Shown here one piece after another: positions 1 to 64,000 of a stretch of DNA of 64,000 nt. The notes beneath the pieces were generated by a model. The model did not search any database. It worked only from the letters and a program-made list of their open reading frames with translations, and was not told the origin of the DNA. Location: IMG/VR virus record IMGVR_UViG_3300032334_001433, positions 96,001 to 160,000 of that record. One strand, given 5' to 3'. Both the position numbers and the translations under genes were made by a program. How positions within the stretch are numbered: position 1 is the first letter of the stretch; each line of letters starts with the position of its first letter. This DNA is from a virus (Duplodnaviria > Caudoviricetes).

Positions 1-1
1 A

Positions 2-1126
2 AGTTCTCCAGGATCATTCTCACAATCAAGATTTTGGTCAGGGTCTGCATGGTCTCCGGTATCAGCATATATTAATGGTGGATTATTAGTTAGCGGAACT
101 ATTGGTGCAGATGCAATTGCAACAAATGCAGTAACTGCAAATAAGATTTTAGCAGGAGCAATTACTGCAGATAAAATTAATGTTGGATCGTTATCTGCAT
201 TATCTGCAAATATTGGTGTTATTACTACAGGTAAAATACAAGGGGACGTAGTATTCAGTGGTAATATTTACGGAGCCAACGGTACATTTAGTGGCTCATT
301 AACCGCCGCCGCAATTAATGCGGTAGATACTGTCAATATTACAAATAGTGCGGTTACTTCAGTATTATCTGTAAAACTTAATACTCCTTTTGTATTAAAT
401 GGTTATGCTGCAGGCGGAGGCTCAATTAATCCTGGAGGAGCTATATTTAAAATAGATGTACTTACTACAGGATGGGTTAAGATTCCAAATCAATCATCGG
501 TTACTATGTTCTTTACTATGAATAGTTATGGTCAAGATACATGGCAATATTTGTCTCCTTCAATTACTCCAGAAGTACGCAGAGAAACACAATATTATAG
601 AATAAGAGCAACTTATGGCGGAAACGGGGCATCTCCTTCTGCTGCCGTAATTGCTAATCCATGGTCGTCATATACTACGCCTGTAGATCAACCATTTAGA
701 ATAGTAGATAGATTTACTCCTCCAAGTGATGCAATAAAAGTAAATCAAACAACATTAGGGGATGGCGCATCTGGTTCATTGACTGCTCCTGGATGGTATC
801 AATTTGTTGTTGATATGATTGTATTGCCAGGCCCAGGATCTCTAGATGAGCAATCATTTGTATATGCACACGGAGGAGACATATCAATTGTAGGTACAAC
901 TGATGCAGTTACTGCAATTTCAAATAACCAATGGACAGATAGATATGGATTATCCGGAGGCGGTCCGTCAACAACATATAATTATAATAATCCAAATGAT
1001 GTTTGGGGGTACGGAGTATTTTTAGTTTCTAATAGACCAATTTATAATGCTTGGTATACAGGTTTCCCTTATTTGTACCATAGATTTAGTTCAGGATCAT
1101 TAACAGTTATTATAGCAAAAAAATAA
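2..1126 (+). CDS. Tail fibre / host-specificity protein, C-terminal part (5' truncated by window edge)
   Basis: Frame of the 506..1126 ORF stays open back to base 2 (SSPGSFSQSRFWSGSAWSPVSAYINGGLLVSGTIGADAIATNAVTANKILAGAITADKINVGSLSALSANIG...). AVTANKI/AITADKI repeats are typical of tail-fibre/J-like proteins. Followed by a fibre chaperone. Confidence 0.75.
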   Translation, partial: SSPGSFSQSRFWSGSAWSPVSAYINGGLLVSGTIGADAIATNAVTANKILAGAITADKINVGSLSALSANIGVITTGKIQGDVVFSGNIYGANGTFSGSLTAAAINAVDTVNITNSAVTSVLSVKLNTPFVLNGYAAGGGSINPGGAIFKIDVLTTGWVKIPNQSSVTMFFTMNSYGQDTWQYLSPSITPEVRRETQYYRIRATYGGNGASPSAAVIANPWSSYTTPVDQPFRIVDRFTPPSDAIKVNQTTLGDGASGSLTAPGWYQFVVDMIVLPGPGSLDEQSFVYAHGGDISIVGTTDAVTAISNNQWTDRYGLSGGGPSTTYNYNNPNDVWGYGVFLVSNRPIYNAWYTGFPYLYHRFSSGSLTVIIAKK

Positions 1127-1127
1127 A

Positions 1128-1577
1128 ATGGCAAATATTACTTATCACAAATTTGACGAGAATGGTCAATATACGCATTCTTTTTCTTCACCTGAAGAAA
1201 ACTTAGAATTTGAAGATCTTACTAAAATTTATGTAGGAACATTTGATGATAGCAATAAAAATGTAAACGATTATTATCATGATTTTAATACAAATTCTCC
1301 AGTATTAAAACCGGAAAATCCAAATCCTTTAGAATATAAAGAGTTTGATTATGTTACAAAACAATGGAAAATTCTAGAAAATAATATAACTACAGAGTTA
1401 AAATGGCAAGACGTAAGATCCGCTAGAACATTTTTAATAGCAAAAACAGATTGGACTCAATTGCCAGATGTACCACTTGCAACTAAAGAAGCTTGGGCAA
1501 CATATCGTCAGGCACTAAGAGATATTACTTCACAATCAGATCCGTTCAATATAACTTGGCCAACAAAGCCGGAATAA
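1128..1577 (+). CDS. Tail fibre assembly chaperone
   Basis: C-terminal W-x-x-V-R-x-x-R...TDWTQLPDVP...WATYRQALRDIT...ITWPTKP signature; directly after the fibre gene. Confidence 0.85.
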   Translation: MANITYHKFDENGQYTHSFSSPEENLEFEDLTKIYVGTFDDSNKNVNDYYHDFNTNSPVLKPENPNPLEYKEFDYVTKQWKILENNITTELKWQDVRSARTFLIAKTDWTQLPDVPLATKEAWATYRQALRDITSQSDPFNITWPTKPE

Positions 1578-1578
1578 A

Positions 1579-1908
1579 ATGGCAGCAACAAAAAATTTAG
1601 TAATAGATCAAGGCGCAACTTTTTCTGCCAATATTCAATATTTGGATAATAGCAAAAATCCGATATCCCTTGCTGGATATGACATAAATAGTCAAATGCG
1701 AAGATCATACTATAGTGCAAATGCAGTTTCATTTACTGCAAATATTACAAATGCATCTACGGGAAATATTAATATAGCATTGGATTCAACACAAACTGCA
1801 AATCTTATTGCAGGAAGATATGTTTATGATGTTGAGGCTAATATAGGTTCTACAGTATTGAGAATCGTTGAAGGCATAATCACAGTAACTCCAGGAGTAA
1901 CAAGATAA
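1579..1908 (+). CDS. Conserved virion-associated protein upstream of gp13
   Basis: NLVIDQGATF...GRYVYDVE...RIVEGIITVTPGVT pattern typical of the small gene before neck genes in T4-like aquatic phages. Confidence 0.6.
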   Translation: MAATKNLVIDQGATFSANIQYLDNSKNPISLAGYDINSQMRRSYYSANAVSFTANITNASTGNINIALDSTQTANLIAGRYVYDVEANIGSTVLRIVEGIITVTPGVTR

Positions 1909-2651
1909 TGGCAACAGTAACATCCAGACAAGGTCTTAAAGAATACTGTCTACGTAGACTTGGTTCTCCTGTAATCGAAATAAACGTAGATGACGATCAA
2001 GTTGAAGATCGTTTAGATGATGCGTTTCAATTCTACAGAGAATATCACTATGATGCTGTAGAAAAAGTTTACCTTAAGCACCAAATAACAGCAAACAATA
2101 TTTCAAATCAATACATTGAAGTATCGGATGCAGTTGTTGGGGTTGAGAGAGTATTTCCGTTTATGAATAAATCTACAGGTACAAATATCTTTGATATTAA
2201 GTACCAGATTTTAATTAATGATTTGTATACATTGATGTCTACAGATTTGATCTATTATACAGAAGTAAGACAAGAATTAGAATTAATTAACCAATTGTTA
2301 GTTGGTCAAAAACCAATTCGATTTAACCGTCACATGAATAGATTATTCATTGATATGGATTGGGCAGCTGACGTGGTTCCTGGAACATATGTAATTGTAG
2401 AATGCTGGAGAATATTAGATCCGGATGTATTTACGGATGTTTATAATGATATGTTTCTTAAGAGATATGCAACTGCCCTAATCAAAAGACAATGGGGAGA
2501 TAATATGAAGAAATTCTCAGGTGTACAACTTCCTGGAGGTGTAACACTTAATGGAGAGATAGTGTATCAAGAGGCAGTGGAAGAAATAAGACAAATTGAA
2601 ACAGAAATACAATCTAGATTTGAATTGCCTGTAGATATGTTTGTTGGATAA
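1908..2651 (+). CDS. gp13: Neck protein gp13
   Basis: LKEYCLRRLGSPVIEINVDDDQVEDR and QWGDNMKKFSGVQLPGGVTLNG motifs; position before gp14/gp15. Confidence 0.92.
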   Translation: MATVTSRQGLKEYCLRRLGSPVIEINVDDDQVEDRLDDAFQFYREYHYDAVEKVYLKHQITANNISNQYIEVSDAVVGVERVFPFMNKSTGTNIFDIKYQILINDLYTLMSTDLIYYTEVRQELELINQLLVGQKPIRFNRHMNRLFIDMDWAADVVPGTYVIVECWRILDPDVFTDVYNDMFLKRYATALIKRQWGDNMKKFSGVQLPGGVTLNGEIVYQEAVEEIRQIETEIQSRFELPVDMFVG

Positions 2652-2678
2652 TATTCTTATCACCTAGGCTCATAGAAG

Positions 2679-2707
2679 ATAATAACATCGTGTCAATAGA
2701 TTGTCAA
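2679..2707 (-). promoter_or_regulatory. Sigma70-like promoter on minus strand, antisense to gp13
   Basis: Reverse complement reads TTGACA-17 nt-TATTAT with TGn before the -10; lies in the gp13/gp14 gap, which holds a tandem TGTCAATAGA repeat (2691-2700, 2702-2711). Confidence 0.5.
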
Positions 2708-2721
2708 TAGAATAATATAAA

Positions 2722-3471
2722 ATGGCAACCGTAAACCCATACTTTCATTCCGGCGTACCAATGGGTAGGCAATCGGAGCAAAATCTCTATGAGGATTTGG
2801 TAATCGAATGCTTAAAGATTTATGGTTTCGAATTATACTATTTGCCTAGAAAAACGTTTAATGAGGATCGCATTTTAGGCGAAGATCCGTTAAACAATTA
2901 TGAACATGCTTACCCAATTGAGATGTATTTGGAAAATTCTAATGGGTTTGAAGGCCCCGGAGATTTCTTATCTAAATTTGGTGTGCAGACAGTACAAGAT
3001 GCAACATTTATAGTTTCAAGAAAACGTTGGACACAAGTTGCGGGAAATACTGGTAATACTATTCTGCCTAGACCAGCAGAGGGAGATTTAATCTATTTCC
3101 CATTAACACATTCATATTTTGAAATTCGCAAAGTTGAAGGAAGTCAGCCTTTCTATCAGGTTGGTAAGTTATACATATATAAATTATTCTGTGAATTAAT
3201 GCAATTCTCCAGCGAAGTTATTAAAACCGGAGTTTCTGAGATTGATACCTATCCGGATATTATTAATGAAGACGTCCAGAATTTTGAGATAACTCAAGAA
3301 GATGGTAGTGAGTTATTATTTGAATACAACACGGAAAGTCCAATAATTCAAGAATCATATTCTACATTGCACTCGGATGATGGAGCTGCTAGAAATGAGG
3401 ATTTTGATACTAATATTACTGACATATTAGATTTTAGCGAAAAGAATCCTTTTGGAGAGGTTTTTAGATAA
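2722..3471 (+). CDS. gp14: Neck protein gp14
   Basis: EQNLYEDLVIECLKIYG, FLSKFG, RPAEGDLIYFP, FYQVGK motifs; synteny. Confidence 0.92.
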   Translation: MATVNPYFHSGVPMGRQSEQNLYEDLVIECLKIYGFELYYLPRKTFNEDRILGEDPLNNYEHAYPIEMYLENSNGFEGPGDFLSKFGVQTVQDATFIVSRKRWTQVAGNTGNTILPRPAEGDLIYFPLTHSYFEIRKVEGSQPFYQVGKLYIYKLFCELMQFSSEVIKTGVSEIDTYPDIINEDVQNFEITQEDGSELLFEYNTESPIIQESYSTLHSDDGAARNEDFDTNITDILDFSEKNPFGEVFR

Positions 3472-4223
3472 TGTTAGATCAAAGATTTTATTGGGGAACT
3501 ATACGAAAAGCTATTATTGCTTTTGGTAATATGTTCAATAGTATTACTATTGAGCGCCGAGATGCTGATGGAAACATAGTACAAGTATTAAAGGTGCCTG
3601 TTTCTTATGCCTCAAAACAAAAGGCATTGGCAAGAATTCAACAAAGACCCAATGTCGATGACATGAATGTTCAGGTGATTGTGCCTAGAATGTCTTTTGA
3701 GATGACAACTCTACAATATGATTTCAACAGAAAAATTAGTCCTATTCAACAAAATAGAGCAGTAAATTCTACATCATCTACTTTGGATTCTCAGTACGCG
3801 CCGACTCCGTATAATATTAATGTATCTCTTTTTGTGTATGTAAAAAATCAAGATGATGGTTTGCAGATAATTGAGCAAATACTTCCGTATTTTAATCCAG
3901 ATTATAATCTAACAGTAAAAGCAATTCCTCAGTTAGGGATTAAAAATGATTTACCTATACTTTTAGATAATGTTAGTTTTGAAGATACATATGAAGGTGG
4001 ATTTGAACAACAAAGAACAATTGTTTGGACTTTAAATTTTACAATGAAACTTAATTTTTATGGGCCCGTTAACAAACAAGGAATCATTAAAAAAGTTATT
4101 ACAAATACTTTTAATGATCCAGGATTGACTCAACAACAAACTAAAATCACGGTTGAGCCTTCTCCGTTAACCGCAAAACCCGGCGATGACATTGGGTTTA
4201 CAGATACCTTTGAAAACTTTTAA
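3471..4223 (+). CDS. gp15: Tail sheath stabiliser/terminator gp15
   Basis: FYWGTIRKAIIAFGNMFN, PRMSFEM, LQIIEQILPYFNP, WTLNFTMK motifs. Confidence 0.92.
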   Translation: MLDQRFYWGTIRKAIIAFGNMFNSITIERRDADGNIVQVLKVPVSYASKQKALARIQQRPNVDDMNVQVIVPRMSFEMTTLQYDFNRKISPIQQNRAVNSTSSTLDSQYAPTPYNINVSLFVYVKNQDDGLQIIEQILPYFNPDYNLTVKAIPQLGIKNDLPILLDNVSFEDTYEGGFEQQRTIVWTLNFTMKLNFYGPVNKQGIIKKVITNTFNDPGLTQQQTKITVEPSPLTAKPGDDIGFTDTFENF

Positions 4224-4654
4224 TGAAAAATATTCCTGAACTTGATAAATTATTTGATTTGCCTTTAACGGAAGCAGAAAAAACACAAGACGTACCGGCA
4301 ATTGTAAATGATTCTACACAAAGAGATTTAGATCAAGATGAAGATTATCAGCTTGCAAGAAATACTTTGCGCGGATTAATTCATAAAAGCGGAGATACAT
4401 TGGATCAAATGATAGAACTTGCAAAAAGTTCTGAGCATCCAAGAACATACGAAGTTGCTGGACAGTTAATTAAAACTGTATCCGACGTTGCAAAAGATTT
4501 ATTAGAATTGCAGAAAAAAGCAAAAGATTTGCAGCCAGGTAAAACTGAAGGACCTAGAAGTGTCACTAATAACAATGTAGTTTTTGCAGGTTCTACTGCG
4601 GAACTAATGAAGATGTTAAAAAATAATAACGACGGCAATACAATTGAGCAGTAA
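4223..4654 (+). CDS. gp16: Terminase small subunit gp16
   Basis: DYQLARNTL, EHPRTYEVAGQLIK, TNNNVVFAGSTAELMKML motifs; directly upstream of gp17. Confidence 0.9.
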   Translation: MKNIPELDKLFDLPLTEAEKTQDVPAIVNDSTQRDLDQDEDYQLARNTLRGLIHKSGDTLDQMIELAKSSEHPRTYEVAGQLIKTVSDVAKDLLELQKKAKDLQPGKTEGPRSVTNNNVVFAGSTAELMKMLKNNNDGNTIEQ

Positions 4655-6347
4655 AACAGTATCATATAACGGAAATCCTAATCTTAAACCAATTGGGATT
4701 GTAGAGTCATATACGCATGAGCAGGTAAAAGAACTTATGCGTTGTATGCAGGATCCTGTTTACTTTATAGAAACCTATTGCAAAATTGTTTCATTAGATA
4801 AGGGTCTTATTCCCTTTAAATTATATGATTGCCAAAAGGAAAAAGTTGATGTCATATTAAATAATCGTAAGGTTATTTTAATGGAAGGGCGTCAACAAGG
4901 AAAAACAATTACTTCCGCCGCTTGTATTCTTTGGTATACATTATTTCAAGAAAATAAAACAGTCGCCATCTTAGCAAATAAATCATCAGCTGCTCGAGAA
5001 GTTCTTTCAAGATACGAATTAATGTATGAAATGCTTCCTATGTGGATGCAGCAAGGAGTAAAGACTTTCAATAAGGGCGATATTGAACTTGAAAATGGGT
5101 CCAAAGTATTTACTGCTGCAACCAGCGGCTCTGGTATTCGAGGTAAATCTGTAAACTGGTTGTATATTGACGAAGCAGCAATTATTCCAAATAATGTTGC
5201 AGAAGATTTCTTCACATCTGTGTATCCAACAATTTCCGCAGGTAATACTACAAAGATTCTGTTAACTTCTACTCCGTTAGGATACAATCATTTCTGGAAG
5301 TTTTGGAATGAAGCAGAACAAGGATTGAACGGATTTACTACTCTGTTTATTCCATATAGTAGAATTCCGGGCAGAGACGAAAAATGGGCCGAAGAACAAA
5401 AAGCAATGCTTGGAGAATTAAAATTCAACCAAGAAGTATTGTGCCGATTCCTTGGGTCATCAAATACCCTAATTTCTCCAGATACTATTTCTCAAATGTC
5501 CACAAAACAATTTGTGTTCACTAAGGATGGATTGGATGTATTGGTAGAACCTATCAGGGCAAAGAAAAAAGATGATGGAACTTTTGAGGGCATAAATCAT
5601 ATCTATATGTTGGTGGCGGATACTTCGCGAGGAGTAGGAGGAGATTACTCCGCATTTACAATCTTGGATATTACGCAATATCCCTATTCTGTAGTGGCTA
5701 AATATAGAAGTAATAAGGTTAGTCCATTGATGTTTCCAAACATCATATATAAAGTAGCAAAAGATTATAATAATGCATATTGTTTAGTTGAAATTAATGA
5801 TAATGGGCAACAGGTGGCGGATTCATTGTATATGGATTTAGAATACGAAAACGTATTCTTTGTTGGTCATAATAGCAAATCTGGGCAATATTTGTCTGGC
5901 GGATTCACCCAGGGCGCTGGTCTTGGAATTAGAACCACAAAACAAGTAAAACGTCTTGGATGTACGACATTTAAGAGTTTGGTTGAGGGAAAGAAGTTAT
6001 TAATACACGATCCTGAAATAATTGAGGAAATTTCTACATTTATTGAGGTTAGGGGTACTCATAAAGCGGATGAAGGATACCATGACGATTTGGTTATGTG
6101 TTTGGTTTTGTTTTCTTGGGCAACGAACGAGCCATTCTTTAAAGATTTAACTGATACTAATTTGAGGAAAGTACTATATGAAGATCAGTTTAAACAAATT
6201 GAAGAGAATTTGACTCCATTTGGTATCATAAATACGGGGATTCCAGAAAAGGAAGCGCCTGAAATTATTGGTGACGATGTTTGGTTTTCGCAAGATCCTG
6301 CAAAAGAACTTGAAAAACTTAAAACAAAATGGATGGAAAATGTCTAG
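4644..6347 (+). CDS. gp17: Terminase large subunit gp17
   Basis: YNGNPNLK start, Walker A GRQQGKT, YIDEAA Walker B, LTSTPLG, nuclease ADTSRG and HDDLVM. Confidence 0.97.
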   Translation: MSSKTVSYNGNPNLKPIGIVESYTHEQVKELMRCMQDPVYFIETYCKIVSLDKGLIPFKLYDCQKEKVDVILNNRKVILMEGRQQGKTITSAACILWYTLFQENKTVAILANKSSAAREVLSRYELMYEMLPMWMQQGVKTFNKGDIELENGSKVFTAATSGSGIRGKSVNWLYIDEAAIIPNNVAEDFFTSVYPTISAGNTTKILLTSTPLGYNHFWKFWNEAEQGLNGFTTLFIPYSRIPGRDEKWAEEQKAMLGELKFNQEVLCRFLGSSNTLISPDTISQMSTKQFVFTKDGLDVLVEPIRAKKKDDGTFEGINHIYMLVADTSRGVGGDYSAFTILDITQYPYSVVAKYRSNKVSPLMFPNIIYKVAKDYNNAYCLVEINDNGQQVADSLYMDLEYENVFFVGHNSKSGQYLSGGFTQGAGLGIRTTKQVKRLGCTTFKSLVEGKKLLIHDPEIIEEISTFIEVRGTHKADEGYHDDLVMCLVLFSWATNEPFFKDLTDTNLRKVLYEDQFKQIEENLTPFGIINTGIPEKEAPEIIGDDVWFSQDPAKELEKLKTKWMENV

Positions 6348-6358
6348 AACGCTATACT

Positions 6359-6366
6359 TATAAATA
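6359..6366 (+). promoter_or_regulatory. T4-type late promoter (gp55-dependent)
   Basis: TATAAATA in intergenic gap upstream of gp18. Confidence 0.8.
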
Positions 6367-6416
6367 AATAGTAATCATAGTTATAAAACTATATAAAAAT
6401 CTTTAAGGAGAATAAG

Positions 6417-8144
6417 ATGGCATTTCAGCTTTCACCTGGCGTACTAGTACAAGAAAAGGATTTAACCGCAATAGTCCCTTCTGTTGCTACTTCAGCTGGC
6501 GGTTTTGCTGGCGCCTTCCAATGGGGACCTGTTGGCCTAGTTACCACTGTCGATTCTGAGAATAATTTAGTAAAATATTTCGGCGGACCTAATGATGCGA
6601 CGTATACATCTTTCTATACTGCAGCAAATTTCTTATCTTATGGTAATAATCTAAAACTTGTTCGTGTTGTAAACGAGGGAACAGCTAAAAATGCAATTGC
6701 CAATACAAGTGCAAATGCAATATTGATTAAAAATATTGATGATTATATCAGTACTAGAGCAAATGGCGGAAACGGTGTAGGAGAGTTTGCTGCGAAGTAC
6801 CCTGGAGATATAGGAAATACCTTAAAGGTTTCAATGGTTGATGGAAACACTTGGAATGCTTATAATGGATTTTCTGGAAACGCATGGGCATATCAATCCG
6901 AATTTAATTCTGCTCCTGGAACATCTACAACTACAGCTTCGCTTGGCGGATCAAACGACGAATTGCACGTTGTAATTATTGATGAAGAAGGTGTTCTAAC
7001 TGGTGTAAGAAATACTGTTTTAGAAAAATTTGCATTTGTATCCAAAGGTTCTGATGCTAAGAAAACAGACGGATCTTCAAATTATTATAAAGATGTAATT
7101 AACAATCAATCTGCGTATGTTTGGTCTATGGACCACCCATTAACTTCAGTTGCAAATACTGCAACATGGGGTACAACAGTTATTGGTAAAGCATTCGGAA
7201 ATCTTAGCACAAATGTATCAGTTTCGTTTAGCAAAGGCGTTTCTGACGAAGCAAATATTTCTGCAGGTAACGTAATTGCAGGATTTAATAACTTCTCAAA
7301 TGATGAGTTGTATGATATTAATCTAATTCCTGCAGGTCCTTGGTCAAATACAGCATCAGTTGTTTCTAATCTAGTTGCAATTGCGGAAGATAGAAAAGAT
7401 TGTGTAGTATTTGTATCACCTAGTTTTGAATCTGTTGTAAATGTTTCTCCTTCTACTCAAGCAAGCGGCGTTGTTTCTTGGAGAAATAATACATTAAATA
7501 TTAATTCTAGTTATGCTGTTATGGATTCCGGATGGAAATATCAGTATGATAGATATAACGACAAATATCGTTGGGTGCCATTAAATGGCGACATTGCTGG
7601 TCTATGTGTGAGAACTGATTCTCTAACAGATCCTTGGTTTAGCCCAGGCGGATTCTCTAGAGGTCAAATTAGAAATGTTGTTAAACTAGCATTTAATCCT
7701 TCTAAGACGGATAGGGATACATTATACAAAGCAGGTGTTAATCCTGTAGTATCCTTCCCCGGTCAAGGAACAATTCTATACGGCGACAAAACTATGTTGT
7801 CAAAACCTAGCGCATTTGATAGAATTAATGTTCGTAGATTGTTTATTGTATTGGAAAAAGCAATTGCAACTGCTGCAAAATTCCAATTATTTGAATTTAA
7901 CGATCCGTTTACAAGAGCACAATTTAGAAATCTAATAGAGCCTTTCTTAAGAGATGTTCAAGGTCGACGTGGCATTACGGATTTCAAAGTTGTTTGCGAT
8001 GACACAAACAACACCGGTGATGTAATTGATAGAAATGAATTTAGAGCAGACATATTTGTCAAGCCAGCACGTTCTATTAATTTCATATCATTGACATTTA
8101 TTGCTACAAGATCGGGCATTTCGTTTGAAGAAGTTGGCGCATAA
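6417..8144 (+). CDS. gp18: Tail sheath protein gp18
   Basis: QLSPGVLVQEKDLT start, PWFSPGG, SAFDRINVRRLF, FVKPARSINFI. Confidence 0.96.
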   Translation: MAFQLSPGVLVQEKDLTAIVPSVATSAGGFAGAFQWGPVGLVTTVDSENNLVKYFGGPNDATYTSFYTAANFLSYGNNLKLVRVVNEGTAKNAIANTSANAILIKNIDDYISTRANGGNGVGEFAAKYPGDIGNTLKVSMVDGNTWNAYNGFSGNAWAYQSEFNSAPGTSTTTASLGGSNDELHVVIIDEEGVLTGVRNTVLEKFAFVSKGSDAKKTDGSSNYYKDVINNQSAYVWSMDHPLTSVANTATWGTTVIGKAFGNLSTNVSVSFSKGVSDEANISAGNVIAGFNNFSNDELYDINLIPAGPWSNTASVVSNLVAIAEDRKDCVVFVSPSFESVVNVSPSTQASGVVSWRNNTLNINSSYAVMDSGWKYQYDRYNDKYRWVPLNGDIAGLCVRTDSLTDPWFSPGGFSRGQIRNVVKLAFNPSKTDRDTLYKAGVNPVVSFPGQGTILYGDKTMLSKPSAFDRINVRRLFIVLEKAIATAAKFQLFEFNDPFTRAQFRNLIEPFLRDVQGRRGITDFKVVCDDTNNTGDVIDRNEFRADIFVKPARSINFISLTFIATRSGISFEEVGA

Positions 8145-8159
8145 TAACGGAGAAACCAA

Positions 8160-8720
8160 ATGGCATTAGAAACGATTCCTTTTAATATAGATCAATTTAA
8201 AGCAAGATTGGGCGACGGCGGTGCCCGTCCAAATCAATTTAGAATTGACATACACTTCCCTTCGGTTGCTCAACCTGCAGGTATTCAATCTGATATATCA
8301 AGTTATTTGGTTAATATTGCAGAATTGCCTGGCCAGACAATTGGAGTTACTCCTGTTTATTACAGGGGCCGCGAAATTAAATTGGCCGGAGATAAAGTAT
8401 TTGCGCCGTTTACTTGTACTATTATTAATGACAGTGATTTTACTTTAAGAAATGCTTTAGAAAGATGGATGAATCTTATGGAAAGCAATACTGCAAAGAC
8501 TGGCGAAATGGCACCTTTGTTATATCAACAAACTATTGATGTTGTACAATTGAATAGAAAAGGCGTTGCAATTCGTCAATACAATTTAAGAGATGCATTC
8601 CCAACAGATATTTCTCCAATTGGATTAGATTTTGCGGCTAACGATCAATTATCTACATTCTCTGTGACATTCCAATATCAATCGTTTACCGTACAATCTT
8701 TGACTAGCAGCATTGTATAA
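8160..8720 (+). CDS. gp19: Tail tube protein gp19
   Basis: GGARPNQF, YRGREIKLAGD, FPTDISPIGLDF, FSVTFQYQ. Confidence 0.93.
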   Translation: MALETIPFNIDQFKARLGDGGARPNQFRIDIHFPSVAQPAGIQSDISSYLVNIAELPGQTIGVTPVYYRGREIKLAGDKVFAPFTCTIINDSDFTLRNALERWMNLMESNTAKTGEMAPLLYQQTIDVVQLNRKGVAIRQYNLRDAFPTDISPIGLDFAANDQLSTFSVTFQYQSFTVQSLTSSIV

Positions 8721-8740
8721 TTTATTTTTGGATTTAAATA

Positions 8741-10276
8741 ATGGAAATTAATATATTCGGCTATACAATTAGCCGTGATAATGATGTGAGTAAATTGGCA
8801 CGAACACAATCGTTTGTGCCACCTACTACTGAAGATGGAACCGCAACTGTACAAGGCGGCGGTTACTTCGGAACATACTTAGAAATGGATGCAACTGCGA
8901 AATCGGAGGCAGAATTAATTACCCGATATCGCGAAGCATCTATGTATGCTGATTGTTCTACAGCAATTGATGAAATTGTAACCGAGGCAATTGCAGCGGT
9001 TGAGGACGAGGCGGTTGTACAAATTAATTTAGATGCTCTTGATGTTCCTGATAACATTAAGAAGGCAATCGAAGATCAGTTTAGCATAATTGTTAGACTT
9101 CTTGGATTTAACCTAAAAGGATTTGACATATTTCGCAGATGGTATGTAGATGGTAGAATTTATTATCAAAAGATTATTGATGAGAAAAATCCTAAAAAGG
9201 GAATTATTGAGTTAAGACAAATTGACCCACGAAAAATTCGTAAGGTCAGAGAAATTAAAAAAGATAAAGATCAAAAGACGGGCATTGATCTTATTAAATC
9301 TATTGAAGAATTTTTCATCTATAATGAAAAAGGTATAAATTATCAGCCAAATTATCAAACTGCAGCGACAGGTGCAAATCAAGGTCTACGTATATCTTTG
9401 GATTCTGTTAGTTATGTGCCATCTGGGTTGAATGATTCTGAGAAGAATGTTGTTTTAAGTTATTTACATAAAGCAATCAAACCGGTGAATCAGTTAAAGA
9501 TGATGGAAGATGCGTTGGTAATCTATAGATTGTCAAGAGCCCCTGAAAGAAGAATATTTTATATTGATGTTGGTAATTTACCTAAATTAAAAGCTGAGCA
9601 ATATCTTAAGGATATTATGGCTCGCTATCGTAATAAGATTGTTTATGATTCTGCAACAGGCGAAATCAGAGATGATCGTAAATTTATGTCAATGCTTGAG
9701 GATTTTTGGTTACCTAGAAGAGAAGGCGGCCGCGGCACTGAGATTACTACATTGCCGGGCGGAGAAAATCTAGGACAAATTGACGATATTCATTATTTTC
9801 AAAATAAATTATATCAGGCATTAAATGTTCCTTTATCAAGAATGCAACCACAACAGGGTATTTCTTTTGGTAGAGCAACAGAGATTACTAGAGATGAATT
9901 AAAATTTGCAAAATTTGTTGGCAGACTTCGTAAGAAGTTTAGTCAATTATTTCATGATATATTGAAAACGCAGTTAATTTTAACTGGTGTTATTACTGAA
10001 CAAGATTGGGTTGAATTTAAAGAAGTTATCCAATTTAAATTTGCACAAGATCAATATTTTGCTGAAATGAAAGATGCGGAAAATCTTCGTAATAGAATTG
10101 ACGTATTAAATCAGATGCAACCATATGTTGGAACGTATTTTAGTAAGGAATATATAATGAGGAATGTTTTGAGAATGACCATTGAGGAAATTCAAACAAT
10201 GGAAAAACAAATGGCAGCAGAGCCTCCACCTACATTAGGTATGGATGGACAACCTTTAGAACAACCGCAGGGGTAA
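8741..10276 (+). CDS. gp20: Portal protein gp20
   Basis: RRWYVDGRIYY, LVIYRLSRAPERRIFYIDVGNLPK, EDFWLPRREGGRGTEITTLPGG. Confidence 0.97.
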   Translation: MEINIFGYTISRDNDVSKLARTQSFVPPTTEDGTATVQGGGYFGTYLEMDATAKSEAELITRYREASMYADCSTAIDEIVTEAIAAVEDEAVVQINLDALDVPDNIKKAIEDQFSIIVRLLGFNLKGFDIFRRWYVDGRIYYQKIIDEKNPKKGIIELRQIDPRKIRKVREIKKDKDQKTGIDLIKSIEEFFIYNEKGINYQPNYQTAATGANQGLRISLDSVSYVPSGLNDSEKNVVLSYLHKAIKPVNQLKMMEDALVIYRLSRAPERRIFYIDVGNLPKLKAEQYLKDIMARYRNKIVYDSATGEIRDDRKFMSMLEDFWLPRREGGRGTEITTLPGGENLGQIDDIHYFQNKLYQALNVPLSRMQPQQGISFGRATEITRDELKFAKFVGRLRKKFSQLFHDILKTQLILTGVITEQDWVEFKEVIQFKFAQDQYFAEMKDAENLRNRIDVLNQMQPYVGTYFSKEYIMRNVLRMTIEEIQTMEKQMAAEPPPTLGMDGQPLEQPQG

Positions 10277-10279
10277 ATT

Positions 10280-10450
10280 ATGGATACATCAGAAGTTATT
10301 AGACATATGGTAGACGACATTTTAGCAGACCGTTCAAATGACGCAGTTAACAGATTCAACGATGCTATAGGATTTAAGTTATCTACCGCATTGGATGATA
10401 AAAAACAAGAAATTGCTGCTAGCATAGGCAAGGAAAATGAAGAAGTTTAA
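10280..10450 (+). CDS. Small prohead core protein (gp67-like), 56 aa, missing from ORF track
   Basis: MDTSEVIRHMVDDILADRSNDAVNRFNDAIGFKLSTALDDKKQEIAASIGKENEEV; fills the gap after portal where T4-like phages have gp67. Confidence 0.7.
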   Translation: MDTSEVIRHMVDDILADRSNDAVNRFNDAIGFKLSTALDDKKQEIAASIGKENEEV

Positions 10451-11270
10451 TCAATTCAGAGAAGATTCTTTATTAGAAGTCTTAAAGGCTTCTGATCCAA
10501 CGGGTAAATGGATAGACGATTTCGTTCATTCAGACAATCCAAAATTTGCTGGTAAAAGCAAAAAAGAACGTATTCGTATGGCCCTTGGTGCTGCGTACTC
10601 TGCAAAAAGAAATGAAAGTGTAGATGAAGCCATTAATGCTGCACAACAAGCTGCCATTGCTATTGCTAAGAAAAAGAAAAAAGAAAAAGTAGCAGAAGCC
10701 AAAGATGAAGGCGAATATAATTATGAAGGCGCCATGGCAAAAACACAACTACAAACAATTTGTAGAAATGCTGCAGACTTAAGAGACATGCTTGAAGATG
10801 ATGAAAATCTTCCAGAGTGGGTACAAGCAAAAATAACAAAAGCAGAAGATTATATTACAACATCATTGGATTATATGAAATCTTCTGAAGAATTAGGTGA
10901 AGAAGTTGAAGAGTTAGATGAATTATCAAAAACTACCTTAGCCGACTACGCAAAGAAAGCAGCTAGAAGCGCTACAACTAAACGCAAAATAGCAGCAGAT
11001 TTTGAAAATAAAAGCGCGCGCGCAAAAACCCCAGGCATGAAACAGGCAAGTGCTAGATTGTCACAAGACTATAAAGAACAATCTTGGAAAAGACACGACA
11101 ATGTTAATAAGGCGATTGACCGTTTAGCAAAAGAAGATACCGAAGTTGCAGAAGCACGTATGAGTGCTGCTCAAAGATTATGGAATGCAGAAAATAAACA
11201 GCGTGCCAAAAGCGATGCTAGTTTAGCTCGTACGCCAAGTAGTATTCCGAAACCCGAAGAGAAAAAATAA
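10437..11270 (+). CDS. Probable internal head/prohead core protein (gp68 position), modular
   Basis: Highly charged; several L/V-x-E motifs (SLLE, SVDE, KVAE, ELDE, EVAE) like gp21 cleavage sites; lies between gp67-like and gp21. Confidence 0.55.
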   Translation: MKKFNQFREDSLLEVLKASDPTGKWIDDFVHSDNPKFAGKSKKERIRMALGAAYSAKRNESVDEAINAAQQAAIAIAKKKKKEKVAEAKDEGEYNYEGAMAKTQLQTICRNAADLRDMLEDDENLPEWVQAKITKAEDYITTSLDYMKSSEELGEEVEELDELSKTTLADYAKKAARSATTKRKIAADFENKSARAKTPGMKQASARLSQDYKEQSWKRHDNVNKAIDRLAKEDTEVAEARMSAAQRLWNAENKQRAKSDASLARTPSSIPKPEEKK

Positions 11271-11279
11271 GAGGACAAA

Positions 11280-11696
11280 ATGGCGGTAACAACCACAATA
11301 CTTAAAAATGTAAGACAACAAGCAGTTGTTAAATTCATTGGTAGCGGAACTGCTAACGTAGATTTGAGAGCAGATCTTACACAGCCTGAAGAAACTTTCT
11401 TAGGTTTTGCTAATACAAATGTTTCAATTAAAACGGTAATGTGGAGTACCACTGATTCAATTTCTTCTCCTATTTTAGTACAAAGAGGAGTTACTGCAGC
11501 TTCTGCATCAAATGTATTAATATTATACGGCGGAGCATCTGATTGGGAATTAGATCAAGGTGCAGGTTTTGTTGATGATGTTAGTGCAAATGCAAATATT
11601 ACAGTTCAATTGCCTGCAACTGGCGGAATGTTATATTTAGTATTAGGTAAAAAAACGGGATATGAAGGTCCTAATTTCCAAACTGCTCCAAATTAA
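11280..11696 (+). CDS. Hypothetical protein in head module
   Basis: 138 aa ORF with GAGG RBS, tightly packed before gp21. Confidence 0.6.
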   Translation: MAVTTTILKNVRQQAVVKFIGSGTANVDLRADLTQPEETFLGFANTNVSIKTVMWSTTDSISSPILVQRGVTAASASNVLILYGGASDWELDQGAGFVDDVSANANITVQLPATGGMLYLVLGKKTGYEGPNFQTAPN

Positions 11697-11709
11697 TATA
11701 GGAATTTAA

Positions 11710-12360
11710 ATGAGATTAATTACAGAAGTAGCACAAGACCTGCAATATTTGGTTGAAGATAAAGCAGGCGGCGGAAAAAATGTCTTTATTGAAGGCATTT
11801 TTATGCAAACTGAACAACCAAATCGTAATGGTCGCTTATACAAACGCGACATTATGGAAAAAGAATTAAGTAGATACCAAAAGCTTATTGATGAAAAAAG
11901 ATCATTAGGCGAATTGGGTCACCCTGCAAACCCAACATTAAATTTGGATAAATGCTCTCACCTTATTACTCACTTAAGATTTGAGGGCAATAATGTTATG
12001 GGTAAAGCAAAAATTTTAGAAACACCAATGGGAAACATTGCTCGTAACTTAATCGAGAATGGCGTAAGACTCGGTGTTTCTTCTAGAGGATTAGGTTCAT
12101 TAAAACTTAATAAAGAAGGTGTAAATGAAGTACAAGATGATTTTCATCTTGCAACCGTAGACATTGTTGCTGATCCATCGGCCCATGATGCTTTTGTTCA
12201 AGGCATTTATGAATCTGCTGAATGGATATGCGAAAACGGTCTTTGGAGATCAGTTGATGTCGAAAAAGCACAAAGAACATTAAAGGGCGCATCTAAGGGA
12301 CAGTTAGAATCTGTTAAACTAAAGATGTTTGAAGAGTTTATGTCTAGAATGTCTAGGTAA
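11710..12360 (+). CDS. gp21: Prohead protease gp21
   Basis: FIEGIFMQ, NRNGRLY, LGELGHP, GVSSRGLGS, DIVADPSA. Confidence 0.97.
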   Translation: MRLITEVAQDLQYLVEDKAGGGKNVFIEGIFMQTEQPNRNGRLYKRDIMEKELSRYQKLIDEKRSLGELGHPANPTLNLDKCSHLITHLRFEGNNVMGKAKILETPMGNIARNLIENGVRLGVSSRGLGSLKLNKEGVNEVQDDFHLATVDIVADPSAHDAFVQGIYESAEWICENGLWRSVDVEKAQRTLKGASKGQLESVKLKMFEEFMSRMSR

Positions 12361-12367
12361 GTAAACT

Positions 12368-12375
12368 TATAAATA
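12368..12375 (+). promoter_or_regulatory. T4-type late promoter
   Basis: TATAAATA between gp21 and gp22, followed by AGGAG RBS. Confidence 0.8.
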
Positions 12376-12404
12376 ATTTGAAACAATCCATTTAGGAGAC
12401 ACTA

Positions 12405-13532
12405 ATGTCAGTAGAAAGCAAAATCAAACAATTGCTAGAGCAAGTAAATGCTAAAGCTAGCTTAGAAGAAGCAGATGCAATGAGCCCTAGCTCCCCAAAA
12501 GATTCTTCAATCAAAGCAGCAGTTAGCGGCGACGCTTCTATGCCAAGACAAGGCGGATCCCAAGACGCTGGACCCGAAGAAGATCGCGATGAGAAAGAAG
12601 AAAACCAAGGTGCTATTGCAGCTAAAAGTATTAAACAAAATACTTTAACAGCAAACGGCCCTGGCGCTACTCCTAATTTCCAAACAGTTGGCGATGCAGC
12701 TTCCGTAGTTAATCAGCAAAGTTCTGCAGGCAACACCCCTGTTGGTGAAGAGTCTGAAGAGGAAGGCGAAACAATTGCTGAAGAGGAAACATCCGGCATT
12801 ATTGATTTATCCCCAATTTTTGGCGATGATCTATCTGAAGATTTCAAAGCCAAAGCAACATCTATTTTTGAAGCAGCAGTTATTGCTCGCGTAAATTCAG
12901 AAATGGATAAAGTAGCTGCATCGTTGGAAGAAAAATATGCAGCAGATGTTGCAGAATACAAAGATGGCATTGTTGAAAAAATTGATTCATATCTTAACTA
13001 TGTAGTTGAGAACTGGATGAAAGAGAATGAACTAGCTCTAGAAAATGGTCTTCGCACAGAGATTGCAGAAGATTTCATGTCTGGACTAAAGGTACTATTC
13101 AAAGAACACTACGTTGAAGTGCCTGAAGAAAAATACGATGTAATCGGTGAACTACAGGAGAAGGCTGAAGAACTAGCTGCAAAACTAGATGAAGCTATTA
13201 GCCACAGTGTAGAACTTAATAAAGAAGTCACTTCTTTAAAGCGTGCTGCAATTATAGAAGAATTGTCCAAAGATCTAGCTAATACAGAAGCTGCAAAATT
13301 GGGCAAATTGTTAGAAGGTGTTGATTTTGAAAATGAAGATCTTTACAGAGAAAAAGTTTCTGTAATTAAAGAAAATTATTTTCCAAAGAACGTTGTAACA
13401 GAAGGTAAAGTATCTGTTCAATCTCAGCAAACTCTAACAGAAGACAATGATGTTCCTACTGAAATTTCAGAAGGATCTTCTACTGTTTCTGTATATGCGC
13501 AAGCGCTTTCAAGATCAATTAAAAGAGCGTAA
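12405..13532 (+). CDS. gp22: Prohead scaffold/core protein gp22
   Basis: LSEDFKAKATSIFEAAV, IDSYLNYVVENWM, KVLFKEHYVEVPEEK, KVSVIKENYF. Confidence 0.94.
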   Translation: MSVESKIKQLLEQVNAKASLEEADAMSPSSPKDSSIKAAVSGDASMPRQGGSQDAGPEEDRDEKEENQGAIAAKSIKQNTLTANGPGATPNFQTVGDAASVVNQQSSAGNTPVGEESEEEGETIAEEETSGIIDLSPIFGDDLSEDFKAKATSIFEAAVIARVNSEMDKVAASLEEKYAADVAEYKDGIVEKIDSYLNYVVENWMKENELALENGLRTEIAEDFMSGLKVLFKEHYVEVPEEKYDVIGELQEKAEELAAKLDEAISHSVELNKEVTSLKRAAIIEELSKDLANTEAAKLGKLLEGVDFENEDLYREKVSVIKENYFPKNVVTEGKVSVQSQQTLTEDNDVPTEISEGSSTVSVYAQALSRSIKRA

Positions 13533-13561
13533 TTTTCACGCTACTCATCAAGGAGAAAAAA

Positions 13562-14857
13562 ATGTTTTTATCGGAAAACCTACAACAAAAATGGCAAGCC
13601 ATTCTTGAGCACCCAGATCTTCCAGAGATCAAGGATAGCTACAAGAAGGCTGTTACTTCTGTTCTTTTAGAGAACCAAGAGCGTTCATTACGTGAAGAGC
13701 GTAATGCATTGTTCGAGGCAGCTCCAGGCAACAATATCAGCGCAACTGGCGGTATTGACAAGTATGACCCAATCATGATTGGTTTAGTTCGCCGTGCAAT
13801 GCCTAACTTAATGGCATATGACATTTGCGGTGTTCAGCCAATGACTGGTCCAACAGGCTTGATCTTTGCAATGAGATCTATGTATAGCGGCGAGCGTGCT
13901 AATACTTCAACACGTACAGAAGCATTGTTCAACGAAGCAAATACATCGTTCTCTGGTAACGCAGTTAGCACAACAGGTAATAACCCAGTTTCTGGTACTT
14001 ATACAACTGGTGCAGGTACATCTACAGCAACGGCTGAAGCTCAAGGTACATCTGGCGGTCAAGCATTCAACGAAATGTCTTTCAGCATTGATAAGACAAC
14101 AGTTACTGCTAAGTCACGTGCGTTAAAAGCAGAGTACACAGTTGAATTAGCACAAGACTTGAAAGCAATTCATGGTCTTGACGCTGAAGCAGAATTGTCA
14201 AACATTCTATCCCAAGAATTCATGTTTGAAATTAACCGCGAAGTTGTTCGTACAATCTATGGTGTAGCTAAACCAGGTTCTCCTGCAACAGCGACCGCAG
14301 GTACATTTGACTTAGACGTTGATTCTAACGGACGTTGGTCTGTAGAGCGTTTCAAAGGTCTATTGTTCAACATTGAACGTGATGCTAACCACATTGCACA
14401 AGACACACGTCGTGGCAAAGGTAACTTCATCGTTTGCTCTGCAGACGTTGCAAGTGCATTAGCTATGTCCGGTGTTCTAGACTATGCTCCAGCATTGAGC
14501 ACAGGTCTAAATGTTGACGATACAGGCAATACATTCGCAGGTGTTCTAAATGGACGTTACAGAGTTTATATTGATCCGTATTCTGCAAATCTAGGCGCAT
14601 CAAGCCAATTCTACATGGTTGGTTATAAGGGTTCTTCTCCTTATGATGCAGGTATGTTCTATTGCCCATATGTTCCTCTACAAATGGTTCGCGCAGTTGA
14701 TCCTAACAGCTTCCAGCCAAAGATTGGCTTTAAGACACGTTATGGTCTAATTGCTAACCCATATGTTGTTAACTCAGCAGGCGCAAATGACGCAGATAGC
14801 TTCACAGCTAACCGTAATCAATACTATCGTCGTACGCAAGTATTGAACTTAATGTAA
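13562..14857 (+). CDS. gp23: Major capsid protein gp23
   Basis: VRRAMPNLMAYDICGVQPMTGPTGLIFAMR, LKAEYTVELAQDLKAIHGLDAE, FQPKIGFKTRYG. Confidence 0.98.
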   Translation: MFLSENLQQKWQAILEHPDLPEIKDSYKKAVTSVLLENQERSLREERNALFEAAPGNNISATGGIDKYDPIMIGLVRRAMPNLMAYDICGVQPMTGPTGLIFAMRSMYSGERANTSTRTEALFNEANTSFSGNAVSTTGNNPVSGTYTTGAGTSTATAEAQGTSGGQAFNEMSFSIDKTTVTAKSRALKAEYTVELAQDLKAIHGLDAEAELSNILSQEFMFEINREVVRTIYGVAKPGSPATATAGTFDLDVDSNGRWSVERFKGLLFNIERDANHIAQDTRRGKGNFIVCSADVASALAMSGVLDYAPALSTGLNVDDTGNTFAGVLNGRYRVYIDPYSANLGASSQFYMVGYKGSSPYDAGMFYCPYVPLQMVRAVDPNSFQPKIGFKTRYGLIANPYVVNSAGANDADSFTANRNQYYRRTQVLNLM

Positions 14858-14924
14858 TCAAAAATTACATTGATAAAGCCGGCATTAAGACCGGCGTATA
14901 TCTACAGTCTACAGGCTGTTCTTT

Positions 14925-14950
14925 AAAAGGGGGGATTTTTCTCCCCTTTT
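14925..14950 (+). terminator. Rho-independent terminator after gp23
   Basis: AAAAGGGGGGA-TTTT-TCTCCCCTTTT stem-loop followed by a T-rich tract. Confidence 0.8.
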
Positions 14951-14956
14951 CTGCCT

Positions 14957-14964
14957 TATAAATA
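14957..14964 (+). promoter_or_regulatory. T4-type late promoter
   Basis: TATAAATA right after the terminator, upstream of gp3. Confidence 0.8.
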
Positions 14965-14989
14965 TAAGTATCAGTAGAAGGTGTTTTAA

Positions 14990-15574
14990 ATGTATACTTC
15001 AAATATAAGTGTGTTACAGCAAAATTATGCAAATACTTTGCCAACAACCCACGATTATCTTAGACCAAATGCTTTTAGATTCTCTGTAAAAGATATACCA
15101 AATGTATCGTTTACTTGTCAATCTGCAAACTTGCCGCAGCTAGCTTTGGGGTATGCATCTCAACCGACACCGTTTACCGATATTCCTCGCATTGGAGACA
15201 AATTGCAATTTGGAGATCTTAGTATTAGATTTTTGATCGCAGAAGATATGTCAAATTATATGGAATTATATAAATGGTTAGTTGCATTGGGGTTTCCAAA
15301 AGATTACAACCAATTCAACGCATTCGTTAAAGATAGACCTAGTTCATTTCCATTTAAAGTAACTCCTAAGGGAATTACTGAAGTTTCGGCATACTCGGAT
15401 GCAACTTTATGTATTTTAGACTCGACAAATACGCCTAAAGTAAATATAATGTTTAAGAACATATTCCCTGTGTCCTTAGAAGCTTTGGACTTTGATATTG
15501 CATCTGCAAGTGTTGAATATTTTACCGCGATTGCCTCATTTAAGTATACATTGTTTGAGGTGGAGAAACTTTAA
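14990..15574 (+). CDS. gp3: Tail completion / tail tube terminator gp3
   Basis: YLRPNAFRF, FTCQSANLP, GDKLQFGDLSIRFLIAEDMSNY, FPVSLEALDFD; gp23-gp3-uvsY-uvsW synteny. Confidence 0.88.
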   Translation: MYTSNISVLQQNYANTLPTTHDYLRPNAFRFSVKDIPNVSFTCQSANLPQLALGYASQPTPFTDIPRIGDKLQFGDLSIRFLIAEDMSNYMELYKWLVALGFPKDYNQFNAFVKDRPSSFPFKVTPKGITEVSAYSDATLCILDSTNTPKVNIMFKNIFPVSLEALDFDIASASVEYFTAIASFKYTLFEVEKL

Positions 15575-15590
15575 TTAATATGGAGATAGT

Positions 15591-16478
15591 ATGGCTAGTA
15601 ATAAAAACCCTTTGAAAAACATTCCGAAAGTACCGGTGCCAAAATTTAATAAACCTGCGGCACCAGCAGAAACCCAACAAGGTCAACTTCAAATTAACAT
15701 TGAAGATCTTCGCAAAGAACGACTTTTTATCGCAACCCCTTGTTATGGTGGCATGCTAACAGAAGCATATTTCCGTTCAATGGTTCGCACATTGACATTC
15801 TTCAATCAGCACCAGATTCCTGTTGCATTTGGAACAATTGCAAACGAGTCTCTTGTTACTCGTGCTCGTAATGTATTGGTTGCATATTTCTTGCAAAGCA
15901 ATTATACTCGTCTATTATTTATTGATGCCGATATTGAATTTCAAGTTGAAGATGTCTTGAAACTTATTGCACATAATAAAGAAGTATGTGTAGGTGCATA
16001 TCCTAAGAAGGGTGTAAATTGGCAACGTATCCGCGATGCAGTTTTATCAAATGGCCAGGCCCCAATGGATGACCGAATGATCGCAGCATCAGGAAGTGAT
16101 TATGCTATCAATTTTAAATTTGTTAATGCAGATATGAAACAGATTGCCATTGAAAGCGGTGTTATTAAATTGCATGATGGCGCTACAGGCTTCATGATGA
16201 TTAAACGCGAAGCAATTGATAAGATGATTGCAGCATATCCGGAACTCAAATATAATAACGATTTGAATACTCCTCCAGATTTGCAAGACTTTTTCTATGC
16301 ATTCTTTGACACAATGATTGATCCTAAAGATCGTCGTTATTTGTCTGAGGATTATACCTTTAGTCGTCGTTGGCAAGATATTGGCGGTGATATTTGGCTT
16401 GATCCTTCAATCTCGCTAAACCACTTCGGTTCTTTCAACTTCCAAGGTAATCCTAATCAAATTATCAAAATTGGTTAA
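15591..16478 (+). CDS. Putative GT-A fold glycosyltransferase
   Basis: LFIATPCYGG, SLVTRARN, LLFIDADI (DxD), ATGFMMIKR, YLSEDYTF. Confidence 0.7.
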   Translation: MASNKNPLKNIPKVPVPKFNKPAAPAETQQGQLQINIEDLRKERLFIATPCYGGMLTEAYFRSMVRTLTFFNQHQIPVAFGTIANESLVTRARNVLVAYFLQSNYTRLLFIDADIEFQVEDVLKLIAHNKEVCVGAYPKKGVNWQRIRDAVLSNGQAPMDDRMIAASGSDYAINFKFVNADMKQIAIESGVIKLHDGATGFMMIKREAIDKMIAAYPELKYNNDLNTPPDLQDFFYAFFDTMIDPKDRRYLSEDYTFSRRWQDIGGDIWLDPSISLNHFGSFNFQGNPNQIIKIG

Positions 16479-16481
16479 TCT

Positions 16482-16922
16482 ATGAAATTGTCTGACCTAC
16501 AGTCAATGTGGGCAGATGATTGCAAGATTAATGAAACTAATCTAGGGCAAGAATCTGCTCGCACTCCTTTATTACATTCAAAGTATTTGAATTTTTTATC
16601 ATCTACTCGTCTTAATTTACGAAAAGCCGAGTCTGACTATTTAAACCTCCGACGTAAGAAATATAAGTATTACAGAGGAGAAATGACACAAGCCGAATTA
16701 GCTGCAGAAGAATGGGAACAATGGCAGGGAAACAAACCATTAAAAAATGAAATGGATGAGTTCCTGCAGGTAGATAACGATCTTATTTTATTAGAAGATA
16801 AGGTTGAATATTTTAAAATTGTTCAGTACCAATTGGAGCAAATTATTCGGTCATTGAATAGTAGAACATGGGATATTAAGAACTGTTTAGAATGGACAAA
16901 ATTCACTAACGGTATGATGTAA
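16482..16922 (+). CDS. uvsY: Recombination mediator UvsY
   Basis: WADDCKI, LHSKYL, WDIKNCLEWTKF; upstream of uvsW. Confidence 0.9.
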   Translation: MKLSDLQSMWADDCKINETNLGQESARTPLLHSKYLNFLSSTRLNLRKAESDYLNLRRKKYKYYRGEMTQAELAAEEWEQWQGNKPLKNEMDEFLQVDNDLILLEDKVEYFKIVQYQLEQIIRSLNSRTWDIKNCLEWTKFTNGMM

Positions 16923-18406
16923 TGGCCGATATAAAAATAAGAAAAAAGAATGAAGTATATTTGAATATTGATGCTGAGCCTTCAATTGCTCAGGAATTAA
17001 ATAATCATTTTTCCTTCGAAGTACCTGGTGCAAAATTTCACCCTTTGTATAGATCAAAGATGTGGGATGGCCGTGTCAGGCTTTTTTCTATGTTTACTAA
17101 AGAGCTTTATGTTGGCTTAAAAGAGTATGTTGAACATTTTGCAAAAGAACGGGAATATACTGTAGATTTATCTGAGTATGAAAAGACTGCAGATGAGTGT
17201 ACGTTTGAATCGGTAAAAGAATTTTGTAAAAAATTAAACATTGGATCTAAAGGGGAACCTCTTGAAATTAGAGATTACCAAATAGAGGCAGTATATAAAG
17301 CAATAAACGACGGTAGAAGGTTATTACTTTCTCCTACCGGATCTGGTAAATCTTTAATAATCTATTGTATAATTCGTTGGCACTATGAATTTGACAGAAG
17401 GCAATTAATTATTGTACCTACAACATCTTTGGTAGAACAGATGTTTTCAGATTTTCGAGATTATTCTTGTTTAAATGGATGGGATGCTGCATCCCATTGC
17501 CATCGCATTTATGGCGGGCATGAAAAATCTACAGATTGTAATGTTGTTATTAGTACCTGGCAATCTATCTATAAATTACCAAAACAATTTTTTGAAAAAT
17601 TCCAAGTTGTTTTTGGAGACGAAGCTCATCAATTTAAAGCAAAATCTTTAACTGGAATTTTAAATAAATGCCCAGACGCTCCTTATAGAGTAGGGACTAC
17701 TGGTACATTGGATGGTACACAAACGCATAAGTTAGTTCTTGAAGGTATCTTTGGTCCTGTTTATAAAGTCACAACAACTAAGAAACTTATTACAAGCAAA
17801 ACATTATCTGATTTAAAAATCTATAATTTGATATTAGATTATCCGGATGAAATTAAAAAAGCTATGAAGGGTAAAACGTATCAAGAAGAAATGGATTTTC
17901 TTGTTCAATACGAACCAAGAAACAAATTTATTAGAAATTTGACTCTTAAACAAGAAGGTAACAGTCTTGTATTATTTCAGTATGTAGAAAAACATGGCAA
18001 AAATCTATATGAAATGATTAATGCCAAAGCAGAAAATAGAAAAGTATTTTTTGTTTATGGGGGAACAGATACGGAGCAAAGAGAAAAAATTCGAGCATTG
18101 ACAGAACTCGAAAATAATGCTATAATAGTGGCTTCATATGGAACATTCTCTACCGGGATTAACATTAAGAATTTGCATAATATTGTATTTGCATCTCCTT
18201 CTAAATCTCGGATAAGAAATTTGCAATCTATTGGACGTGGTTTGAGAACAACAAAAGACAAAGATAGTTGTAATCTATATGATATAGGCGATGATTTAAC
18301 CTGGAAATCTAAAAAGAATTATACATTACTTCATATGATTGAAAGGATAAAAATATATAATGATGAACATTTTGATTATAAATTAGTGAAAGTTCAATTA
18401 CAATGA
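16922..18406 (+). CDS. uvsW: UvsW SF2 DNA helicase
   Basis: WDGRVRLF, RDYQ, SPTGSGKS, DEAH, LQSIGRGLR. Confidence 0.96.
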   Translation: MADIKIRKKNEVYLNIDAEPSIAQELNNHFSFEVPGAKFHPLYRSKMWDGRVRLFSMFTKELYVGLKEYVEHFAKEREYTVDLSEYEKTADECTFESVKEFCKKLNIGSKGEPLEIRDYQIEAVYKAINDGRRLLLSPTGSGKSLIIYCIIRWHYEFDRRQLIIVPTTSLVEQMFSDFRDYSCLNGWDAASHCHRIYGGHEKSTDCNVVISTWQSIYKLPKQFFEKFQVVFGDEAHQFKAKSLTGILNKCPDAPYRVGTTGTLDGTQTHKLVLEGIFGPVYKVTTTKKLITSKTLSDLKIYNLILDYPDEIKKAMKGKTYQEEMDFLVQYEPRNKFIRNLTLKQEGNSLVLFQYVEKHGKNLYEMINAKAENRKVFFVYGGTDTEQREKIRALTELENNAIIVASYGTFSTGINIKNLHNIVFASPSKSRIRNLQSIGRGLRTTKDKDSCNLYDIGDDLTWKSKKNYTLLHMIERIKIYNDEHFDYKLVKVQLQ

Positions 18407-18822
18407 CCTTAGGTTTTAAAGTATTGAAGTTAAATAGTGGCGAAGATATAGTATGTAAAACAGATGAAGCAATAAATCTGAAAGACAATTTTAGTATTTT
18501 TATAAAAGATCCTTTGGTACTAAATCAAATAAGATCAAATTATGGAAGTGCAATAGTAGAATCATATACATTATCTCCTTGGTTCGCATTAGCTGAGGAA
18601 GAATTTTATGAAATTCCTGTAAGAAATATTGTAACATATGCATCCGCAAAAGAAGAACTCAAAGAAAATTATATTAAATATCTCGATGCTCGTAAAGAAG
18701 CAGAAGAAAACGCAGTTGATGTAACAAATGAATTAAATGATTCAAATTTAGAAAATGAAAGCACAGATGAAGAACACGATTACGGACATAGCAGATTTCG
18801 AAGAAGAAAAACTTTTCATTAA
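18403..18822 (+). CDS. Conserved hypothetical protein between uvsW and gp55
   Basis: KVLKLNSGEDIVC start and PW motif typical of the small gene at this position. Confidence 0.6.
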   Translation: MTLGFKVLKLNSGEDIVCKTDEAINLKDNFSIFIKDPLVLNQIRSNYGSAIVESYTLSPWFALAEEEFYEIPVRNIVTYASAKEELKENYIKYLDARKEAEENAVDVTNELNDSNLENESTDEEHDYGHSRFRRRKTFH

Positions 18823-19378
18823 GGAAAAGAAACCTTCGGTTACTGCACATTATGTAAATAATAAAGAATTTTTAGATGCATTAATAGCATATAAGGAACA
18901 AGTTGATGCTGCTAAAGAACGAGGCGAAGAACCGCCCGTTGTAACTAGATACATCGGCGAATGTTTTATAAAAATTGCTACACACCTTTCATACAAATCT
19001 AATTTTATTAATTATACCTTTAAAGATGATATGATCTCGGATGGTATTGAAAATTGTCTAACTGCAGTACAAAAATTTGATCCAACTAAATCTTCAAATC
19101 CATTTGCATATTATACTCAAATTATTTACTTTGCTTTTATTCGTAGAATACAAAAGGAAAAGAAACAACAGGCCACTAAGTATAAAATGATTGAGAATAT
19201 GGATATTGATTCTTTAATCTTGCAAGATCATGACAACGGCGAATTCAGCCACCAATTTTTGGATTACTTAAAACGGCAAATGGATAACATTGATATTGAG
19301 AAACGTAACATCACTATCCCGAAAAAGGTTAAAAAAGTTGAAATAGATTCGGATAATCCTCTTGACATGGATGACTGA
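18755..19378 (+). CDS. gp55: Late transcription sigma factor gp55
   Basis: HYVNNKEFL, YIGECFIKIA, NFINYTFKDDMISDGIENC, NPFAYYTQIIYFAFIRRIQKEKKQ; exact start uncertain. Confidence 0.95.
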   Translation: MKAQMKNTITDIADFEEEKLFIKEKKPSVTAHYVNNKEFLDALIAYKEQVDAAKERGEEPPVVTRYIGECFIKIATHLSYKSNFINYTFKDDMISDGIENCLTAVQKFDPTKSSNPFAYYTQIIYFAFIRRIQKEKKQQATKYKMIENMDIDSLILQDHDNGEFSHQFLDYLKRQMDNIDIEKRNITIPKKVKKVEIDSDNPLDMDD

Positions 19379-19391
19379 TTTACTATATAAT
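19362..19391 (+). promoter_or_regulatory. Sigma70-like promoter for the queE cluster
   Basis: TTGACA-18 nt-TATAAT overlapping the gp55 3' end. Confidence 0.65.
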
Positions 19392-19419
19392 ATATGTTAA
19401 TTTAATTATTGGAGTCTTG

Positions 19420-20277
19420 ATGGCAAAACTTAAAGTTGCAGAATTGTTTTATAGTATTCAAGGTGAAGGCCGTTATATGGGCGTACCTAGTGTGTTTCTT
19501 CGCACATTCGGTTGTAACTTTACCTGCAGTGGTTTTGGTATGCCTAAAGGGGAGTTTAGTCATGAAGTTGATTATATCGCGGCTGACGTACATAAGTTTC
19601 TTACCTATAAAGATTTACCTCTTGTTAGTACAGGGTGCGATTCTTACGCTAGCTGGGATCCTCGTTTTAAGCATCTCAGCCCTGTACTTGATACTGATAA
19701 CATTGCCGATTCAATTATGGATATACTTCCGTACAAGAAATGGGAAGACGAACATCTTGTAATTACAGGCGGCGAACCATTGCTTGGATGGCAAAGATCG
19801 TATCCAGATCTTCTAAACAATGAGAAGATGAAATCTTTAAAAGATATTACGTTTGAAACAAATGGTACTCAAACATTGTCATCCGAATTTAGACAGTATC
19901 TTCTTAATTGGTCTCTTGGTCGTAAAGACAGAGGATATAATGCACTAACATTTTCTGTTAGTCCAAAATTAAGTGTCAGTGGAGAAAAATGGGAAGAAGC
20001 AATCTGTCCAGATATTGTTGCATCATATCAAGACGTTGGATATACTTATCTTAAATTTGTAGTTGCAACTGAAGAAGATGCAGAAGAAGCAATGACTGCT
20101 ATTGATCTATATAAATCTGCAGGATTTAAAGGTCCTGTTTATTTGATGCCAGTAGGTGGTGTCGAAAGTGTTTATGCTATGAACAATCGAAAGGTTGCAG
20201 AAATGGCAATGAAGAACGGTCTTCGATATAGCGATCGTTTACAAGTGCCCTTATTTAAAAACGAATGGGGAACATAA
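19420..20277 (+). CDS. queE: 7-carboxy-7-deazaguanine synthase QueE (radical SAM)
   Basis: ELFYSIQGEG, FLRTFGCNFTC...GCDS, VITGGEP, FETNGT, SPKL, RLQVPLF; GGAG RBS favours the ATG at 19420. Confidence 0.9.
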   Translation: MAKLKVAELFYSIQGEGRYMGVPSVFLRTFGCNFTCSGFGMPKGEFSHEVDYIAADVHKFLTYKDLPLVSTGCDSYASWDPRFKHLSPVLDTDNIADSIMDILPYKKWEDEHLVITGGEPLLGWQRSYPDLLNNEKMKSLKDITFETNGTQTLSSEFRQYLLNWSLGRKDRGYNALTFSVSPKLSVSGEKWEEAICPDIVASYQDVGYTYLKFVVATEEDAEEAMTAIDLYKSAGFKGPVYLMPVGGVESVYAMNNRKVAEMAMKNGLRYSDRLQVPLFKNEWGT

Positions 20278-20341
20278 ATAATAATGTTACACAAAGGTAA
20301 CAAAATTTTCAATCATCATATCCGTGTAAGGAAGGATTCAA

Positions 20342-21031
20342 ATGTCATATAACAAGACAAAAACAGACCCAGAATTGGGGCAAAAAGTTCATCAGCATTT
20401 AGTTGCAATGGGAGTCGAGACTCCTACCCGATTAGATCCTACTACCCGATTAGATCTTGATCGTAAAACAAAGATTGAAATAATCGAGTCTCACTTTTCG
20501 GAAATTATGCGAGTGTTGGGCCTTGATTTAGAAGATGATAGTTTAATTGAAACACCAAAGCGTGTTGCTAAGATGTATGTTAACGAAATCTTTTGGGGGT
20601 TGGATTATGACGCATTTCCAAAATGTACTACAGTTAACAATAAGATGAAATACAACGAAATGGTTGTTGAACGCAATGTCAATGTCCAAAGTAATTGCGA
20701 ACATCATTTTGTAGTCATTGATGGATTGGCAACAGTTGCGTATGTTCCAAAGGATAAAGTTCTTGGACTAAGTAAAATTAATCGTATTGTAGAATACTTC
20801 AGTAAGCGTCCTCAGATTCAAGAACGTCTAACAGAACAAATTTATTATGCGTTGCAGTTTATTTTGGAAACAGATAATGTTGCAGTTATGATTGATGCTC
20901 AGCATTATTGTGTTAAGAGCCGAGGCGTAGAAGATACAGGCAGTTCTACCGTTACAAGTAAGCTAGGTGGAGGATTTAAAACAGATCCCTCTCTTAGAAA
21001 TGAATTCTTAAGCATCGCCCGTTCAAAATGA
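20342..21031 (+). CDS. folE: GTP cyclohydrolase I FolE
   Basis: [43 protein letters not shown]. Confidence 0.96.
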
Positions 21032-21537
21032 CTATAAACGTAATGGTTGATTTGGAGACAATGTCAACAAGATCAAATGCGGCAATTTGTTCCATTGGTG
21101 CAGTAAAATTTGAAGGGGATAAAATACTGGATACGTTTTACTGCACTATTGATATAAAGTCATGCAAAGAAGCAGGCCTGCATATTGCCAAGGATACTGT
21201 TGAATGGTGGTCAAAGCAAAACAAAGAAGCATTCCGAGAGTTAACAAAAAACAACATCTCACTACAAGAAGCACTAGACAAATTCGAAATTTGGTTTGGT
21301 CCAAAGAGTCTTCCTTTGTGGGGCAATGGTGCAGTATTTGATAATACTATTCTTGGAAATGCTTATTTCAATACAGGCAGAAAACCACCATGGCATCCAT
21401 GGGATGACCGATGCTATAGAACTGTTAAAGCATTATTTAAATGGATTCCTGCTGATGAACGGCAAGGAACATATCACAATGCATTGGATGACGCAATGCA
21501 TCAAACAAAACACTTAATTAAAATCTTGGGTAATTGA
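21028..21537 (+). CDS. DEDD-type 3'-5' exonuclease
   Basis: [38 protein letters not shown]. Confidence 0.85.
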
Positions 21538-21538
21538 T

Positions 21539-22906
21539 ATGAATATTTACAACAGGAGAATTGCTTTTTGTATTAGCGATCAGCATTTAATTCCATATGG
21601 TGGCATCGGACAATTTGCAAAATCCTTTGTAGAGACTTGTTCTGTTATTGGAATAAAAATTGATATTATATTGGATAAACCTGCATCCAATAAAGACTTT
21701 AGTGCATACCTTCAATCTAGAGGGGCTAATATTATTGTACCTAAAGAGCCACTTAGTTATAGTAAGCATGCTAAAACTTTTATGTTTGAGGATTCTTATA
21801 ACTTTGAAAAGATGATTAATTTTAGAGAATGCTTTATGTCTGCTCTAAATGATAATCTATATGATGTAGTTATTTGTAACACCGTAGAATCATTTCCCGC
21901 AATCTATTCATTGTCTATTCAAGATTCAGTACAAATTGTATACTATACTCATCACGAGAATCTTGTCTTTATGGATGAAAATACTCAGAAAAGTAAATTC
22001 TCAAATTCATTCAATGAATTTTTTATTAAATTGATGGATGTAAAAGGCATTTATATTGGTACACAAACACGTAGAAATGTTGCTGAGATTAAATTATCTG
22101 GTAAAGATGCATACTATACGCCAATACAAATGACAGAAAAAGATTTGCTTTCTCCTCATACAAAGCCAAGAGAAGGTGTACTATGGATTGGTCGTTGGGA
22201 ACCAAGAAAGAACCCTGAAGAATTTGTTCGCATGATTGCAGAAACAAAATTGCCTGCAAAAATTATTACAAATGATACTGGTGCGAAAAAATTTGAAGCA
22301 GCATTAAAAGAAATTAATGCAAAATTTGAAATTCGTTCAGAAATCTATGGTCAAGAAAAAGTTGATTTTATAACATCTGCCCGGGTTGCATATAACCCTG
22401 CAATACGAGAAAGCTTTGGTTTAGCATTTTATGAATGTATTGGGCATATGCCAACGGTTGCACTTAAAGGAATGTCTTGGTTAGAAAACTTTAATGGTAC
22501 GGATTTCTTTAGTGTAGATAAAAAAGATGTAAGTAGCACTATATTAAAATTATATGAACAATACAAAAGTCCATTTGATTGGTACAATACTGGCGCATTG
22601 GAGCGAGTTGTAAATATGGATTTAAGTGGTATTGCAGAATGGTTTAATTTATTTGATTTGTTTAAACCAACACAATCCAATTCTAGTAAAGCAAAAATTA
22701 ATGAATATGAAACGACGCAGTATAAAAAATACATAAACGATCTAAATAGGAAAGATTTATCTATTGATGATATCCGTTCTGTATTGACAAACAAGCACAA
22801 ATATAATATAATTTACACAGACAATCACACCTATCTATCAAAAGATAAAAATTTTGTTCCTGATGAACAAAATTCCTCAAGCACTTTAGAAAGTTTATTC
22901 AAATGA
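21539..22906 (+). CDS. GT-B (GT4-like) glycosyltransferase
   Basis: PYGGIGQF N-terminus, WIGRWEPRKNPE, ESFGLAFYE donor-binding motif. Confidence 0.75.
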   Translation: MNIYNRRIAFCISDQHLIPYGGIGQFAKSFVETCSVIGIKIDIILDKPASNKDFSAYLQSRGANIIVPKEPLSYSKHAKTFMFEDSYNFEKMINFRECFMSALNDNLYDVVICNTVESFPAIYSLSIQDSVQIVYYTHHENLVFMDENTQKSKFSNSFNEFFIKLMDVKGIYIGTQTRRNVAEIKLSGKDAYYTPIQMTEKDLLSPHTKPREGVLWIGRWEPRKNPEEFVRMIAETKLPAKIITNDTGAKKFEAALKEINAKFEIRSEIYGQEKVDFITSARVAYNPAIRESFGLAFYECIGHMPTVALKGMSWLENFNGTDFFSVDKKDVSSTILKLYEQYKSPFDWYNTGALERVVNMDLSGIAEWFNLFDLFKPTQSNSSKAKINEYETTQYKKYINDLNRKDLSIDDIRSVLTNKHKYNIIYTDNHTYLSKDKNFVPDEQNSSSTLESLFK

Positions 22907-24189
22907 GCAGACAAATGGAATATGTAATTTCTGGACCGGCGTACTTGCGTCTTGGTGCAGAACAATGTAATGATCCTGAAGTATTACAGATGATTAATGA
23001 CCTTATTGGTAAGACTGTTCATAATATGAATAATCATCAGTTCTCATTATTGTACAATGGGTTTACTGAAAAACAATTTGGTAAACGTCTACAAAAATTT
23101 AGACCGGCAATTAAAAATATCCATGCTGATTCTGGTGGTCTGCAGATTATTACTCGAGGTATTCAGAATTCCCCTGAGGTCCGTAATGGGGTTTATGAGA
23201 ATCAAGCATCGCATGCTGATATTGGAATGTCCTTTGATGAAATTCCGGTAATTATTACTAATGCAAGTGGTAAATCTGCAAAGCTTGATACTAAAGGTAG
23301 ATATTTTGATCGAGATAACTTTGCAAGTTATGCAAAGCAAACAGGACAAAATATTAAAGCACAGATTGAAAAATTTATTGAAATGAAAAGTGATTGCCGA
23401 CCCTTCGCAATCATTCAAGGTGCTTGTCACGAAACTTATGCAGAGTGGGCAAATATTTTGCTTGAAGAAATTACCGCACCATATCATGATCGTATTGGTG
23501 GCGTATCAATGGCATCTGCTGCATTAGGTACTGGTCAACTTGAAGATGTTAAACGAGCATTTTATGTTAAGGTAATGCCTTTTAAGAAACCATTTCATCT
23601 GCACATTCTAGGAGTTGGTGCTCTGCGTCGAATGCTTCCTTATATGGTGTTTAGTCAGACTGGAATGTATGAGAACATTGAAATCTCTTATGATTCTACA
23701 ACACATTCTATGTCATTGGATAATGGATTGTTTTATTTCTCATATAGTAAGAAAACACGACATGGGTATGGCGGGTCATCTGTAAAAATGGGTAGAGAAT
23801 ATTCAAATATCTATAGAACAGTTGTAGATGAAATCAATAGTGTTTGTGGTACAGAATATACCCCAGAAGAATATCATAAATTGATGAATATTGCAGTAGG
23901 CAAATATCTTGAGAATGGTGGCAAATTCATTGACATTATGAAAGCACGTCTATGTTTTATATTGACAAATGTTCATAATTTTACATTGGATGTCACAACT
24001 TTGTTAGAATCTAAAGATGAATTACTTAAATTCTGCAGAGATAAAGGTTGCGAAAATGAATATGCAACATTGTTTGAAGTTAAAGATATTGGCGACTTTT
24101 CTCATTGGGAAAAGCACGTTGGTAAATATATGGAATCAGAATCTGTGGGCCATCAGCCTAGGATGTCTTTAGAAGATTTATTTGCATAA
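22903..24189 (+). CDS. dpdA: TGT/DpdA-like guanine transglycosylase, divergent
   Basis: ADSGGLQ, IGMSFDE, IIQG, LHILGVG and SYDST match the TGT barrel; embedded among queE/folE/queD. DNA versus tRNA target not determinable from sequence. Confidence 0.7.
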   Translation: MSRQMEYVISGPAYLRLGAEQCNDPEVLQMINDLIGKTVHNMNNHQFSLLYNGFTEKQFGKRLQKFRPAIKNIHADSGGLQIITRGIQNSPEVRNGVYENQASHADIGMSFDEIPVIITNASGKSAKLDTKGRYFDRDNFASYAKQTGQNIKAQIEKFIEMKSDCRPFAIIQGACHETYAEWANILLEEITAPYHDRIGGVSMASAALGTGQLEDVKRAFYVKVMPFKKPFHLHILGVGALRRMLPYMVFSQTGMYENIEISYDSTTHSMSLDNGLFYFSYSKKTRHGYGGSSVKMGREYSNIYRTVVDEINSVCGTEYTPEEYHKLMNIAVGKYLENGGKFIDIMKARLCFILTNVHNFTLDVTTLLESKDELLKFCRDKGCENEYATLFEVKDIGDFSHWEKHVGKYMESESVGHQPRMSLEDLFA

Positions 24190-24199
24190 GGATTATATT

Positions 24200-24625
24200 A
24201 TGTCTATAATTAAAAAGAGTAGTTTTATTTGGGTTACCTTTCAAAAAGAAGGTATTCATCGTTATCCTGCAGCGGCAACTGACGTTAAGTTAGCTACACG
24301 CAGATTTGGTATACCTGAAGAACATTGGCTGGATGTTAGTTTTCTTGCGGATCCGCATCGGCACATTTTCCACTTTCGTGTCGAAATGGAAGTATTTCAT
24401 GATGACAGAGACGTAGAATTTATCCAAGCAAAAAGAATCATGGAGCGTTGGTATAATGATGGTACCCTGCAACTAGATTATAAATCATGTGAGATGATGG
24501 CAAATGATCTATATGATAAATTGATCGCAAAATGGCCAGGTAGGGATTATGTAGTTGAAGTATCCGAAGATGGTGAAAACGGATGCAGAATTCATTTTGA
24601 ATATATTAAAGATATAGATGTCTAA
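24200..24625 (+). CDS. QueD-like T-fold protein (DpdL-like candidate)
   Basis: FQKEGIH..., HRHIFHFRVEMEV, DRDVEFIQ, SCEMMA, VEVSEDGENG; second QueD paralogue in the cluster. AAGGA RBS favours the ATG at 24200 over the TTG at 24182. Confidence 0.65.
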   Translation: MSIIKKSSFIWVTFQKEGIHRYPAAATDVKLATRRFGIPEEHWLDVSFLADPHRHIFHFRVEMEVFHDDRDVEFIQAKRIMERWYNDGTLQLDYKSCEMMANDLYDKLIAKWPGRDYVVEVSEDGENGCRIHFEYIKDIDV

Positions 24626-25691
24626 AATTTTTATTGTAGATTTAGAATCGGTAGATACGCGATACACAGGACAATGGAAACGATATGTACCCAAATTACT
24701 TAAAAAGGAATGTCATGACATCGAAGTTATATGTGGGCCTGCTGATATTCCTAGTGCCACTACTCCTGGCGCCTTTCTTAATTTTGGTGGCACTAATATC
24801 TATAAGTCTGCACAAGTTGAGCAAATGGGCCGTTTATTTGTTAGTGGATCCGTTAATGCTAATGATCATTTTTTATTTACTGACGCTTGGCATCCTGGCA
24901 TTATTAACTTAAAATATATGAGTGAATTGTTGCAGATCCCTGTAACGATTCACGCACTATGGCATGCCGGCAGTTATGACCCTCAAGATTTTTTAGGTCG
25001 CCTTATCGGAGATGCTCAGTGGGTTAGACACGCCGAGCAAAGTTTCTTTCACGCTATTGACCATAACTATTTTGCTACAAATTTTCATATTGATTTGTTT
25101 GCTGATACATTTAGCGAAACAGTAGATGATGAGTGGAAATTAACTATGATTGAGCAAGGTAAGATTGTTCGTTCAGGTTGGCCAATGGAATATATGGTTG
25201 ATACATTAGATAATTATAATACTACAAAACAAGATATTATTTTATTCCCGCATCGTATTGCTCCTGAGAAACAAGTTGAAATTTTTAGAGATCTTGCAAA
25301 GCAATTGCCTCAATATGAATTTATTGTTTGTCAAGATAAACAATTGACTAAACATGAATATCATGAGTTATTGGGTAGAGCTAAAATTGTGTTCAGTGCT
25401 AACTTGCAGGAAACACTAGGCATTAGTTGCTACGAAGGCGCATTAGTTGATGCTATTCCTATGGTGCCAAATCGTTTGTCTTATAGTGAAATGTATAATG
25501 ATATATTCAAATATCCAAGTGAGTGGACAGAATCATTTGAAGCATACGAATTACATCGACAAGATTTATGCTACAAAATTATTCAATACATGAATAATCA
25601 CGATCAATATAAGTATCAAGTTCGTAAACAAGCATCAGACTTAACGGAAAAATTCTTTTCTGCTAATGTATTGACATCAATGTTTAAGTAA
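24618..25691 (+). CDS. GT-B fold glycosyltransferase associated with the deazaguanine cluster
   Basis: FPHRIAPEKQVEIF and LQETLGISCYEG (GT-B C-terminal motif), WHAGSYD. Confidence 0.7.
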   Translation: MSKIFIVDLESVDTRYTGQWKRYVPKLLKKECHDIEVICGPADIPSATTPGAFLNFGGTNIYKSAQVEQMGRLFVSGSVNANDHFLFTDAWHPGIINLKYMSELLQIPVTIHALWHAGSYDPQDFLGRLIGDAQWVRHAEQSFFHAIDHNYFATNFHIDLFADTFSETVDDEWKLTMIEQGKIVRSGWPMEYMVDTLDNYNTTKQDIILFPHRIAPEKQVEIFRDLAKQLPQYEFIVCQDKQLTKHEYHELLGRAKIVFSANLQETLGISCYEGALVDAIPMVPNRLSYSEMYNDIFKYPSEWTESFEAYELHRQDLCYKIIQYMNNHDQYKYQVRKQASDLTEKFFSANVLTSMFK

Positions 25692-25699
25692 TATATAAT
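25671..25699 (+). promoter_or_regulatory. Consensus sigma70 promoter upstream of queD
   Basis: Perfect TTGACA(25671-76)-17 nt-TATAAT(25694-99). Confidence 0.85.
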
Positions 25700-25704
25700 A
25701 CATC

Positions 25705-25770
25705 ACATAGCGGTCTATCGGCATCGTCCCGCTTTATAAATTCCGCCGCCTATGATTAACATAGGAGAAT
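25705..25770 (+). promoter_or_regulatory. Candidate cis-regulatory RNA (riboswitch-like) in queD 5' UTR
   Basis: AGCGG/CCGCT stem; RBS-occluding hairpin CCTATG-ATTAA-CATAGG; alternative CATAG-CGG / CCG-C-CTATG pairing; GC-rich island in an AT-rich genome. Confidence 0.55.
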
Positions 25771-25774
25771 AACC

Positions 25775-26248
25775 ATGGCAAAATACATTTCTACAAAAAC
25801 TTATAACCAGATTGGTCCCGTAGCATATAGACAATGGCGTGCAGATAGTCATTGTAATTTGATTCACGGATATGCACTCTCATTCCATTTAGAATTTGAA
25901 TGTGATACATTAGATGCTCGCAATTGGTGCATGGACTTCGGTGGATTAAAACCTCTTAAAGGTCTACTTGAGGATTGGTTTGACCACACATTATTAGTTG
26001 CTCAAGATGATCCAATGCGAGAGCATCTATTACATCTAGGCACATTAAAATTAGCAAAGATTACAGAAGTTGAAAAGACTGGATGTGAAGGTATTGCTGA
26101 TTTTCTTTATGAATATATTAACACAATTTTCTTACCCAACTATGGCGAAAAAGATCGTGTTTGGTGTTGCAAAGTACAAGTACGAGAAACAGATGCTAAC
26201 ATGGCAATGCGTGTTGGACATAGAGAAGATAACGAATTTAAAGATTGA
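25775..26248 (+). CDS. queD: 6-carboxy-5,6,7,8-tetrahydropterin synthase QueD
   Basis: SHCNLIHGY, MDFGGLK, FDHTLLV, GCEGIA, VRET. Confidence 0.92.
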   Translation: MAKYISTKTYNQIGPVAYRQWRADSHCNLIHGYALSFHLEFECDTLDARNWCMDFGGLKPLKGLLEDWFDHTLLVAQDDPMREHLLHLGTLKLAKITEVEKTGCEGIADFLYEYINTIFLPNYGEKDRVWCCKVQVRETDANMAMRVGHREDNEFKD

Positions 26249-26250
26249 AT

Positions 26251-27306
26251 ATGAAGATTTGTTTGTTGGGAGATACACACTTTGGAGTTAGAAATGACTC
26301 CAAAGCATTTCATGCGTATTATGAAAAATTCTATACCAATGTACTATTCCCATATCTAAAAGATAACAAGATTGATACTGTTATTCAATTGGGCGATCTA
26401 TTTGATCGAAGGAAGTATATTAATTTTAATTCGCTTGCAGAGTCAAGACGTTATTTCTTTGATCCAATGGAAGCGAATGGAATTAAATTAATTACATTAG
26501 TTGGCAATCATGATATATTCTGGAAAGAAACTCTTAGTGTAAATTCTCCAGATTTATTGTTACGAGATTATGGTAACATTACTATTTTCCAAGAGCCAGG
26601 CCAAATGCAATTTGATGGTGTTCAATTTGATATTATTCCTTGGATTTGTAAAGACAACGAAACACAAATTGCAGCATTCATGGATGCAAGCACCTCTGAT
26701 TATTGTATCGGACATTTTGAAATTTCCGGATTTCAAATGATGAAAGGTATTGATAACCATGAAGGATTTGATCGTAGTTATTTTAAACAATATAAACACG
26801 TATTAAGTGGGCATTTTCATACTAAATCTAGTGAAGGAAATATCTCATATCTTGGCACTCCTTATGAATTAACATGGAATGATGAAAGCGATCCAAAAGG
26901 ATTTTTCATCTTTGATACTGAAGATCATTCTTTAGAGTTTATACAAAATCCATATACTATTTTTACAAAGTATTATTATAACGACGAAACAATGGATCCT
27001 GATGGTATTGATACTGCATCTTTTGAATCTCAACATATAAAAATTGTTGTCGTTAAAAAAAGAGACTTCCATAAGTTTGATAAATTTATAGAACGTATCT
27101 ACAGACGAGACCCTCTTGAAGTTAAGATTATTGAAGACTTTTCTGAGTTTGAATCTGAGGCATTAGATGATGCTATTGATTTAGAAGATACTATGACATT
27201 GCTTACAGGGTATGTTGATAGTATTGAAACAGACGCAGACAAAGAACGATTGAAGACACTGCTTAAGACATTATATGTCGAAGCACAACACTACGACGAA
27301 GCATGA
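26251..27306 (+). CDS. gp47: Recombination nuclease subunit gp47 (Mre11/SbcD-like)
   Basis: GDTHFG, LGDLFDRR, GNHD, GHFE, SGHFH, YLGTPYELTW. Confidence 0.95.
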   Translation: MKICLLGDTHFGVRNDSKAFHAYYEKFYTNVLFPYLKDNKIDTVIQLGDLFDRRKYINFNSLAESRRYFFDPMEANGIKLITLVGNHDIFWKETLSVNSPDLLLRDYGNITIFQEPGQMQFDGVQFDIIPWICKDNETQIAAFMDASTSDYCIGHFEISGFQMMKGIDNHEGFDRSYFKQYKHVLSGHFHTKSSEGNISYLGTPYELTWNDESDPKGFFIFDTEDHSLEFIQNPYTIFTKYYYNDETMDPDGIDTASFESQHIKIVVVKKRDFHKFDKFIERIYRRDPLEVKIIEDFSEFESEALDDAIDLEDTMTLLTGYVDSIETDADKERLKTLLKTLYVEAQHYDEA

Positions 27307-29021
27307 GTATAAGATTTACAAAAATACGATGGAAAAATTTCTTATCAACCGGCGGACAATTTACAGAAATAAATTTTGAAGCATCTCCTTCTACTTTAAT
27401 TGTTGGTGAGAATGGTGCTGGTAAAAGTACAATTCTTGATGCTATTTGTTTTGGTCTTTTTAATAAACCATTCCGCAGTATTAATAAACCGCAATTAATG
27501 AATACTATCAACGGCAAGAATCTTGTTGTTGAGGTTGAATTTTCTATTGGCAAAAAGGATTACCGAATAGTTCGGGGCATGAAACCGAATGTATTTGAAA
27601 TCTATTGCGATGGTACGATTCTAAATCAGGATGCAGCATCAAGAGATTATCAGAAATACTTAGAAGAAAGTATTTTAAAATTAAATTATAAATCTTTTAC
27701 TCAGATTGTAATTTTGGGATCTGCATCATTTACGCCCTTTATGCAATTGTCTTTAGGGTATAGAAGAGAAATTATTGAGGATATTCTTGATATCCAAATT
27801 TTCTCTGTTATGAATACTGTATTAAAGGATAAGATCAATTCTTTAAAAGATTCAATTAAAGATTTAGATGGCAAGATTGAAATAGGAAAGCACAAAGTAA
27901 AAGTCCAACAAGGATACATTCTTCAATTGGAAGAAGATAAAAAGAAACGTGAAAACGATGTCCAAACTAAAATTGACGAATCTAATTTAGAAATTGCATC
28001 GTTATCTAAACAATTGGAAGAGCTACAAGATGTATATGCTGTTCATGAACTAAGTATTTCTGATTCCGACGAACAAACAAAAAAGAAAACAGAATTAAAT
28101 ACCCTGTATAAAAATCTTACTGATAGAATTAAAAAAGCTAAAAACGAAATTAATTTCTACGAAGAACATGATAATTGCCCAACCTGTAATCAAAATATTT
28201 CTGATGATTTAAAGACGCAAACTGTCGAGAAGCATACTCATAAGATTGAGGAAGTTACATCTGCATTAGATCAGATCAATACAAAAATTACAGAAGTAGA
28301 AACTCGTCTTACTGAAATTGAAGATATTAAAAAGGCAATGTCTGAGGTTCAAGTATCAATTTTAAGAGTAAACAATTCAATGATTGCTTCTCAGAATTAT
28401 ATTAAAAAGTTGATGGCGGACTTGGAACAAAAGGATGATACTTTAACATCATTAACTAATGAAAAGTTAAATCTAAAGTCAATGGCTAAGGATATCGTTG
28501 ATTTAGTTTCTGATAGGTCAAAAATCAATGAGGATAAATTTTATCATGAAGCAGCGGGGTCTTTATTAAAAGACACCGGCATTAAAACTAAGATCATTCG
28601 ACAATATCTTCCAGTAATAAATAAGTTGGTAAATAAGTACTTGACGGCAATGGATTTCTTTGTCCACTTTGAACTAGATGAATCGTTTAATGAAACAATT
28701 AAATCTAGACATAGAGATGAATTTAGTTATGCATCTTTTAGTGAAGGTGAAAAGCAAAGAATTGATTTGGCGTTATTATTTACATGGCGAACAATTGCAA
28801 AGATGAAGAATAGCGCAAGTACTAATCTATTACTATTAGATGAAGTATTTGATTCCTCATTAGATGCAAATGGCACAGATTATGTTATGAATTTGTTGAA
28901 TACAATAAGTGATGATACAAATGTGTTTGTAATATCGCACAAAGGCGATCAATTAATTGATAAATTTAAATCAGTAATTAAATTTCAAAAGTATCAAAAT
29001 TTTAGTAGAATAGTAGTATGA
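27303..29021 (+). CDS. gp46: Recombination ATPase subunit gp46 (Rad50/SbcC-like)
   Basis: WKNFLSTG, GENGAGKST, CPTC zinc hook, FSEGEK signature, LLDEVFD. Confidence 0.96.
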   Translation: MSIRFTKIRWKNFLSTGGQFTEINFEASPSTLIVGENGAGKSTILDAICFGLFNKPFRSINKPQLMNTINGKNLVVEVEFSIGKKDYRIVRGMKPNVFEIYCDGTILNQDAASRDYQKYLEESILKLNYKSFTQIVILGSASFTPFMQLSLGYRREIIEDILDIQIFSVMNTVLKDKINSLKDSIKDLDGKIEIGKHKVKVQQGYILQLEEDKKKRENDVQTKIDESNLEIASLSKQLEELQDVYAVHELSISDSDEQTKKKTELNTLYKNLTDRIKKAKNEINFYEEHDNCPTCNQNISDDLKTQTVEKHTHKIEEVTSALDQINTKITEVETRLTEIEDIKKAMSEVQVSILRVNNSMIASQNYIKKLMADLEQKDDTLTSLTNEKLNLKSMAKDIVDLVSDRSKINEDKFYHEAAGSLLKDTGIKTKIIRQYLPVINKLVNKYLTAMDFFVHFELDESFNETIKSRHRDEFSYASFSEGEKQRIDLALLFTWRTIAKMKNSASTNLLLLDEVFDSSLDANGTDYVMNLLNTISDDTNVFVISHKGDQLIDKFKSVIKFQKYQNFSRIVV

Positions 29022-29593
29022 TTATATTAAGAAAAGACAAATTAACTTTAGTTGAACCTACTGCGGAGGTTATGACAAAAACTCCAAATCTTTTTGATTT
29101 TAAGAAGGATGGCAAAAGTGCTACTAATGTTTCAAATGTTCTATTTGAAAGAATGAAACAATTGGGAGGCGTTGGTCTAAGTGCTAACCAAGTAGGACTT
29201 GATATGCGAGTATTTGTAATGGGTTTAGGTGATACAAAAATTGCAATATTCAATCCAGAAATTGTTGAATATAATGTTAAAGAAGAAAATTATAACGAAG
29301 GCTGTTTATCATATCCAGGTATAATGCTAAATATTAAACGCCCAACAACCGTTAAAGTTAAATATCAAAATGAAAAAGGCGAAGTTGTTGAGAATGAATT
29401 CAAAGGACTAACAGCTAGAATTTTCCAACATGAATTTGATCATATGAATGGAACAGACTTTACACATCGAGTTTCTAAATTTAAATTAGATTTTGCAAAA
29501 AAGAAATTTGAAAATAAACGTAAAAAGATAATTAAAAAATACGCAGTTAAAACAATGGTAGAGGCACTAAATGAGCACAAAGATTCCAACTGA
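29018..29593 (+). CDS. def: Peptide deformylase
   Basis: GVGLSANQVG, EGCLS, HEFDH motifs all intact. Confidence 0.93.
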   Translation: MIILRKDKLTLVEPTAEVMTKTPNLFDFKKDGKSATNVSNVLFERMKQLGGVGLSANQVGLDMRVFVMGLGDTKIAIFNPEIVEYNVKEENYNEGCLSYPGIMLNIKRPTTVKVKYQNEKGEVVENEFKGLTARIFQHEFDHMNGTDFTHRVSKFKLDFAKKKFENKRKKIIKKYAVKTMVEALNEHKDSN

Positions 29594-29975
29594 ATATACT
29601 GAAATATTTGATTTTGGGTTTACTGCTGTAGATTCGGAAGAATCCATAGTTGAAAAACCTGTACAAGTAGCTGCTCCTGTTGTAGATACCTCGGGTATTG
29701 AAAATAAAATTGCGGCACTTTTAAATAAGGTTGATAATTTGGAAGAACTTGTAAAAGCTGGTTCTGGTGCAAATTTTGATACCGATGCATATCGACAATT
29801 AATTGAAAAAGATGTTGCTGAAAAATTAAGCAAAGTTGAAGCCTTAATCATGCCCCTTTTGGCAAATCTTTTGAAGAATCCCGATAAAGATTTTATCAAA
29901 TGGCCGAACAGAAAACCCATTATAGAAGCTCAAATATCTAAAATTTTGGCTATCACACGTCCGCCCGCGGCGTAA
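29571..29975 (+). CDS. Conserved T4-like phage hypothetical protein
   Basis: DFGFTAVD and PLLANLLKNPDKDFIKWPNR segments. Confidence 0.65.
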   Translation: MSTKIPTEYTEIFDFGFTAVDSEESIVEKPVQVAAPVVDTSGIENKIAALLNKVDNLEELVKAGSGANFDTDAYRQLIEKDVAEKLSKVEALIMPLLANLLKNPDKDFIKWPNRKPIIEAQISKILAITRPPAA

Positions 29976-29982
29976 AAAGTGC

Positions 29983-30011
29983 TTGACTTCTTTACTAAAA
30001 GGTGTTATAAT
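29983..30011 (+). promoter_or_regulatory. Early sigma70-like promoter
   Basis: TTGACT-17 nt-TATAAT with extended -10 TGT. Confidence 0.85.
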
Positions 30012-30034
30012 ATAGCATCAGTAAGGAAAAAACC

Positions 30035-32203
30035 ATGTCACTAGCAAACTCAAAATCTATTCTTGCAAAGCTGCTTGCACAAGAAAACATCTCTGTGCAA
30101 CATAAGAAAACTTCTACCGCATACTTTGATCCTAAGAACCGAATTCTTGTTCTTCCTATTTGGAAAGAAATGAGCGGTGATCTATATGATCTTCTTGTTG
30201 GGCATGAAGTAGGGCATGCTTGGGAAACTCCTCCCGATGGTTGGCACGATGCGGTGCGTGGCCATACTCCAGGATTCAAATCTTATCTTAACGTAATCGA
30301 AGATGCCCGTATTGAGAAATGCATTAAAGTTCGATACCCTGGTTTACGTTCATCTTTTTATAAAGCATATAAAGATTTAGTTGAAAAAGATTTTTTCGGT
30401 ATCAACGATATTGATGTAAGTACTCTACCATTCATTGATCGTATCAATCTGCATTTTAAGGTAGGTCCTTTTATGGCTGTACCTTTTTCAGATGAGGAAC
30501 AGGTTTACATCAAACGAATTGACTCTCTAAAATCTTGGGACGAGGTTCTAACTATTGCAAAAGAATTGTATAACAATCAAAAGGCAATTAATGAGGATGA
30601 GGTAAAATTAGAACAACGTAAAAAACTTAGAATCAACGGCGACATCGAAGATCTCGATGGAGAATTCTCTGATGACTTTGATATTGAATTTGATTCTGAT
30701 TCTGATGATTTTGGCGATGATGACCAAGACGGCGAAGACGGTGAGACAGGCGAATCTCGAGCAAAAAATAAAAATGCCGGTAAGAACGATCCAAGTTCTA
30801 TTACAGATCAAGAATTTCGCAGCCGAGAAGCAGACTTGTTATCAAATGATGTTCGCCCATATAAGTATTTCAATTTACCAAATGTAAAAATTGAAGATGT
30901 AATTATTCCTCACGATTACCTATATAAGAATACTAATTGGGAATCGCTAGATAATAATGACCGGTACAAAGATGTAAATACTCTCCTTGCAAACTACAAA
31001 CAAACTAATGGTAAGTTTATTCAATATCTTGTTAAAGAGTTTGAATTAAAACGAAACGCAGCTCAATTTGCTCGAGCAAAAGTTTCTAAAACTGGAGAAT
31101 TAAATCTAGATAAAATTTTTAGTTACAAATATAATGAAGATCTTTTTAAACGTGTTACTAAAATTCCAGGTGGTAAGAATCATGGAATGATAATGTTTAT
31201 AGATTGGTCAGGTTCAATGACCGACAATATTACTCAAACAATTGAACAGACGCTAGTGCTTGCAGATTTTTGCAAAAAAGTAAATATTCCTTTCCGAGTA
31301 TTTTCTTTTACAGATTCATCAGGCGGAGTCGTTGAATCATTTATTAAGAATAAGTATGGTCTTCCTGGATATCTTGCAGGTAAACATCATGCAACTTTTT
31401 CAAAGAATCCATTAGATTTGGTAATAAATGGTTACGCTTATAAAAGTTTTGAATTGTTATCCAATAGTATGACAACTGCTCAATATAATTTTGCGCAGAA
31501 AAAATTATTACAATTTGGTGCAATTTATACGAATTCTCGGTATATGAGATATGCTGATATCCCAACCGGATGGGAGCTAAATTCGACTCCTTTAAATGAA
31601 GCGGTTATATTTGCAAATCATTTTATACCCGTGTTTAAAGAAATGTATAAATTGGATATTGTTAATACTATTTTCCTTACAGACGGAGAAGGTAATTATT
31701 TGAATCAAATAGTTACTCCCGAAGGAACCCAAAGAGATGCAAATTCATATTATGGATTAGGTTATCGAGTATCTTCAAATATTGTAGTAACTGATCCAAA
31801 AACAAAAATATCGGGATATGCCGCACCGGGTCAACCTGTTACCGCAGCTCTTCTAGATTTGCTCAAAAAACGTACAGACACAAATCTTGTAGGATATTAT
31901 ATTATGAGCAGATCTTCAAGAGGAGTTGTCCAAAGAATTTTGGATACAAGTGGGCTGCAAAATAAAGAAGATTCTACAAATATTATTGGCAAAATTCGAA
32001 AAGACAAATTTTATTCTTTATCAACATATGCATATGATAAGTATTTTTTGGTTGTTTCGGATGATCTAGTTATTGAAGATGGAGAAATGGTAGTGACCAG
32101 CGATACATCGAAAAAAGATCTTATGAAGGCTTTTATTAAGAATCGTAAATCTAAATTGATGAATCGGATACTTTTGAACAAATTTATTGAAGAAATCGCT
32201 TGA
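30035..32203 (+). CDS. cobT: CobT-like protein: HExxH domain, acidic linker, VWA domain
   Basis: HEVGH, NVIEDARIE, D/E-rich linker, MIDAS IDWSGS...TP...TDGE; partner of the adjacent AAA ATPase. Confidence 0.75.
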   Translation: MSLANSKSILAKLLAQENISVQHKKTSTAYFDPKNRILVLPIWKEMSGDLYDLLVGHEVGHAWETPPDGWHDAVRGHTPGFKSYLNVIEDARIEKCIKVRYPGLRSSFYKAYKDLVEKDFFGINDIDVSTLPFIDRINLHFKVGPFMAVPFSDEEQVYIKRIDSLKSWDEVLTIAKELYNNQKAINEDEVKLEQRKKLRINGDIEDLDGEFSDDFDIEFDSDSDDFGDDDQDGEDGETGESRAKNKNAGKNDPSSITDQEFRSREADLLSNDVRPYKYFNLPNVKIEDVIIPHDYLYKNTNWESLDNNDRYKDVNTLLANYKQTNGKFIQYLVKEFELKRNAAQFARAKVSKTGELNLDKIFSYKYNEDLFKRVTKIPGGKNHGMIMFIDWSGSMTDNITQTIEQTLVLADFCKKVNIPFRVFSFTDSSGGVVESFIKNKYGLPGYLAGKHHATFSKNPLDLVINGYAYKSFELLSNSMTTAQYNFAQKKLLQFGAIYTNSRYMRYADIPTGWELNSTPLNEAVIFANHFIPVFKEMYKLDIVNTIFLTDGEGNYLNQIVTPEGTQRDANSYYGLGYRVSSNIVVTDPKTKISGYAAPGQPVTAALLDLLKKRTDTNLVGYYIMSRSSRGVVQRILDTSGLQNKEDSTNIIGKIRKDKFYSLSTYAYDKYFLVVSDDLVIEDGEMVVTSDTSKKDLMKAFIKNRKSKLMNRILLNKFIEEIA

Positions 32204-32228
32204 CACGATCTTCAAAAGATGTTATAAT
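32200..32228 (+). promoter_or_regulatory. Early sigma70-like promoter
   Basis: TTGACA-17 nt-TATAAT with extended -10 TGT. Confidence 0.85.
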
Positions 32229-32262
32229 TATTTTGTGAAATCCCCATCCCTAGGACTATATT

Positions 32263-33459
32263 ATGAAAACCGATATTGATAAAAAACAACTTATTACAGA
32301 TCTAGTAACTAATTTTGGTAAGACGGCATCGCGAAAAGCTGTCATTGCTTATCTTGAACAAAAAGGAATTAAAACTCCTTTTTGGTTAATTAATGGTGCT
32401 AAATACCGAGCAAGTCGCGGTGTATTAAATCTAGATGTATCAGATAACGATATCCCTAAAACTACTACAAATACGAATATTATGAAAGAAGAAATGCCCG
32501 CATTGCATGCACAAGTTGTTCCCCTTCGGCAAAAGCGCTTGGTTACAGAAGTGGAAAATCTAGTACCTATTAAAGATGACAATTATGTTCCTTTCGGATT
32601 TTTCCGAGATCTAGAATCCATCCTTAAATCTAAAGTGTTTTATCCTGTTTTCATTACTGGTCTAACTGGTAATGGTAAAACAACTATGGTTGAACAAGTT
32701 TGTTCTAAACTAAAACGAGAGTGTGTCCGGGTTAATGTTTCTATTGAAACAGATGAGGATGATCTTGTTGGTGGATCTACATTGATTGACGGTAACGTAA
32801 CTTTCCGTGAAGGTCCAGTTATTCTCGCAATGCGACGTGGAGCAGTTTTGCTAATTGACGAAATTGATCGTGGTAGTAATAAACTAATGTGTATTCAAGG
32901 TATTCTTGAAGGCAAACCATATTTCAATAAAAAGAATGGCGACGTAATTTATCCCGCACCCGGTTTTACAGTTGTTGCCACAGCAAACACTAAAGGTCAA
33001 GGCTCTGATAGCGGCAAGTATATTGCAGCTCAAATTCTTGATGAGGCATTCCTTGAGCGTTTTCCTATTACTGTTGAACAAGAATATCCTAATGCTAAAA
33101 TTGAGCATAAGATTGTTATCAACAACATGAAAGAATTGGGATGCGAAGATGTCGAATTTGCAGACAAATTAGTTACTTGGGCAGAAGTTATTCGTAAGAC
33201 ATATCTTGAAGATGCGATTGATGAACTGATTTCTACTCGACGTCTTGTTCACATTGTAAAAGCATTCTCAATGTTTAAAGATCGTCAAAAGGCAATTGAG
33301 CTTTGTATCAATCGCTTTGATGGAGACACGAAGAATTCTTTTATGGATCTCTATAAGAAAATGGAAGCTCCTAAGGAAGAAGAAAAAGTATACGATCAAA
33401 AAATTGATACTCCAACTAGTTCGGCTCCAACCCCTCCCGATGATGAAATTCCATTCTAA
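32263..33459 (+). CDS. cobS: CobS-like MoxR-family AAA+ ATPase
   Basis: GLTGNGKT, DEDDLVGG, LLIDEID, ATANTKGQG, LDEAFLERF, ISTRRL. Confidence 0.9.
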   Translation: MKTDIDKKQLITDLVTNFGKTASRKAVIAYLEQKGIKTPFWLINGAKYRASRGVLNLDVSDNDIPKTTTNTNIMKEEMPALHAQVVPLRQKRLVTEVENLVPIKDDNYVPFGFFRDLESILKSKVFYPVFITGLTGNGKTTMVEQVCSKLKRECVRVNVSIETDEDDLVGGSTLIDGNVTFREGPVILAMRRGAVLLIDEIDRGSNKLMCIQGILEGKPYFNKKNGDVIYPAPGFTVVATANTKGQGSDSGKYIAAQILDEAFLERFPITVEQEYPNAKIEHKIVINNMKELGCEDVEFADKLVTWAEVIRKTYLEDAIDELISTRRLVHIVKAFSMFKDRQKAIELCINRFDGDTKNSFMDLYKKMEAPKEEEKVYDQKIDTPTSSAPTPPDDEIPF

Positions 33460-33476
33460 GAATTTTTAATTTAACC

Positions 33477-33499
33477 AAAGGGCGCTTATGCGCCCTTTT
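33477..33499 (+). terminator. Rho-independent terminator
   Basis: AAAGGGCGC-TTAT-GCGCCCTTTT. Confidence 0.85.
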
Positions 33500-33513
33500 A
33501 CCTATTTTAGACT

Positions 33514-33521
33514 TATAAATA
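33514..33521 (+). promoter_or_regulatory. T4-type late promoter heading the sugar island
   Basis: TATAAATA in the intergenic gap after a terminator, 35 nt before gmd. Confidence 0.75.
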
Positions 33522-33555
33522 TTTAAGTCGTTATTAATTCATTATAAGGTTTGAA

Positions 33556-34566
33556 ATGAAAAAAGCATTGATTACAGGAATCACAGGACAAGATGGTTCC
33601 TATCTAGCAGAACTTCTATTGGAAAAAGGATACGAAGTTCATGGTATTATTAGACGTAGTTCTTCGATTAATACTTCTAGAATTGACCATATATTCAATC
33701 ATCCAAATTTAGAATTACATTATGGAGATGTAACTGATTCATTGTCATTAATGAATGTTCTAAAAAAACATTCTCCAGATGAAATCTATAATTTAGCTGC
33801 CCAAAGTCATGTTAAAGTTTCTTTTGAAACTCCTGAATACACAGGTATGGTTGATGCAATGGGTACGTTAAAAATATTGGAATCTGTAAGATTGCTTAAT
33901 CTAGATAAAAAGACAAAAATTTATCAAGCATCTACTTCTGAACTATTTGGATTGGTTCAAGAAATCCCACAAAAAGAAACAACCCCGTTCTATCCTAGGT
34001 CCCCATACGGCGTTGCAAAAATGTATGCTTATTGGATTGTAAAAAATTACAGAGAGTCGTATAATATGTTTGCTTGCTCGGGCATACTATTTAATCACGA
34101 ATCTCCTCGCCGAGGACATAATTTTGTAACTAAGAAAATTGTAAATGCTTTAAAGGCAATTAGTGAAGGTAAACAAGAGTGTTTGTATCTTGGCAATCTA
34201 AATGCTATGCGAGATTGGGGACATGCTAAAGATTATGTCAACGCAATGTGGATGATGTTGCAACAGGATACACCGGAAGATTATGTTATTGCAACTGGAG
34301 AACAATTCTCAGTAAGAGAATTTGTTGAACATTGTGCCCCATATTTTGGTTTAAAAATTCGTTGGGAAGGTGACGGAGTTAATGAAGTTGGCATTAATAA
34401 AGTATCTAAAAAAGTAATAATCCGAGTAGATAAAAAATATTTCCGACCAGCAGAAGTTGAAACATTATTAGGTGATGCATCGAAGGCAAGAATACAATTA
34501 GGATGGAAACCTACGCAATCATTTGATGATTTGGTTGAAGATATGTGTATGAATTTTGATGAATAA
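33556..34566 (+). CDS. gmd: GDP-mannose 4,6-dehydratase
   Basis: [55 protein letters not shown]. Confidence 0.96.
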
Positions 34567-34575
34567 GAAAGTTAT

Positions 34576-35445
34576 ATGAATAAAAAATTAAGTATAGGGT
34601 TTACTGATACCCATCCGCATCTAGCAACATTCTTTATGGACTTATTGTCTACACGGTATGATGTAGAAATTAACAATGATAATCCTGATTTTTTGTTATT
34701 TGGTGATAGAAATTTTGGTGAGAATAATTTAAAATATTCTAAAGATGTTGTTAAGATTTTCTATACAGGAGAAAATCAAAGACCAGAAGATTATGATTGT
34801 AACTATGCAATAAGTTTTGATCATAACTTTGAACCTTGGCATTATAGATTGCCTTTATATGTTGTCTATATGTGGGCATTAGAACATATACACAAAACAA
34901 AGTATGATTTTAACTATATCTTTAATCCCGAAATTAAAGAGAAAACCGACTTCTGTTCTTTTGTTGTAAGTAATCCTAATTGCCAAGAACGTAACAATTT
35001 CTTTAAAATGTTACACAAAGAAAAGCACGTTGATAGTGCAGGCAAACTATACAAAAATATAGATGTCAATTTGGAAGGCGAAGCTGCTAAAATTGAATTT
35101 TTATCTACACGAAAATTTAATATTTGTTTTGAACCATATTCTCATCCAGGATATGTTACCGAAAAAATACTACACGCATTCTATGCAGGAACAATTCCAA
35201 TATACTGGGGAAGTGAAACAATCAGTTCAGATTTTAATCCAAACGCATTTATTGATGTAAATGATTTTAGTAGTTATGAAGAAGCAATTAAATTTATTAT
35301 GTACTTGGATAGTAACGATGAGTTGTACAATATAATGCTTAATGCGCCAAAATTTAAAAACGGAATTCCTCCGTCATACATCATGCTTGATAATTTCTTA
35401 AATTGGTTTGATGCGGTAGTTTATAATAAAATTTTACAACGATGA
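34576..35445 (+). CDS. Alpha-1,3-fucosyltransferase-like (GT10)
   Basis: YTGEN, FCSFVVSNP, KFNICFE...GYVTEKI...AGTIPIYWG fucosyltransferase motif. Confidence 0.85.
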   Translation: MNKKLSIGFTDTHPHLATFFMDLLSTRYDVEINNDNPDFLLFGDRNFGENNLKYSKDVVKIFYTGENQRPEDYDCNYAISFDHNFEPWHYRLPLYVVYMWALEHIHKTKYDFNYIFNPEIKEKTDFCSFVVSNPNCQERNNFFKMLHKEKHVDSAGKLYKNIDVNLEGEAAKIEFLSTRKFNICFEPYSHPGYVTEKILHAFYAGTIPIYWGSETISSDFNPNAFIDVNDFSSYEEAIKFIMYLDSNDELYNIMLNAPKFKNGIPPSYIMLDNFLNWFDAVVYNKILQR

Positions 35446-36155
35446 ATATACAGACATTTATTTTCAATTGGCGCGGACAATATGAAAAGACAAAAGAAAA
35501 GCAAAAGCAACTGAGTGCCATTGGGGTCGTGCCTGTCGTTATTAATAGTGACGACAATCACCGTGAGGACGATCCTAATTGGCACAACATTGGCGAGGAA
35601 AGTTATTTCACTGCACAGTTCTTAAAAGCATTGGAATTATTTACTGGCGATGTAATGTTTCACATACAAGCGGATGCATCATATAGTAATTGGGCAGAAA
35701 TTTATCAAGGAGCAAGAGATTGCTTTGATACTTACAATTGGGGAATTTATGCACCAAATGTGGATTATACATTTTATAATTCTGCAAGAACTGATCTTAC
35801 AAGTTTTGATTTAGATGAACCTAATTTAAAAATGGTTGCAAATACAGATTGTACTTGTTGGTTTATTCATAAAGATATTCTTGAAGATGCAAAAAATAGA
35901 AATATAAATTTTGCGCCATATAAAATGGGTTGGAGTTTTGATATAATTTTTACCGCAATTAGTTATATTAATAAACGACCAGTCATTCGAGATTATTCAT
36001 TTACTATTGACCATCCGCAAGGAACCAATTATAATAAAGATCAGGCCGAGATTGAGATGGTTCAACTATATCAATCACTTACACCCGATGTACAAGAAGC
36101 ATTTAGATATATTAAAGGCGATAAAGAAAAATTAGCGCAATACTATGCAAATTGA
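35442..36155 (+). CDS. Hypothetical, probable GT-A glycosyltransferase
   Basis: VVINSDD, FHIQADAS, IYAPN; context in sugar island. Confidence 0.45.
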   Translation: MNIQTFIFNWRGQYEKTKEKQKQLSAIGVVPVVINSDDNHREDDPNWHNIGEESYFTAQFLKALELFTGDVMFHIQADASYSNWAEIYQGARDCFDTYNWGIYAPNVDYTFYNSARTDLTSFDLDEPNLKMVANTDCTCWFIHKDILEDAKNRNINFAPYKMGWSFDIIFTAISYINKRPVIRDYSFTIDHPQGTNYNKDQAEIEMVQLYQSLTPDVQEAFRYIKGDKEKLAQYYAN

Positions 36156-37047
36156 TTATTATAAAATAAATGATCTATTAATAGAAAAACTGGACAACAA
36201 TGTTCCGTTTTCTTTGTTAAGAATAGACAATACTGCAGGGTATGTTCTTGATTGCATCTCTCGTGGAATTATTCCCGATAGACAACATTACAATGAATAT
36301 ACTTTAGTTGAAGGCGGTGTGCCTGACAATATGGATTACGTATTTAAAAAGTTATGGCCAGATACTTTAAGCGTAATGAAAGAGTGTGATATTTTAGGAT
36401 TTGTTGATGTGTCGGGGGATATTAAACGATCAAACTTTATAAAGCAATTTGAGGATAAGCCAACATTCTTTCATAAAGATACTGCAGTATTAGATCCCGG
36501 AGGATTATTAGGATATTATTCTGAGTATAATAAACTATCTGTACCTTGGACACAGCATCTAAAAGGTAAAAAAGTTCTTGTAGTATCAACGCACGCAGAA
36601 TCTATAAAATATCAATGGAATCACCTTGATAGGATTTGGGGCAAAGACAAAGAAAAAATTGTACCCTTTGAATTAGTAGATTGTATTAAAACACCATATC
36701 ATCCTCTTGCAGATGATAGACAAATTCCTGGCTGTGATACATTCCATAGCATAGTTGAGCATACAAAGAAATTAATTGATAGTTATGACTATGATGTTTT
36801 GCTAACAGGCGTAACAACTCAATCTCCGTTTTATGCTGAGCATGCTAAGCAACAAGGTAAAGTAGGAATACAGACAGGCGGAACAATACAATTATTTTTT
36901 GGTATTGTTGGATCACGTTGGCTAAAATCGCCTTCGTATAAAGAATGGATTCCTATGTTTAATGAATATTGGATATACCCATTGGATGAGGATAAAGCAC
37001 AAAGAGTGGTTCATCCTAACTTAGAAACTAATTACGCATATTGGTAA
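36145..37047 (+). CDS. Hypothetical sugar-cluster protein (GT-D-like)
   Basis: LKGKKVLVVS...KVGIQTGGTIQLFFG C-terminal pattern; context. Confidence 0.45.
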   Translation: MQIDYYKINDLLIEKLDNNVPFSLLRIDNTAGYVLDCISRGIIPDRQHYNEYTLVEGGVPDNMDYVFKKLWPDTLSVMKECDILGFVDVSGDIKRSNFIKQFEDKPTFFHKDTAVLDPGGLLGYYSEYNKLSVPWTQHLKGKKVLVVSTHAESIKYQWNHLDRIWGKDKEKIVPFELVDCIKTPYHPLADDRQIPGCDTFHSIVEHTKKLIDSYDYDVLLTGVTTQSPFYAEHAKQQGKVGIQTGGTIQLFFGIVGSRWLKSPSYKEWIPMFNEYWIYPLDEDKAQRVVHPNLETNYAYW

Positions 37048-37050
37048 ATT

Positions 37051-38373
37051 ATGAATAAAGATGATATTTTAATTGGCATTGCAGAATTTGTCAGAAATAA
37101 ACGCAATGAAGAAATTTGGATTCCCGGTAAAGATTTTGTTAAGTATGCAGGTCCGTTTTTTGACGAACATGAAATACTTGCAGCAGTAAGTACCTTATTA
37201 AATGGTTGGCTTGTTATGGGCGACCAGTCTGTAAAATTTGAAAAAGAATTCCCAAAACAATTTGGAAAGAATCATGGAATTTTAACAAATTCTGGATCTA
37301 GTTCTAACTTGTTAATGATGTCTACTCTTACATCTAAGCGTGGATATAATTTGCCAAAGGGAACAAAGGTATTGATGCCTATTGCAGGATTTCCTACAAC
37401 ATTAAATCCCACCTTACAACTTGGATTTGAGCCTGTATTTTTAGACATTGAATTAGATACATTAAATCTTGATCTAACAAGAGCAGAAGAACTAATTAAA
37501 AAACATAATATCAGAGTAATTACATTTGCTCATGTATTAGGTAATCCACCTAATATGGATTGGGTGATGGAATTAGTTAAACGGTATGATATGATTCTTT
37601 TGGAAGATTGCTGCGATGCTTTAGGATCTACATATGACGGAAATCCATTAGGATCTTATGGTGAGATGGCATCTTGTTCATTCTATCCTGCCCACCACAT
37701 GACAATGGGCGAAGGTGGGTTTGTTGCCTGCAAGACATATGAAACAGAAGTCATTGCTAGATCATTTAGAGAATGGGGTCGCGGATGTTATTGTGTTGGA
37801 CCTGAAGCAAATAAATTAAAATGCGGTTCTTGTGGCATACGGTTTAAAGAATGGATTCCTGAGATGCCGGGAGAAATTTTTGACCACAAATATGTATACG
37901 ATGAAATCGGTTACAATTTAAAACCAATTGAATTGCAAGGTGCAATGGGGTTAGTTCAATTGGACAAGTTAGAAACAATACACGAGTTGCGAAAACGCAA
38001 TTATAATTTATTGTTTGATATCTATAGTAAGTATGAAGAATATTTCCACTTGCCAAGAGCCCAGGCAAAGAGCGATCCTAGTTGGTTTGCATTTCCGCTA
38101 ACAATTCGCAAGGGTGTTCCTTTTACTCGTAGCGATATTGTGGATTATCTTGAAGAACATCTAATTCAGACACGGCCGTATTTTGCTGGTAATATTATGC
38201 TTCAACCTGCATATAGTCATCTAATGAATCCTGCAGATGCAAGAGATAATTTTCCAATTGCTACAATGACAATGACTAATACTTATTTCCATGGAACAAG
38301 CCCAGTAATTACTCCTGAACAAATTTCATATATAGGTAAAGTAGTTGATGGTTTTATGAGTTTATTTGTATGA
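37051..38373 (+). CDS. rfbH: NDP-4-keto-6-deoxyhexose 3-dehydratase (RfbH/E1)
   Basis: NSGSSSNL, EDCCDALG, SFYPAHHMTMGEGG (His in place of the aminotransferase Lys), Cys cluster GRGCYC...CGSC. Confidence 0.88.
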   Translation: MNKDDILIGIAEFVRNKRNEEIWIPGKDFVKYAGPFFDEHEILAAVSTLLNGWLVMGDQSVKFEKEFPKQFGKNHGILTNSGSSSNLLMMSTLTSKRGYNLPKGTKVLMPIAGFPTTLNPTLQLGFEPVFLDIELDTLNLDLTRAEELIKKHNIRVITFAHVLGNPPNMDWVMELVKRYDMILLEDCCDALGSTYDGNPLGSYGEMASCSFYPAHHMTMGEGGFVACKTYETEVIARSFREWGRGCYCVGPEANKLKCGSCGIRFKEWIPEMPGEIFDHKYVYDEIGYNLKPIELQGAMGLVQLDKLETIHELRKRNYNLLFDIYSKYEEYFHLPRAQAKSDPSWFAFPLTIRKGVPFTRSDIVDYLEEHLIQTRPYFAGNIMLQPAYSHLMNPADARDNFPIATMTMTNTYFHGTSPVITPEQISYIGKVVDGFMSLFV

Positions 38374-39539
38374 AAAATTTAAGCAAAGTCGCCTCAAATA
38401 TTGATGGACAGCCAATGTTCAAATATTTGGATAAGGCAAAAAAATTAGAAGCCGATGGAAAATCTATGATCCATATGGAAATAGGTGACCCTGATTTTAA
38501 CACTCCGGATAATATAATTAATGCCGCAATAAATTCATTACAGAATGGCGGCACACATTATTGCAGTAGTTTTGGATTGCCTGATTTTAGACAAACTATT
38601 GTAGATGCTACTAAACGAAGTAGAGGGTTTGCTCCTGATCTAGATCAAGTATTAGTTACACCTGGTGCAAATATAGGAATGTTCTATGCAATTTATTGTT
38701 TAGTTGATCCCGGATATGAAGTGATTGTTCCTGATCCTGGATTTGCAACATATTACAGCACAATTAAAATGTGTGGTGCAATTCCAGTAAGAGTTCCTTT
38801 AAAGGAAGAAAATAAATTTAGAATGAATCCGGAGGATGTTGCAAATGCAATTACAGATAAAACTAGATTAATTATTATAAACAGCCCGCACAACCCAACC
38901 GGTAGTGTAATGACTCCTGAAGAAATTAAAGCAATATATGACTTAGCAAAAGAAAAAGACATATATCTTTATAGCGATGAAATTTATAGTAGAATGAACT
39001 ATAGTACATTTAGTAGTCCAGGAATATACGATCATTGTAAAGAACACGTTATTGTGAGCAATGGTTTTAGTAAGGCATTTGCAATGACTGGATGGCGATT
39101 AGGTACTATGATTGGTCCCAGTGTTGTTATTGAAAGAATGGCTGCATTACTACAAACAACAAGTAGTTGCGTTAGCCCATTTATACAAGCAGCAGGAAAA
39201 GAAGCTATTGACGGCCCGCAAGATTCTGTTTATAATATGATGGAAGAATATAAATCAAGGCGAGATTTATTGGTGGATGGTCTAAATAAAATTCCAGGAT
39301 TTGATTGTTTGACTCCAGGTGGCGCATTTTACGTATTTCCAAATATTACAAAAACAGGATTAACTTCTGAAGAAGTATGCAACGCATTACTTGATGCAGG
39401 AGTAGTAACATTACCTGGAGATTGTTTTGGTGAATATGGTAAAGGATATCTACGTCTTTGTTATGCTACTAGTAAAAACGATATAAATGAAGCATTGAAA
39501 CGTATTAATGATTGGGCAACAAATCATGCGAGTTTGTGA
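38370..39539 (+). CDS. Class I/II PLP-dependent aminotransferase
   Basis: IGDPDF, NSPHNPTG, SDEIY, GFSKAFAMTGWRLG, GAFY. Confidence 0.9.
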   Translation: MKNLSKVASNIDGQPMFKYLDKAKKLEADGKSMIHMEIGDPDFNTPDNIINAAINSLQNGGTHYCSSFGLPDFRQTIVDATKRSRGFAPDLDQVLVTPGANIGMFYAIYCLVDPGYEVIVPDPGFATYYSTIKMCGAIPVRVPLKEENKFRMNPEDVANAITDKTRLIIINSPHNPTGSVMTPEEIKAIYDLAKEKDIYLYSDEIYSRMNYSTFSSPGIYDHCKEHVIVSNGFSKAFAMTGWRLGTMIGPSVVIERMAALLQTTSSCVSPFIQAAGKEAIDGPQDSVYNMMEEYKSRRDLLVDGLNKIPGFDCLTPGGAFYVFPNITKTGLTSEEVCNALLDAGVVTLPGDCFGEYGKGYLRLCYATSKNDINEALKRINDWATNHASL

Positions 39540-40536
39540 TTGGATAGCAGAATACTTATACAGTATAGGTGTATCTAGAATACATGGATTAATGGGTGGC
39601 GGAGCCAGCGGTCTTAATGATGGTTTTATTAAACATGGAAAAATAAGTTATATTTGTTATCATCATGAACAAGGGGCAGGCCATTCTGCAATAGGTGAAA
39701 GCAAATTTACAGGAAAACTATCTGTAGTAAATCCTACTACTGGATGTGCAGGAACAAATTGTGCAACTAGTGTTTTAAATGCTTGGCAAGACTCTGTTCC
39801 TGTATTATTCATAAGCGGCAATGTCCGTTTGGATACTTGTAGTTCTTGGATAAACCAGCAAAAGAATATTAATATTCGTAAGTATGGTATACAAGAACAT
39901 AATGTTATTGACACGTTTAAATCAATGACAAAAATTGCAACATTTATTACTAGCGTTGAAGATGTTGCTTATCGAATACAAGAAGCAATTCATATTGCTA
40001 CAAGTGGCAGGCCAGGCCCCGTATGGATAGATATTCCTAGTAATATTCAAACTGCAGAAATGCCGGAAAAATATACTAGTTATGTTCCATTAAGTTTAAA
40101 CAAACCAATGTCTGATTTTTCGGAAATTAAACAAAGAATTAATAATGCAGAAAGACCAGTTGTTCTTGCAGGATATGGAATAAGACAAAGTAATACTATA
40201 GAACAATTTGTCAATTTTATTGAGAAATATCAAGTGCCGTATGTAAGTACATATGGTGCAAGAGATTATACTGCAGATAGTCATCCTTTAAGTATTGGTG
40301 CAGTTGGAATTAAAGGTTCAAGAGCAGGAAATTTTGCAATGCAAAATGCTGATCTATTATTAATACTTGGAAGTAGTTTAAATAGCAGCGTTATAGGATA
40401 TGATCCAAAACAATTTAGTCCTATTAGTTATAAGATTGCAATAGATTTAGATATCAATGAATTGAAAAAAGATATTGTTCATATTGATTCTAAATATAAT
40501 GTTAATCTAGAAAAATTTTTTAGAGGTATGTTATGA
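39526..40536 (+). CDS. TPP enzyme, AHAS/YerE-like, N-terminal and middle domains
   Basis: MRVCDWIA, HHEQGAGH, TTGCAGTN, SGRPGPVWIDIP, GSRAGNFAMQNADLL. Confidence 0.85.
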   Translation: MRVCDWIAEYLYSIGVSRIHGLMGGGASGLNDGFIKHGKISYICYHHEQGAGHSAIGESKFTGKLSVVNPTTGCAGTNCATSVLNAWQDSVPVLFISGNVRLDTCSSWINQQKNINIRKYGIQEHNVIDTFKSMTKIATFITSVEDVAYRIQEAIHIATSGRPGPVWIDIPSNIQTAEMPEKYTSYVPLSLNKPMSDFSEIKQRINNAERPVVLAGYGIRQSNTIEQFVNFIEKYQVPYVSTYGARDYTADSHPLSIGAVGIKGSRAGNFAMQNADLLLILGSSLNSSVIGYDPKQFSPISYKIAIDLDINELKKDIVHIDSKYNVNLEKFFRGML

Positions 40537-41273
40537 CACGGCAAGAATGGATTGAAAAATGTAATCATTGGAAAAACATTTGGCCGGTAATGCAACCAGA
40601 ATATGCTGCAAATAATAATGATTACGAATTAAATATTTACGCAGTATTAGATGCAATAAACAAATATAGTAAAGCATCTGATATTATTATGGGAGATGCT
40701 GGCAGTATTAGTTATGCTGGCCCAGTAGCATTAAATGCTAAGGAAGGGCAACGATTTATTTTTAGTCCAGCTCAAGCTGATATGGGGTGGGCAGTACCTG
40801 CTGCAATAGGTGTTGCTATGGCAAGCAAACAACAAGTTATTGCAATAACCGGCGATGGTAGTTTTATGAGCAATCTGCAGGAACTTGCTGTAATTAAACA
40901 GCATAACTTAAACATAAAAATTGTTGTACTAAATAATAACGGATATCTAAGTATTAAAAATACTCAATCTAAATATTTTGAAGGCAGGGTGTTTGGAACA
41001 AGTTCTGAAACTGGTTTATGGTTTCCATCTTTTAAAAATGTAGCAACTGCATTTGATATGCATTATCAAGATGTTAGATTAGAAACACAATTAAATGATT
41101 TAAATTATACTTTATCTCTTGTTGGCCCTGCTATTATAGATTGTAAGTGTTTAGAAGACCAAGAAATTTTGCCAGCGCAGGCATTAAAAAATGGAAAACA
41201 GGCTGGATTGCATGATATGCATCCATTCTTATCAGATGACGAACTTAAAAAAGAAATGATTGTTAATATATGA
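40533..41273 (+). CDS. TPP enzyme, AHAS/YerE-like, C-terminal TPP-binding domain
   Basis: MGWAVPAAIG, ITGDGSFMSNLQEL, VLNNNGY; ATGA overlap with the N-terminal half. Confidence 0.85.
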   Translation: MTRQEWIEKCNHWKNIWPVMQPEYAANNNDYELNIYAVLDAINKYSKASDIIMGDAGSISYAGPVALNAKEGQRFIFSPAQADMGWAVPAAIGVAMASKQQVIAITGDGSFMSNLQELAVIKQHNLNIKIVVLNNNGYLSIKNTQSKYFEGRVFGTSSETGLWFPSFKNVATAFDMHYQDVRLETQLNDLNYTLSLVGPAIIDCKCLEDQEILPAQALKNGKQAGLHDMHPFLSDDELKKEMIVNI

Positions 41274-42049
41274 GAATTATAATTATCGGCGCTGGTGGAT
41301 TTATTGGATCCTATCTAACTAAAGAATTGACTTCTGAACATCAAGTTCTTCCTATCTATAAAGATCAGGTAGATTTATTTGACAATGAAACTGTAAAGAA
41401 TTTGTTAACTGCGGTTCAAGCAGATGTTGTTATAAATTGTTTAACATTTGGTGGAAAAGAAAATCTACAAAACAAAGATGCATACGATGTAGCAAGAAAT
41501 TTATCGTTGTTTTATAATTTTCATTCTAACTCAAATTTATTTAAAAATTATATTAATATCGCCTCTGGAATAGAAGGCACAGATGCAAATAATGCATACA
41601 CCTTTTCTAAAAAAGCAATTTATAGTTTTGTTAAAGAGGATCCAAAATATATTAATTTGAGATTGTTTGGATGTTTTGGAAACACAGAAAATGAAACTCG
41701 TTTACTAAAAAGATTTCTTGCATCTACCGAAACTTTTAAAATTATAGATGACCGAAAATTTGACTACATCTCAATACAAGATTTTTATAATATAATTAAA
41801 TTTACCTTATCAAATCTAGACACAATAACATCATTGTATAATACAATAGATTGCGTATATTCCGAAAAAATAAAGCTTAGTCAATTCTTAGATTATTTTT
41901 GTGATATAAATAATTTAGAGAAAAATTTTATTGTAGAATCAATCGGTAATAACGATTATACTGGAAATTCTACTGCTTTAGATAATTTAAAAAAGCACCA
42001 TGCTCTTCGTTTATATGGCTTAGCGCATGGATTGAAAGTATATGTATGA
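41270..42049 (+). CDS. NAD-dependent sugar epimerase/reductase (extended SDR)
   Basis: IIGAGGFIG, YTFSK (YxxxK), LRLFGCFG. Confidence 0.75.
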   Translation: MRIIIIGAGGFIGSYLTKELTSEHQVLPIYKDQVDLFDNETVKNLLTAVQADVVINCLTFGGKENLQNKDAYDVARNLSLFYNFHSNSNLFKNYINIASGIEGTDANNAYTFSKKAIYSFVKEDPKYINLRLFGCFGNTENETRLLKRFLASTETFKIIDDRKFDYISIQDFYNIIKFTLSNLDTITSLYNTIDCVYSEKIKLSQFLDYFCDINNLEKNFIVESIGNNDYTGNSTALDNLKKHHALRLYGLAHGLKVYV

Positions 42050-42996
42050 CAAAAATTGTTTATGTGACAGGTTGTTTAGGATTCATGGGTTACCATGTTA
42101 CTAAAAAATGTTTAGATGCTGGATATTATGTTTTTGGTATTGATAAAAAAACGTACGCAAGCAATTTACATTTTTTGCAACTGCTGTTAGATTATCCAAA
42201 ATTTAAATTTTTAAAATCAGATATCAATGATCTAGAAAAAATTTATGATTGCGACTATATCATTAACATGGCTGCAGAAACACACGTTGACAATAGTATT
42301 GTTAGTTCGGATGTTTTCCTTAGAAGCAATGTTAATGGAGTCCATAAATTACTTGAACTAATAAAAGCAATCCCAAAAGCAAGACGCCCCACATTACTTC
42401 ATTTTAGTACAGATGAAGTATATGGAGATATTGTAGATGGATTTCATACCGAAACAGATTTATTAAAACCAAGCAATCCATATTCTGCAACAAAGGCAGC
42501 TGCGGATATGTTAGTACTTGCTTGGGCCAGAACATATGAAGTTCCATATGTTATACTTAGACCTACTAATAATTATGGTATTGGTCAGTATGTAGAAAAA
42601 TTTATACCTAAAGCAATTAAGCATTTGACTCTAGGTAGAAAAATTATTATGCATGATGCTGGTATGCCAAGAAGAACTTGGCTCCATGTATCTGATACTG
42701 CATCTGCGGTTATTGCAATAATTGAATCTGAGACAAAAAACGAAATCTATAACATATCTGGAAACTATGAAGAACAAAATATAGTTATTGCCAAAAAAAT
42801 TATAGATAGATTTCACTTATGTACCGAAGAAGCCTATAGTGATTTTATGGATTTATCTGAAAAACGACAAGGCCAAGATGTTAGATATGCAATAGATGAT
42901 TCTAAATTAAAATCACTTGGATGGAATCCAAAGGCAAATTTTGATAATGAATTGGAAATTATGGTAGATTATTATAAAGAGAATTTTGTATGGTAA
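42046..42996 (+). CDS. rfbB: dTDP/NDP-glucose 4,6-dehydratase
   Basis: AAETHVDNSI, HFSTDEVYGD, NPYSATKA, NNYG, GQDVRY. Confidence 0.88.
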   Translation: MTKIVYVTGCLGFMGYHVTKKCLDAGYYVFGIDKKTYASNLHFLQLLLDYPKFKFLKSDINDLEKIYDCDYIINMAAETHVDNSIVSSDVFLRSNVNGVHKLLELIKAIPKARRPTLLHFSTDEVYGDIVDGFHTETDLLKPSNPYSATKAAADMLVLAWARTYEVPYVILRPTNNYGIGQYVEKFIPKAIKHLTLGRKIIMHDAGMPRRTWLHVSDTASAVIAIIESETKNEIYNISGNYEEQNIVIAKKIIDRFHLCTEEAYSDFMDLSEKRQGQDVRYAIDDSKLKSLGWNPKANFDNELEIMVDYYKENFVW

Positions 42997-43787
42997 TAAT
43001 AACTGGAGCAAATGGATTTATTGGACAAAATGCAATAGACTATTTTGTAAAAAGAAATTATAATGTCGTTGGTCTTGATATTGAGGATGGCCCAATATAT
43101 TCAAAAGACATAACAGGAGTTGTTCATTTAGGAGCAATCTCTAATACATTAGAAAAAGATTGGGGTAGGTTAACAAGATTAAATGTTGATAGTACCAATA
43201 ATTGGTTTGATTATTGTAACGAAAATAATATTCCCTTTATATTTGCAAGTTCTGCTGCAATTTATGGAAATGGAGACGGACCATTAAATCTTTATGCCAA
43301 AAGCAAACTCGATAGCGAAAAATATATTGATAATAGAGCAGTTGTTCTAAGATTCTTTAATGTATATGGACCGCACGAGGAGCATAAAGGCAGAATGGCT
43401 AGTACAATATATCATTGGTATAATCAAATTAAAGATACAGGTAAGGCAAAAATATTTGAGGAATCTGATTCAATTTATAGAGATTTTATCTATGTACAAG
43501 ATGTTATTAAAGTAATAGAATTCTTTTTAAATAACTATGTTCCCGGAACATATGATTTAGGATCAGGTACCCAAAATAATTTTGAGTATGTACTACAATG
43601 CCTATTAGAAAAAATGGGATTAGGTGAAAAGGAATATATAAAATTTCCTGAAGATATAGTTAATCAGTATCAAAAGAATACATCTTCTGATATGACAACA
43701 TTGGAAAAAATTGGATATAATTTATCAAGTATGACTACAATAAAGGAAGGCGTTTCCAATTATGTAGATTACTTGAAACAAGGATAA
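42990..43787 (+). CDS. hldD: ADP-L-glycero-D-manno-heptose 6-epimerase-like
   Basis: TGANGFIG, HLGAISNT, ASSAAIYG, PLNLYAKSK, RFFNVYGPHEEHKGRMAS. Confidence 0.88.
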   Translation: MVIITGANGFIGQNAIDYFVKRNYNVVGLDIEDGPIYSKDITGVVHLGAISNTLEKDWGRLTRLNVDSTNNWFDYCNENNIPFIFASSAAIYGNGDGPLNLYAKSKLDSEKYIDNRAVVLRFFNVYGPHEEHKGRMASTIYHWYNQIKDTGKAKIFEESDSIYRDFIYVQDVIKVIEFFLNNYVPGTYDLGSGTQNNFEYVLQCLLEKMGLGEKEYIKFPEDIVNQYQKNTSSDMTTLEKIGYNLSSMTTIKEGVSNYVDYLKQG

Positions 43788-43791
43788 AATA

Positions 43792-44580
43792 ATGGCAGGC
43801 GATAGATTATTACTACATACTCATACTGGTCTCGGCGATCATATAATTTGTAACGGAATGGTTCACGCATTTGCAGAAGTCTGTGATGTGGTATATGTTC
43901 CTTATAGAAAATTCTTTAGAGAATCTATGCAAACACTATATGAGGGATTTGGTAATATTGAATTATTAGAATTCCCCGATATTGATATTACGCGCAATAG
44001 GCATTTGCTAGAAGATTTTGCAAATAAAAATAATTGCAGTATGTTAAGTGCAGCAGATCCTGAAATACAATATACTAGATTATTGCGTAAACTTCCTAAT
44101 GGTCAACTTGATTATGCAAATCTTGCAATAAGTTCTGATAGACAAATGTATGAAATTGTAGAGGTTCCTTTTTCTGCAAGATATACTAAATGTAGAATTC
44201 CGCAAACTACTAAGAATTCTAAAAAGCTATTTGATTCCTTATATAAAGGAAATGACTATATGTTAGTCCATAGATACAGTAGTAACAAGCCTGACGGGTA
44301 TCCTGTAAATCTGAATGTTTCTGGCAATATAAATAATCTTGATATTATTGAAATTAAAGAAGGTGCTACCAATAATATATTTGATTATATGGATTTAATT
44401 TATAATGCTAAAGAAATTAATGTAGTTCATAGTAGCGTAGGATGTTTGGTTGATAGTGTTGTTGATAGAACCCCTGCTAGATTGTTCTTCCATAACATAA
44501 AAGCAAGCGTGGAGACCCAAGTTAATTGTAGATGGAACAATAATCGTTGGGGAGTTATAGGATATGAGGTAATGTATTGA
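43792..44580 (+). CDS. Hypothetical, putative GT-B glycosyltransferase (GLGDH motif)
   Basis: HTGLGDHIICNGMV; sits between hldD and hldE; paralogue at 62203. Confidence 0.45.
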   Translation: MAGDRLLLHTHTGLGDHIICNGMVHAFAEVCDVVYVPYRKFFRESMQTLYEGFGNIELLEFPDIDITRNRHLLEDFANKNNCSMLSAADPEIQYTRLLRKLPNGQLDYANLAISSDRQMYEIVEVPFSARYTKCRIPQTTKNSKKLFDSLYKGNDYMLVHRYSSNKPDGYPVNLNVSGNINNLDIIEIKEGATNNIFDYMDLIYNAKEINVVHSSVGCLVDSVVDRTPARLFFHNIKASVETQVNCRWNNNRWGVIGYEVMY

Positions 44581-44581
44581 T

Positions 44582-45523
44582 ATGAAAAGACATTTGATTA
44601 TAGGTGATTTGATCTTTGATAGGTTTATTTATGGTAATGCTACAAGAATCTCTGCAGAAGCACCGACGTTAGTACTGGATACAGAAGATGAAGTTGATAT
44701 GCTCGGCGGAGCATACAATGTTGCTGCACATATATGTTCATTGGGACATAATGTAAATTTCATTTCAGCTGTTGGTAATGATTATGATTCTGTGGTCTCC
44801 ACTTTTAAAGACAACTTTCATCTTAACAGTAACTGTTTTATTACAAAAGAAGCAGGCAGAAAAACTACTGTAAAAACTAGATTGATATCTAAGTATAAAA
44901 ATGCACATTTACTTAGATACGACAACGAATCTACGCATCCATTATTAGAAAATACTGAGAATGAAATTATAGAATATGTTAAGAATAACATATCTTTGTT
45001 CGATGATATACTATTGATTGACTATAAAAAAGGTGTTGTCACAAAGAAAGTTGCAGAATCTATTATAGAAATTGCAAATATGCACAACATCCCAGTATTG
45101 GTAGATACAAAAAGAGATGATCTAAGTATCTTTACTGCGGCAACAGTTATAAAACCAAATAAATACGAATTTGAAAAAATTAGATTGCGATATGCATCTG
45201 ATTTTTCAATGGAAGAGGCGTGTAGAATAATTTGTAATAAATTACGAATTCAGAAAATAGTTATTACTGCAGGCAATGATGGCATATACGCTTATGATAG
45301 CGTGCAGGGTTTAATACACTCAAAGGCAGAGGAAGTAAAGGTAAAAGAGTTAAGTGGCGCAGGAGATTCTGTACTAGCTGTTTTAAGTTTTTGCTTTTTA
45401 GAAGGACATTCTTTTGAGGAAAGTATTGGATATGCAAATAAATTAGCTGCAAAATTTGTATCTTCAGGTATACAATATAGAGCAAAATTGGATGATCTAA
45501 TAAAAGGAAATGAAACTATATGA
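44582..45523 (+). CDS. hldE: Heptose 7-phosphate kinase (HldE kinase domain, PfkB family)
   Basis: IGDLIFDRFIYG, RISAEAPTLV, GGAYNVA, DYKKGVV, IKPNKYEF, SGAGDSV; no nucleotidyltransferase domain. Confidence 0.88.
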   Translation: MKRHLIIGDLIFDRFIYGNATRISAEAPTLVLDTEDEVDMLGGAYNVAAHICSLGHNVNFISAVGNDYDSVVSTFKDNFHLNSNCFITKEAGRKTTVKTRLISKYKNAHLLRYDNESTHPLLENTENEIIEYVKNNISLFDDILLIDYKKGVVTKKVAESIIEIANMHNIPVLVDTKRDDLSIFTAATVIKPNKYEFEKIRLRYASDFSMEEACRIICNKLRIQKIVITAGNDGIYAYDSVQGLIHSKAEEVKVKELSGAGDSVLAVLSFCFLEGHSFEESIGYANKLAAKFVSSGIQYRAKLDDLIKGNETI

Positions 45524-46551
45524 GCAATTTTTTAGCTGCGGTAATCCGCAAACATTTTGAACCTTTAAGTATTGAAGAATTTGAACATCAAGATCCTACC
45601 GAAGGGCAAGTTCTTGTTGAAATGATTTCTTCTGGTCTTTGCGGCGCTCAAATAAATGAGATAGACGCAGTTAAAGGGTGGGACAAATATATGCCACATT
45701 TTATGGGGCACGAAGGATTTGGTCAAGTAAAACAAATTGGCGACAAGGTTACTAAAGTAAAACCTGGAGACTATGTTGTACTACATTGGAGAAAAGGTAT
45801 TGGCTGTGATTGTTTTGGTGGGAAATATTTTTCCAAATTAGGAATTGTTGGTTCCGGCCCAGTAACAACTTTTGCAGAAAAAACAATCGTTGCAGAAAAC
45901 AGAGTAACTCCTGTAAACTACAAACCAGAATTGACGAATCTTTACCCATTAATGGGATGTGCATTTTCCACAGCATATGGCATTGTAAAGCACGATTTAA
46001 AAATAAAAGATGATGCAAATATTTTAATTACTGGAGCCGGTGGATTAGGATTAACTATTGCATTCTGGCTAAAAGTATTATATAATGTAAATGTTACATT
46101 AGTTGATCGCTACGAAGTTAAACGTCCGTTTGTAGAACAATTTGGTGCAAAGTATTTTTCCTATGAAACAGCACCAGCATTTTTTGCAGAATCTCCTTTA
46201 ATGGATTATTGTATTGACACTTCAGGAAATACAGATGTAATTTCTAAGGCATTTTCTCTTCTTGGCAAACAAGGCTCATTAGTATTAGTCGGGCAACCAA
46301 AGACAGGAGAAAAATTAACATTGGATAATGCGTTAAAAATATTTGATGGTATAAAAATATTTAGTTCAGATGGTGGTAATTTTGTTCCTGAGAATGATTT
46401 GGCCGATATTATTATGCACATCGACAATAATATTGAACTTGCAAATAAACTAGTAACCGATGTAATTGGTTTAGAAGATATAAATAATGGTTTTGCCAAA
46501 ATGAGAAACGGCGAGGCTGGAAGAATTGTTATTAATTTTAAGGAGCACTAA
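45520..46551 (+). CDS. Zn-binding medium-chain dehydrogenase/reductase
   Basis: SGLCG, GHEGFG, GCAFSTAYG, GAGGLG. Confidence 0.85.
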   Translation: MSNFLAAVIRKHFEPLSIEEFEHQDPTEGQVLVEMISSGLCGAQINEIDAVKGWDKYMPHFMGHEGFGQVKQIGDKVTKVKPGDYVVLHWRKGIGCDCFGGKYFSKLGIVGSGPVTTFAEKTIVAENRVTPVNYKPELTNLYPLMGCAFSTAYGIVKHDLKIKDDANILITGAGGLGLTIAFWLKVLYNVNVTLVDRYEVKRPFVEQFGAKYFSYETAPAFFAESPLMDYCIDTSGNTDVISKAFSLLGKQGSLVLVGQPKTGEKLTLDNALKIFDGIKIFSSDGGNFVPENDLADIIMHIDNNIELANKLVTDVIGLEDINNGFAKMRNGEAGRIVINFKEH

Positions 46552-47754
46552 ATGAAAAGAGATTGGACACCAGAAGAGCTAATTGCCTTTGAGGACAGGA
46601 TTGGCGAGCTATATTTAGATAATAAATTACCATTTTTATTCCATCTATCTGGTGGTAATGAAACACAACTAATTGATATCTTTAAAGATATTAAAGAAGG
46701 CGACTATGTTATTTCTAATCACAGAAGCCATTATCATGCATTGCTACATGGCATTCCACCAGAAGTAGTTGAAGATCGTATTCTAAATGGTCGTAGTATG
46801 TTTATTTACGACAAGGCTAGAAACTTCTTCTGTTCTGCAATTATTGGCGGAACTCCTGCAATTGCAGCAGGTCTTGCATGGGCATTGAAACGTAAAGGAT
46901 CTACACAAAAGGTATGGTGCTTTATTGGAGATGGAACAGAAGATAACGGCCACACTTATGAAGCAATTCGCTATGTAGATGGATGGGACTTGCCTTGCAA
47001 GTTTGTTATTGAGAACAACAACCGTTCAGTAGAAGCAACCAACGAACAACGTTGGGGCAAAGCTGCGGATTATGTTTGGAATTCCCCTTCTGTTATTAAA
47101 TACAAATATGAAATTACATATCCTCATGCTAGAAAACCCGGCATGATTGATTTGTCAAAAGCTGTTAAGAAAACAGATGATGAATATTTCCCGCCTTTAA
47201 AGGAAATCGAATATCCAGAATTTACAGTTGACGAATTAAAATATAAAGATGCTGCATTTAAGGCAATGACCGAATTGGGCAACGAAGGCGCAATCTTTAT
47301 TGGATATAATGTTAACAATGCTCCAGGCGGTAACGCAATGGGAACATTGAAAGGCGTATCCGATGAACAAAAATTAGAAACTCCTGTTGCAGAAAATCTA
47401 ATGGCTGGATTGGCAATTGGTATGGGATTTGAAGGATTTATTCCAGTTCTATATTTTGAACGTCATGACTTTATGTTAGTTGCAATGGATGCGATTGTTA
47501 ATCATATTGACAAGATTGAAAGAATTTCTCATGGAGAGTATACTGTTCCTGTAATTATCAGAGCAGTTACTGCAGATGGCGGTCCTTTCTATTCAGGAAT
47601 TACTCACTCGCAAGACTTTACCAATATGCTTAGAACCGCAGTAAGTTTCCCAGTATATGATCCTGTATCTGGTGCAGATTTAGAACTTGCATTTAAGAAA
47701 GCTAGATATAGTGGGCGTCCGGCAATTATTGTTGAAAGAAAATCTAGATATTAA
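46552..47754 (+). CDS. Fused TPP-dependent E1 alpha/beta (transketolase-like) enzyme
   Basis: FHLSGGNE, NHRSHYHAL, IGDGTEDNG...ENN (TPP motif), then ETPVAENLMAGLAIG, HSQDF; lacks the beta C-terminal domain. Confidence 0.82.
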   Translation: MKRDWTPEELIAFEDRIGELYLDNKLPFLFHLSGGNETQLIDIFKDIKEGDYVISNHRSHYHALLHGIPPEVVEDRILNGRSMFIYDKARNFFCSAIIGGTPAIAAGLAWALKRKGSTQKVWCFIGDGTEDNGHTYEAIRYVDGWDLPCKFVIENNNRSVEATNEQRWGKAADYVWNSPSVIKYKYEITYPHARKPGMIDLSKAVKKTDDEYFPPLKEIEYPEFTVDELKYKDAAFKAMTELGNEGAIFIGYNVNNAPGGNAMGTLKGVSDEQKLETPVAENLMAGLAIGMGFEGFIPVLYFERHDFMLVAMDAIVNHIDKIERISHGEYTVPVIIRAVTADGGPFYSGITHSQDFTNMLRTAVSFPVYDPVSGADLELAFKKARYSGRPAIIVERKSRY

Positions 47755-47755
47755 A

Positions 47756-48454
47756 ATGAGAAAGATTATATCTATATCTGTGTGGGGCGATTCGCCCCGC
47801 TACATTGTTGGTGCTCATCGACAATATGAATTGGCAAAAGAATTTTACCCTGATTGGGAATTTAGAATTTATACTGACGACAAACGAAAGTTTGAAAATC
47901 TAACTGATGCTAATATTATAGAAGTAACAGATGACAGTTATGGCATGTTCTGGAGATTTAAAGCTTTATTTGAATCAGATGATAATGTTGTAATTGTCCG
48001 AGATTCCGATAGCAGAATAACTATCAGAGAACAACGAGCAGTTAATGAATGGTTAAACTCTGATAAGAAATTCCATACATTTCAAGATCATGAAGCTCAT
48101 TACGAATTCCCTATCATAGGATGTGCTTTTGGATATAAAGGTAGATTTAATAATCCAATGTATAATCTAATGTATTATTATATGAAAAATTTTGCATATT
48201 ATCTAGGCGATCAAATATTCTTAAAAGAAGTTATATGGCCTATGGTTAGAGATAGTGCAATGATACATTCTATGAATGCAGGTTGGTTTGGAGAAACAAG
48301 AAAACAATTAGTTAATCCTTACGACTTTTGTGGCAATGGATATAATGAAGATGATATGCCATTATATCCACCAACACTTAAAGAATGTAATGGATATAAT
48401 CCAGAAAATACTCCTAAAGAATTTAAATTTAGTAATGGTATTCTTATAAATTAA
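47756..48454 (+). CDS. Hypothetical, putative glycosyltransferase
   Basis: KIISISVWGDSPRY, MFWRF, VRDSDSR, DQIFL; start inferred at ATG 47756 after the upstream stop. Confidence 0.5.
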   Translation: MRKIISISVWGDSPRYIVGAHRQYELAKEFYPDWEFRIYTDDKRKFENLTDANIIEVTDDSYGMFWRFKALFESDDNVVIVRDSDSRITIREQRAVNEWLNSDKKFHTFQDHEAHYEFPIIGCAFGYKGRFNNPMYNLMYYYMKNFAYYLGDQIFLKEVIWPMVRDSAMIHSMNAGWFGETRKQLVNPYDFCGNGYNEDDMPLYPPTLKECNGYNPENTPKEFKFSNGILIN

Positions 48455-48465
48455 AGGCAAATTAT

Positions 48466-49113
48466 ATGGCACAATATTATGGCTCTTCTGAAGAAGATAA
48501 ATTCATTGAGGAATATTTTCCAAAAGGATACGTTGGTAAATGTATCGAGGTTGGCGGCAGTGATGGCATTACTCATTCAAACACATACTATTTTGAGAAA
48601 TCATTGGGATGGGATTGTTTAGTAATAGAGCCCCAACCAGGTCCTCGATTCTTTGATTCTTGTGAAGAAAAAAGAAAACAAGCATTAAATTGTGCAGTGT
48701 CTACTGAGAATACAAATGATGCAGAATTTACAATAGTATATTGTAACTATCAAAACCAAGGGCACCAACCTTGGGGCGGTATGAGTGGGTTGCAGGTAGA
48801 TCAAAAATTAGTTGAGGCACATAAAGAAATGGGACTTGATCCTCAGGAACTTAAAATTAATGTGCCTTCAAGACGTTTAGATTGGATTATTGAAAATTAT
48901 TTTGAGCATCCTGTTATTGACTTTATTACTATTGATACCGAAGGAACAGAACTAGATGTTTTGAAATCTTTTGATACTACAAAATATAAAACCAAACTAT
49001 TAGTTATCGAAAACAATTGGAAGAATGCTGAAATTGAAGATTATTTATCTCAATTTGGTTGGACTAAAGATAAAGTTATTGAGCAGAATGAATTCTATGT
49101 GAGAGACGTATGA
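48466..49113 (+). CDS. FkbM-family SAM methyltransferase
   Basis: IEVGGSDG...SNT, VIEP, ITIDTEGTELDVL, VIENN. Confidence 0.85.
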   Translation: MAQYYGSSEEDKFIEEYFPKGYVGKCIEVGGSDGITHSNTYYFEKSLGWDCLVIEPQPGPRFFDSCEEKRKQALNCAVSTENTNDAEFTIVYCNYQNQGHQPWGGMSGLQVDQKLVEAHKEMGLDPQELKINVPSRRLDWIIENYFEHPVIDFITIDTEGTELDVLKSFDTTKYKTKLLVIENNWKNAEIEDYLSQFGWTKDKVIEQNEFYVRDV

Positions 49114-49835
49114 CAGACGTTACTATTGTTACGGCAACAACTGGTTCTAAATATTTAAGAAAGAATATAGAATCAGTTGCAAAACAAACCTATAAAAACA
49201 TACAACATCTAGTTGTTGTAGATGGTGAACACAGATCATTTGATGCAACAAAACAAATATTAAATTTTAACCATCCAAATCTTGATTATATGGTATTACC
49301 ATATGCAACGGGACTTGAACAATATAATGGCCATAGAATTTATGGCGCAAGTACATATCTTGCTAAAGGCGACTATATCTGCTACTTGGATGAGGATAAT
49401 TGGTTAGAACCAGATCACATTGAAAATCTAATGAATGCAATTGGAGATAAACAATGGGCATACTCATTAAGAAAGATTGTGGATTCGGATGGCAAATTTA
49501 TTTGCAACGATGACTGTGAAAGTCTAGGAGACTATAAATCAGTTATAAACGATTACTTTGTCGATGTTAATTGTTTCTTTTTTGCTAAACCATTGGCATT
49601 ACAATTGTCTCCTATTTGGTATAGACGCGCAAGACATCCCGACGATCAACCTGAAGTTGATCGAGCATTGACATATACACTAAAAGACAATACAATTGAG
49701 GCTGCAGCAACCGGTAAGTATACTGTTAACTATAGAGCAGGAAACAGATCAGATTCGGTGCAAGCGGAGTTCTTTCTGAGAGGAAATGAACATATGAATA
49801 AATTATATAATGGAAATTTACCATGGCGGAAATAA
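49110..49835 (+). CDS. GT2 glycosyltransferase
   Basis: VTIVTAT, SVAKQTY, VVVDG, CYLDEDNW. Confidence 0.82.
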   Translation: MTDVTIVTATTGSKYLRKNIESVAKQTYKNIQHLVVVDGEHRSFDATKQILNFNHPNLDYMVLPYATGLEQYNGHRIYGASTYLAKGDYICYLDEDNWLEPDHIENLMNAIGDKQWAYSLRKIVDSDGKFICNDDCESLGDYKSVINDYFVDVNCFFFAKPLALQLSPIWYRRARHPDDQPEVDRALTYTLKDNTIEAAATGKYTVNYRAGNRSDSVQAEFFLRGNEHMNKLYNGNLPWRK

Positions 49836-50131
49836 ATTATAAGTACAACGAAGGCGAGCTTATTCAGGAATTTAAAGACTATATTGATAAAACATATGGT
49901 CAACACTATTCAATGAATAAATTTCAAGCAACGGAATTTATTATTGATAATGGACATGGCGTTGGATTCACCGCAGGGAACGTCATGAAATATGTCCAAA
50001 GGTACGGAAAAAAAGCAGGAAGGAATAGACAAGACCTTCTAAAGGTGTTACACTACGCATTGATGCTTTTATATGTACATGATATCGAAGTCAACGATAC
50101 AGATAAAACTATTGACCACCACCCTGTTTGA
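49823..50131 (+). CDS. Conserved T4-like hypothetical (DUF3310-like) before gp45
   Basis: YGQHY, GNVMKYVQRYGKK, DLLKVLHYA. Confidence 0.7.
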   Translation: MAEINYKYNEGELIQEFKDYIDKTYGQHYSMNKFQATEFIIDNGHGVGFTAGNVMKYVQRYGKKAGRNRQDLLKVLHYALMLLYVHDIEVNDTDKTIDHHPV

Positions 50132-50150
50132 AAATTGAAAAGGAAATATT

Positions 50151-50807
50151 ATGCAAATTAGTAATGAAACAATCCAACTATTAAAGAATTTCGCTGCGAT
50201 CAACAGTAACATTTTGATTCGTAAAGGAAAGACTTTGTCCACAATCAGTACAGCAAAAAACATTTTTGCTAAAGCAACTGTGGCTGAAGACTTTCCTGTT
50301 GAAGTTCCTGTCTATGATCTAAACTCTTTGTTGGCTTTGCTAACATTGATGGAAAATCAAGATGTTGAATTCGGTGAAAAGTCTTTGACCATTTCTAAGA
50401 ACAATGGCAAGTTTGAATACTTCTATTCTAACGCAAGCGTTATTGTTTCGGCTCCAGATAAATCTATTGAAATTGATTCTCACTTCAAGTTCAGCTTGAC
50501 CGCAGAAGATATTAATATGATTATTAAAGCAGCAAATATTACAGCTGCTCCAACAATCTCAGTAACATCTAAGGATGGCAATGTTGTCCTTACTGTAGGG
50601 GATAAGAAAAATGATACAGCAAATACGTATAAACGTACAATTGGTTCAAGCAAAGATGCATTTGAATGCCATATGTCTGTAGATAATTTTAAAGTAATTC
50701 CTGATGCTTATGAAATTACAATCTCTAAAAAGAAATTGTTTCACTTTAAACACGCTACAAAATCTGTAGAATATTTTATTGCAATGGAACCGGATTCTGT
50801 AGTATGA
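50151..50807 (+). CDS. gp45: Sliding clamp gp45
   Basis: LLKNFAAINSNI, YDLNSLL, YFIAME; upstream of gp44/62. Confidence 0.93.
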   Translation: MQISNETIQLLKNFAAINSNILIRKGKTLSTISTAKNIFAKATVAEDFPVEVPVYDLNSLLALLTLMENQDVEFGEKSLTISKNNGKFEYFYSNASVIVSAPDKSIEIDSHFKFSLTAEDINMIIKAANITAAPTISVTSKDGNVVLTVGDKKNDTANTYKRTIGSSKDAFECHMSVDNFKVIPDAYEITISKKKLFHFKHATKSVEYFIAMEPDSVV

Positions 50808-50998
50808 AAATCTTCCATACATCAAATGAAGAATATATCGCAGTTCTAGAAACAGAAGCAGAAACTTTGCGTAGGTATTATTTTGACCGTTTGAAAGAAG
50901 GGACGGGTCATTATAATACAGCAATTTCTGTTTTGGAAGAAAGAATTGCAGCATTGAAAAAAGAATTAGAAGATACAATTATTGTTTCTAATAATTAA
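50804..50998 (+). CDS. Small hypothetical protein
   Basis: 64 aa, ATGA overlap with gp45, C-terminal heptad pattern. Confidence 0.55.
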   Translation: MKIFHTSNEEYIAVLETEAETLRRYYFDRLKEGTGHYNTAISVLEERIAALKKELEDTIIVSNN

Positions 50999-51045
50999 TT
51001 TGTGCCTTACAAAATTTAATTAGTATTAGAAGGTGAAAATATATC

Positions 51046-51987
51046 ATGGAAAGAAAAGACGGAGAATTTCTCTGGGTTGAGGCGTACCGACCAAGAACAT
51101 TAGAAGATTGTATTCTTCCTGCAGATCAAAAGAAGGTCTTTCAGGAAATGCTCTCCAAAGGAGAGATTCAAAATATGCTATTGTGCGGCGGTGCTGGTAT
51201 GGGTAAGACTACTATTGCCCGAGCATTATGTGAAGAGTTACAAACTGATTATATCATCATTAACGGTTCAGAAGAATCTGGTATTGATGTTCTAAGAACA
51301 AAGATTAAACAGTTTGCATCTACTGTATCATTTAGCGGTAAAGCAAAAGTAGTTATTCTAGATGAAGCGGATTATTTGAATCCAAATTCTACACAACCGG
51401 CACTTCGTGCTTTTATGGAAGAATTCTCATCGAATTGCAGGTTCATCTTTACTTGTAATTTTAAGAATCGTATTATTCCTCCGCTTCATTCTAGAACAAC
51501 TGTTATAGAATTTAAATTACCTAAGAGCGAAAAGCCTAAGATTGCTGGCGCATTCTTTAAACGAGTATGCGAAATTCTTAAGCATGAGAATGTTGACTTC
51601 GATCAAAAGGTTGCAGCAAAAGTAATTGAAAAGCATTTCCCTGATTATCGTCGTATTCTAAATGAAATGCAGCGTTATAGTTCTTCAGGTAAAATTGACG
51701 AAGGCATTCTTGTTAATATGGGCGAAGCCAATATGCAGGAATTGGTTTCTTCTCTTAAAGATAAAGACTGGAAGAAAATGCGTACATGGGTTGTTAATAA
51801 CATTGACAATGATCCGCAAACTCTATTTAGAAAATTCTATGATACATTCTGTGATAGTGTAGTACAGGTTCCGCAATTAATTTTATTGCTTGCCGACTAC
51901 CAATATAAGTCTGCATTTTGTGCAGATCAAGAAATTAATTTGGTTGCATGCTTAACTGAGATTATGGCTTCTGTTGAATTTAAATAA
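51046..51987 (+). CDS. gp44: Clamp loader ATPase gp44
   Basis: LWVEAYRP, GGAGMGKTT, ILDEAD, PLHSR, DQEINL. Confidence 0.96.
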   Translation: MERKDGEFLWVEAYRPRTLEDCILPADQKKVFQEMLSKGEIQNMLLCGGAGMGKTTIARALCEELQTDYIIINGSEESGIDVLRTKIKQFASTVSFSGKAKVVILDEADYLNPNSTQPALRAFMEEFSSNCRFIFTCNFKNRIIPPLHSRTTVIEFKLPKSEKPKIAGAFFKRVCEILKHENVDFDQKVAAKVIEKHFPDYRRILNEMQRYSSSGKIDEGILVNMGEANMQELVSSLKDKDWKKMRTWVVNNIDNDPQTLFRKFYDTFCDSVVQVPQLILLLADYQYKSAFCADQEINLVACLTEIMASVEFK

Positions 51988-51998
51988 CAGTAAATGCT

Positions 51999-52445
51999 AT
52001 GAGTTTAGATTTTTTAGGTAAGCCAAAAGAAGAAATAACAGTAACGCCCTATAAGGCGCCAGCAATATCGCCTTTCGATTTTATTAATGCTATTCATTAT
52101 TCTAAGGATAATTTAATAGTTGACGATTGGTCTGAGAAACAATATAACCCTTTTATAATTAATAAAGGACTTTCATACGGTCACGACACAGTAATTCCTG
52201 CAAATGAGATGAATTCTCGTCCACACCTCGATAAAAAGCTACAAAATTCGTTTTTAATAAATATAATTAGGCCTAAAAAAAGATTCAATAAATGGATTAA
52301 GGCTGAGAAAATTGAAGCGATCGAGGTGATTAAGGAATACTATGGATATAGCACAGATAAAGCACGCCAAGTACTCCCACTTTTCGATAAAAATAAATTA
52401 GATTATTTAAGAATAAAACTAATAAAAGGTGGTAGGAATGGCTGA
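51999..52445 (+). CDS. gp62: Clamp loader small subunit gp62
   Basis: YNPFIINKGLS, RPKKRFNKW, IKEYYGYS. Confidence 0.92.
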   Translation: MSLDFLGKPKEEITVTPYKAPAISPFDFINAIHYSKDNLIVDDWSEKQYNPFIINKGLSYGHDTVIPANEMNSRPHLDKKLQNSFLINIIRPKKRFNKWIKAEKIEAIEVIKEYYGYSTDKARQVLPLFDKNKLDYLRIKLIKGGRNG

Positions 52446-52866
52446 AGATATTTTTCACATTGATTTTCCTGGTTATAATCCATTAGAAGTAACCTTGACA
52501 CAACCGGACGACTTTTTGAAAGTCCGAGAAACACTAACACGCATAGGTGTAGCATCACGAAAAGATAAGGTGCTATATCAATCTTGTCATATTCTGCACA
52601 AGCAGGGTAGATATTTTATTGTACACTTTAAAGAATTGTTTGCGTTAGATGGCAAATCTGCAGATTTAACGGATAATGATCTAGAACGACGAAACACTAT
52701 TGCTAAATTGCTAATAGATTGGGGTTTAGTAAAAGTCGTAAAACCAGAATTGTTTCAAGAGCTTGCTCCATTGTCGCAGATTAAAGTAATTGCGTTTAAA
52801 GATAAACATGATTGGTCTTTGCAAACAAAATATAATATTGGTAAGAAAAAGCAAACAACAGACTAA
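52438..52866 (+). CDS. regA: Translational repressor RegA
   Basis: DDFLKVRETLTRIGVAS, LYQSCHILHKQGRYFIVHFKELF, KYNIGK. Confidence 0.96.
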   Translation: MAEDIFHIDFPGYNPLEVTLTQPDDFLKVRETLTRIGVASRKDKVLYQSCHILHKQGRYFIVHFKELFALDGKSADLTDNDLERRNTIAKLLIDWGLVKVVKPELFQELAPLSQIKVIAFKDKHDWSLQTKYNIGKKKQTTD

Positions 52867-52873
52867 TAATCTG

Positions 52874-52881
52874 TATAAATA
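52874..52881 (+). promoter_or_regulatory. T4-type late promoter upstream of the hsp20 leader
   Basis: TATAAATA 7 nt after the regA stop. Confidence 0.75.
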
Positions 52882-52886
52882 ATTTT

Positions 52887-53097
52887 ATCCCCGGGATGGG
52901 ATGGCAGGGGGTGCGACCTACGCCATAAGTTAAAACGCACACTAATAACACGGCGGATGCCCTGGCGTATCCGTTCTTCAATCCCACCTTAGGGCTGTTT
53001 GATGCTACGGTATAAGGCGTCCGAGAAATTTCACTGCCACTCGTTAGTTGGCCCTGTATAAAGTAAGCAGGAATAACCGCTATGCCTTCGGGGTAGC
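52887..53097 (+). ncRNA. Candidate structured RNA / long 5' leader of hsp20
   Basis: GC-enriched, no credible ORF, many complementary blocks and a terminal cUUCGg hairpin. Confidence 0.5.
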
Positions 53098-53126
53098 AAT
53101 TTTAACTCGCTTTTAAGGAGAAAACT

Positions 53127-53636
53127 ATGACACATCTGTCAGTATTCGGTCCTGGCTTTAAGGACTTTGATAAATTTTTTGTTGGTTTTGATAATCAATT
53201 TACTCGCATGGCTAAGATGCATGATGATCTAACGAAAAACATTCCAAGCTATCCTCCATACAACATTAAGAAAACAGACGAAAACAAGTATGTTATTGAA
53301 ATGGCTGTCGCTGGATTTTCCAAGCAGGAAATTGAAATTGAATTTGTAGACGACAAGCTCGTTATCAAAGGCAATGCAGCAGAGGATAACGACGCACTAG
53401 AGTGGTTGTACAAAGGAATCGCTTCACGTAATTTCACAAGAACATTTGCTCTTAACGATCAAATTGAAATTAAAGATGCTGCTCTTATTAATGGTATGCT
53501 AAAGATTGCTCTTGAGCGTATTATTCCTGAGCACAAGAAGCCAAAGAAAATTGATGTGAAGGATGATGCTGAAGTTGCAGCAAAACCTGCAAAAAAATCT
53601 AGTAAGCCTCAGTATCTTACAGAAGATGATTTGTGA
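53127..53636 (+). CDS. hsp20: Small heat shock protein Hsp20 (IbpA-like)
   Basis: YPPYNI, IEMAVAGFSK, YKGIASRNFTRTF, NGMLKIALERIIPE. Confidence 0.95.
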   Translation: MTHLSVFGPGFKDFDKFFVGFDNQFTRMAKMHDDLTKNIPSYPPYNIKKTDENKYVIEMAVAGFSKQEIEIEFVDDKLVIKGNAAEDNDALEWLYKGIASRNFTRTFALNDQIEIKDAALINGMLKIALERIIPEHKKPKKIDVKDDAEVAAKPAKKSSKPQYLTEDDL

Positions 53637-53644
53637 GATATAGA

Positions 53645-53779
53645 ATGCAAAAAATTTGGAAACAAATCGTCAAATCACTGACACCTAAAAAAGACGTAGA
53701 AATATATTTGGCAAAAGCAACAGATCATTTTGATCTAGAGCGCAGAATTGTATTTCTAAATCGCAAAGGTATTCTATAA
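53645..53779 (+). CDS. 44 aa small protein, DUF3563-like
   Basis: MQKIWKQIVKSLTPKKDVEIYLAKATDHFDLERRIVFLNRKGIL; YLA..TD..DLE.R pattern; not in ORF track. Confidence 0.55.
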   Translation: MQKIWKQIVKSLTPKKDVEIYLAKATDHFDLERRIVFLNRKGIL

Positions 53780-53822
53780 TATTCTTTTGTGAAAAATAAC
53801 TTTTGTACTTTAGGTGCAGTTA

Positions 53823-53859
53823 AACTAGGTGTTGGCATGTAAAGGTCAGCACCCTAGTT
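53823..53859. other. Strong intergenic hairpin
   Basis: AACTAGG-TGTTGGC / GTCAGCA-C-CCTAGTT, about 14 bp with one bulge, no U-tract. Confidence 0.55.
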
Positions 53860-53885
53860 GATCAAATACTTATAATTTGCTTGAA

Positions 53886-53893
53886 TATAAATA
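53886..53893 (+). promoter_or_regulatory. T4-type late promoter
   Basis: TATAAATA in intergenic region. Confidence 0.6.
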
Positions 53894-53957
53894 CTAATGA
53901 CATTATAATTAAGATGTTTTATAATGAGATTGAAGCTTTTGAATTTATGGAAACAAT

Positions 53958-54296
53958 ATGATTAAAATTTTAAAAACAATTACCGGCGAAGAATTGGTCG
54001 GCGACGTTACTAGATTGCAGAGTACGTTAACTATAAATAAACCTTTTATGGTAACAATGGCCAGAGATCCTGCAAACCCGGGCGGCGATATGCAGTTGGC
54101 ATTATTTCCCTATGTTCCGTATGTAAAAGATCATACATTGTTATTGGATGAAAAAAGTGTAGTGTGGATGACTGACCTAGTTGATTCTATGGTTAAAGAC
54201 TATAATAATGCACTTGAATCATTAAAGATTACTGAAGTTGTTCCTGAAAAGAAAGAACAATTTACAACCTTTGCGAATATAACAAAGACTATATGA
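53958..54296 (+). CDS. Conserved hypothetical protein
   Basis: IKILKTITGEELVG start, typical of the gene after hsp20 in T4-like aquatic phages. Confidence 0.6.
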   Translation: MIKILKTITGEELVGDVTRLQSTLTINKPFMVTMARDPANPGGDMQLALFPYVPYVKDHTLLLDEKSVVWMTDLVDSMVKDYNNALESLKITEVVPEKKEQFTTFANITKTI

Positions 54297-54583
54297 AAAA
54301 ACAATTGAACGGGCCTGTTGTTTTTATAGACCCAGTAACAGGAAAAGCATTATGTGACTCTGTTCAATGTAAGAATAAATTCAAAGACATTAAATATAAT
54401 GTAAAAGAAACAAATTATAAATGGGTCGGCGGACCTGTTATACATAAACAATACTATGCAATATGTAATGAATGTGGTAGATCTCATTCTACAAGTAAAG
54501 CAAAAGCTTTAACTGGGCAAAGCTTTAGACGTGGAACCGAAAACGCAGGAAAAGATCCTGAAATTAATGAAAGTGAATTATGA
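54293..54583 (+). CDS. Hypothetical Cys-rich protein (possible zinc ribbon)
   Basis: C-x4-C and CxxC pairs; ATGA overlaps both neighbours. Confidence 0.55.
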   Translation: MKKQLNGPVVFIDPVTGKALCDSVQCKNKFKDIKYNVKETNYKWVGGPVIHKQYYAICNECGRSHSTSKAKALTGQSFRRGTENAGKDPEINESEL

Positions 54584-54699
54584 GCAAAAAAATTGAAAGC
54601 GTTAAAAAGCGCACCCGACAAGGCGGACGAGTAAAAACATCGTCTATGAATAAGACACAAAAAGTGTCACATAAAAAATATCGAGGCCAAGGCCGTTAA
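54580..54699 (+). CDS. 39 aa highly basic peptide
   Basis: MSKKIESVKKRTRQGGRVKTSSMNKTQKVSHKKYRGQGR; ATGA overlap with upstream ORF; not in ORF track. Confidence 0.6.
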   Translation: MSKKIESVKKRTRQGGRVKTSSMNKTQKVSHKKYRGQGR

Positions 54700-54708
54700 T
54701 AAATATAT

Positions 54709-54783
54709 TGCGGGTTGGCGCAGTAGTAGCGCGCTGGACTCATAATCCAGAGGTCGGTGGTGCGAATCCATCACCCGCATCCA
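54709..54783 (+). tRNA. tRNA with CAT anticodon (Met or Ile2), encoded CCA, non-canonical elbow
   Basis: Acceptor TGCGGGT/ACCCGCA, D stem GCGC/GCGC, anticodon stem CTGGA/TCCAG with loop CTCATAA, T stem GGTGG/CCATC, terminal TCCA. Confidence 0.9.
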
Positions 54784-54789
54784 TCATCT

Positions 54790-55047
54790 ATGTTAGAATA
54801 CATAACAACCTTTTTTGCGATGTTTATCGTTGATATATTTTACGCATATTATATCAAAGCGATTCAAGACGAAGAAGCATTAAAGGCAGGTCTTTGGGCA
54901 GGCACAGTATATGCAATCGCAAGTGTCTCCGTAATTAACTTTACTATAAATCATTGGCTAATTATTCCCGCTGCATTAGGAGCAGCATTAGGAACATATT
55001 TTGGAATAAGATTGCGTCAAGATGACGGGCCAGATGAACCTATGTAA
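54790..55047 (+). CDS. Small multi-pass membrane protein
   Basis: Hydrophobic segments ending GAALGTYFG; true start probably 54790, since the track start lies inside the tRNA. Confidence 0.6.
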   Translation: MLEYITTFFAMFIVDIFYAYYIKAIQDEEALKAGLWAGTVYAIASVSVINFTINHWLIIPAALGAALGTYFGIRLRQDDGPDEPM

Positions 55048-55765
55048 TTGGATTAAAGTGAAATTTATATTATGTTTACTTGCTCTTATATCGAGCAATG
55101 TTTTTGCTATGGACATTACTGCTACAAGTTGGTTAGTAGCAGACGGCGAAGGTAAAGTACTTCAAAGCGAAAATGTCAATGCTTCTAGATCAATTGCAAG
55201 CATAACAAAACTTATGACTGTAATGGTAGTACTAGATAAGAAACTACCATTAGACGCAAAGATAAATCAATACACCCGAAAAGAACTAATTCAACTAGCA
55301 ATGGTTAAATCGGATAATAAGGCCGCAATTGCTTTATGTGATAGTTATCCTGGCGGAAAATTAATGTGCGTCAGGGCAATGAATCAAAAAGCATTTGATT
55401 TGAAGATGTTTGATACAAAATATGTAGAAGCATCTGGGCTTGATATAATGAATATTAGTACTGCACTTGATCTTATTAAATTGGTTCAAGCTGCAAAAGA
55501 TTATCCCGCAATTGTGGAAGCCAGCAATACTTCTAGAATTTCAATAAAGTTAAAAAAGAAATGGTTATTCTTTAATAACACAAATCCTATAATTGGCAAA
55601 AGATATAATTTTATTGTTAGTAAAACAGGATATATAAAAGCATCCGGTGGCTGCATTGTTATGATGTTAGATACAGATGTTGGCCGCCGGATTGTAGTTG
55701 TTCTTGGAAGTAAAAATACTCACACAAGAATACCAGAAGCAGAGTTTATTGCAACTCACGAATAG
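55022..55765 (+). CDS. Serine D-Ala-D-Ala carboxy/endopeptidase (peptidase S11, PBP7-like) with signal peptide
   Basis: SxxK (ASITKLMT), SxN (KSDN), KTG (SKTGY); N-terminal hydrophobic signal; start uncertain. Confidence 0.88.
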   Translation: MTGQMNLCNWIKVKFILCLLALISSNVFAMDITATSWLVADGEGKVLQSENVNASRSIASITKLMTVMVVLDKKLPLDAKINQYTRKELIQLAMVKSDNKAAIALCDSYPGGKLMCVRAMNQKAFDLKMFDTKYVEASGLDIMNISTALDLIKLVQAAKDYPAIVEASNTSRISIKLKKKWLFFNNTNPIIGKRYNFIVSKTGYIKASGGCIVMMLDTDVGRRIVVVLGSKNTHTRIPEAEFIATHE

Positions 55766-56476
55766 TTAATTCCAATATTTGTTATGGTTTAAACTATCCC
55801 AATATGATTTGTTATTGCGATTCATAAAACTTTTCATTAGGTATTTGCCCATACCAAAATATCCCATCTTTTTAAACCTACGACTATCTTGTCCGCAGTA
55901 ATGTTTTATAATCCTAAACTTTTTAGGACTATAATTTTTTGATAAGAAATAGTCTTCGGCTGTTAATAAGTTTTCGGGAAATCCGCCATATTCATCAAAT
56001 TTATCTTTGCGCGTTAGCATAAATGCTCCAACGGCGAATGGTGAGAAATATTTTAATGCGTTATTAATAGTATTAAAAATAGCAAATCCAAGTGTTGCTC
56101 TTAAGTCTTTGTCATAGCATTTGATATTCAAACCAACTAAATCTAAATTATTTGATTCAAGTTTATCGACCGCATCACGTATTACATCATACTTAAAGAA
56201 ACGAACATCGGCGTCAATGAATAGTATGCAGGGTGTAGTGACAAGTCTAGCACCGTTGTTCTTGGCAACACTAACAGGCCCACCATCAATAATTTCAACA
56301 TTCAATTCAAAACTATTATTACGTATTACTTGCCTGGTGTTGTCAGTAGAACAATCCGCAATTATAATTTTAGTATCACCGATGTTCTGTGACCGCAACG
56401 AATCTAATAAATGATGAATATAATTTTCTTCATTTTTACAAGGCACAACTATAGTAATTTTATCACTTAGTTTCAT
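55766..56476 (-). CDS. GT2 glycosyltransferase
   Basis: VVPCKNEE, IIADCSTD, AKNNGA, LFIDADV, AEDYFL, DSRRF. Confidence 0.85.
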   Translation of the reverse strand: MKLSDKITIVVPCKNEENYIHHLLDSLRSQNIGDTKIIIADCSTDNTRQVIRNNSFELNVEIIDGGPVSVAKNNGARLVTTPCILFIDADVRFFKYDVIRDAVDKLESNNLDLVGLNIKCYDKDLRATLGFAIFNTINNALKYFSPFAVGAFMLTRKDKFDEYGGFPENLLTAEDYFLSKNYSPKKFRIIKHYCGQDSRRFKKMGYFGMGKYLMKSFMNRNNKSYWDSLNHNKYWN

Positions 56477-57230
56477 TGTCTTTCTCCTTAGTCCAAGTAA
56501 CTATTTCCCATCTACCGTCCCAATGTTCAACTAAAGCGGTACATGACTCAACCCAGTCTCCGTCATTCATATAGATGACGCCTTCTATTTCTTTTATTTC
56601 AGCATGGTGTATATGACCACAGATGACACCATCATACCCACGTTTTTTACAATAATTCGCTAAGTTTTTCTCAAAATGAAATATAAAGTCTACTGCTTTC
56701 TTTACTCTTGCTTTGAGATATTTACTAAGACTAAAGTACCCAAAACCAAAGCGATGACGTAACCAATTGTATTTGCTATTAACCGATAAAATGAAATCAT
56801 ATGCTTTATCTCCTAAAAAACTTAACCAGGGCGCTAATCTGGTTATACCGTCAAACATATCTCCATGTACTACAAGATAGTGTTTACCGTCTGCGCCTAT
56901 ATGTTCTATTTGATTATGTATTTCAACAAGTCCAAAACTAAACCCGTATGGTATCATCGGGCGCAAGAATTCGTCATGATTTCCTGCAATATACACGACA
57001 CGAGTGCCACGTTTAGCATGACCGAGAACACGACGGACCACATTAGTGTGGCTTTGTTTCCATCTCCATTTGTTTTGTTGGATTCGCCAGGCATCGATTA
57101 TATCTCCTATTAAGTATAATGTGTTACAAGAATTATTTTTAAGAAAATTATTTAGCTTTTCTGCCTTACAATCATTTGTACCTAAATGTACATCGCTTAT
57201 AAAAATACTACGATATTTTTGTTCTGACAT
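56463..57230 (-). CDS. plcP: PlcP-like / LpxH-family metallophosphoesterase
   Basis: ISDVHLG, LYLIGDIIDAW, GNHDEFLR, HGDMFD, VICGHIH, NDGDWVESCTALVE; overall layout resembles PlcP more than LpxH. Confidence 0.7.
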   Translation of the reverse strand: MSEQKYRSIFISDVHLGTNDCKAEKLNNFLKNNSCNTLYLIGDIIDAWRIQQNKWRWKQSHTNVVRRVLGHAKRGTRVVYIAGNHDEFLRPMIPYGFSFGLVEIHNQIEHIGADGKHYLVVHGDMFDGITRLAPWLSFLGDKAYDFILSVNSKYNWLRHRFGFGYFSLSKYLKARVKKAVDFIFHFEKNLANYCKKRGYDGVICGHIHHAEIKEIEGVIYMNDGDWVESCTALVEHWDGRWEIVTWTKEKDNETK

Positions 57231-57259
57231 ATCTAATCTTTTATTTTAATAAATATTTG

Positions 57260-57373
57260 ATGCATTTTAATATAATAATTACTTTCAACGATTTATTGTT
57301 CCTACTTGGATGCCTGCCATTAGTTATGATATTTTGGGAAATGTTTAAAGACTGGAAAAAAGATAAACATTAG
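57260..57373 (+). CDS. 37 aa single-pass membrane peptide
   Basis: MHFNIIITFNDLLFLLGCLPLVMIFWEMFKDWKKDKH; preceded by AATAAATA (57248-55); not in ORF track. Confidence 0.5.
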   Translation: MHFNIIITFNDLLFLLGCLPLVMIFWEMFKDWKKDKH

Positions 57374-57981
57374 TCTCCAGCTGCTGCCTTGGCTAATTCT
57401 TTTTTCTGTTCTTGTTCTCTCAACCATTGATTTTGTCTACGAATTTGCAATGCCTTGGCTTGTTTAGCTTCAAGTTCTTTTTGTTCTTCGGCCATACTAT
57501 AAAACTGAACACCCAACATAACAAAAGCAGAAATAACAATTCCGAATCCTATAGTATACATTGTTATCATCATATACTTAGCCATCTTTTCTTTATGTGC
57601 TTGTTTGGCTTTTGCTACTGCTTCTTCACCTTCACGTTTTTCTTTTAATAATCTAGTGCGTTCGGCAATCATCTCTTCCCAAATTTGTGGCTTACCCAAT
57701 TGCCAATAAATCATGTCTTTTAATGCTCTTTCATCTTCGCGCAACTTATTGCTATGCATAGCAAACTCAAGTGCTTGGCGCCCAAGTTGAGCATCAGTTT
57801 TGCCCATAGCACCATGTTTAGCTTTGATGCTAGCTAAATGAACTTGATCCGCAGCCTCAAAGAAATGCCCCACTTGTCCGATAATACTATTGATATCTTT
57901 ACCCATAGCAATGGCCTGCTTAATTCCACCAATTGCGGATTGAGCGGCACTAAATGCAAGACTTATTGTAATTGGATCCAT
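57370..57981 (-). CDS. Hypothetical coiled-coil protein with one TM segment
   Basis: Helical charged body; TM YMMITMYTIGFGIVISAFVMLGVQFY. Confidence 0.65.
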   Translation of the reverse strand: MDPITISLAFSAAQSAIGGIKQAIAMGKDINSIIGQVGHFFEAADQVHLASIKAKHGAMGKTDAQLGRQALEFAMHSNKLREDERALKDMIYWQLGKPQIWEEMIAERTRLLKEKREGEEAVAKAKQAHKEKMAKYMMITMYTIGFGIVISAFVMLGVQFYSMAEEQKELEAKQAKALQIRRQNQWLREQEQKKELAKAAAGD

Positions 57982-58205
57982 TACTTTTCTTTCTTATCAG
58001 TCCAGTATGGAACAAAAGTCCAGCGGCAAATTTTACCGTTTTCCACAAATTCATTAACACCATAATTCTTTTTGTTTTCCTCACACACCTTTTCTAGCTT
58101 TTGCCAGTGTTTGTAATTTTTTGGAGGAGAGATTAATTGGTCGGAACTAGATGCAGTTAATAAAAATGTTATCAGTAAAATTGCCGAGAACTTTATAAGT
58201 TTCAT
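57981..58205 (-). CDS. Small exported protein
   Basis: Signal-peptide-like N-terminus; two Cys. Confidence 0.55.
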   Translation of the reverse strand: MKLIKFSAILLITFLLTASSSDQLISPPKNYKHWQKLEKVCEENKKNYGVNEFVENGKICRWTFVPYWTDKKEK

Positions 58206-58206
58206 A

Positions 58207-58743
58207 CTACATCCATAGCCAATAGCCTTGCGACATTAAGATTAATCCTAATCCGCCAACTACCCAACTAGCTCTATACATATTGTTATTGACAGCTAAT
58301 ATAGCAGCCGATAATAATACAATTGCAAGTTGGAATAACATACCTGAGAATGTTAGCCAAGGTGCGTGCAATCTTGCTTCTTCACGAGCAGCATCCTGTG
58401 CCTGTGCTTTGGCCAGTAATTCTTTCTTGCCTTCGCCTTTTTCTGGTTCACTTTCGTAACGAGCAATTTTGGCTTCTAATTTTTCAATACGAGCTTTATC
58501 TTTTGCTTGTTTAGCGTCTTCTAATTGTCCCTCAGCAATAGCTTGTTTTATACTTTTGGATTGATAAAATCCATATGTGTTGCTGGCCTTTAGTAAGTTA
58601 GTTTGTGCTATGCCGCTAAAATTATTAGCAAGGTAAGTATTGCCTGCTAAAAATAATGCCATAAAGACAATAACTAATCCAGATTTATCTTTAATTTGCG
58701 CCTCACGCTCGCTGCGTGATAAAGGTTTCTTTTCATCTGCCAT
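58207..58743 (-). CDS. DUF4337-like membrane protein
   Basis: N-terminal TM, YQSKSIKQ motif, coiled coil, two C-terminal TMs (LFQLAIVLLSAAIL). Confidence 0.7.
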   Translation of the reverse strand: MADEKKPLSRSEREAQIKDKSGLVIVFMALFLAGNTYLANNFSGIAQTNLLKASNTYGFYQSKSIKQAIAEGQLEDAKQAKDKARIEKLEAKIARYESEPEKGEGKKELLAKAQAQDAAREEARLHAPWLTFSGMLFQLAIVLLSAAILAVNNNMYRASWVVGGLGLILMSQGYWLWM

Positions 58744-58820
58744 TCTATCCTCCTTTATGTTTTAATTTTACAAAAAGGTCAAAAGCACATTGCATGCTTG
58801 GATATAGTCATAGATATCTA

Positions 58821-58849
58821 TAGACAAATTACTAAATTTGCTATATAAT
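58821..58849 (+). promoter_or_regulatory. Sigma70-like promoter of gp43
   Basis: TAGACA-17 nt-TATAAT. Confidence 0.75.
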
Positions 58850-58857
58850 GATACAAT

Positions 58858-58865
58858 TATTTATA
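58858..58865 (-). promoter_or_regulatory. Late promoter on minus strand driving the membrane-protein cluster
   Basis: TATTTATA on + strand is TATAAATA on - strand; intergenic, upstream of the DUF4337-like gene. Confidence 0.6.
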
Positions 58866-58882
58866 CCCTTAGGATTTACTGA

Positions 58883-61375
58883 ATGAAGTTTTACACTAGT
58901 GTCAATCAATATGGTAACAAGATTCTTGTTCGCGGAATCAACAATGGCAAATCTGTGCAGGACAAGATCGAATTTAAACCTAGTTTATTCTTAAAATCCA
59001 AAACTCCTACCAAATATAAGTCATTATTTGGCGAAAATCTAGATGAAATTGTTTTTGAAAGTATTAACGAAGCAAAAGATTACGTTAAACGATACAGCGA
59101 TGTAGACAATTTTGAGGTTTTTGGCAATACGAACTATGCCTATCAGTACATCACAAAAACATTCCCCGACGAAGTAGATTTTGACATTTCTCAGTTAAAA
59201 ATATGGTCTCTTGATATTGAGACTTCTGCAGAACTTGGATTCCCTGATGTTAGGAATCCGATGGAAGAAGTTCTGTTAATTACTACTCAAGATTATAACA
59301 CTAAAGAAATCGTTACATTTGGTACGAAAAACTTTAAAGTTACGAAACCAAACCACAAGTATGTGCAATGTAGTAATGAGCAAGATCTCCTGAAGAGATT
59401 TATTTGGTCTATGGTTGACGATGGATATCCTCATATCATTACAGGTTGGAATATTGACTTCTTCGACATTCCTTATTTGTGCAGTCGAATTTCCAAAATA
59501 CTTGGAGATGAATTCCTTCGACAATTGTCTCCTTGGAATGTAGTGAATTCAAAAGAATTTACTCGAATGAATAAGACAGAATTGACATACGATATTCTTG
59601 GCGTAGCTGCATTGGACTATCTTGATCTGTATAAGAAGTTTACTTATGGTGCCCAAGAATCATATAAACTAGATCACATTGCTAAGGTAGAACTTGGTAA
59701 AGAAAAATTGTCATACGAGGAATATTCTTCATTCCGAGATTTCTATAAAAATGATTGGCAAAAGTTCGTAGAATACAACGTAGTTGATACGGAACTAATT
59801 GACCAATTGGAAAATAAGATGCGACTTATTGAGTTGATCTTAACAATGGCATATGATGCAAAGTGTAATTATGTAGATGTATTCTCGGCAGTTAGAACAT
59901 GGGATTGTATTCTTTGGAATCATCTTTATAAGAAGAACATCATTGTTCATCAGCGTGAGGGTAAGCCTGCTCGACAAATTGTAGGAGCGTATGTCCAAGA
60001 ACCGAAGCCCGGACAATATGATTGGGTTGTATCTTTTGATGCGACAAGTCTGTATCCAAGTATTATTATGCAGTATAATCTATCTCCCGAGACGCAGGTT
60101 ATTCAAGCAACAAAGGATACAACTGTTGATAAGTTAATGAAAAAGGAATACAATCTGCAGGATCTAAAAGACAACAATTATTGTATGTCTGCAAATGGTT
60201 ATTCTTATACAAGAGAAAAGCAAGGATTGTTTCCTGAGATTGTGCAGAAATTGTTTGATGATCGTCAGCGTTATAAAAAATTGATGTTGGCTTCGCAAGC
60301 AAAGTATGAAGAAACAAAGGATAAGTCTTATCAGAATGAGATTTCCAAGTATAACAATTTTCAGATGGCTCGTAAGATTCAATTGAATTCTTTGTTCGGG
60401 GCATGGGGTAATGAATTTTTTAGATTCTATGATTCTAATATTGCGGAAGGTATTACACTTACAGGTCAGTATATTATTCAGACAGTCGGTGCAGCTTTGA
60501 ATGAATACTTAAATAAAGTCTGTGGAACAAAAGACTTTATGTATTCTTTTTATTCAGACACAGATGCTTGTTATATTACATTGGATCCATTAGTACAAAA
60601 GTATTATAAAGATCAACCGAAAGAAAAGATTGTAGAAATCTTGGATAAGATTTGTAATGAGAAAATTGAAAAAGCAATTAATAAAGCATGCGATGGTTTG
60701 GCTGATTATACCAATGCGTTTGATACAAAGATTTACTTTAAACGAGAAGTTATTGCAGACCGTGGCATTTGGGTTGCTAAGAAACGATATGCTTTGAATG
60801 TTTATAACAATGAAGGCGTTCAATATAAAGAGCCGAAATTGAAAGTCATGGGATTGGAGATTGTTAGATCGTCTACTCCTGAGCCTATTCGTGAGGCACT
60901 TCGAGATGCCGTTAAATTGGCATTGACTGGAACGGAACAACAGATTCAAGATTATATCCGAGAATTTGAATATAAGTATAGAAAAATGTCTCCAGAACTA
61001 ATTGCTTTCCCTAGAGGCGTTAACGGAGTCGATAAATATACAGATAGGAGTTCAATTTATAGGCAAGGAACTCCTATGCACGTCCGAGGCGCATTGTTGT
61101 ATAATTTCTATTTAAAGGAAAAACAACTAACCGGTAAGTATGAACTTATAAATGAAGGCGACAAAATTAAATTCATTTACTTAAAAGAACCAAATTTGAT
61201 TAAAGAAAATTGTATTGCGTTTATTAATCAGATGCCCGACGAGTTTAATTTGAAACAATACGTAGATTATGATACGATGTTTGAGAAATCATTTCTTGAA
61301 CCATTAACAACAATTTTAAATGGTGTGGGGTGGACTGCGAAACCACAGGCAACATTAGAGGGATTATTCTCATGA
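58883..61375 (+). CDS. gp43: Family B DNA polymerase gp43
   Basis: LDIET exonuclease, GWNIDFFD, SFDATSLYPSII, KIQLNSLFG, YSDTDA, KKRYA; no intein or intron. Confidence 0.98.
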   Translation: MKFYTSVNQYGNKILVRGINNGKSVQDKIEFKPSLFLKSKTPTKYKSLFGENLDEIVFESINEAKDYVKRYSDVDNFEVFGNTNYAYQYITKTFPDEVDFDISQLKIWSLDIETSAELGFPDVRNPMEEVLLITTQDYNTKEIVTFGTKNFKVTKPNHKYVQCSNEQDLLKRFIWSMVDDGYPHIITGWNIDFFDIPYLCSRISKILGDEFLRQLSPWNVVNSKEFTRMNKTELTYDILGVAALDYLDLYKKFTYGAQESYKLDHIAKVELGKEKLSYEEYSSFRDFYKNDWQKFVEYNVVDTELIDQLENKMRLIELILTMAYDAKCNYVDVFSAVRTWDCILWNHLYKKNIIVHQREGKPARQIVGAYVQEPKPGQYDWVVSFDATSLYPSIIMQYNLSPETQVIQATKDTTVDKLMKKEYNLQDLKDNNYCMSANGYSYTREKQGLFPEIVQKLFDDRQRYKKLMLASQAKYEETKDKSYQNEISKYNNFQMARKIQLNSLFGAWGNEFFRFYDSNIAEGITLTGQYIIQTVGAALNEYLNKVCGTKDFMYSFYSDTDACYITLDPLVQKYYKDQPKEKIVEILDKICNEKIEKAINKACDGLADYTNAFDTKIYFKREVIADRGIWVAKKRYALNVYNNEGVQYKEPKLKVMGLEIVRSSTPEPIREALRDAVKLALTGTEQQIQDYIREFEYKYRKMSPELIAFPRGVNGVDKYTDRSSIYRQGTPMHVRGALLYNFYLKEKQLTGKYELINEGDKIKFIYLKEPNLIKENCIAFINQMPDEFNLKQYVDYDTMFEKSFLEPLTTILNGVGWTAKPQATLEGLFS

Positions 61376-62187
61376 AAAAGATTATATTTACATTACTAGC
61401 ATTATTAAGTTTACATTCATATGGTTGGGATCAACGTCAACCATTGCCGGTACAAGCATGTCAAGTTCATGCACCATATGGATTCCCTGTCACACAAGGA
61501 GTTCAACCTATTTGTCGACAAGGTTATCTTGTAGGGTATGATGCCACCGCAAAACTTCCGAAATTTGTGACCTATGAATTGCTTCCGCAAAATGCACTGG
61601 GATGCTGGCCAAGAACAAATGCCTTTGTAGCAGATGCGTCTATTCAAAACGGACCCAGGGTAGATGATTATGTTGGAACTGGATATGATAAAGGTCATAT
61701 GAGTCCTGATGGAGATTTAAGTTGGGATCAGCAAGTTGAATATGAATCATTCTTGATGACAAACATGGCACCTCAAGCAGGAAGTTTAAATAGAGGGATT
61801 TGGAAACTATTAGAAACATCTGTTCGCGGATGGGCAGTTCAACGTAATCAAAGTTACACAATTTATGTCGGCGGCATTTATAATGCACAGGATAAAAAGA
61901 TTGGTAGTGGTGTAGTTGTTCCTCATGGTTTTTATAAAATTGTAATTAACAATCAAACAAATGAAGTTGCTGGATGGGGGTTTCCTCACGTTCCTCCATA
62001 TCCTAATTTAGGAAATGATTTGACAAAGTTTCGCATGCCAATTGCAGACATTGAAAATGCTTCAAATGTAGATTTTAAACTACCTCCTAATCACAAAGAA
62101 CTTGCTCCTGGCACAGAATGGCCTGTAGACTTTGGTGCATTGACTAAAGCAAAACGTGCAAAGTGCGGAGCAAACGCAACAGAATAA
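61372..62187 (+). CDS. DNA/RNA non-specific endonuclease (NucA/EndA-like) with signal peptide
   Basis: MKKIIFTLLALLSLHSYG signal; YDKGHMSP, FLMTNMAPQ, LNRGIWKLLE, VPHGFYKIV; ATGA overlap with the gp43 stop. Confidence 0.88.
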   Translation: MKKIIFTLLALLSLHSYGWDQRQPLPVQACQVHAPYGFPVTQGVQPICRQGYLVGYDATAKLPKFVTYELLPQNALGCWPRTNAFVADASIQNGPRVDDYVGTGYDKGHMSPDGDLSWDQQVEYESFLMTNMAPQAGSLNRGIWKLLETSVRGWAVQRNQSYTIYVGGIYNAQDKKIGSGVVVPHGFYKIVINNQTNEVAGWGFPHVPPYPNLGNDLTKFRMPIADIENASNVDFKLPPNHKELAPGTEWPVDFGALTKAKRAKCGANATE

Positions 62188-62202
62188 GCTTGCAATTTTA
62201 TT

Positions 62203-63036
62203 ATGACTATCCGTGAAAATCAAAAAATTGGTATGTTATATACCATGCAAGGACTCGGCGACCATATCATGTTCAATGGTATGGCTCGTCGTTTATTAAT
62301 AGAACATTCATTAACAACAATCTATGTTGTATCATGGAGACATTATTCTCACATTGTAGAATTTATGTATAGGGATGATCCGAGAATAAAAGTATTGTTA
62401 ATTGATTCTGGTAATGAACATAACGGTATGATAGAACATATAAAAGCAATTATACCAGATTGCATATATCTACTTGGGCATGAAATACAAAGAGGTGTTC
62501 CTGGTAAATCTTTTGATGAATTTCTACATTCCGAAACACATCAGTATCAGGCTTCTTGGTCAGAACTATCTACAAAATCTATCTACGGAAATCAAGCATA
62601 TTATGATTTTATGGAAATAGATTGGAAACATCGTTTTATGAGTTTCTACTATGAACGAGATATGAGAGCAGAAGAAGAACTCTTCAATATGGTTAACCCA
62701 AATCATGAGGAGTATATTTTTATACACCATGATCCTACAAGAGGATTAACTATGGATGCCAATAAGTTATTGGACATTGTAGGAAAGAACATTAAAATTA
62801 TTTCTGCACCAACAGCACAAAATTCTAATATGAACATCCTACATTTTGGTATGATATTACAGAATGCAAAACAGTTTCATACAATGTCATCATCGTTTGC
62901 TTGTTTGGTTGAAGGACTCGATATGGATTATGTTGATTTGTATATGCACCAATATATTAGAAATGCCGGAAGGTTTATTCGAGATGGAAAAACTTGTCCA
63001 AGCGAAACAAGAAAGTCGTGGACGGTGATCTTTTAA
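62203..63036 (+). CDS. Hypothetical, putative GT-B glycosyltransferase; paralogue of 43792..44580
   Basis: MQGLGDHIMFNGM, YIFIHHD, ILQNAKQFHTMSSSFACLVE. Confidence 0.5.
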   Translation: MTIRENQKIGMLYTMQGLGDHIMFNGMARRLLIEHSLTTIYVVSWRHYSHIVEFMYRDDPRIKVLLIDSGNEHNGMIEHIKAIIPDCIYLLGHEIQRGVPGKSFDEFLHSETHQYQASWSELSTKSIYGNQAYYDFMEIDWKHRFMSFYYERDMRAEEELFNMVNPNHEEYIFIHHDPTRGLTMDANKLLDIVGKNIKIISAPTAQNSNMNILHFGMILQNAKQFHTMSSSFACLVEGLDMDYVDLYMHQYIRNAGRFIRDGKTCPSETRKSWTVIF

Positions 63037-63047
63037 TTTAAAAAGCA

Positions 63048-63076
63048 TAGACAACTATGCACAAATACTATATAAT
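63048..63076 (+). promoter_or_regulatory. Sigma70-like promoter of uvsX
   Basis: TAGACA-17 nt-TATAAT. Confidence 0.75.
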
Positions 63077-63102
63077 ATTATTTTATTACTTAAGGAATAG
63101 AT

Positions 63103-64000
63103 ATGTCATTACTAGAACGGTTGAAGAAAAATTCAACAATTAAAGAATCAGAAATTCTAAACAAATCCAAATTCTTCGCAAAGAAGGATATGATTCAAAC
63201 ATCTGTGCCTATGATGAATGTTGCATTGTCTGGAAGTCTTGAAGGAGGATTTACTCCTGGACTAACAGTATTTGCAGGCCCATCTAAGCATTTTAAAACT
63301 GCATTCTCATTACTGCTTACTAAAGCATATATTGATAAGTATCCAGAAGCAGTTGTTTTATTTTATGATTCGGAGTTTGGTTCCCCTCAAGCATACTTTG
63401 ATAACTTTGGAATTGATACTACTCGAATCCTACATACTCCGATTACAGATATTGAACAATTGAAGTTTGATATTATGACTCAGATTAATAACATTAATCG
63501 AGGTGAGCAAGTAATCATTATTATTGACTCTGTAGGAAATCTTGCTTCCAAGAAAGAAGTTGACGATGCACTAGAAGGTAAATCTGTTGCAGATATGACC
63601 CGTGCGAAACAGATGAAATCTTTGTTTAGAATGGTTACTCCTCACTTGACAATTAAAGATATTCCTATGGTTGTTGTTAATCATACTTATTCTGAAATTG
63701 GATTGTATCCTAAACAGATTGTATCTGGCGGAACAGGATTGTATTATTCTGCAGATAATATCTTTATTATTGGGCGCCAACAAGAAAAAGAAGGTAGCGA
63801 TGTTATTGGATATAACTTTGTTATGAACGTAGAGAAATCTAGGTTTGTTCGTGAGAAATCTAAGATTCCAATTGAAGTTACATTTGAAGGCGGAATTAGT
63901 AAATGGTCTGGTCTATTGGATGTGGCATTAGAGGGCGGGTATGTTGTTAAGCCATCTAATGGTTGGTATTCTAAAGTAGATAAAGAAACAGGTGAAATTG
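63103..64000 (+). CDS. uvsX: RecA-like recombinase UvsX (3' truncated)
   Basis: NVALSG, AGPSKHFKT, FYDSEFG, DSVGNLASKKE, ADMTRAKQMKSLFR, EKSRFVREKSK; absent from the track because it runs off the window. Confidence 0.96.
   Translation, partial: MSLLERLKKNSTIKESEILNKSKFFAKKDMIQTSVPMMNVALSGSLEGGFTPGLTVFAGPSKHFKTAFSLLLTKAYIDKYPEAVVLFYDSEFGSPQAYFDNFGIDTTRILHTPITDIEQLKFDIMTQINNINRGEQVIIIIDSVGNLASKKEVDDALEGKSVADMTRAKQMKSLFRMVTPHLTIKDIPMVVVNHTYSEIGLYPKQIVSGGTGLYYSADNIFIIGRQQEKEGSDVIGYNFVMNVEKSRFVREKSKIPIEVTFEGGISKWSGLLDVALEGGYVVKPSNGWYSKVDKETGEI

Follow-up and report, generated by a model that had tools for sequence, protein, structure and literature searches.

The locus lies in the complete 202,665-bp record, with terminal repeats, of an uncultured, lake-type, T4-like phage (203 kb), from which a window of 64,000 nt was analysed. 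Eight genes, all of them genuine open reading frames on the + strand, follow each other here in the order queE, folE, DEDD exonuclease, GT4a, DpdA3-like, DpdL, GT4b and queD (Table 1). Each of these identities had been called in the original prediction and was upheld by family matches or predicted fold. The mostly overlapping or abutting junctions described there were also found: most overlap by 4–8 bases (4 nt between FolE and the exonuclease, 4 nt between the GT4a stop and the DpdA3 start, 8 nt between DpdL and GT4b, 4 nt between QueD and SbcD), and the exonuclease is separated from GT4a by 1 nt. DpdA3 and DpdL overlap by 8 nt if a TTG start is used for DpdL and are 10 nt apart with an ATG start; the ATG at 24200 is the likely true start. 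Only two longer gaps occur, 64 nt before folE and 83 nt before queD. The same order of genes is seen in 60 IMG/VR loci and, compared with two relatives (L009 and L057), dN/dS is 0.00–0.11 for all eight genes; therefore, the cluster is not a chance arrangement.

Table 1. Genes and promoter matches of the cluster; positions are those of the window.
Feature	Position	Strand	Support
Perfect sigma-70 consensus promoter, TTGACA-18-TATAAT, before queE	19362..19391	+	12/12 match
QueE, radical-SAM 7-carboxy-7-deazaguanine (CDG) synthase	19417/19420-20277	+	phrog_2076 E 5e-54
FolE, GTP cyclohydrolase I	20342-21031	+	PF01227 E 2e-62; NF006824 325 bits vs cut-off 202
Rv2179c-like DEDD 3'-5' exonuclease	21028-21537	+	PF16473 E 5e-46; phrog_255 exonuclease
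GT4a, 455-aa GT-B (GT4-type) glycosyltransferase, C-terminal extension ~85 aa	21539-22906	+	predicted fold and motifs
Perfect sigma-70 consensus promoter within the GT4a 3' end, ~90 nt before DpdA3	22784..22812	+	12/12
DpdA3-like DNA guanine transglycosylase (TGT superfamily)	22903-24189	+	phrog_10773 E 1e-97
DpdL, QueD-like T-fold protein	24182/24200-24625	+	phrog_17812 E 1e-30; motif L-ADP-HRH-I-F
GT4b, 357-aa GT-B (GT4-type) glycosyltransferase	24618-25691	+	predicted fold and motifs
Perfect sigma-70 consensus promoter before queD	25671..25699	+	12/12 match
QueD, 6-carboxytetrahydropterin synthase	25775-26248	+	PF01242 E 3e-15 (above Pfam cut-off); phrog_2389 E 1e-40

Three perfect sigma-70 matches are located on the coding strand within 8.1 kb, where by a rough estimate approximately 0.01 would be expected by chance. 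Rfam families gave no match between positions 18500 and 27000. The module is probably expressed early.

Several NCBIfam QueE models match the first gene product below their cut-offs and the Radical_SAM Pfam match is weak; the protein is 96% identical in L009 and L057 (dN/dS 0.06). QueD is 100% identical in the same two relatives despite a dS of ~0.4. It shows the motif CxxxHGY, not CxxxHGH, and this form is invariant in eight out of eight aligned phage QueDs, that of phage phiST included. The DpdA3-like protein (dN/dS 0.016) is 33% identical over its full length to a protein of Acidovorax phage ACP17 and 30% identical to phage proteins annotated as queuine tRNA-ribosyltransferase. Its match to the Tgt model TIGR00430 is weak (E 6e-5) and far below cut-off, there was no sequence match to solved TGT structures, and a comparison with phiST gp042, for which the profile used was thin, gave no detectable similarity. 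Its neighbours by protein language model carry PF01702 (TGT) and PF23859 (DpdA), and the motifs D76-S-G-G-L-Q and Y263-D264-S are invariant.

That FolE, QueD and QueE together convert GTP to CDG is established biochemistry of these families. The lack of queC and queF, originally noted for the window, extends to the complete genome: QueC (PF06508) has no match in its 202,665 bp, the QueF model (PF14489) scores nowhere except for a 14-bit echo within FolE, and Gat-QueC is absent as well. Residues 55–63 of DpdL read LADPHRHIF, which fits the published LxxxHRHxF signature (PMC10516641). The protein is 34% identical to the DpdL of phiST and 51% to that of ACP17, shares with them the conserved blocks EG-H-YP, HRH-F, KSCE and SEDGEN, and matches the QueD profile distantly (hhalign probability 66%, E 6e-5). 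Signature and profile match thus bear out the QueD-like DpdL which the original prediction had named. DpdL is a proposed CDG decarboxylase, its activity being predicted only, and in phiST all G of the DNA is replaced by 2'-deoxy-7-deazaguanosine, dDG (PMC10516641). With the DpdL signature present in ORF6, the core is therefore a phiST-type QueC-less pathway with dDG as the expected product. The base had been given as either CDG or 7-deazaguanine (DG); the presence of DpdL now speaks for DG, as does the dDG of phiST, whose core is the same.

The likeness to phiST (Cui, Hutinet et al., NAR 2023, PMC10516641) comprises FolE, QueD with its CxxxHGY motif, QueE, a DpdL with the LxxxHRHxF signature, a distant TGT-family transglycosylase and the lack of QueC. 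However, phiST lacks a glycosyltransferase and its cluster instead encodes a MazG-like enzyme and a kinase-like ATPase, whereas the cluster described here contains two GT-B genes, to which relatives add GalE and a phosphoribosyltransferase. The gene set for putting 7-deazaguanine in the place of guanine in DNA is known; here, two glycosyltransferases are built into it.

The AlphaFold models of GT4a (pLDDT 95.8) and GT4b (pLDDT 80.9, pTM 0.81) both show two Rossmann-like domains in GT-B topology and match GT4 enzymes in Foldseek with E values of 1e-8 to 1e-11. The best matches of GT4a are PglH/WlaC (6eji), MshA, sucrose-phosphate synthase and PimA; those of GT4b include BshA, MshA, GlgM, PimB' and the phage DNA glycosyltransferase HY126 (9ir0). 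The T4 enzymes AGT and BGT are absent from the best 50 fold matches. GT4a reaches 16.6 bits with Pfam Glycos_transf_1, under the cut-off of 26.4, and GT4b has no match to this model; hence, their membership in the GT4 type rests on fold and motifs. Among 74 sequences of the GT4a family H138 and E291 are invariant and G218, E221, K224 and E299 almost invariant; the EX7E motif is contained in these residues and the GRWEPRKNP donor motif. In the GT4b family (39 sequences) R213, K218, Q264 and E273 are invariant. With dN/dS values of 0.06 for GT4a and 0.07–0.11 for GT4b, both are, judged from models and alignments, real GT4-type GT-B enzymes that have kept the catalytic motif under strong purifying selection. 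Their isoelectric points of 5.4 and 6.5 are acidic to neutral, and the closest solved structures use small soluble acceptors (BshA, MshA, tetrahydrobiopterin glucosyltransferase).

Conservation of gene neighbourhood ties both enzymes to the deazaguanine module. Among 59 related viral contigs, GT4a lies directly upstream of DpdA3 in 54. Two distant relatives (P0190 and P0216) have it as a fusion with a DpdA-like domain, and members of the GT4a family adjoin DpdA3 also in QueC-type clusters. In every one of 49 contigs DpdL is followed by a glycosyltransferase; 45 of these also have GalE next to it, scoring above the TIGR01179 equivalog cut-off. This slot is variable. Most relatives have a different glycosyltransferase together with GalE (that of L048 scores 28.0 bits with Glycos_transf_1), and because of the neighbouring GalE these enzymes probably use UDP-galactose. 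In the phage studied here, GT4b, an enzyme of the PA5oct/Phosso type without GalE, occupies the slot, therefore the sugar probably differs. Of 54 relatives, 16 encode a xanthine/guanine-type phosphoribosyltransferase within the cluster.

The association is also seen in cultured phages. Acidovorax ACP17, Pseudomonas PA5oct, Xanthomonas X1, Synechococcus BUCT-ZZ01 and Sinorhizobium Phosso all have DpdL, a GT4b-family glycosyltransferase, QueE and/or FolE clustered, with identities to GT4b of 51% (Phosso), 46% (PA5oct), 38% (ACP17), 26% (X1) and 23% (BUCT-ZZ01). The DpdA3 proteins of ACP17, X1 and BUCT-ZZ01 are 30–38% identical to the one described here; PA5oct differs in having a divergent 540-aa DpdA. 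BUCT-ZZ01 alone of the five shares both glycosyltransferases, GT4a (41%) lying directly upstream of DpdA3, and its cluster also holds the phosphoribosyltransferase. The records of all five label the glycosyltransferases as hypothetical protein or simply as glycosyltransferase; we found no paper linking them to base modification. Thus, the original suggestion that the two enzymes add sugars to a deazaguanine has gained support from synteny, the GalE partner, the GT::DpdA fusions and the recurrence in several cultured lineages, and it is from these associations that we still infer it.

Two kinds of precedent can be named. In T-even phages, where hmC is glucosylated by the T4 alpha- and beta-glucosyltransferases, and in the arabinosyl-5-hydroxycytosine systems (PMC13326640), a non-canonical base is made first and then decorated in DNA by GT-B enzymes, whose content varies among relatives, a pattern that an arms race would predict. 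In contrast to the T-even case, the base here would be a purine without hydroxyl handle, the glycosyltransferases are GT4-like and there is no hydroxymethylase. A search for ThyA-type enzymes (PF00303) found none in the complete 202,665-bp genome, so this route offers no alternative acceptor in the DNA. Huimycin and dapiramicin (PMC7439116; bioRxiv 10.64898/2026.04.15.718813) have a 7-deazaguanine scaffold derived by FolE, QueD and QueE, to which an enzyme with a GT4-type domain adds the sugar at the 2-amino group; DG possesses this group too. They differ in being secondary metabolites formed from the free base preQ0; their pathways use QueC and an O-methyltransferase but no DpdA. HuiG, experimentally known to act on a 7-deazaguanine aglycone (PMC7439116), is a precedent for GT4a and GT4b in chemistry only.

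From gene content and neighbourhood we see about even chances that dDG is further glycosylated in the DNA of this phage. FolE, QueD and QueE would make CDG from GTP and, QueC being absent, DpdL would strip its carboxyl group to give DG, which the DpdA3-like transglycosylase would exchange for G in DNA; the latter two steps are proposed by homology with phiST. GT4a, translationally coupled to DpdA3, and GT4b would then glycosylate the deazaguanine with NDP-sugars, a step proposed from comparative genomics, and sugar addition would probably follow insertion into DNA. This would yield dDG bearing one or two sugars, a counterpart of the glucosyl-hmC of T-even phages, with C7 (as a C-glycoside on the electron-rich pyrrole carbon) or the 2-amino group, as in huimycin and dapiramicin, as candidate attachment sites. 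The likely benefit would be to shield dDG-containing DNA from defences sensing modified G, on top of ordinary restriction. There are difficulties: DG has no hydroxyl, leaving the usual GT4 O-glycosylation without an obvious acceptor. A retaining GT4 enzyme that forms C- or N-glycosides would be unusual. If every G bore a bulky adduct at its 2-amino group, polymerases should be impeded, and the pI of both enzymes and the small soluble acceptors of their nearest structures sit uneasily with DNA as acceptor. The co-expression of dpdL and dpdA that yielded no dDG (PMC10516641) and the lack of a detectable match of the DpdA3-like protein to phiST gp042 or to solved TGT structures also count against this reading. 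In its favour, PA5oct, which carries GT4b, DpdL and the divergent DpdA, has a G-specific, chemically undefined DNA modification, and nucleases directed against hypermodified DNA respond to it (PMC12191111).

The phage might instead contain plain dDG as in phiST, and the glycosyltransferases, merely sharing early transcription units, might act on a protein of phage or host, a small metabolite or a precursor of the host envelope. The nearest structures are indeed GT4 enzymes with small-molecule or lipid-linked acceptors, which together with the acidic to neutral pI and the missing hydroxyl fits such targets; the genome has in addition a 16-kb sugar island with further glycosyltransferases, so the phage clearly performs glycosylation unrelated to DNA. 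Nevertheless, this explanation is not very likely, as it accounts neither for the position of the two genes, wedged among DpdA3, DpdL and QueD in 49–54 loci, nor for their recurrence in unrelated cultured phages, nor for the GT4a fusions with a DpdA-like domain. The existence of phiST-type phages without them rather points to an optional add-on of the deazaguanine module than to a general early gene.

Quite unlikely, too, appears an action before insertion, in which the enzymes glycosylate the free deazapurine base or an intermediate of the pathway, or serve as required partners of DpdA3 and DpdL, the sugar being carried into DNA by DpdA3 or removed again, so that dDG could still be the end product. 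HuiG attaches its sugar to the 2-amino group of a free 7-deazaguanine-type aglycone (PMC7439116), the fold neighbours take small acceptors, and the GT4a::DpdA fusion would be compatible with substrate channelling. Furthermore, the GT4b homologue of ACP17 lies exactly between dpdL and dpdA, the pair whose co-expression in E. coli yielded no dDG, after which the authors proposed that other enzymes were missing (PMC10516641). However, the phiST genes failed in E. coli alike (PMC10516641), and phiST makes dDG in vivo without a glycosyltransferase, which is therefore not generally required. TGT-family pockets fit tightly around the base, and a glycosylated one would need a remodelled site. That replacement takes place before replication, the base being turned into a nucleotide and polymerised, with the DpdA3-like and GT-B proteins acting on nucleotides and not on DNA, is very improbable. 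It is easier to imagine how all G could be replaced ahead of replication, and the phosphoribosyltransferase of some relatives and of BUCT-ZZ01 as well as the phiST MazG-like pyrophosphohydrolase and kinase-like ATPase would suit it; but no phosphoribosyltransferase is encoded anywhere in this phage's genome, such an enzyme could equally well salvage the guanine freed by base exchange, and in the literature DpdA is taken to insert the base after replication (PMC10516641).

Glycosylation of dDG within DNA predicts a sugar-bearing purine, for which we found no description in the literature and which, if true, would be the first in any genome. With chances somewhat short of even, a large and environmentally abundant phage group may carry glycosylated 7-deazaguanine, made by GT4-type enzymes working with, and sometimes fused to, DpdA, the swappable GT(+GalE) slot diversifying the sugar and the C- or N-glycosidic bond being unprecedented. 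On this reading, the same kind of GT::DpdA fusion, found in bacterial islands, would be the mark of a new self/non-self system based on modification.

The DEDD exonuclease, found in 44 out of 54 related loci, is either a conserved passenger or an accessory of the cluster; a DEDDh exonuclease likewise flanks the cluster of phiST. An Rv2179c-like gene is present also in L077.

The virus record is complete (202,665 bp with direct terminal repeats, of which the window comprises bases 96001–160000) and has a GC content of about 34%. The recombination nuclease shares 50% identity with its counterpart in the Methylophilales phage Melnitz and 48% with those of cyanomyoviruses, which places the source among uncultured aquatic T4-like myoviruses. 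A search of the phage collection for near-identical DNA gave no match. The deazaguanine cluster is flanked by the genes for the UvsW helicase and a sigma-like factor on one side and by the gp47/gp46 (SbcCD) genes on the other. All eight genes of the original prediction were confirmed as open reading frames, and at five junctions neighbouring genes share 4–8 nt or lie one base apart.

Genes of the deazaguanine cluster (window positions) and basis of their assignment
Gene	Position	Strand	Basis
QueE	19417-20277	+	family assignment by profile match
FolE	20342-21031	+	family assignment by profile match
Rv2179c-like DEDD exonuclease	21028-21537	+	family assignment by profile match
GT4a (glycosyltransferase)	21539-22906	+	fold and motifs
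DpdA3-like protein, 428 aa (ORF5)	22903-24189	+	homology and motifs
DpdL (ORF6)	24182-24625	+	LxxxHRHxF signature and homology
GT4b (glycosyltransferase), 357 aa	24618-25691	+	fold and motifs
QueD	25775-26248	+	family assignment by profile match

Perfect TTGACA-N17/18-TATAAT promoters (12/12 positions of the sigma-70 consensus) are located on the coding strand at 19362–19391, 22784–22812 and 25671–25699, the second of them within the GT4a coding sequence. By a rough estimate the number expected by chance is about 0.01; the cluster is therefore likely transcribed early, in three units, by the host polymerase. An Rfam scan of positions 18500–27000 detected no known riboswitch, preQ1 types included.

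The formation of 7-carboxy-7-deazaguanine (CDG) from GTP via H2NTP and CPH4 by FolE, QueD and QueE is established. ORF6 of the cluster shows the motif LADPHRHIF, matching the signature LxxxHRHxF by which Cui, Hutinet and colleagues defined DpdL, a proposed CDG decarboxylase (PMC10516641). It is 34% identical to DpdL of the Cellulophaga phage phiST and 51% to that of phage ACP17, contains all conserved blocks in an alignment of eleven DpdL proteins, and matches QueD distantly in a profile comparison (probability 66%, E 6e-5). Over its full length, ORF5 shares 33–38% identity with the proteins adjoining DpdL in ACP17 and BUCT-ZZ01; with phage proteins that carry the annotation queuine tRNA-ribosyltransferase, identity is about 30%. 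It keeps the invariant D-S-G-G-L-Q and Y-D-S motifs, matches Tgt weakly and has TGT/DpdA proteins as neighbours by language-model features; a thin profile gave no significant match to phiST gp042, a caveat on its membership of the phiST type. Sequence-profile searches with the DpdA3-like protein and DpdL against solved structures returned nothing significant. The QueD motif reads CxxxHGY, not CxxxHGH, but this form is invariant across the phage QueDs aligned, including that of phiST, and the possibility of a defective QueD was rejected. The lack of QueC and QueF, first noticed in the window, extends to the complete 202,665-bp genome, in which neither was found. Since QueE, FolE, QueD, DpdL and a DpdA3-like protein are present and QueC and QueF are absent, the core fits the phiST-type route. 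Regarding the deazaguanine core alone, we consider it probable that this phage adds a new member to the phiST-type system; in the DNA of phiST itself, 2'-deoxy-7-deazaguanosine (dDG) stands in place of all G (PMC10516641). Plain dDG also occurs in the DNA of Vibrio phage VP1 (2025 preprint).

The two embedded glycosyltransferases have the properties of real enzymes, as judged by sequence and structure models. GT4a represents a compact family (248 representatives at 50% clustering). Its AlphaFold model (pLDDT 95.8) finds the best Foldseek matches among retaining enzymes of the GT4 type, namely PglH/WlaC, MshA, sucrose-phosphate synthase and PimA. All of 74 diverse family members keep H138 and E291, and nearly all keep G218, E221, K224 and E299. 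GT4a bears an additional C-terminal domain of about 85 residues; for this extension (residues 365–455) no informative neighbours and no PHROG or Pfam match were found. Metagenomic homologues of GT4b number more than 8,000, the best 120 at 72–99% identity. Its model (pLDDT 81, pTM 0.81) resembles BshA, MshA, GlgM, PimB' and a glycosyltransferase of phage HY126, and R213, K218, Q264 and E273 are invariant. No protein like the queuosine mannosyltransferase QTMAN ranks among the 30 best Swiss-Prot fold matches to GT4b. Compared with two relatives (dS about 0.4–0.9), dN/dS is 0.06 for GT4a and 0.07–0.11 for GT4b, close to the values of the pathway genes. A predicted complex of DpdA3 and GT4a scored 0.00, which speaks neither for nor against binding.

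Conservation of gene order suggests that both glycosyltransferases belong to the deazaguanine module. Among 60 IMG/VR loci collected using DpdA3, the order is QueE-(PRT)-FolE-Exo-GT4a-DpdA3-DpdL-slot-QueD-SbcD, where PRT is a phosphoribosyltransferase and slot the position after DpdL. Counting only loci long enough for the respective position, GT4a was found in 54 of 59, DpdL in 49 of 49 and a glycosyltransferase after DpdL likewise in 49 of 49. The 357-aa GT4b occupies the slot only in this phage and three near relatives. In 45 loci there is instead a glycosyltransferase of 389–400 aa (20–29% identical), together with a UDP-glucose 4-epimerase. One such slot protein, in L048, scores above the Pfam Glycos_transf_1 cut-off, and the slot-adjacent epimerase exceeds that of the GalE equivalog model. 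That the slot enzyme has a GalE of its own as neighbour argues for genuine sugar-nucleotide chemistry within the module. This swapping of slot cassettes resembles the diversification of glycosyltransferases in T-even phages. Sixteen of 54 relatives, as well as BUCT-ZZ01, have the xanthine/guanine-type phosphoribosyltransferase within the cluster (L017:4921-5358, L062:3644-4066, L001:4748-5209); the whole genome of this phage lacks it. Most simply, it may salvage guanine released by the exchange reaction to GMP, and thence to FolE.

The association extends to cultured phages. GT4b homologues are located inside the deazaguanine clusters of ACP17 (between DpdA3 and DpdL), PA5oct (between a divergent DpdA and DpdL), Xanthomonas phage X1 (next to DpdA3), BUCT-ZZ01 and Phosso; BUCT-ZZ01 has in addition a GT4a with 41% identity, directly before DpdA3. 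Comparison with DpdA3 by hhalign (probability 84%) identifies the divergent PA5oct protein EST35_0316 (540 aa, L003:5382-7004) as a DpdA-like transglycosylase; it contains an ADSGGFQ motif. Its gene immediately precedes those of the GT4b homologue and DpdL, and in the record all three are annotated as hypothetical. In two GT4a-family representatives of 844 and 865 aa (L072:6040-8574, L076:3175-5772), the glycosyltransferase domain is fused to a DpdA-like domain. The C-terminal half shares 30% identity with the PA5oct protein (E 5e-42) and has a DSGGFQ motif. On both contigs the next gene encodes a conserved protein (about 530 aa), and the surroundings, with HTH regulators, Mrr_cat nuclease, integrase, Cap8 and AAA ATPase, resemble mobile or defence islands of bacteria. 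No deazaguanine synthesis genes were found near these fusions, which may be part of a cellular modification/restriction system. Furthermore, GT4a-family genes adjoin DpdA3 (31–32% identical) in clusters with QueC and without DpdL (L077:3323-8350, L074:880-6541); GT4a thus tracks the transglycosylase and not the nature of the C7 substituent. The L077 cluster also contains a myo-inositol-1-phosphate synthase; that of L074 has two tandem GT4a-like genes and a phosphoribosyltransferase. A glycosyltransferase is absent, unlike in this phage, from phiST and the Vibrio phages with DpdL, and plain dDG occurs in phiST and VP1; the enzyme thus looks like an optional add-on to an already functional module.

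In the pathway proposed here, DpdL would decarboxylate CDG to 7-deazaguanine (DG), a step predicted in the literature and never reconstituted, and DpdA3, by homology, would exchange DG into DNA. GT4a and GT4b would then, most simply after insertion, transfer sugars onto the deazaguanine, yielding mono- or di-glycosylated dDG, as genomic context suggests. One candidate attachment atom is C7, a nucleophilic pyrrole carbon facing the major groove. The other is the 2-amino group, which has a chemical precedent outside DNA but would cause minor-groove crowding at every G. Huimycin and the dapiramicins have a 7-deazaguanine-type aglycone whose 2-amino group bears a sugar, attached in huimycin by the glycosyltransferase HuiG (PMC7439116), and glycosyltransferases of this family are annotated with a GT4-type Pfam domain (2026 preprint).

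The glycosyltransferases could, however, act on the free base, a pathway intermediate or an unrelated acceptor, since DG has no hydroxyl, neither GT4a nor GT4b is basic, and their closest solved relatives take small acceptors. The phage also has a separate 16-kb sugar island, indicating that it glycosylates other things as well. Hydroxymethyl-pyrimidines were rejected as acceptors: no ThyA-type hydroxymethylase was found in the complete genome, and hence no alternative acceptor in DNA is in sight. The observation behind the original prediction is confirmed and its interpretation partly supported: the QueC-less deazaguanine core is probably phiST-type, and the glycosylated base is inferred, backed by synteny, the GalE-bearing slot and the fusions. 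The two embedded glycosyltransferases, this variable slot and the fusions set the module apart from the phiST-type system and predict an undescribed sugar-bearing purine; for this full reading, a dDG-type core modified by embedded glycosyltransferases, we see about even chances.

A large sugar-nucleotide island (33556–47754), which might provide unusual NDP-sugars, encodes a GDP-mannose 4,6-dehydratase, a GT10 fucosyltransferase, DegT and class I/II aminotransferases, a split TPP (acetolactate-synthase-like) enzyme, three further SDR epimerases/reductases, a PfkB kinase, a Zn-dehydrogenase and an E1/transketolase-like fusion.

Our literature search found no description of a glycosylated deazaguanine in DNA and no paper connecting these glycosyltransferases with dpd genes. 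To our knowledge, the sugar-bearing DNA bases whose chemistry is defined (glucosyl- and arabinosyl-hmC, glycosylated 5-hydroxycytosine, base J) are without exception pyrimidines. A glycosylated deazapurine would, if true, represent a new class of DNA base and, because the base lacks a hydroxyl, new enzymology; it could also account for the failed reconstitution of DpdA3/DpdL systems. It would matter for phage therapy and defence studies, because for PA5oct-like phages, END nucleases and Dag glycosylases everything hinges on which modified G is present. A direct test is feasible, as the same genes exist in several cultured phages, and 7-deaza-dGTP, usable for substrate DNA, is sold commercially. 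PA5oct DNA resists enzymes with G-containing sites and is attacked by END nucleases, both those sensing hypermodified DNA and a variant with specificity for modified G; its modified base is chemically undefined (PMC12191111).

The DEDD exonuclease gene accompanies the deazaguanine genes in 44 of 54 loci; in phiST a DEDDh exonuclease adjoins QueD, and L077 carries an Rv2179c-like gene. Just after the gp47/gp46 genes lies a peptide deformylase (29018–29593; PF01327, E 4e-36), an arrangement shared with Rhizobium phage RHph_I1_18.

Follow-up and report, generated by a model that had tools for sequence, protein, structure and literature searches.

The preQ1-I riboswitch (RF00522; types I-III, with examples from B. 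subtilis queC, T. tengcongensis, and E. coli yhhQ) folds into an H-type pseudoknot whose P1 is 5-6 bp long and whose L3 is rich in A; its specificity base is a cytidine of L2, and a uridine of L1 and an adenine of L3 line the pocket together with this base (PMC10622847). The preQ1-II (RF01054) and preQ1-III (RF02680) riboswitches are also pseudoknotted 7-deazaguanine aptamers. The element analyzed here, which lies in the leader of a phage queD gene, is related to the same pathway and would likewise act at the level of translation, but preQ1-II and preQ1-III are larger, have extra helices (an embedded hairpin or the HLout topology), and are OFF switches, and their models do not match it. SAM-II and SAM-V are similar to it as classical H-type pseudoknots that are stabilized by their ligand and have a groove triplex formed by the loop that follows helix 1; they differ in being associated with methionine/SAM genes, in their conserved bases, and in having the ribosome-binding site (RBS) inside the knot (OFF), and again there is no model match. 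THF-II (the folE motif) is a small aptamer that recognizes the guanine-like face of pterins, and it controls the GTP cyclohydrolase branch, from which QueD is supplied as well. It is, however, a bacterial hairpin with internal loops, not a pseudoknot, and its model gives no match either.

Phages themselves provide a case of translational control by such a structure. Like the queD element, the leader of T4 gene 32 has its H-type pseudoknot at the mRNA 5' end; unlike it, the gene 32 pseudoknot goes with gene 32 and is where binding of a protein, gp32, nucleates. To our knowledge, phage-specific riboswitch classes are almost unknown, and none is known to control a DNA-hypermodification pathway. 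Full-text literature searches found no description of a queD-leader element, and the word "riboswitch" is absent from the description of the relevant phage pathway by Cui et al. 2023 (PMC10516641).

Genomic Context of queD

The window, i.e., the whole stretch of 64,000 nucleotides that was analyzed, comes from an IMG/VR virus record of 202,665 bp, of which it spans bases 96001-160000; the record has direct terminal repeats. This lake phage is T4-like and encodes a Gp23 capsid protein, UvsY, UvsW, gp46/47, and a late sigma factor of the gp55 type. The genes of interest are the following.

19417-20277, + strand: QueE-like radical SAM enzyme
20342-21031, + strand: FolE
22903-24189, + strand: DpdA3-like transglycosylase (428 aa), whose homologues are annotated as queuine tRNA-ribosyltransferase
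24182-24625, + strand: DpdL-like protein (147 aa), with the DpdL signature LxxxHRHxF
24618-25691, + strand: GT4-like protein, directly upstream of the queD leader
25775-26248, + strand: queD (PTPS/QueD family, 157 aa), identified from its translation (Pfam PF01242, 3.3e-15; PHROG 2389)

The DpdL-like protein matches phiST and ACP17 at the place where Cui et al. 2023 (PMC10516641) locate DpdL, and the same work proposes a route without QueC that leads from GTP through H2NTP, CPH4, CDG, and DG to DNA. The Pfam models of QueC and TGT have no match in the entire phage genome. A DpdL homologue is encoded by 15 of the 16 long contigs that bear the queD-leader motif, and a full-length QueC by none of them. 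Hence, the genomic setting is that of a QueC-less 7-deazaguanine pathway. Some related contigs do have matches to PF06508, but these are partial (about 60 of 210 positions) and were not counted as QueC.

In the QueD protein of the window, the usual signature of the family, CxxxHGH, is replaced by CxxxHGY. This replacement is found in 98 of the 102 distinct proteins encoded behind the element. The CxxxHGY enzymes form a distinct branch of QueD, so the leader RNA may mark a variant chemistry. Only 2 nt separate the queD stop from the start of the next gene, and a translational switch at the queD RBS would act on queD itself.

The queD Leader in the Window

The elements of the leader are listed below, with P1 and P2 the two helices of the pseudoknot and L1 to L3 its loops.

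25671-25699, + strand: sigma-70 consensus promoter (12/12 match), TTGACA at 25671-25676, 17-nt spacer, TATAAT at 25694-25699
25709-25713, + strand: P1 5' strand, AGCGG, paired with 25729-25733
25714-25719, + strand: L1, UCU (N-C-U conserved), then the linker AUC, of variable length
25720-25726, + strand: P2 5' strand, GGC-AU-CG, with distal GGC and proximal CG paired, A25723 and U25724 unpaired
25727-25728, + strand: L2, UC, with C25728 invariant, unpaired, and immediately 5' of the P1 3' strand
25729-25733, + strand: P1 3' strand, CCGCU; the 5-bp P1 encloses a 15-nt loop
25734-25743, + strand: L3, A-rich tail UUAUAAAUUC, with invariant A25736, A25738, A25740, U25742, and C25743
25744-25750, + strand: P2 3' strand, CG-CC-GCC, with C25746 the invariant partner in a U.C mismatch
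25745-25765, + strand: sequestering structure, in which CCUAUG (25749-25754) pairs with CAUAGG (25760-25765) and hides the AGG of the RBS
25763-25777, + strand: RBS AGGAG (25763-25767) and start codon ATG (25775-25777)

All the letters of the perfect TTGACA-17-TATAAT promoter described in an earlier note on this sequence are thus present, as are the P1, its 15-nt loop, the A/U tail, and the CCUAUG:CAUAGG hairpin over AGGAG that the note had drawn. From the promoter spacing, the transcript is predicted to start near 25706-25707, 2-3 nt 5' of P1. No RNA sequencing run is listed among those that contain the sequence. The window contains five perfect sites of this kind where 0.17 would be expected. 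Among the relatives, only the closest (L005-L007) have the perfect promoter in common.

P2 in the window consists of GGC (25720-25722) paired with GCC (25748-25750) and CG (25725-25726) paired with CG (25744-25745) around a 2x2 internal loop. This P2 is weaker than the family norm, as A25723.C25747 is a mismatch at a position that is paired in relatives. The mismatch variant recurs in two other leaders (L174 and L234), ahead of different QueD subtypes. On its own, the leader has a folding energy of -15.7 kcal/mol (z = -0.74), which was matched by 46 of 200 shuffles. The single-sequence fold is not above chance; the case for a real element is a comparative one.

Conservation across Phages

The element lies directly before queD in most of the 80 IMG/VR contigs that encode a QueD at 83-100% identity, and the genes upstream vary among the contigs that share it. 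A pattern scan in which GGUCU, CCC, and the tail were the only fixed parts, and which left the outer three P1 pairs free, found at least 120 further viral loci. Among the matches listed there are 98 distinct IMG/VR sequences, and nearly all of these form the five pairs of P1; the few exceptions have no gene behind them. R1, a covariance model built on P1 alone, gave 97 matches in 100 sources, with scores of 23.7-66.7 bits and one copy per related source. On the phage's own 202-kb genome, it identified a single copy (59.2 bits), the next-best match scoring less than 9 bits, and the queE and folE leaders of this phage have no such element.

The gene behind the element is also conserved. Of ten divergent N-terminal types tested, eight belong to PF01242, the other two being a methyltransferase-like protein and an 85-aa protein of unknown kind, and nearly all remaining genes share the ..STKxY N-terminus of PTPS/QueD. 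ACP17, BUDD, and X1, the nearest annotated phages (QueD 63-72% identical), have no comparable leader because their queD overlaps or abuts the upstream gene. In cellular genomes, the pattern has at least 120 matches; among the first 120 listed, five have a full P1 and none has P2 or the expression platform. Within the sequences searched, all instances of the element come from phage contigs.

Covariation of P1 and P2

P1 occurs as AGCGG/CCGCU, ACCGG/CCGGU, AGAGG/CCUCU, AGUGG/CCACU, and AUCGG/CCGAU. In the alignment, 99-100% of its cells are paired, and two of its pairs change on both sides (GC/CG/UA and CG/UA/AU). The family register of P2 consists of a distal helix of 4-5 bp, one conserved U.C mismatch, and two proximal pairs. 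The proximal pairs are C-A/U-G, becoming C-G/C-G in a minority of leaders; without exception, the R:Y pair is either A:U (91 distinct leaders) or G:C (12). The distal helix is more diverse, with the forms GGCG:CGCC, GGCA:UGCC, GGUG:CACC, GGGC:GCCC, GAAC:GUUC, GACAU:AUGUC, GGCAU:AUGCC, AUGC:GCAU, GGCU:AGCC, and GUGU:ACAC.

The P1 covariation score was reached by none of 500 shuffles, and the distal P2 in a fixed register has 79% of its positions paired (50 +/- 5% in shuffles) and all four pairs in 18 of 34 strand combinations (6.3 +/- 1.9 when shuffled, 0 of 2000 shuffles attaining the observed value); these controls overstate significance because the sequences are related, and the variety of pair types is a stronger argument than the shuffle statistics. 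Alignment A2 was fitted to P1 only and is hence unbiased for P2. In it, five of the six P2 pairs change on both sides, a conservative count because about one-fourth of the rows sit one column out of register, and sliding the P2 partner cuts pairing from 89% to 27-50%. When the register is left free, self pairing beats cross pairing modestly (mean 4.07 vs. 3.46 pairs), in a test that discriminates poorly because most strands are GGCN/NGCC-like. The invariant unpaired positions are C25728, A25736, A25738, A25740, U25742-C25743, and C25746.

The earlier note had touched on the pseudoknot only briefly, as a possible pairing of CGGC with GCCG. Such a pairing is possible in the clade of the window, but the family as a whole keeps another, longer register of 7-8 positions. 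The conservation and covariation in homologous leaders by which the note proposed to judge the element are found for both P1 and P2, in about 100 distinct leaders. It thus seems almost certain, as far as comparison of sequences can tell, that the queD leader holds a real, conserved, and covarying cis-regulatory pseudoknot. A functionless chance fold in an intergenic spacer would agree with a folding energy no better than that of shuffles, but its probability is negligible given that many distinct homologous leaders, compensatory changes in two helices, and one strong match per source.

Covariation and conserved loops suit the binding site of a protein as well as they suit an aptamer. P2 and the sequestering helix might then be set against each other by a phage translational repressor or activator, or by QueD itself. 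A protein-binding operator was also among the options of the earlier note, and T4-type phages do have RNA-binding translational regulators, with the gene 32 pseudoknot as a precedent. A protein operator nevertheless appears unlikely. One enzyme family accompanies the element across very different phage backbones and promoter types, whereas no candidate binding protein travels with it and the adjacent upstream genes differ. Moreover, its size and loop conservation are typical of small-molecule aptamers.

Relation to preQ1-I

At permissive thresholds, searches of the window and one relative against Rfam returned only noise, at other coordinates or on the opposite strand, so that the check suggested in the earlier note (preQ1-I, preQ1-II, preQ1-III, and THF-II included) yields no family match. 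The RF00522 model gave none at E values up to 10 in window positions 25300-26100, in the 81 nt of 25700-25780, or in positions 1370-1460 of L017, a relative with an AGAGG/CCUCU P1. The note's description of a small element similar to preQ1-I but away from its consensus is therefore apt.

The similarities with preQ1-I are considerable. Both are H-type pseudoknots with a 5-bp P1 ending in GG/CC and a pyrimidine-led L1, and in both an A-rich L3 follows the P1 3' strand, here with three invariant adenines. C25728 occupies the place of the preQ1-I specificity cytidine (PMC10622847). In both cases, the regulated gene belongs to the 7-deazaguanine pathway, and control would be exerted on translation. 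One could therefore regard the element as an ordinary, if diverged, preQ1-I member, with preQ1 or preQ0 as its ligand and feedback repression of queD translation (OFF) as its effect.

The differences make such membership very unlikely. Besides the silence of RF00522, P2 has 7-8 positions with a U.C mismatch, compared with 3-4 bp in preQ1-I, and L3 is longer (10-11 nt) and ends in an invariant U-C, whereas that of preQ1-I ends in A. Most leaders begin L1 with U, but some with C or A; together with the U-C end of L3, this suggests that the preQ1-I pocket may not be reproduced. The Shine-Dalgarno sequence of preQ1-I lies in or abuts the P2 3' strand, whereas that of the queD leaders is 13-20 nt beyond P2, and the competition of P2 with an anti-RBS or anti-start helix would turn translation ON instead of OFF. 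Finally, the phages that host the element lack QueC and hence have no preQ0 or preQ1 of their own making. The queD leader is best filed with riboswitches of the small pseudoknot kind, but not as a member of preQ1-I.

Expression Platform and Proposed Mechanism

Downstream of the pseudoknot, the leaders show two designs of expression platform, in both of which the platform and part of the aptamer are mutually exclusive. In the window, CC (25749-25750) closes the RBS hairpin, and GCCG (25745-25748) can pair with UGGC (25776-25779), a pairing that involves the start codon. Both halves of the sequestering structure thus draw on bases of the P2 3' strand, and its predicted stability of -9.5 kcal/mol falls to -1.5 kcal/mol once this strand is withheld. 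In the other design, represented by 36 relatives, 31 have an anti-start helix of 6-9 bp, which overlaps the P2 3' strand by at least 3 nt in 28 of the 31. The helix itself varies, with forms such as UGCCAUC/GAUGGCA, UGUCAUC/GAUGACA, UGUCAUA/UAUGACA, and UGCCAUUG/CAAUGGCA.

As the P2 3' strand overlaps the helix that hides the RBS or the start codon, formation of the pseudoknot should free translation. The two platforms follow the same logic, which implies a choice between the pseudoknot, with the RBS free, and the sequestering helix, with the RBS hidden. This differs from the switch in the earlier note, which opposed fold A (P1 plus the RBS hairpin) to fold B (CAUAG-CGG paired with CCG-C-CUAUG). 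Fold B does exist in the window but is not conserved: its upstream half keeps at least four pairs, and so reaches past the two P1 bases, in only 15 of 67 related leaders. From these alignments, the pseudoknot is the conserved core, and the competition is that of P2 with the RBS- or start-hiding helix, not that of fold A with fold B.

These observations suggest the following mechanism. The aptamer would be a phage-specific H-type pseudoknot of about 42 nt (25709-25750), made up of the 5-bp P1, the P2 of 7-8 positions with its conserved U.C mismatch, an A-rich L3 probably lying in the groove of P1, and an invariant unpaired C at the P1/P2 junction. As long as P2 is unformed, a helix would hide the Shine-Dalgarno sequence, the start codon, or both, and queD translation would be blocked. 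A ligand would stabilize the pseudoknot, release the RBS, and turn queD translation ON. That the element is a metabolite riboswitch, in which P2 competes against a sequestering helix, seems reasonably probable; given a riboswitch, the ON direction is likely. For a biosynthetic gene, the ON direction is unusual, and it has no obvious end-product logic.

A structure of the 5' mRNA end that acts without ligand (a stabilizer against decay, a folding chaperone that opens the RBS, or a thermometer) would be in line with the position of the element, 2-3 nt after the predicted transcript start, and an early-forming pseudoknot could hold the anti-RBS strand without any ligand. This explanation is quite unlikely, as the invariant unpaired bases (C25728, the L3 adenines, the U-C, and the U.C mismatch) would be superfluous in a stabilizer, and a competing helix conserved in two designs implies a regulated choice.

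Candidate Ligand and Significance

If the queD leader is a metabolite riboswitch, as we favor, its effector is most likely a metabolite of the pathway, as the earlier note had suggested. A guanine-like heterocycle from the QueC-less 7-deazaguanine DNA-modification pathway is the probable ligand. Because FolE, QueE, and the DpdL-like and DpdA3-like proteins are present and QueC is absent, the likely candidates are 7-deazaguanine, CDG, a pterin intermediate (H2NTP or CPH4), or the guanine released by DpdA. The more specific proposal, i.e., a new, phage-only riboswitch class that senses an intermediate or product of a QueC-less dDG-type pathway and turns QueD translation ON, has in our judgment a little less than an even chance of being correct.

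If it is correct, a phage DNA-modification pathway would for the first time be known to be under the control of a riboswitch. Should 7-deazaguanine or a pterin be the compound bound, the element would provide a natural sensor, about 42 nt in size, for this compound, as well as an ON-type relative of preQ1-I, the best-studied small pseudoknot aptamer. It would also show that phages meter the flux into anti-restriction DNA bases from GTP, a compound on which folate synthesis draws as well.

Promoters Ahead of the Pseudoknot

Perfect TTGACA-N16-18-TATAAT promoters occur five times on the + strand of the window, against 0.17 expected by chance, and three of the five stand immediately in front of genes of the deazaguanine pathway (the queE-like gene, the DpdA3-like gene, and queD).

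Perfect TTGACA-N16-18-TATAAT promoters in the window
18098-18126, + strand
19362-19391, + strand
22784-22812, + strand
25671-25699, + strand
32200-32228, + strand

Among the related phage contigs bearing the motif (L008 to L283), TAAATA is found at most 30 nt upstream of helix P1 in 53 of 103 distinct leaders, ending most commonly 5 nt before P1 (site 4-8 nt upstream). This element resembles a T4-type late promoter (TATAAATA), also in its position, which would put the transcript start at P1. The clade of the window has instead a sigma-70-type promoter, at an equal distance from P1.

Pairing Variants in the Leader

In helix P2 of the window, GGCA faces CGCC, leaving an A.C mismatch (25723/25747) beside the CG:CG proximal pairs. 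The same arrangement is present in two related contigs, L174 and L234. Since this variant recurs before different QueD subtypes, the mismatch is presumably tolerated, or the strands are paired in a shifted register.

In type-1 leaders, the loop of the hairpin that hides the RBS (e.g., in L008, ...CCUAUGCUAUAAU...) is itself complementary to sequence around the start codon. The loop sequence UGCUAU is complementary to AUGGCA; where the start context is AGCAUG, its complement in the loop is UAUGCU. These matches hint that the hairpin-type platform has a second pairing, directed against the start codon. Such complementarity is absent from the short RBS-hairpin loop of the window, AUUAA.

Genes Behind the Motif and the Deazaguanine Cluster

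Nearly all distinct PTPS/QueD proteins encoded behind the motif (98 of 102; window 25775-26248 and genes of L005-L283) contain CxxxHGY, whereas the QueD signature is CxxxHGH. A tyrosine thus replaces the second zinc histidine, and these proteins may form a distinct enzyme branch. In a few contigs the first gene is not queD.

Other first genes behind the motif
L208:4620-5339, - strand, Methyltransf_9-like protein, 240 aa
L166:6348-6602, - strand, unknown protein, 85 aa
L073, ~2750-2830, small ORF upstream of queD

Two further ORFs of the window resemble deazaguanine proteins.

DpdL-like and DpdA3-like ORFs
24182-24625, + strand, DpdL-like, 147 aa, signature LxxxHRHxF (FLADPHRHIFHF), matching phiST and ACP17 DpdL
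22903-24189, + strand, TGT/DpdA3-like, 428 aa, distant likeness; no match to the Pfam TGT model

No Pfam family is assigned to either of two large ORFs of the cluster (24618-25691 and 21539-22906); the former has a PA5oct-like homologue that carries the annotation family 4 glycosyltransferase. No QueC was found across the entire phage genome, suggesting dDG-type DNA modification in this phage.

Follow-up and report, generated by a model that had tools for sequence, protein, structure and literature searches.

The 64,000-nt window analysed here comes from a complete virus record of 202,665 nt, that of a T4-like phage. On its + strand, the gene for the RegA translational repressor (52438..52866; PHROG 242, E 2e-61) is followed by hsp20, which encodes an IbpA-like small heat-shock protein (53127..53636; PHROG 432, E 3e-43; PF00011, E 6e-19). 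The gap between the two genes, which lies 3' of T4-type clamp and clamp-loader genes, holds a leader of 240 nt ahead of hsp20 (52887-53126). Upstream of this leader is the T4-type sequence TATAAATA (52874..52881, + strand), a plausible late promoter given that the same genome encodes a gp55-like late sigma factor (phrog_234, E 2e-57). With the promoter spacing of T4, the leader RNA is predicted to start near 52887. The distance from this copy of TATAAATA to its ORF is 253 nt, compared with 24-72 nt for most other intergenic copies on the + strand.

Several features were observed around the locus and its relatives. In the window, the next gene cluster is preceded (53881-53968) by overlapping sites of the sigma-70 type together with another copy of TATAAATA, at 53886, and a tRNA with a CAU anticodon (54709-54780) has an unusual T-loop with G where U55 is expected, as it also does in locus L005. 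In locus L002, a NifU-like Fe-S assembly gene and a second gene, IscA-like by eye and ending in a CGCG motif, are inserted with their own TATAAATA between regA and the leader (L002:1341-2019). A precursor peptide resembling PqqA is encoded just 5' of the leader in L009 (2280-2350), L068 (1935-2010) and L303; the pqqA-like motif occurs in 31 fetched loci and is absent from G000, and this neighbour hints at proteobacterial hosts.

Conservation of the leader among relatives

The GC content of the leader is 49.6% (52887-53126) against 34.3% in the window, a value reached by 5% of the 240-nt windows of the genome. Its nested folding energy is no better than that of shuffled sequences (z 0.25), and folding of the single sequence is neither significant nor yields the conserved fold. 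As the folding energy is unremarkable and stems drawn from a single sequence prove nothing, the case for structure was built on relatives: 160 loci were found via the Hsp20 and RegA proteins, and ~370 via DNA patterns in viral and metagenome contigs. RNA libraries contributed small-share runs only, as contigs of 85-92% relatives. Comparison of more than 200 related copies gives, from 5' to 3', a 5' hairpin (hairpin A), a pseudoknot (PK1), a hairpin, a hairpin with an ACCUUA loop, two further pseudoknots (PK2 and PK3) and a two-hairpin thermometer of the ROSE type. In an alignment of 75 sequences, pairing over the complete model reaches 97% and 214 changes are double-sided; sliding the model lowers the pairing to 29-41%. 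Exchanges between G-U and G-C pairs in this alignment identify the + strand as the RNA strand.

The original prediction, drawn from one sequence, had proposed more structure than an RNA thermometer needs, and had named a lack of covariation or a degenerate coding remnant as grounds for giving this up. Every motif it quoted is present in its place, and the alignment of related regA-hsp20 regions contains covariation, which supports a conserved structured RNA of that extent. A coding remnant is ruled out, as the overlapping minus-strand ORF of 63 aa is without support and indels of 1-2 nt break the frame among close relatives; from these indels, the leader is not coding. A second copy of the pseudoknot block was not found elsewhere in this genome. 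The leader is almost certainly a real, conserved multi-pseudoknot RNA.

The ROSE-type 3' end

The original prediction had set a thermometer aside, but the 3' 55 nt of the leader are recognisable as one of the ROSE type. Hairpin I (53079..53097, + strand), the UUCG hairpin it had listed last, has a bulged G and aligns to ROSE_3; its pairs, counted in the best-scoring register, persist in 90-106 of 106 variants and occur as many different pair types. Hairpin II (53106..53120, + strand), an anti-Shine-Dalgarno (anti-SD) hairpin that had been missed, is predicted to pair 53106-11 with 53116-20, leaving G53109 bulged and a U(U/C)GCU motif paired with the Shine-Dalgarno sequence (SD) AGGAG. Among relatives, this motif takes the C form in 93 cases and the U form in 13. 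The defining trait of ROSE elements is a U(U/C)GCU motif that pairs with the SD and leaves a G bulged (PMC3669281). In addition to this trait, a stable hairpin lies upstream and a small heat-shock gene follows directly, with the hsp20 start 6 nt past the SD.

The Rfam score falls short, as ROSE_3 (RF02523) reaches 18.8 bits here and 21-30 bits in relatives against a gathering cut-off of 43, and the whole-genome Rfam search did not report it at this leader. At gathering, the Infernal/Rfam search that had been suggested as a check returned only tRNA in the window and 20 relatives, and at relaxed E values only a weak ROSE_3 match recurred. BLAST against cultured phages found only a short stretch of the ROSE core. 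Together with this low score, modest predicted melting stands against a thermometer, with a modelled probability of 0.20 at 25 C and 0.37 at 50 C that the SD is unpaired.

The ROSE core is found ahead of 131 of 138 hsp20 loci, and the same two hairpins precede bacterial ibpA homologues behind sigma-32-like promoters. In the isolates Melnitz, HTVC008M and S-CRM01, this core stands alone, with no pseudoknots, as it does at 14 bacterial Hsp20 homologues (44-47%); for the bacteria, the absence of pseudoknots is weakly tested, by a lack of matches to model R1 in six loci. By its anatomy, the 3' end would work like a ROSE element, thermosensing being extrapolated from the bacterial homologues. In many relatives, an ORF of 70-76 aa without a Pfam or PHROG match, reminiscent of phasins, lies between the ROSE core and hsp20 (e.g., L002:2278-2499). 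The element would accordingly govern the first gene of the operon, and ROSE-type control of that gene is quite probable. Arginine 101 of Hsp20 (window 53409-53450) presumably matches R93 of E. coli IbpA, which reportedly mediates binding of IbpA to its own 5' UTR, and autoregulation of Hsp20 through this kept arginine is possible.

Compared with the short ROSE-like thermometers of Pseudomonas ibpA (ROSE_3), the element is phage-borne and stands behind a late promoter instead of a sigma-32 promoter. It also differs in scoring below the Rfam cut-off and in having 190 nt of pseudoknots upstream, which are absent from any described ROSE element. Within the limits of the library searched, neither a ROSE thermometer encoded by a phage nor pseudoknots of this family are described in the literature.

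Hairpins and pseudoknots upstream of the thermometer

Hairpin A (52887..52902, + strand) lies at the predicted 5' end and pairs 52887-91 with 52898-902 around a loop ending in GGGA. Its core pairs are kept in 77-83 of 83 variants, with the caveat that the 3' strand belonged to the search pattern and changes are mostly one-sided; in 43 of the 83, the stem lies 5-6 nt past TAAATA, and in L085 it is fully exchanged. These observations provide moderate evidence that hairpin A is conserved at the predicted start. PK1 (52902..52940, + strand) is an H-type pseudoknot of 12 pairs, in which stem 1 (52902-08/52917-25, with a 2-nt bulge) is crossed by stem 2 (52911-15/52936-40), and loop 3 is A-rich. The crossing stems ATGGC/GCCAT and GTGCG/CGCAC had been proposed as a possible H-type pseudoknot, and a change of G-C to A-U within stem 2 in L245 agrees with this. 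A perfect H-type pseudoknot fills the PK1 slot in 28 of 37 distinct relatives picked without regard to pairing, compared with 76 of 1110 shuffles (6.8%), using a detector that misses the bulged PK1 of the window itself. The pseudoknots in this slot are unrelated in sequence, with a first loop of 1-2 nt and an A-rich third loop, and the predicted fold of PK1 is shown by covariation.

Between PK1 and PK2 lie two hairpins. The first, at 52953..52974 (+ strand; z -2.0), is optional; it had been noted originally and is backed by a compensatory change of G-C to A-U in L004, and a longer hairpin takes its place in L005. The second is a short 3-bp hairpin with a conserved ACCUUA loop (52983..52994, + strand), which is 98% paired in alignment A1, where its columns were fixed by the search pattern, and is also present in ~39 of 70 protein-selected leaders. 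The loop, which resembles the anti-SD tail of 16S rRNA, is complementary to UAAGG of the hsp20 SD; as an alternative anti-SD, it is offered only 3 pairs by the SD in many carriers. PK2 (52995..53021, + strand) is an H-type pseudoknot of 10 pairs in which 52995-98/53007-10 crosses 53001-06/53015-21, with G53016 bulged, so that the hairpin at 53001-21 of the original prediction reappears as its stem 2. In columns partly fixed by the search pattern, PK2 is 95% paired, and its changes are one-sided only (U-G/C-G 47/25 and 58/12). PK2 is the least proven module, with weaker support for its fold than PK1 and PK3 have.

PK3 (53022..53071, + strand) is a double pseudoknot of 50 nt and 18 pairs. Its helices join 53022-24 to 53041-43, 53033-35 to 53062-64, 53036-40 to 53047-52 (U53048 bulged) and 53053-57 to 53067-71, the last with a loop ending in GUAA, and a 2-bp hairpin occupies 53025-32. 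When 54 distinct variants were parsed with no reference to pairing, 941 of 983 cells turned out to be paired, and the top ten of 1275 column pairs by MI-APC are all predicted pairs. In the alignment of 75 sequences, double changes occur in every counted helix but one. The helix CCTGT/GCAGG (53067-71), which had been described as a competing pairing, has double changes at 4 of its 5 pairs. The second pseudoknot (53033-35/53062-64) had gone unnoticed, as had the modular gain and loss described below. The core is kept in a second subtype with different letters, and the predicted PK3 fold is strongly supported by covariation. The 2-bp hairpin is usually palindromic (three covarying forms), with some variants that break it, and the palindrome could act as an intermolecular kissing contact.

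The long-range stems proposed earlier do not hold up. The pairing of AGGGCTG (52991) with TGGCCCT (53049) is 73.7% paired without covariation, and 428 of 500 shuffles are as good. For TGGCAG (52902)/CTGCCA (53034), the 3' strand belongs to two local helices that covary; its changes are compensated in the local partner and not in the distal TGGCAG. For TGGGAT (52897)/ATCCCA (52981), the 3' strand differs in L001, L002, L003 and L005, leaving 4 pairs, and is absent from many relatives; UGGGA at 52897 can pair instead with UCCC at the predicted start. There is thus no sign of one large switch, since the long-range partners of the 52897 and 53034 strands do not track these strands of local helices and the 52991/53049 stem fails. 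Upstream of the thermometer, the fold is a chain of local, interchangeable pseudoknot modules rather than a single long-range switch.

In an approximate, regex-based census of 70 distinct protein-selected leaders of the near clade, in which a few are mislabelled, hairpin A occurs together with the ACCUUA hairpin and PK3 in ~28 and with PK1 in 13, the full set found here occurs in 4, and 15 are without any module. Where hairpin A is present, so is PK1, PK3 or both. On a quick RegA-Hsp20 tree, PK3 needs 8 gains or losses, at least 4 of them forced by strong branches, and the module order is swapped in L033. As far as sequence comparison can tell, the ROSE core is near-universal and the pseudoknots are optional, interchangeable and repeatedly gained or lost. 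Other variation was observed as well, with further undescribed inserts or alternative 3' domains, some longer than 50 nt, in the leaders of L286, L299, L176, L247, L336, L211 and L212, and, in marine-type L098, L100, L105, L120, L127, L128 and L154, another optional element ahead of the same core, a long hairpin rich in purines.

The ACCUUA-PK3 block was found in 205 distinct copies, 187 of which follow regA; among the 187 block copies with enough flank, 179 run into the hsp20 operon and 8 do not. With L192 and L337, ~10 copies of ACCUUA-PK2-PK3 are without ROSE or hsp20, and three of these lie away from regA. Several ROSE-less copies lie only 2-7 nt past a stop codon, and a new promoter or a run rich in U comes after them. 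In L172 (3860), L329 (minus strand) and L337 (minus strand), the block lies 3-5 nt past the stop codons of unrelated genes, and no regA, ROSE or hsp20 was detected nearby. These contexts suggest that the block moves between phage groups. It is rather doubtful that it forms a new, mobile class of phage RNA with its own activity (decoy, aptamer or ribozyme), docked before ROSE in most phages and standing alone in others. The copies without ROSE or hsp20 lend some support to the independent late ncRNA of the original prediction, but most copies run into the hsp20 operon.

In line with the original prediction, none of the described families accounts for the upstream part, and no Rfam family fits the pseudoknots. 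No described ribozyme or riboswitch of Rfam 15 matched the window or 40 related loci, using models that omit pseudoknots and are of limited sensitivity. The flaviviral xrRNAs are tandem compact pseudoknots as well, and the leader does not have their three-way-junction fold. The antitoxin repeats of the ToxI type share the tandem compact pseudoknots; here, however, the units differ and are not repeats, ToxI (RF02519) had no match at the leader, and hsp20 follows with no toxin gene. The manA RNA is also a structured RNA of ~200 nt of T4-like phages, reported upstream of ibpA-type genes (PMC2864571). However, true manA copies show no resemblance to this leader, in which manA (RF01745) had no match at E 10, while positive controls in marine phage records scored 95-122 bits. 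Bona fide manA RNAs were observed in the marine phage records L162 and L163 (122 and 95 bits), the L163 copy between tRNA-like sequences.

Proposed function of the pseudoknot array

As a structured RNA, the leader is real and well supported; it joins a thermometer of the ROSE type to a modular array of pseudoknots that had not been described. As the 5' leader of a late hsp20 operon, it may act in two layers. The last 55 nt would hide the SD in the cold and free it on warming. Hairpin A and the three tandem pseudoknots would block 5'-end-dependent decay, both at pyrophosphate removal and at RNase E scanning, and would keep upstream sequence off the weak thermometer. An untranslated, ribosome-free message could then survive until needed, and a message silenced by a thermometer would stand to gain from such protection. 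The probability of this two-layer explanation as a whole is put at about 0.5, and that the pseudoknots serve mainly as a decay roadblock falls slightly short of an even bet.

Scanning by RNase E is hindered by H-type pseudoknots with 8-15 coaxial pairs, to a degree that scales with their length, and not by plain stem-loops (PMC9943677). As in that work, where the effect is sequence-independent, coaxial H-type pseudoknots of comparable size lie in a 5' UTR; with 12, 10 and 18 pairs, PK1, PK2 and PK3 are all coaxial pseudoknots of at least 8 pairs, and they lie on the stretch that leads from the 5' end to the hsp20 coding region. However, the earlier obstacles were engineered viral and telomerase pseudoknots in E. 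coli (PMC9943677), whereas the present comparison concerns structure only, and RNase E-type decay is an assumption. Another precedent is the T4/T2 gene 32 leader, likewise with an H-type pseudoknot that varies in sequence among relatives (PMC3014915). The gene 32 mRNA of T4 is its most stable message, which the paper does not credit to the pseudoknot (PMC3014915). In contrast to the single pseudoknot that nucleates gp32 autorepression there (PMC3014915), up to three precede hsp20 here, without a known binding protein. Fold type seems to count for more than sequence, since one slot takes pseudoknots of unrelated sequence and hairpin A is accompanied by PK1, by PK3 or by the two together. Against a roadblock, about one-fifth of close relatives and all three isolates are without pseudoknots, a 5' roadblock has little to protect in ROSE-less copies behind stop codons, and the sequence-conserved ACCUUA and GUAA loops are not required by a purely mechanical role.

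The main rival takes ACCUUA-PK2-PK3 (52983-53071) to be an autonomous small RNA, either co-transcribed with the operon message or released from it by cleavage, that would serve as a trans-acting protein decoy or scaffold; the protein may be the phage RegA, Hsp20, a host factor or a toxin. The block occurs without ROSE and hsp20, three times in contexts other than regA (L172, L329 and L337), is structured at both ends and has conserved loops, but 179 of the 187 copies with enough flank continue into the hsp20 operon, no + strand terminator precedes ROSE in the window, and a ToxI match is lacking at the leader. A link to RegA is raised by the 187 of 205 copies that follow regA and by the RegA SELEX consensus, which contains AAUUG and ends in GUAA (PMC3014915), both words being found in PK3 loops. 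RegA nevertheless binds unstructured RNA (PMC3014915), and here the GU of GUAA is paired. On balance, a small RNA or decoy is unlikely.

An aptamer and a ribozyme are less likely, since the modules have few invariant unpaired bases and show no coupling to the SD. In the former case, PK3 would sense a ligand or ion in tandem with the thermometer, as a second signal gating hsp20. Riboswitches do occur in T4-like marine phages (PMC9004378). PK3 is compact and contains a lone pair and a bulge, its A...GUAA loop is invariant, and its second subtype has one CGU strand with alternative partners. However, the module is not joined by any conserved pairing to a terminator or to the hairpin that holds the SD, the unrelated PK1 can take the place of PK3, the two subtypes share few invariant unpaired bases, and there is no Rfam riboswitch match, which makes an aptamer improbable. 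There is no evidence of self-cleavage or ligand sensing for the ribozyme or complex switch originally envisaged, and its switch-like stems fail.

A self-cleaving ribozyme of a new class, in PK3 or the whole block, would separate regA from the downstream RNA or leave a protective 5'-OH end. Double pseudoknots of this size and topology are typical of small ribozymes, and the location is intergenic in phages, at times right behind a stop codon. This is very improbable: twister, pistol, hatchet, hammerhead and HDV-like models had no match even at E 10, the helix order of PK3 is not known from these classes, and no unpaired G or C is invariant across subtypes as a catalytic candidate. It is just as improbable that the pseudoknots only aid folding of the weak ROSE hairpin, as 5' hairpins do in ROSE1 (PMC3669281), or guard the 3' end of regA mRNA from 3'-5' exonucleases, as promoter-less copies abutting the regA stop and a terminal hairpin with a U-run in some phages might suggest, given that most copies lie behind their own promoter (TAAATA within 200 nt in 169 of 193) and simple hairpins would be enough for either job.

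The double-pseudoknot model of PK3, the full three-pseudoknot version of the leader and the copies without hsp20 are new. With its unusually clean covariation and undescribed helix order, PK3 is a candidate for structure determination and for screens of ligand binding and self-cleavage. If the proposed decay roadblock is true, these leaders would be a natural combinatorial case of pseudoknots armouring an mRNA kept untranslated by a thermometer, and would offer a ready library of compact stabilising parts.
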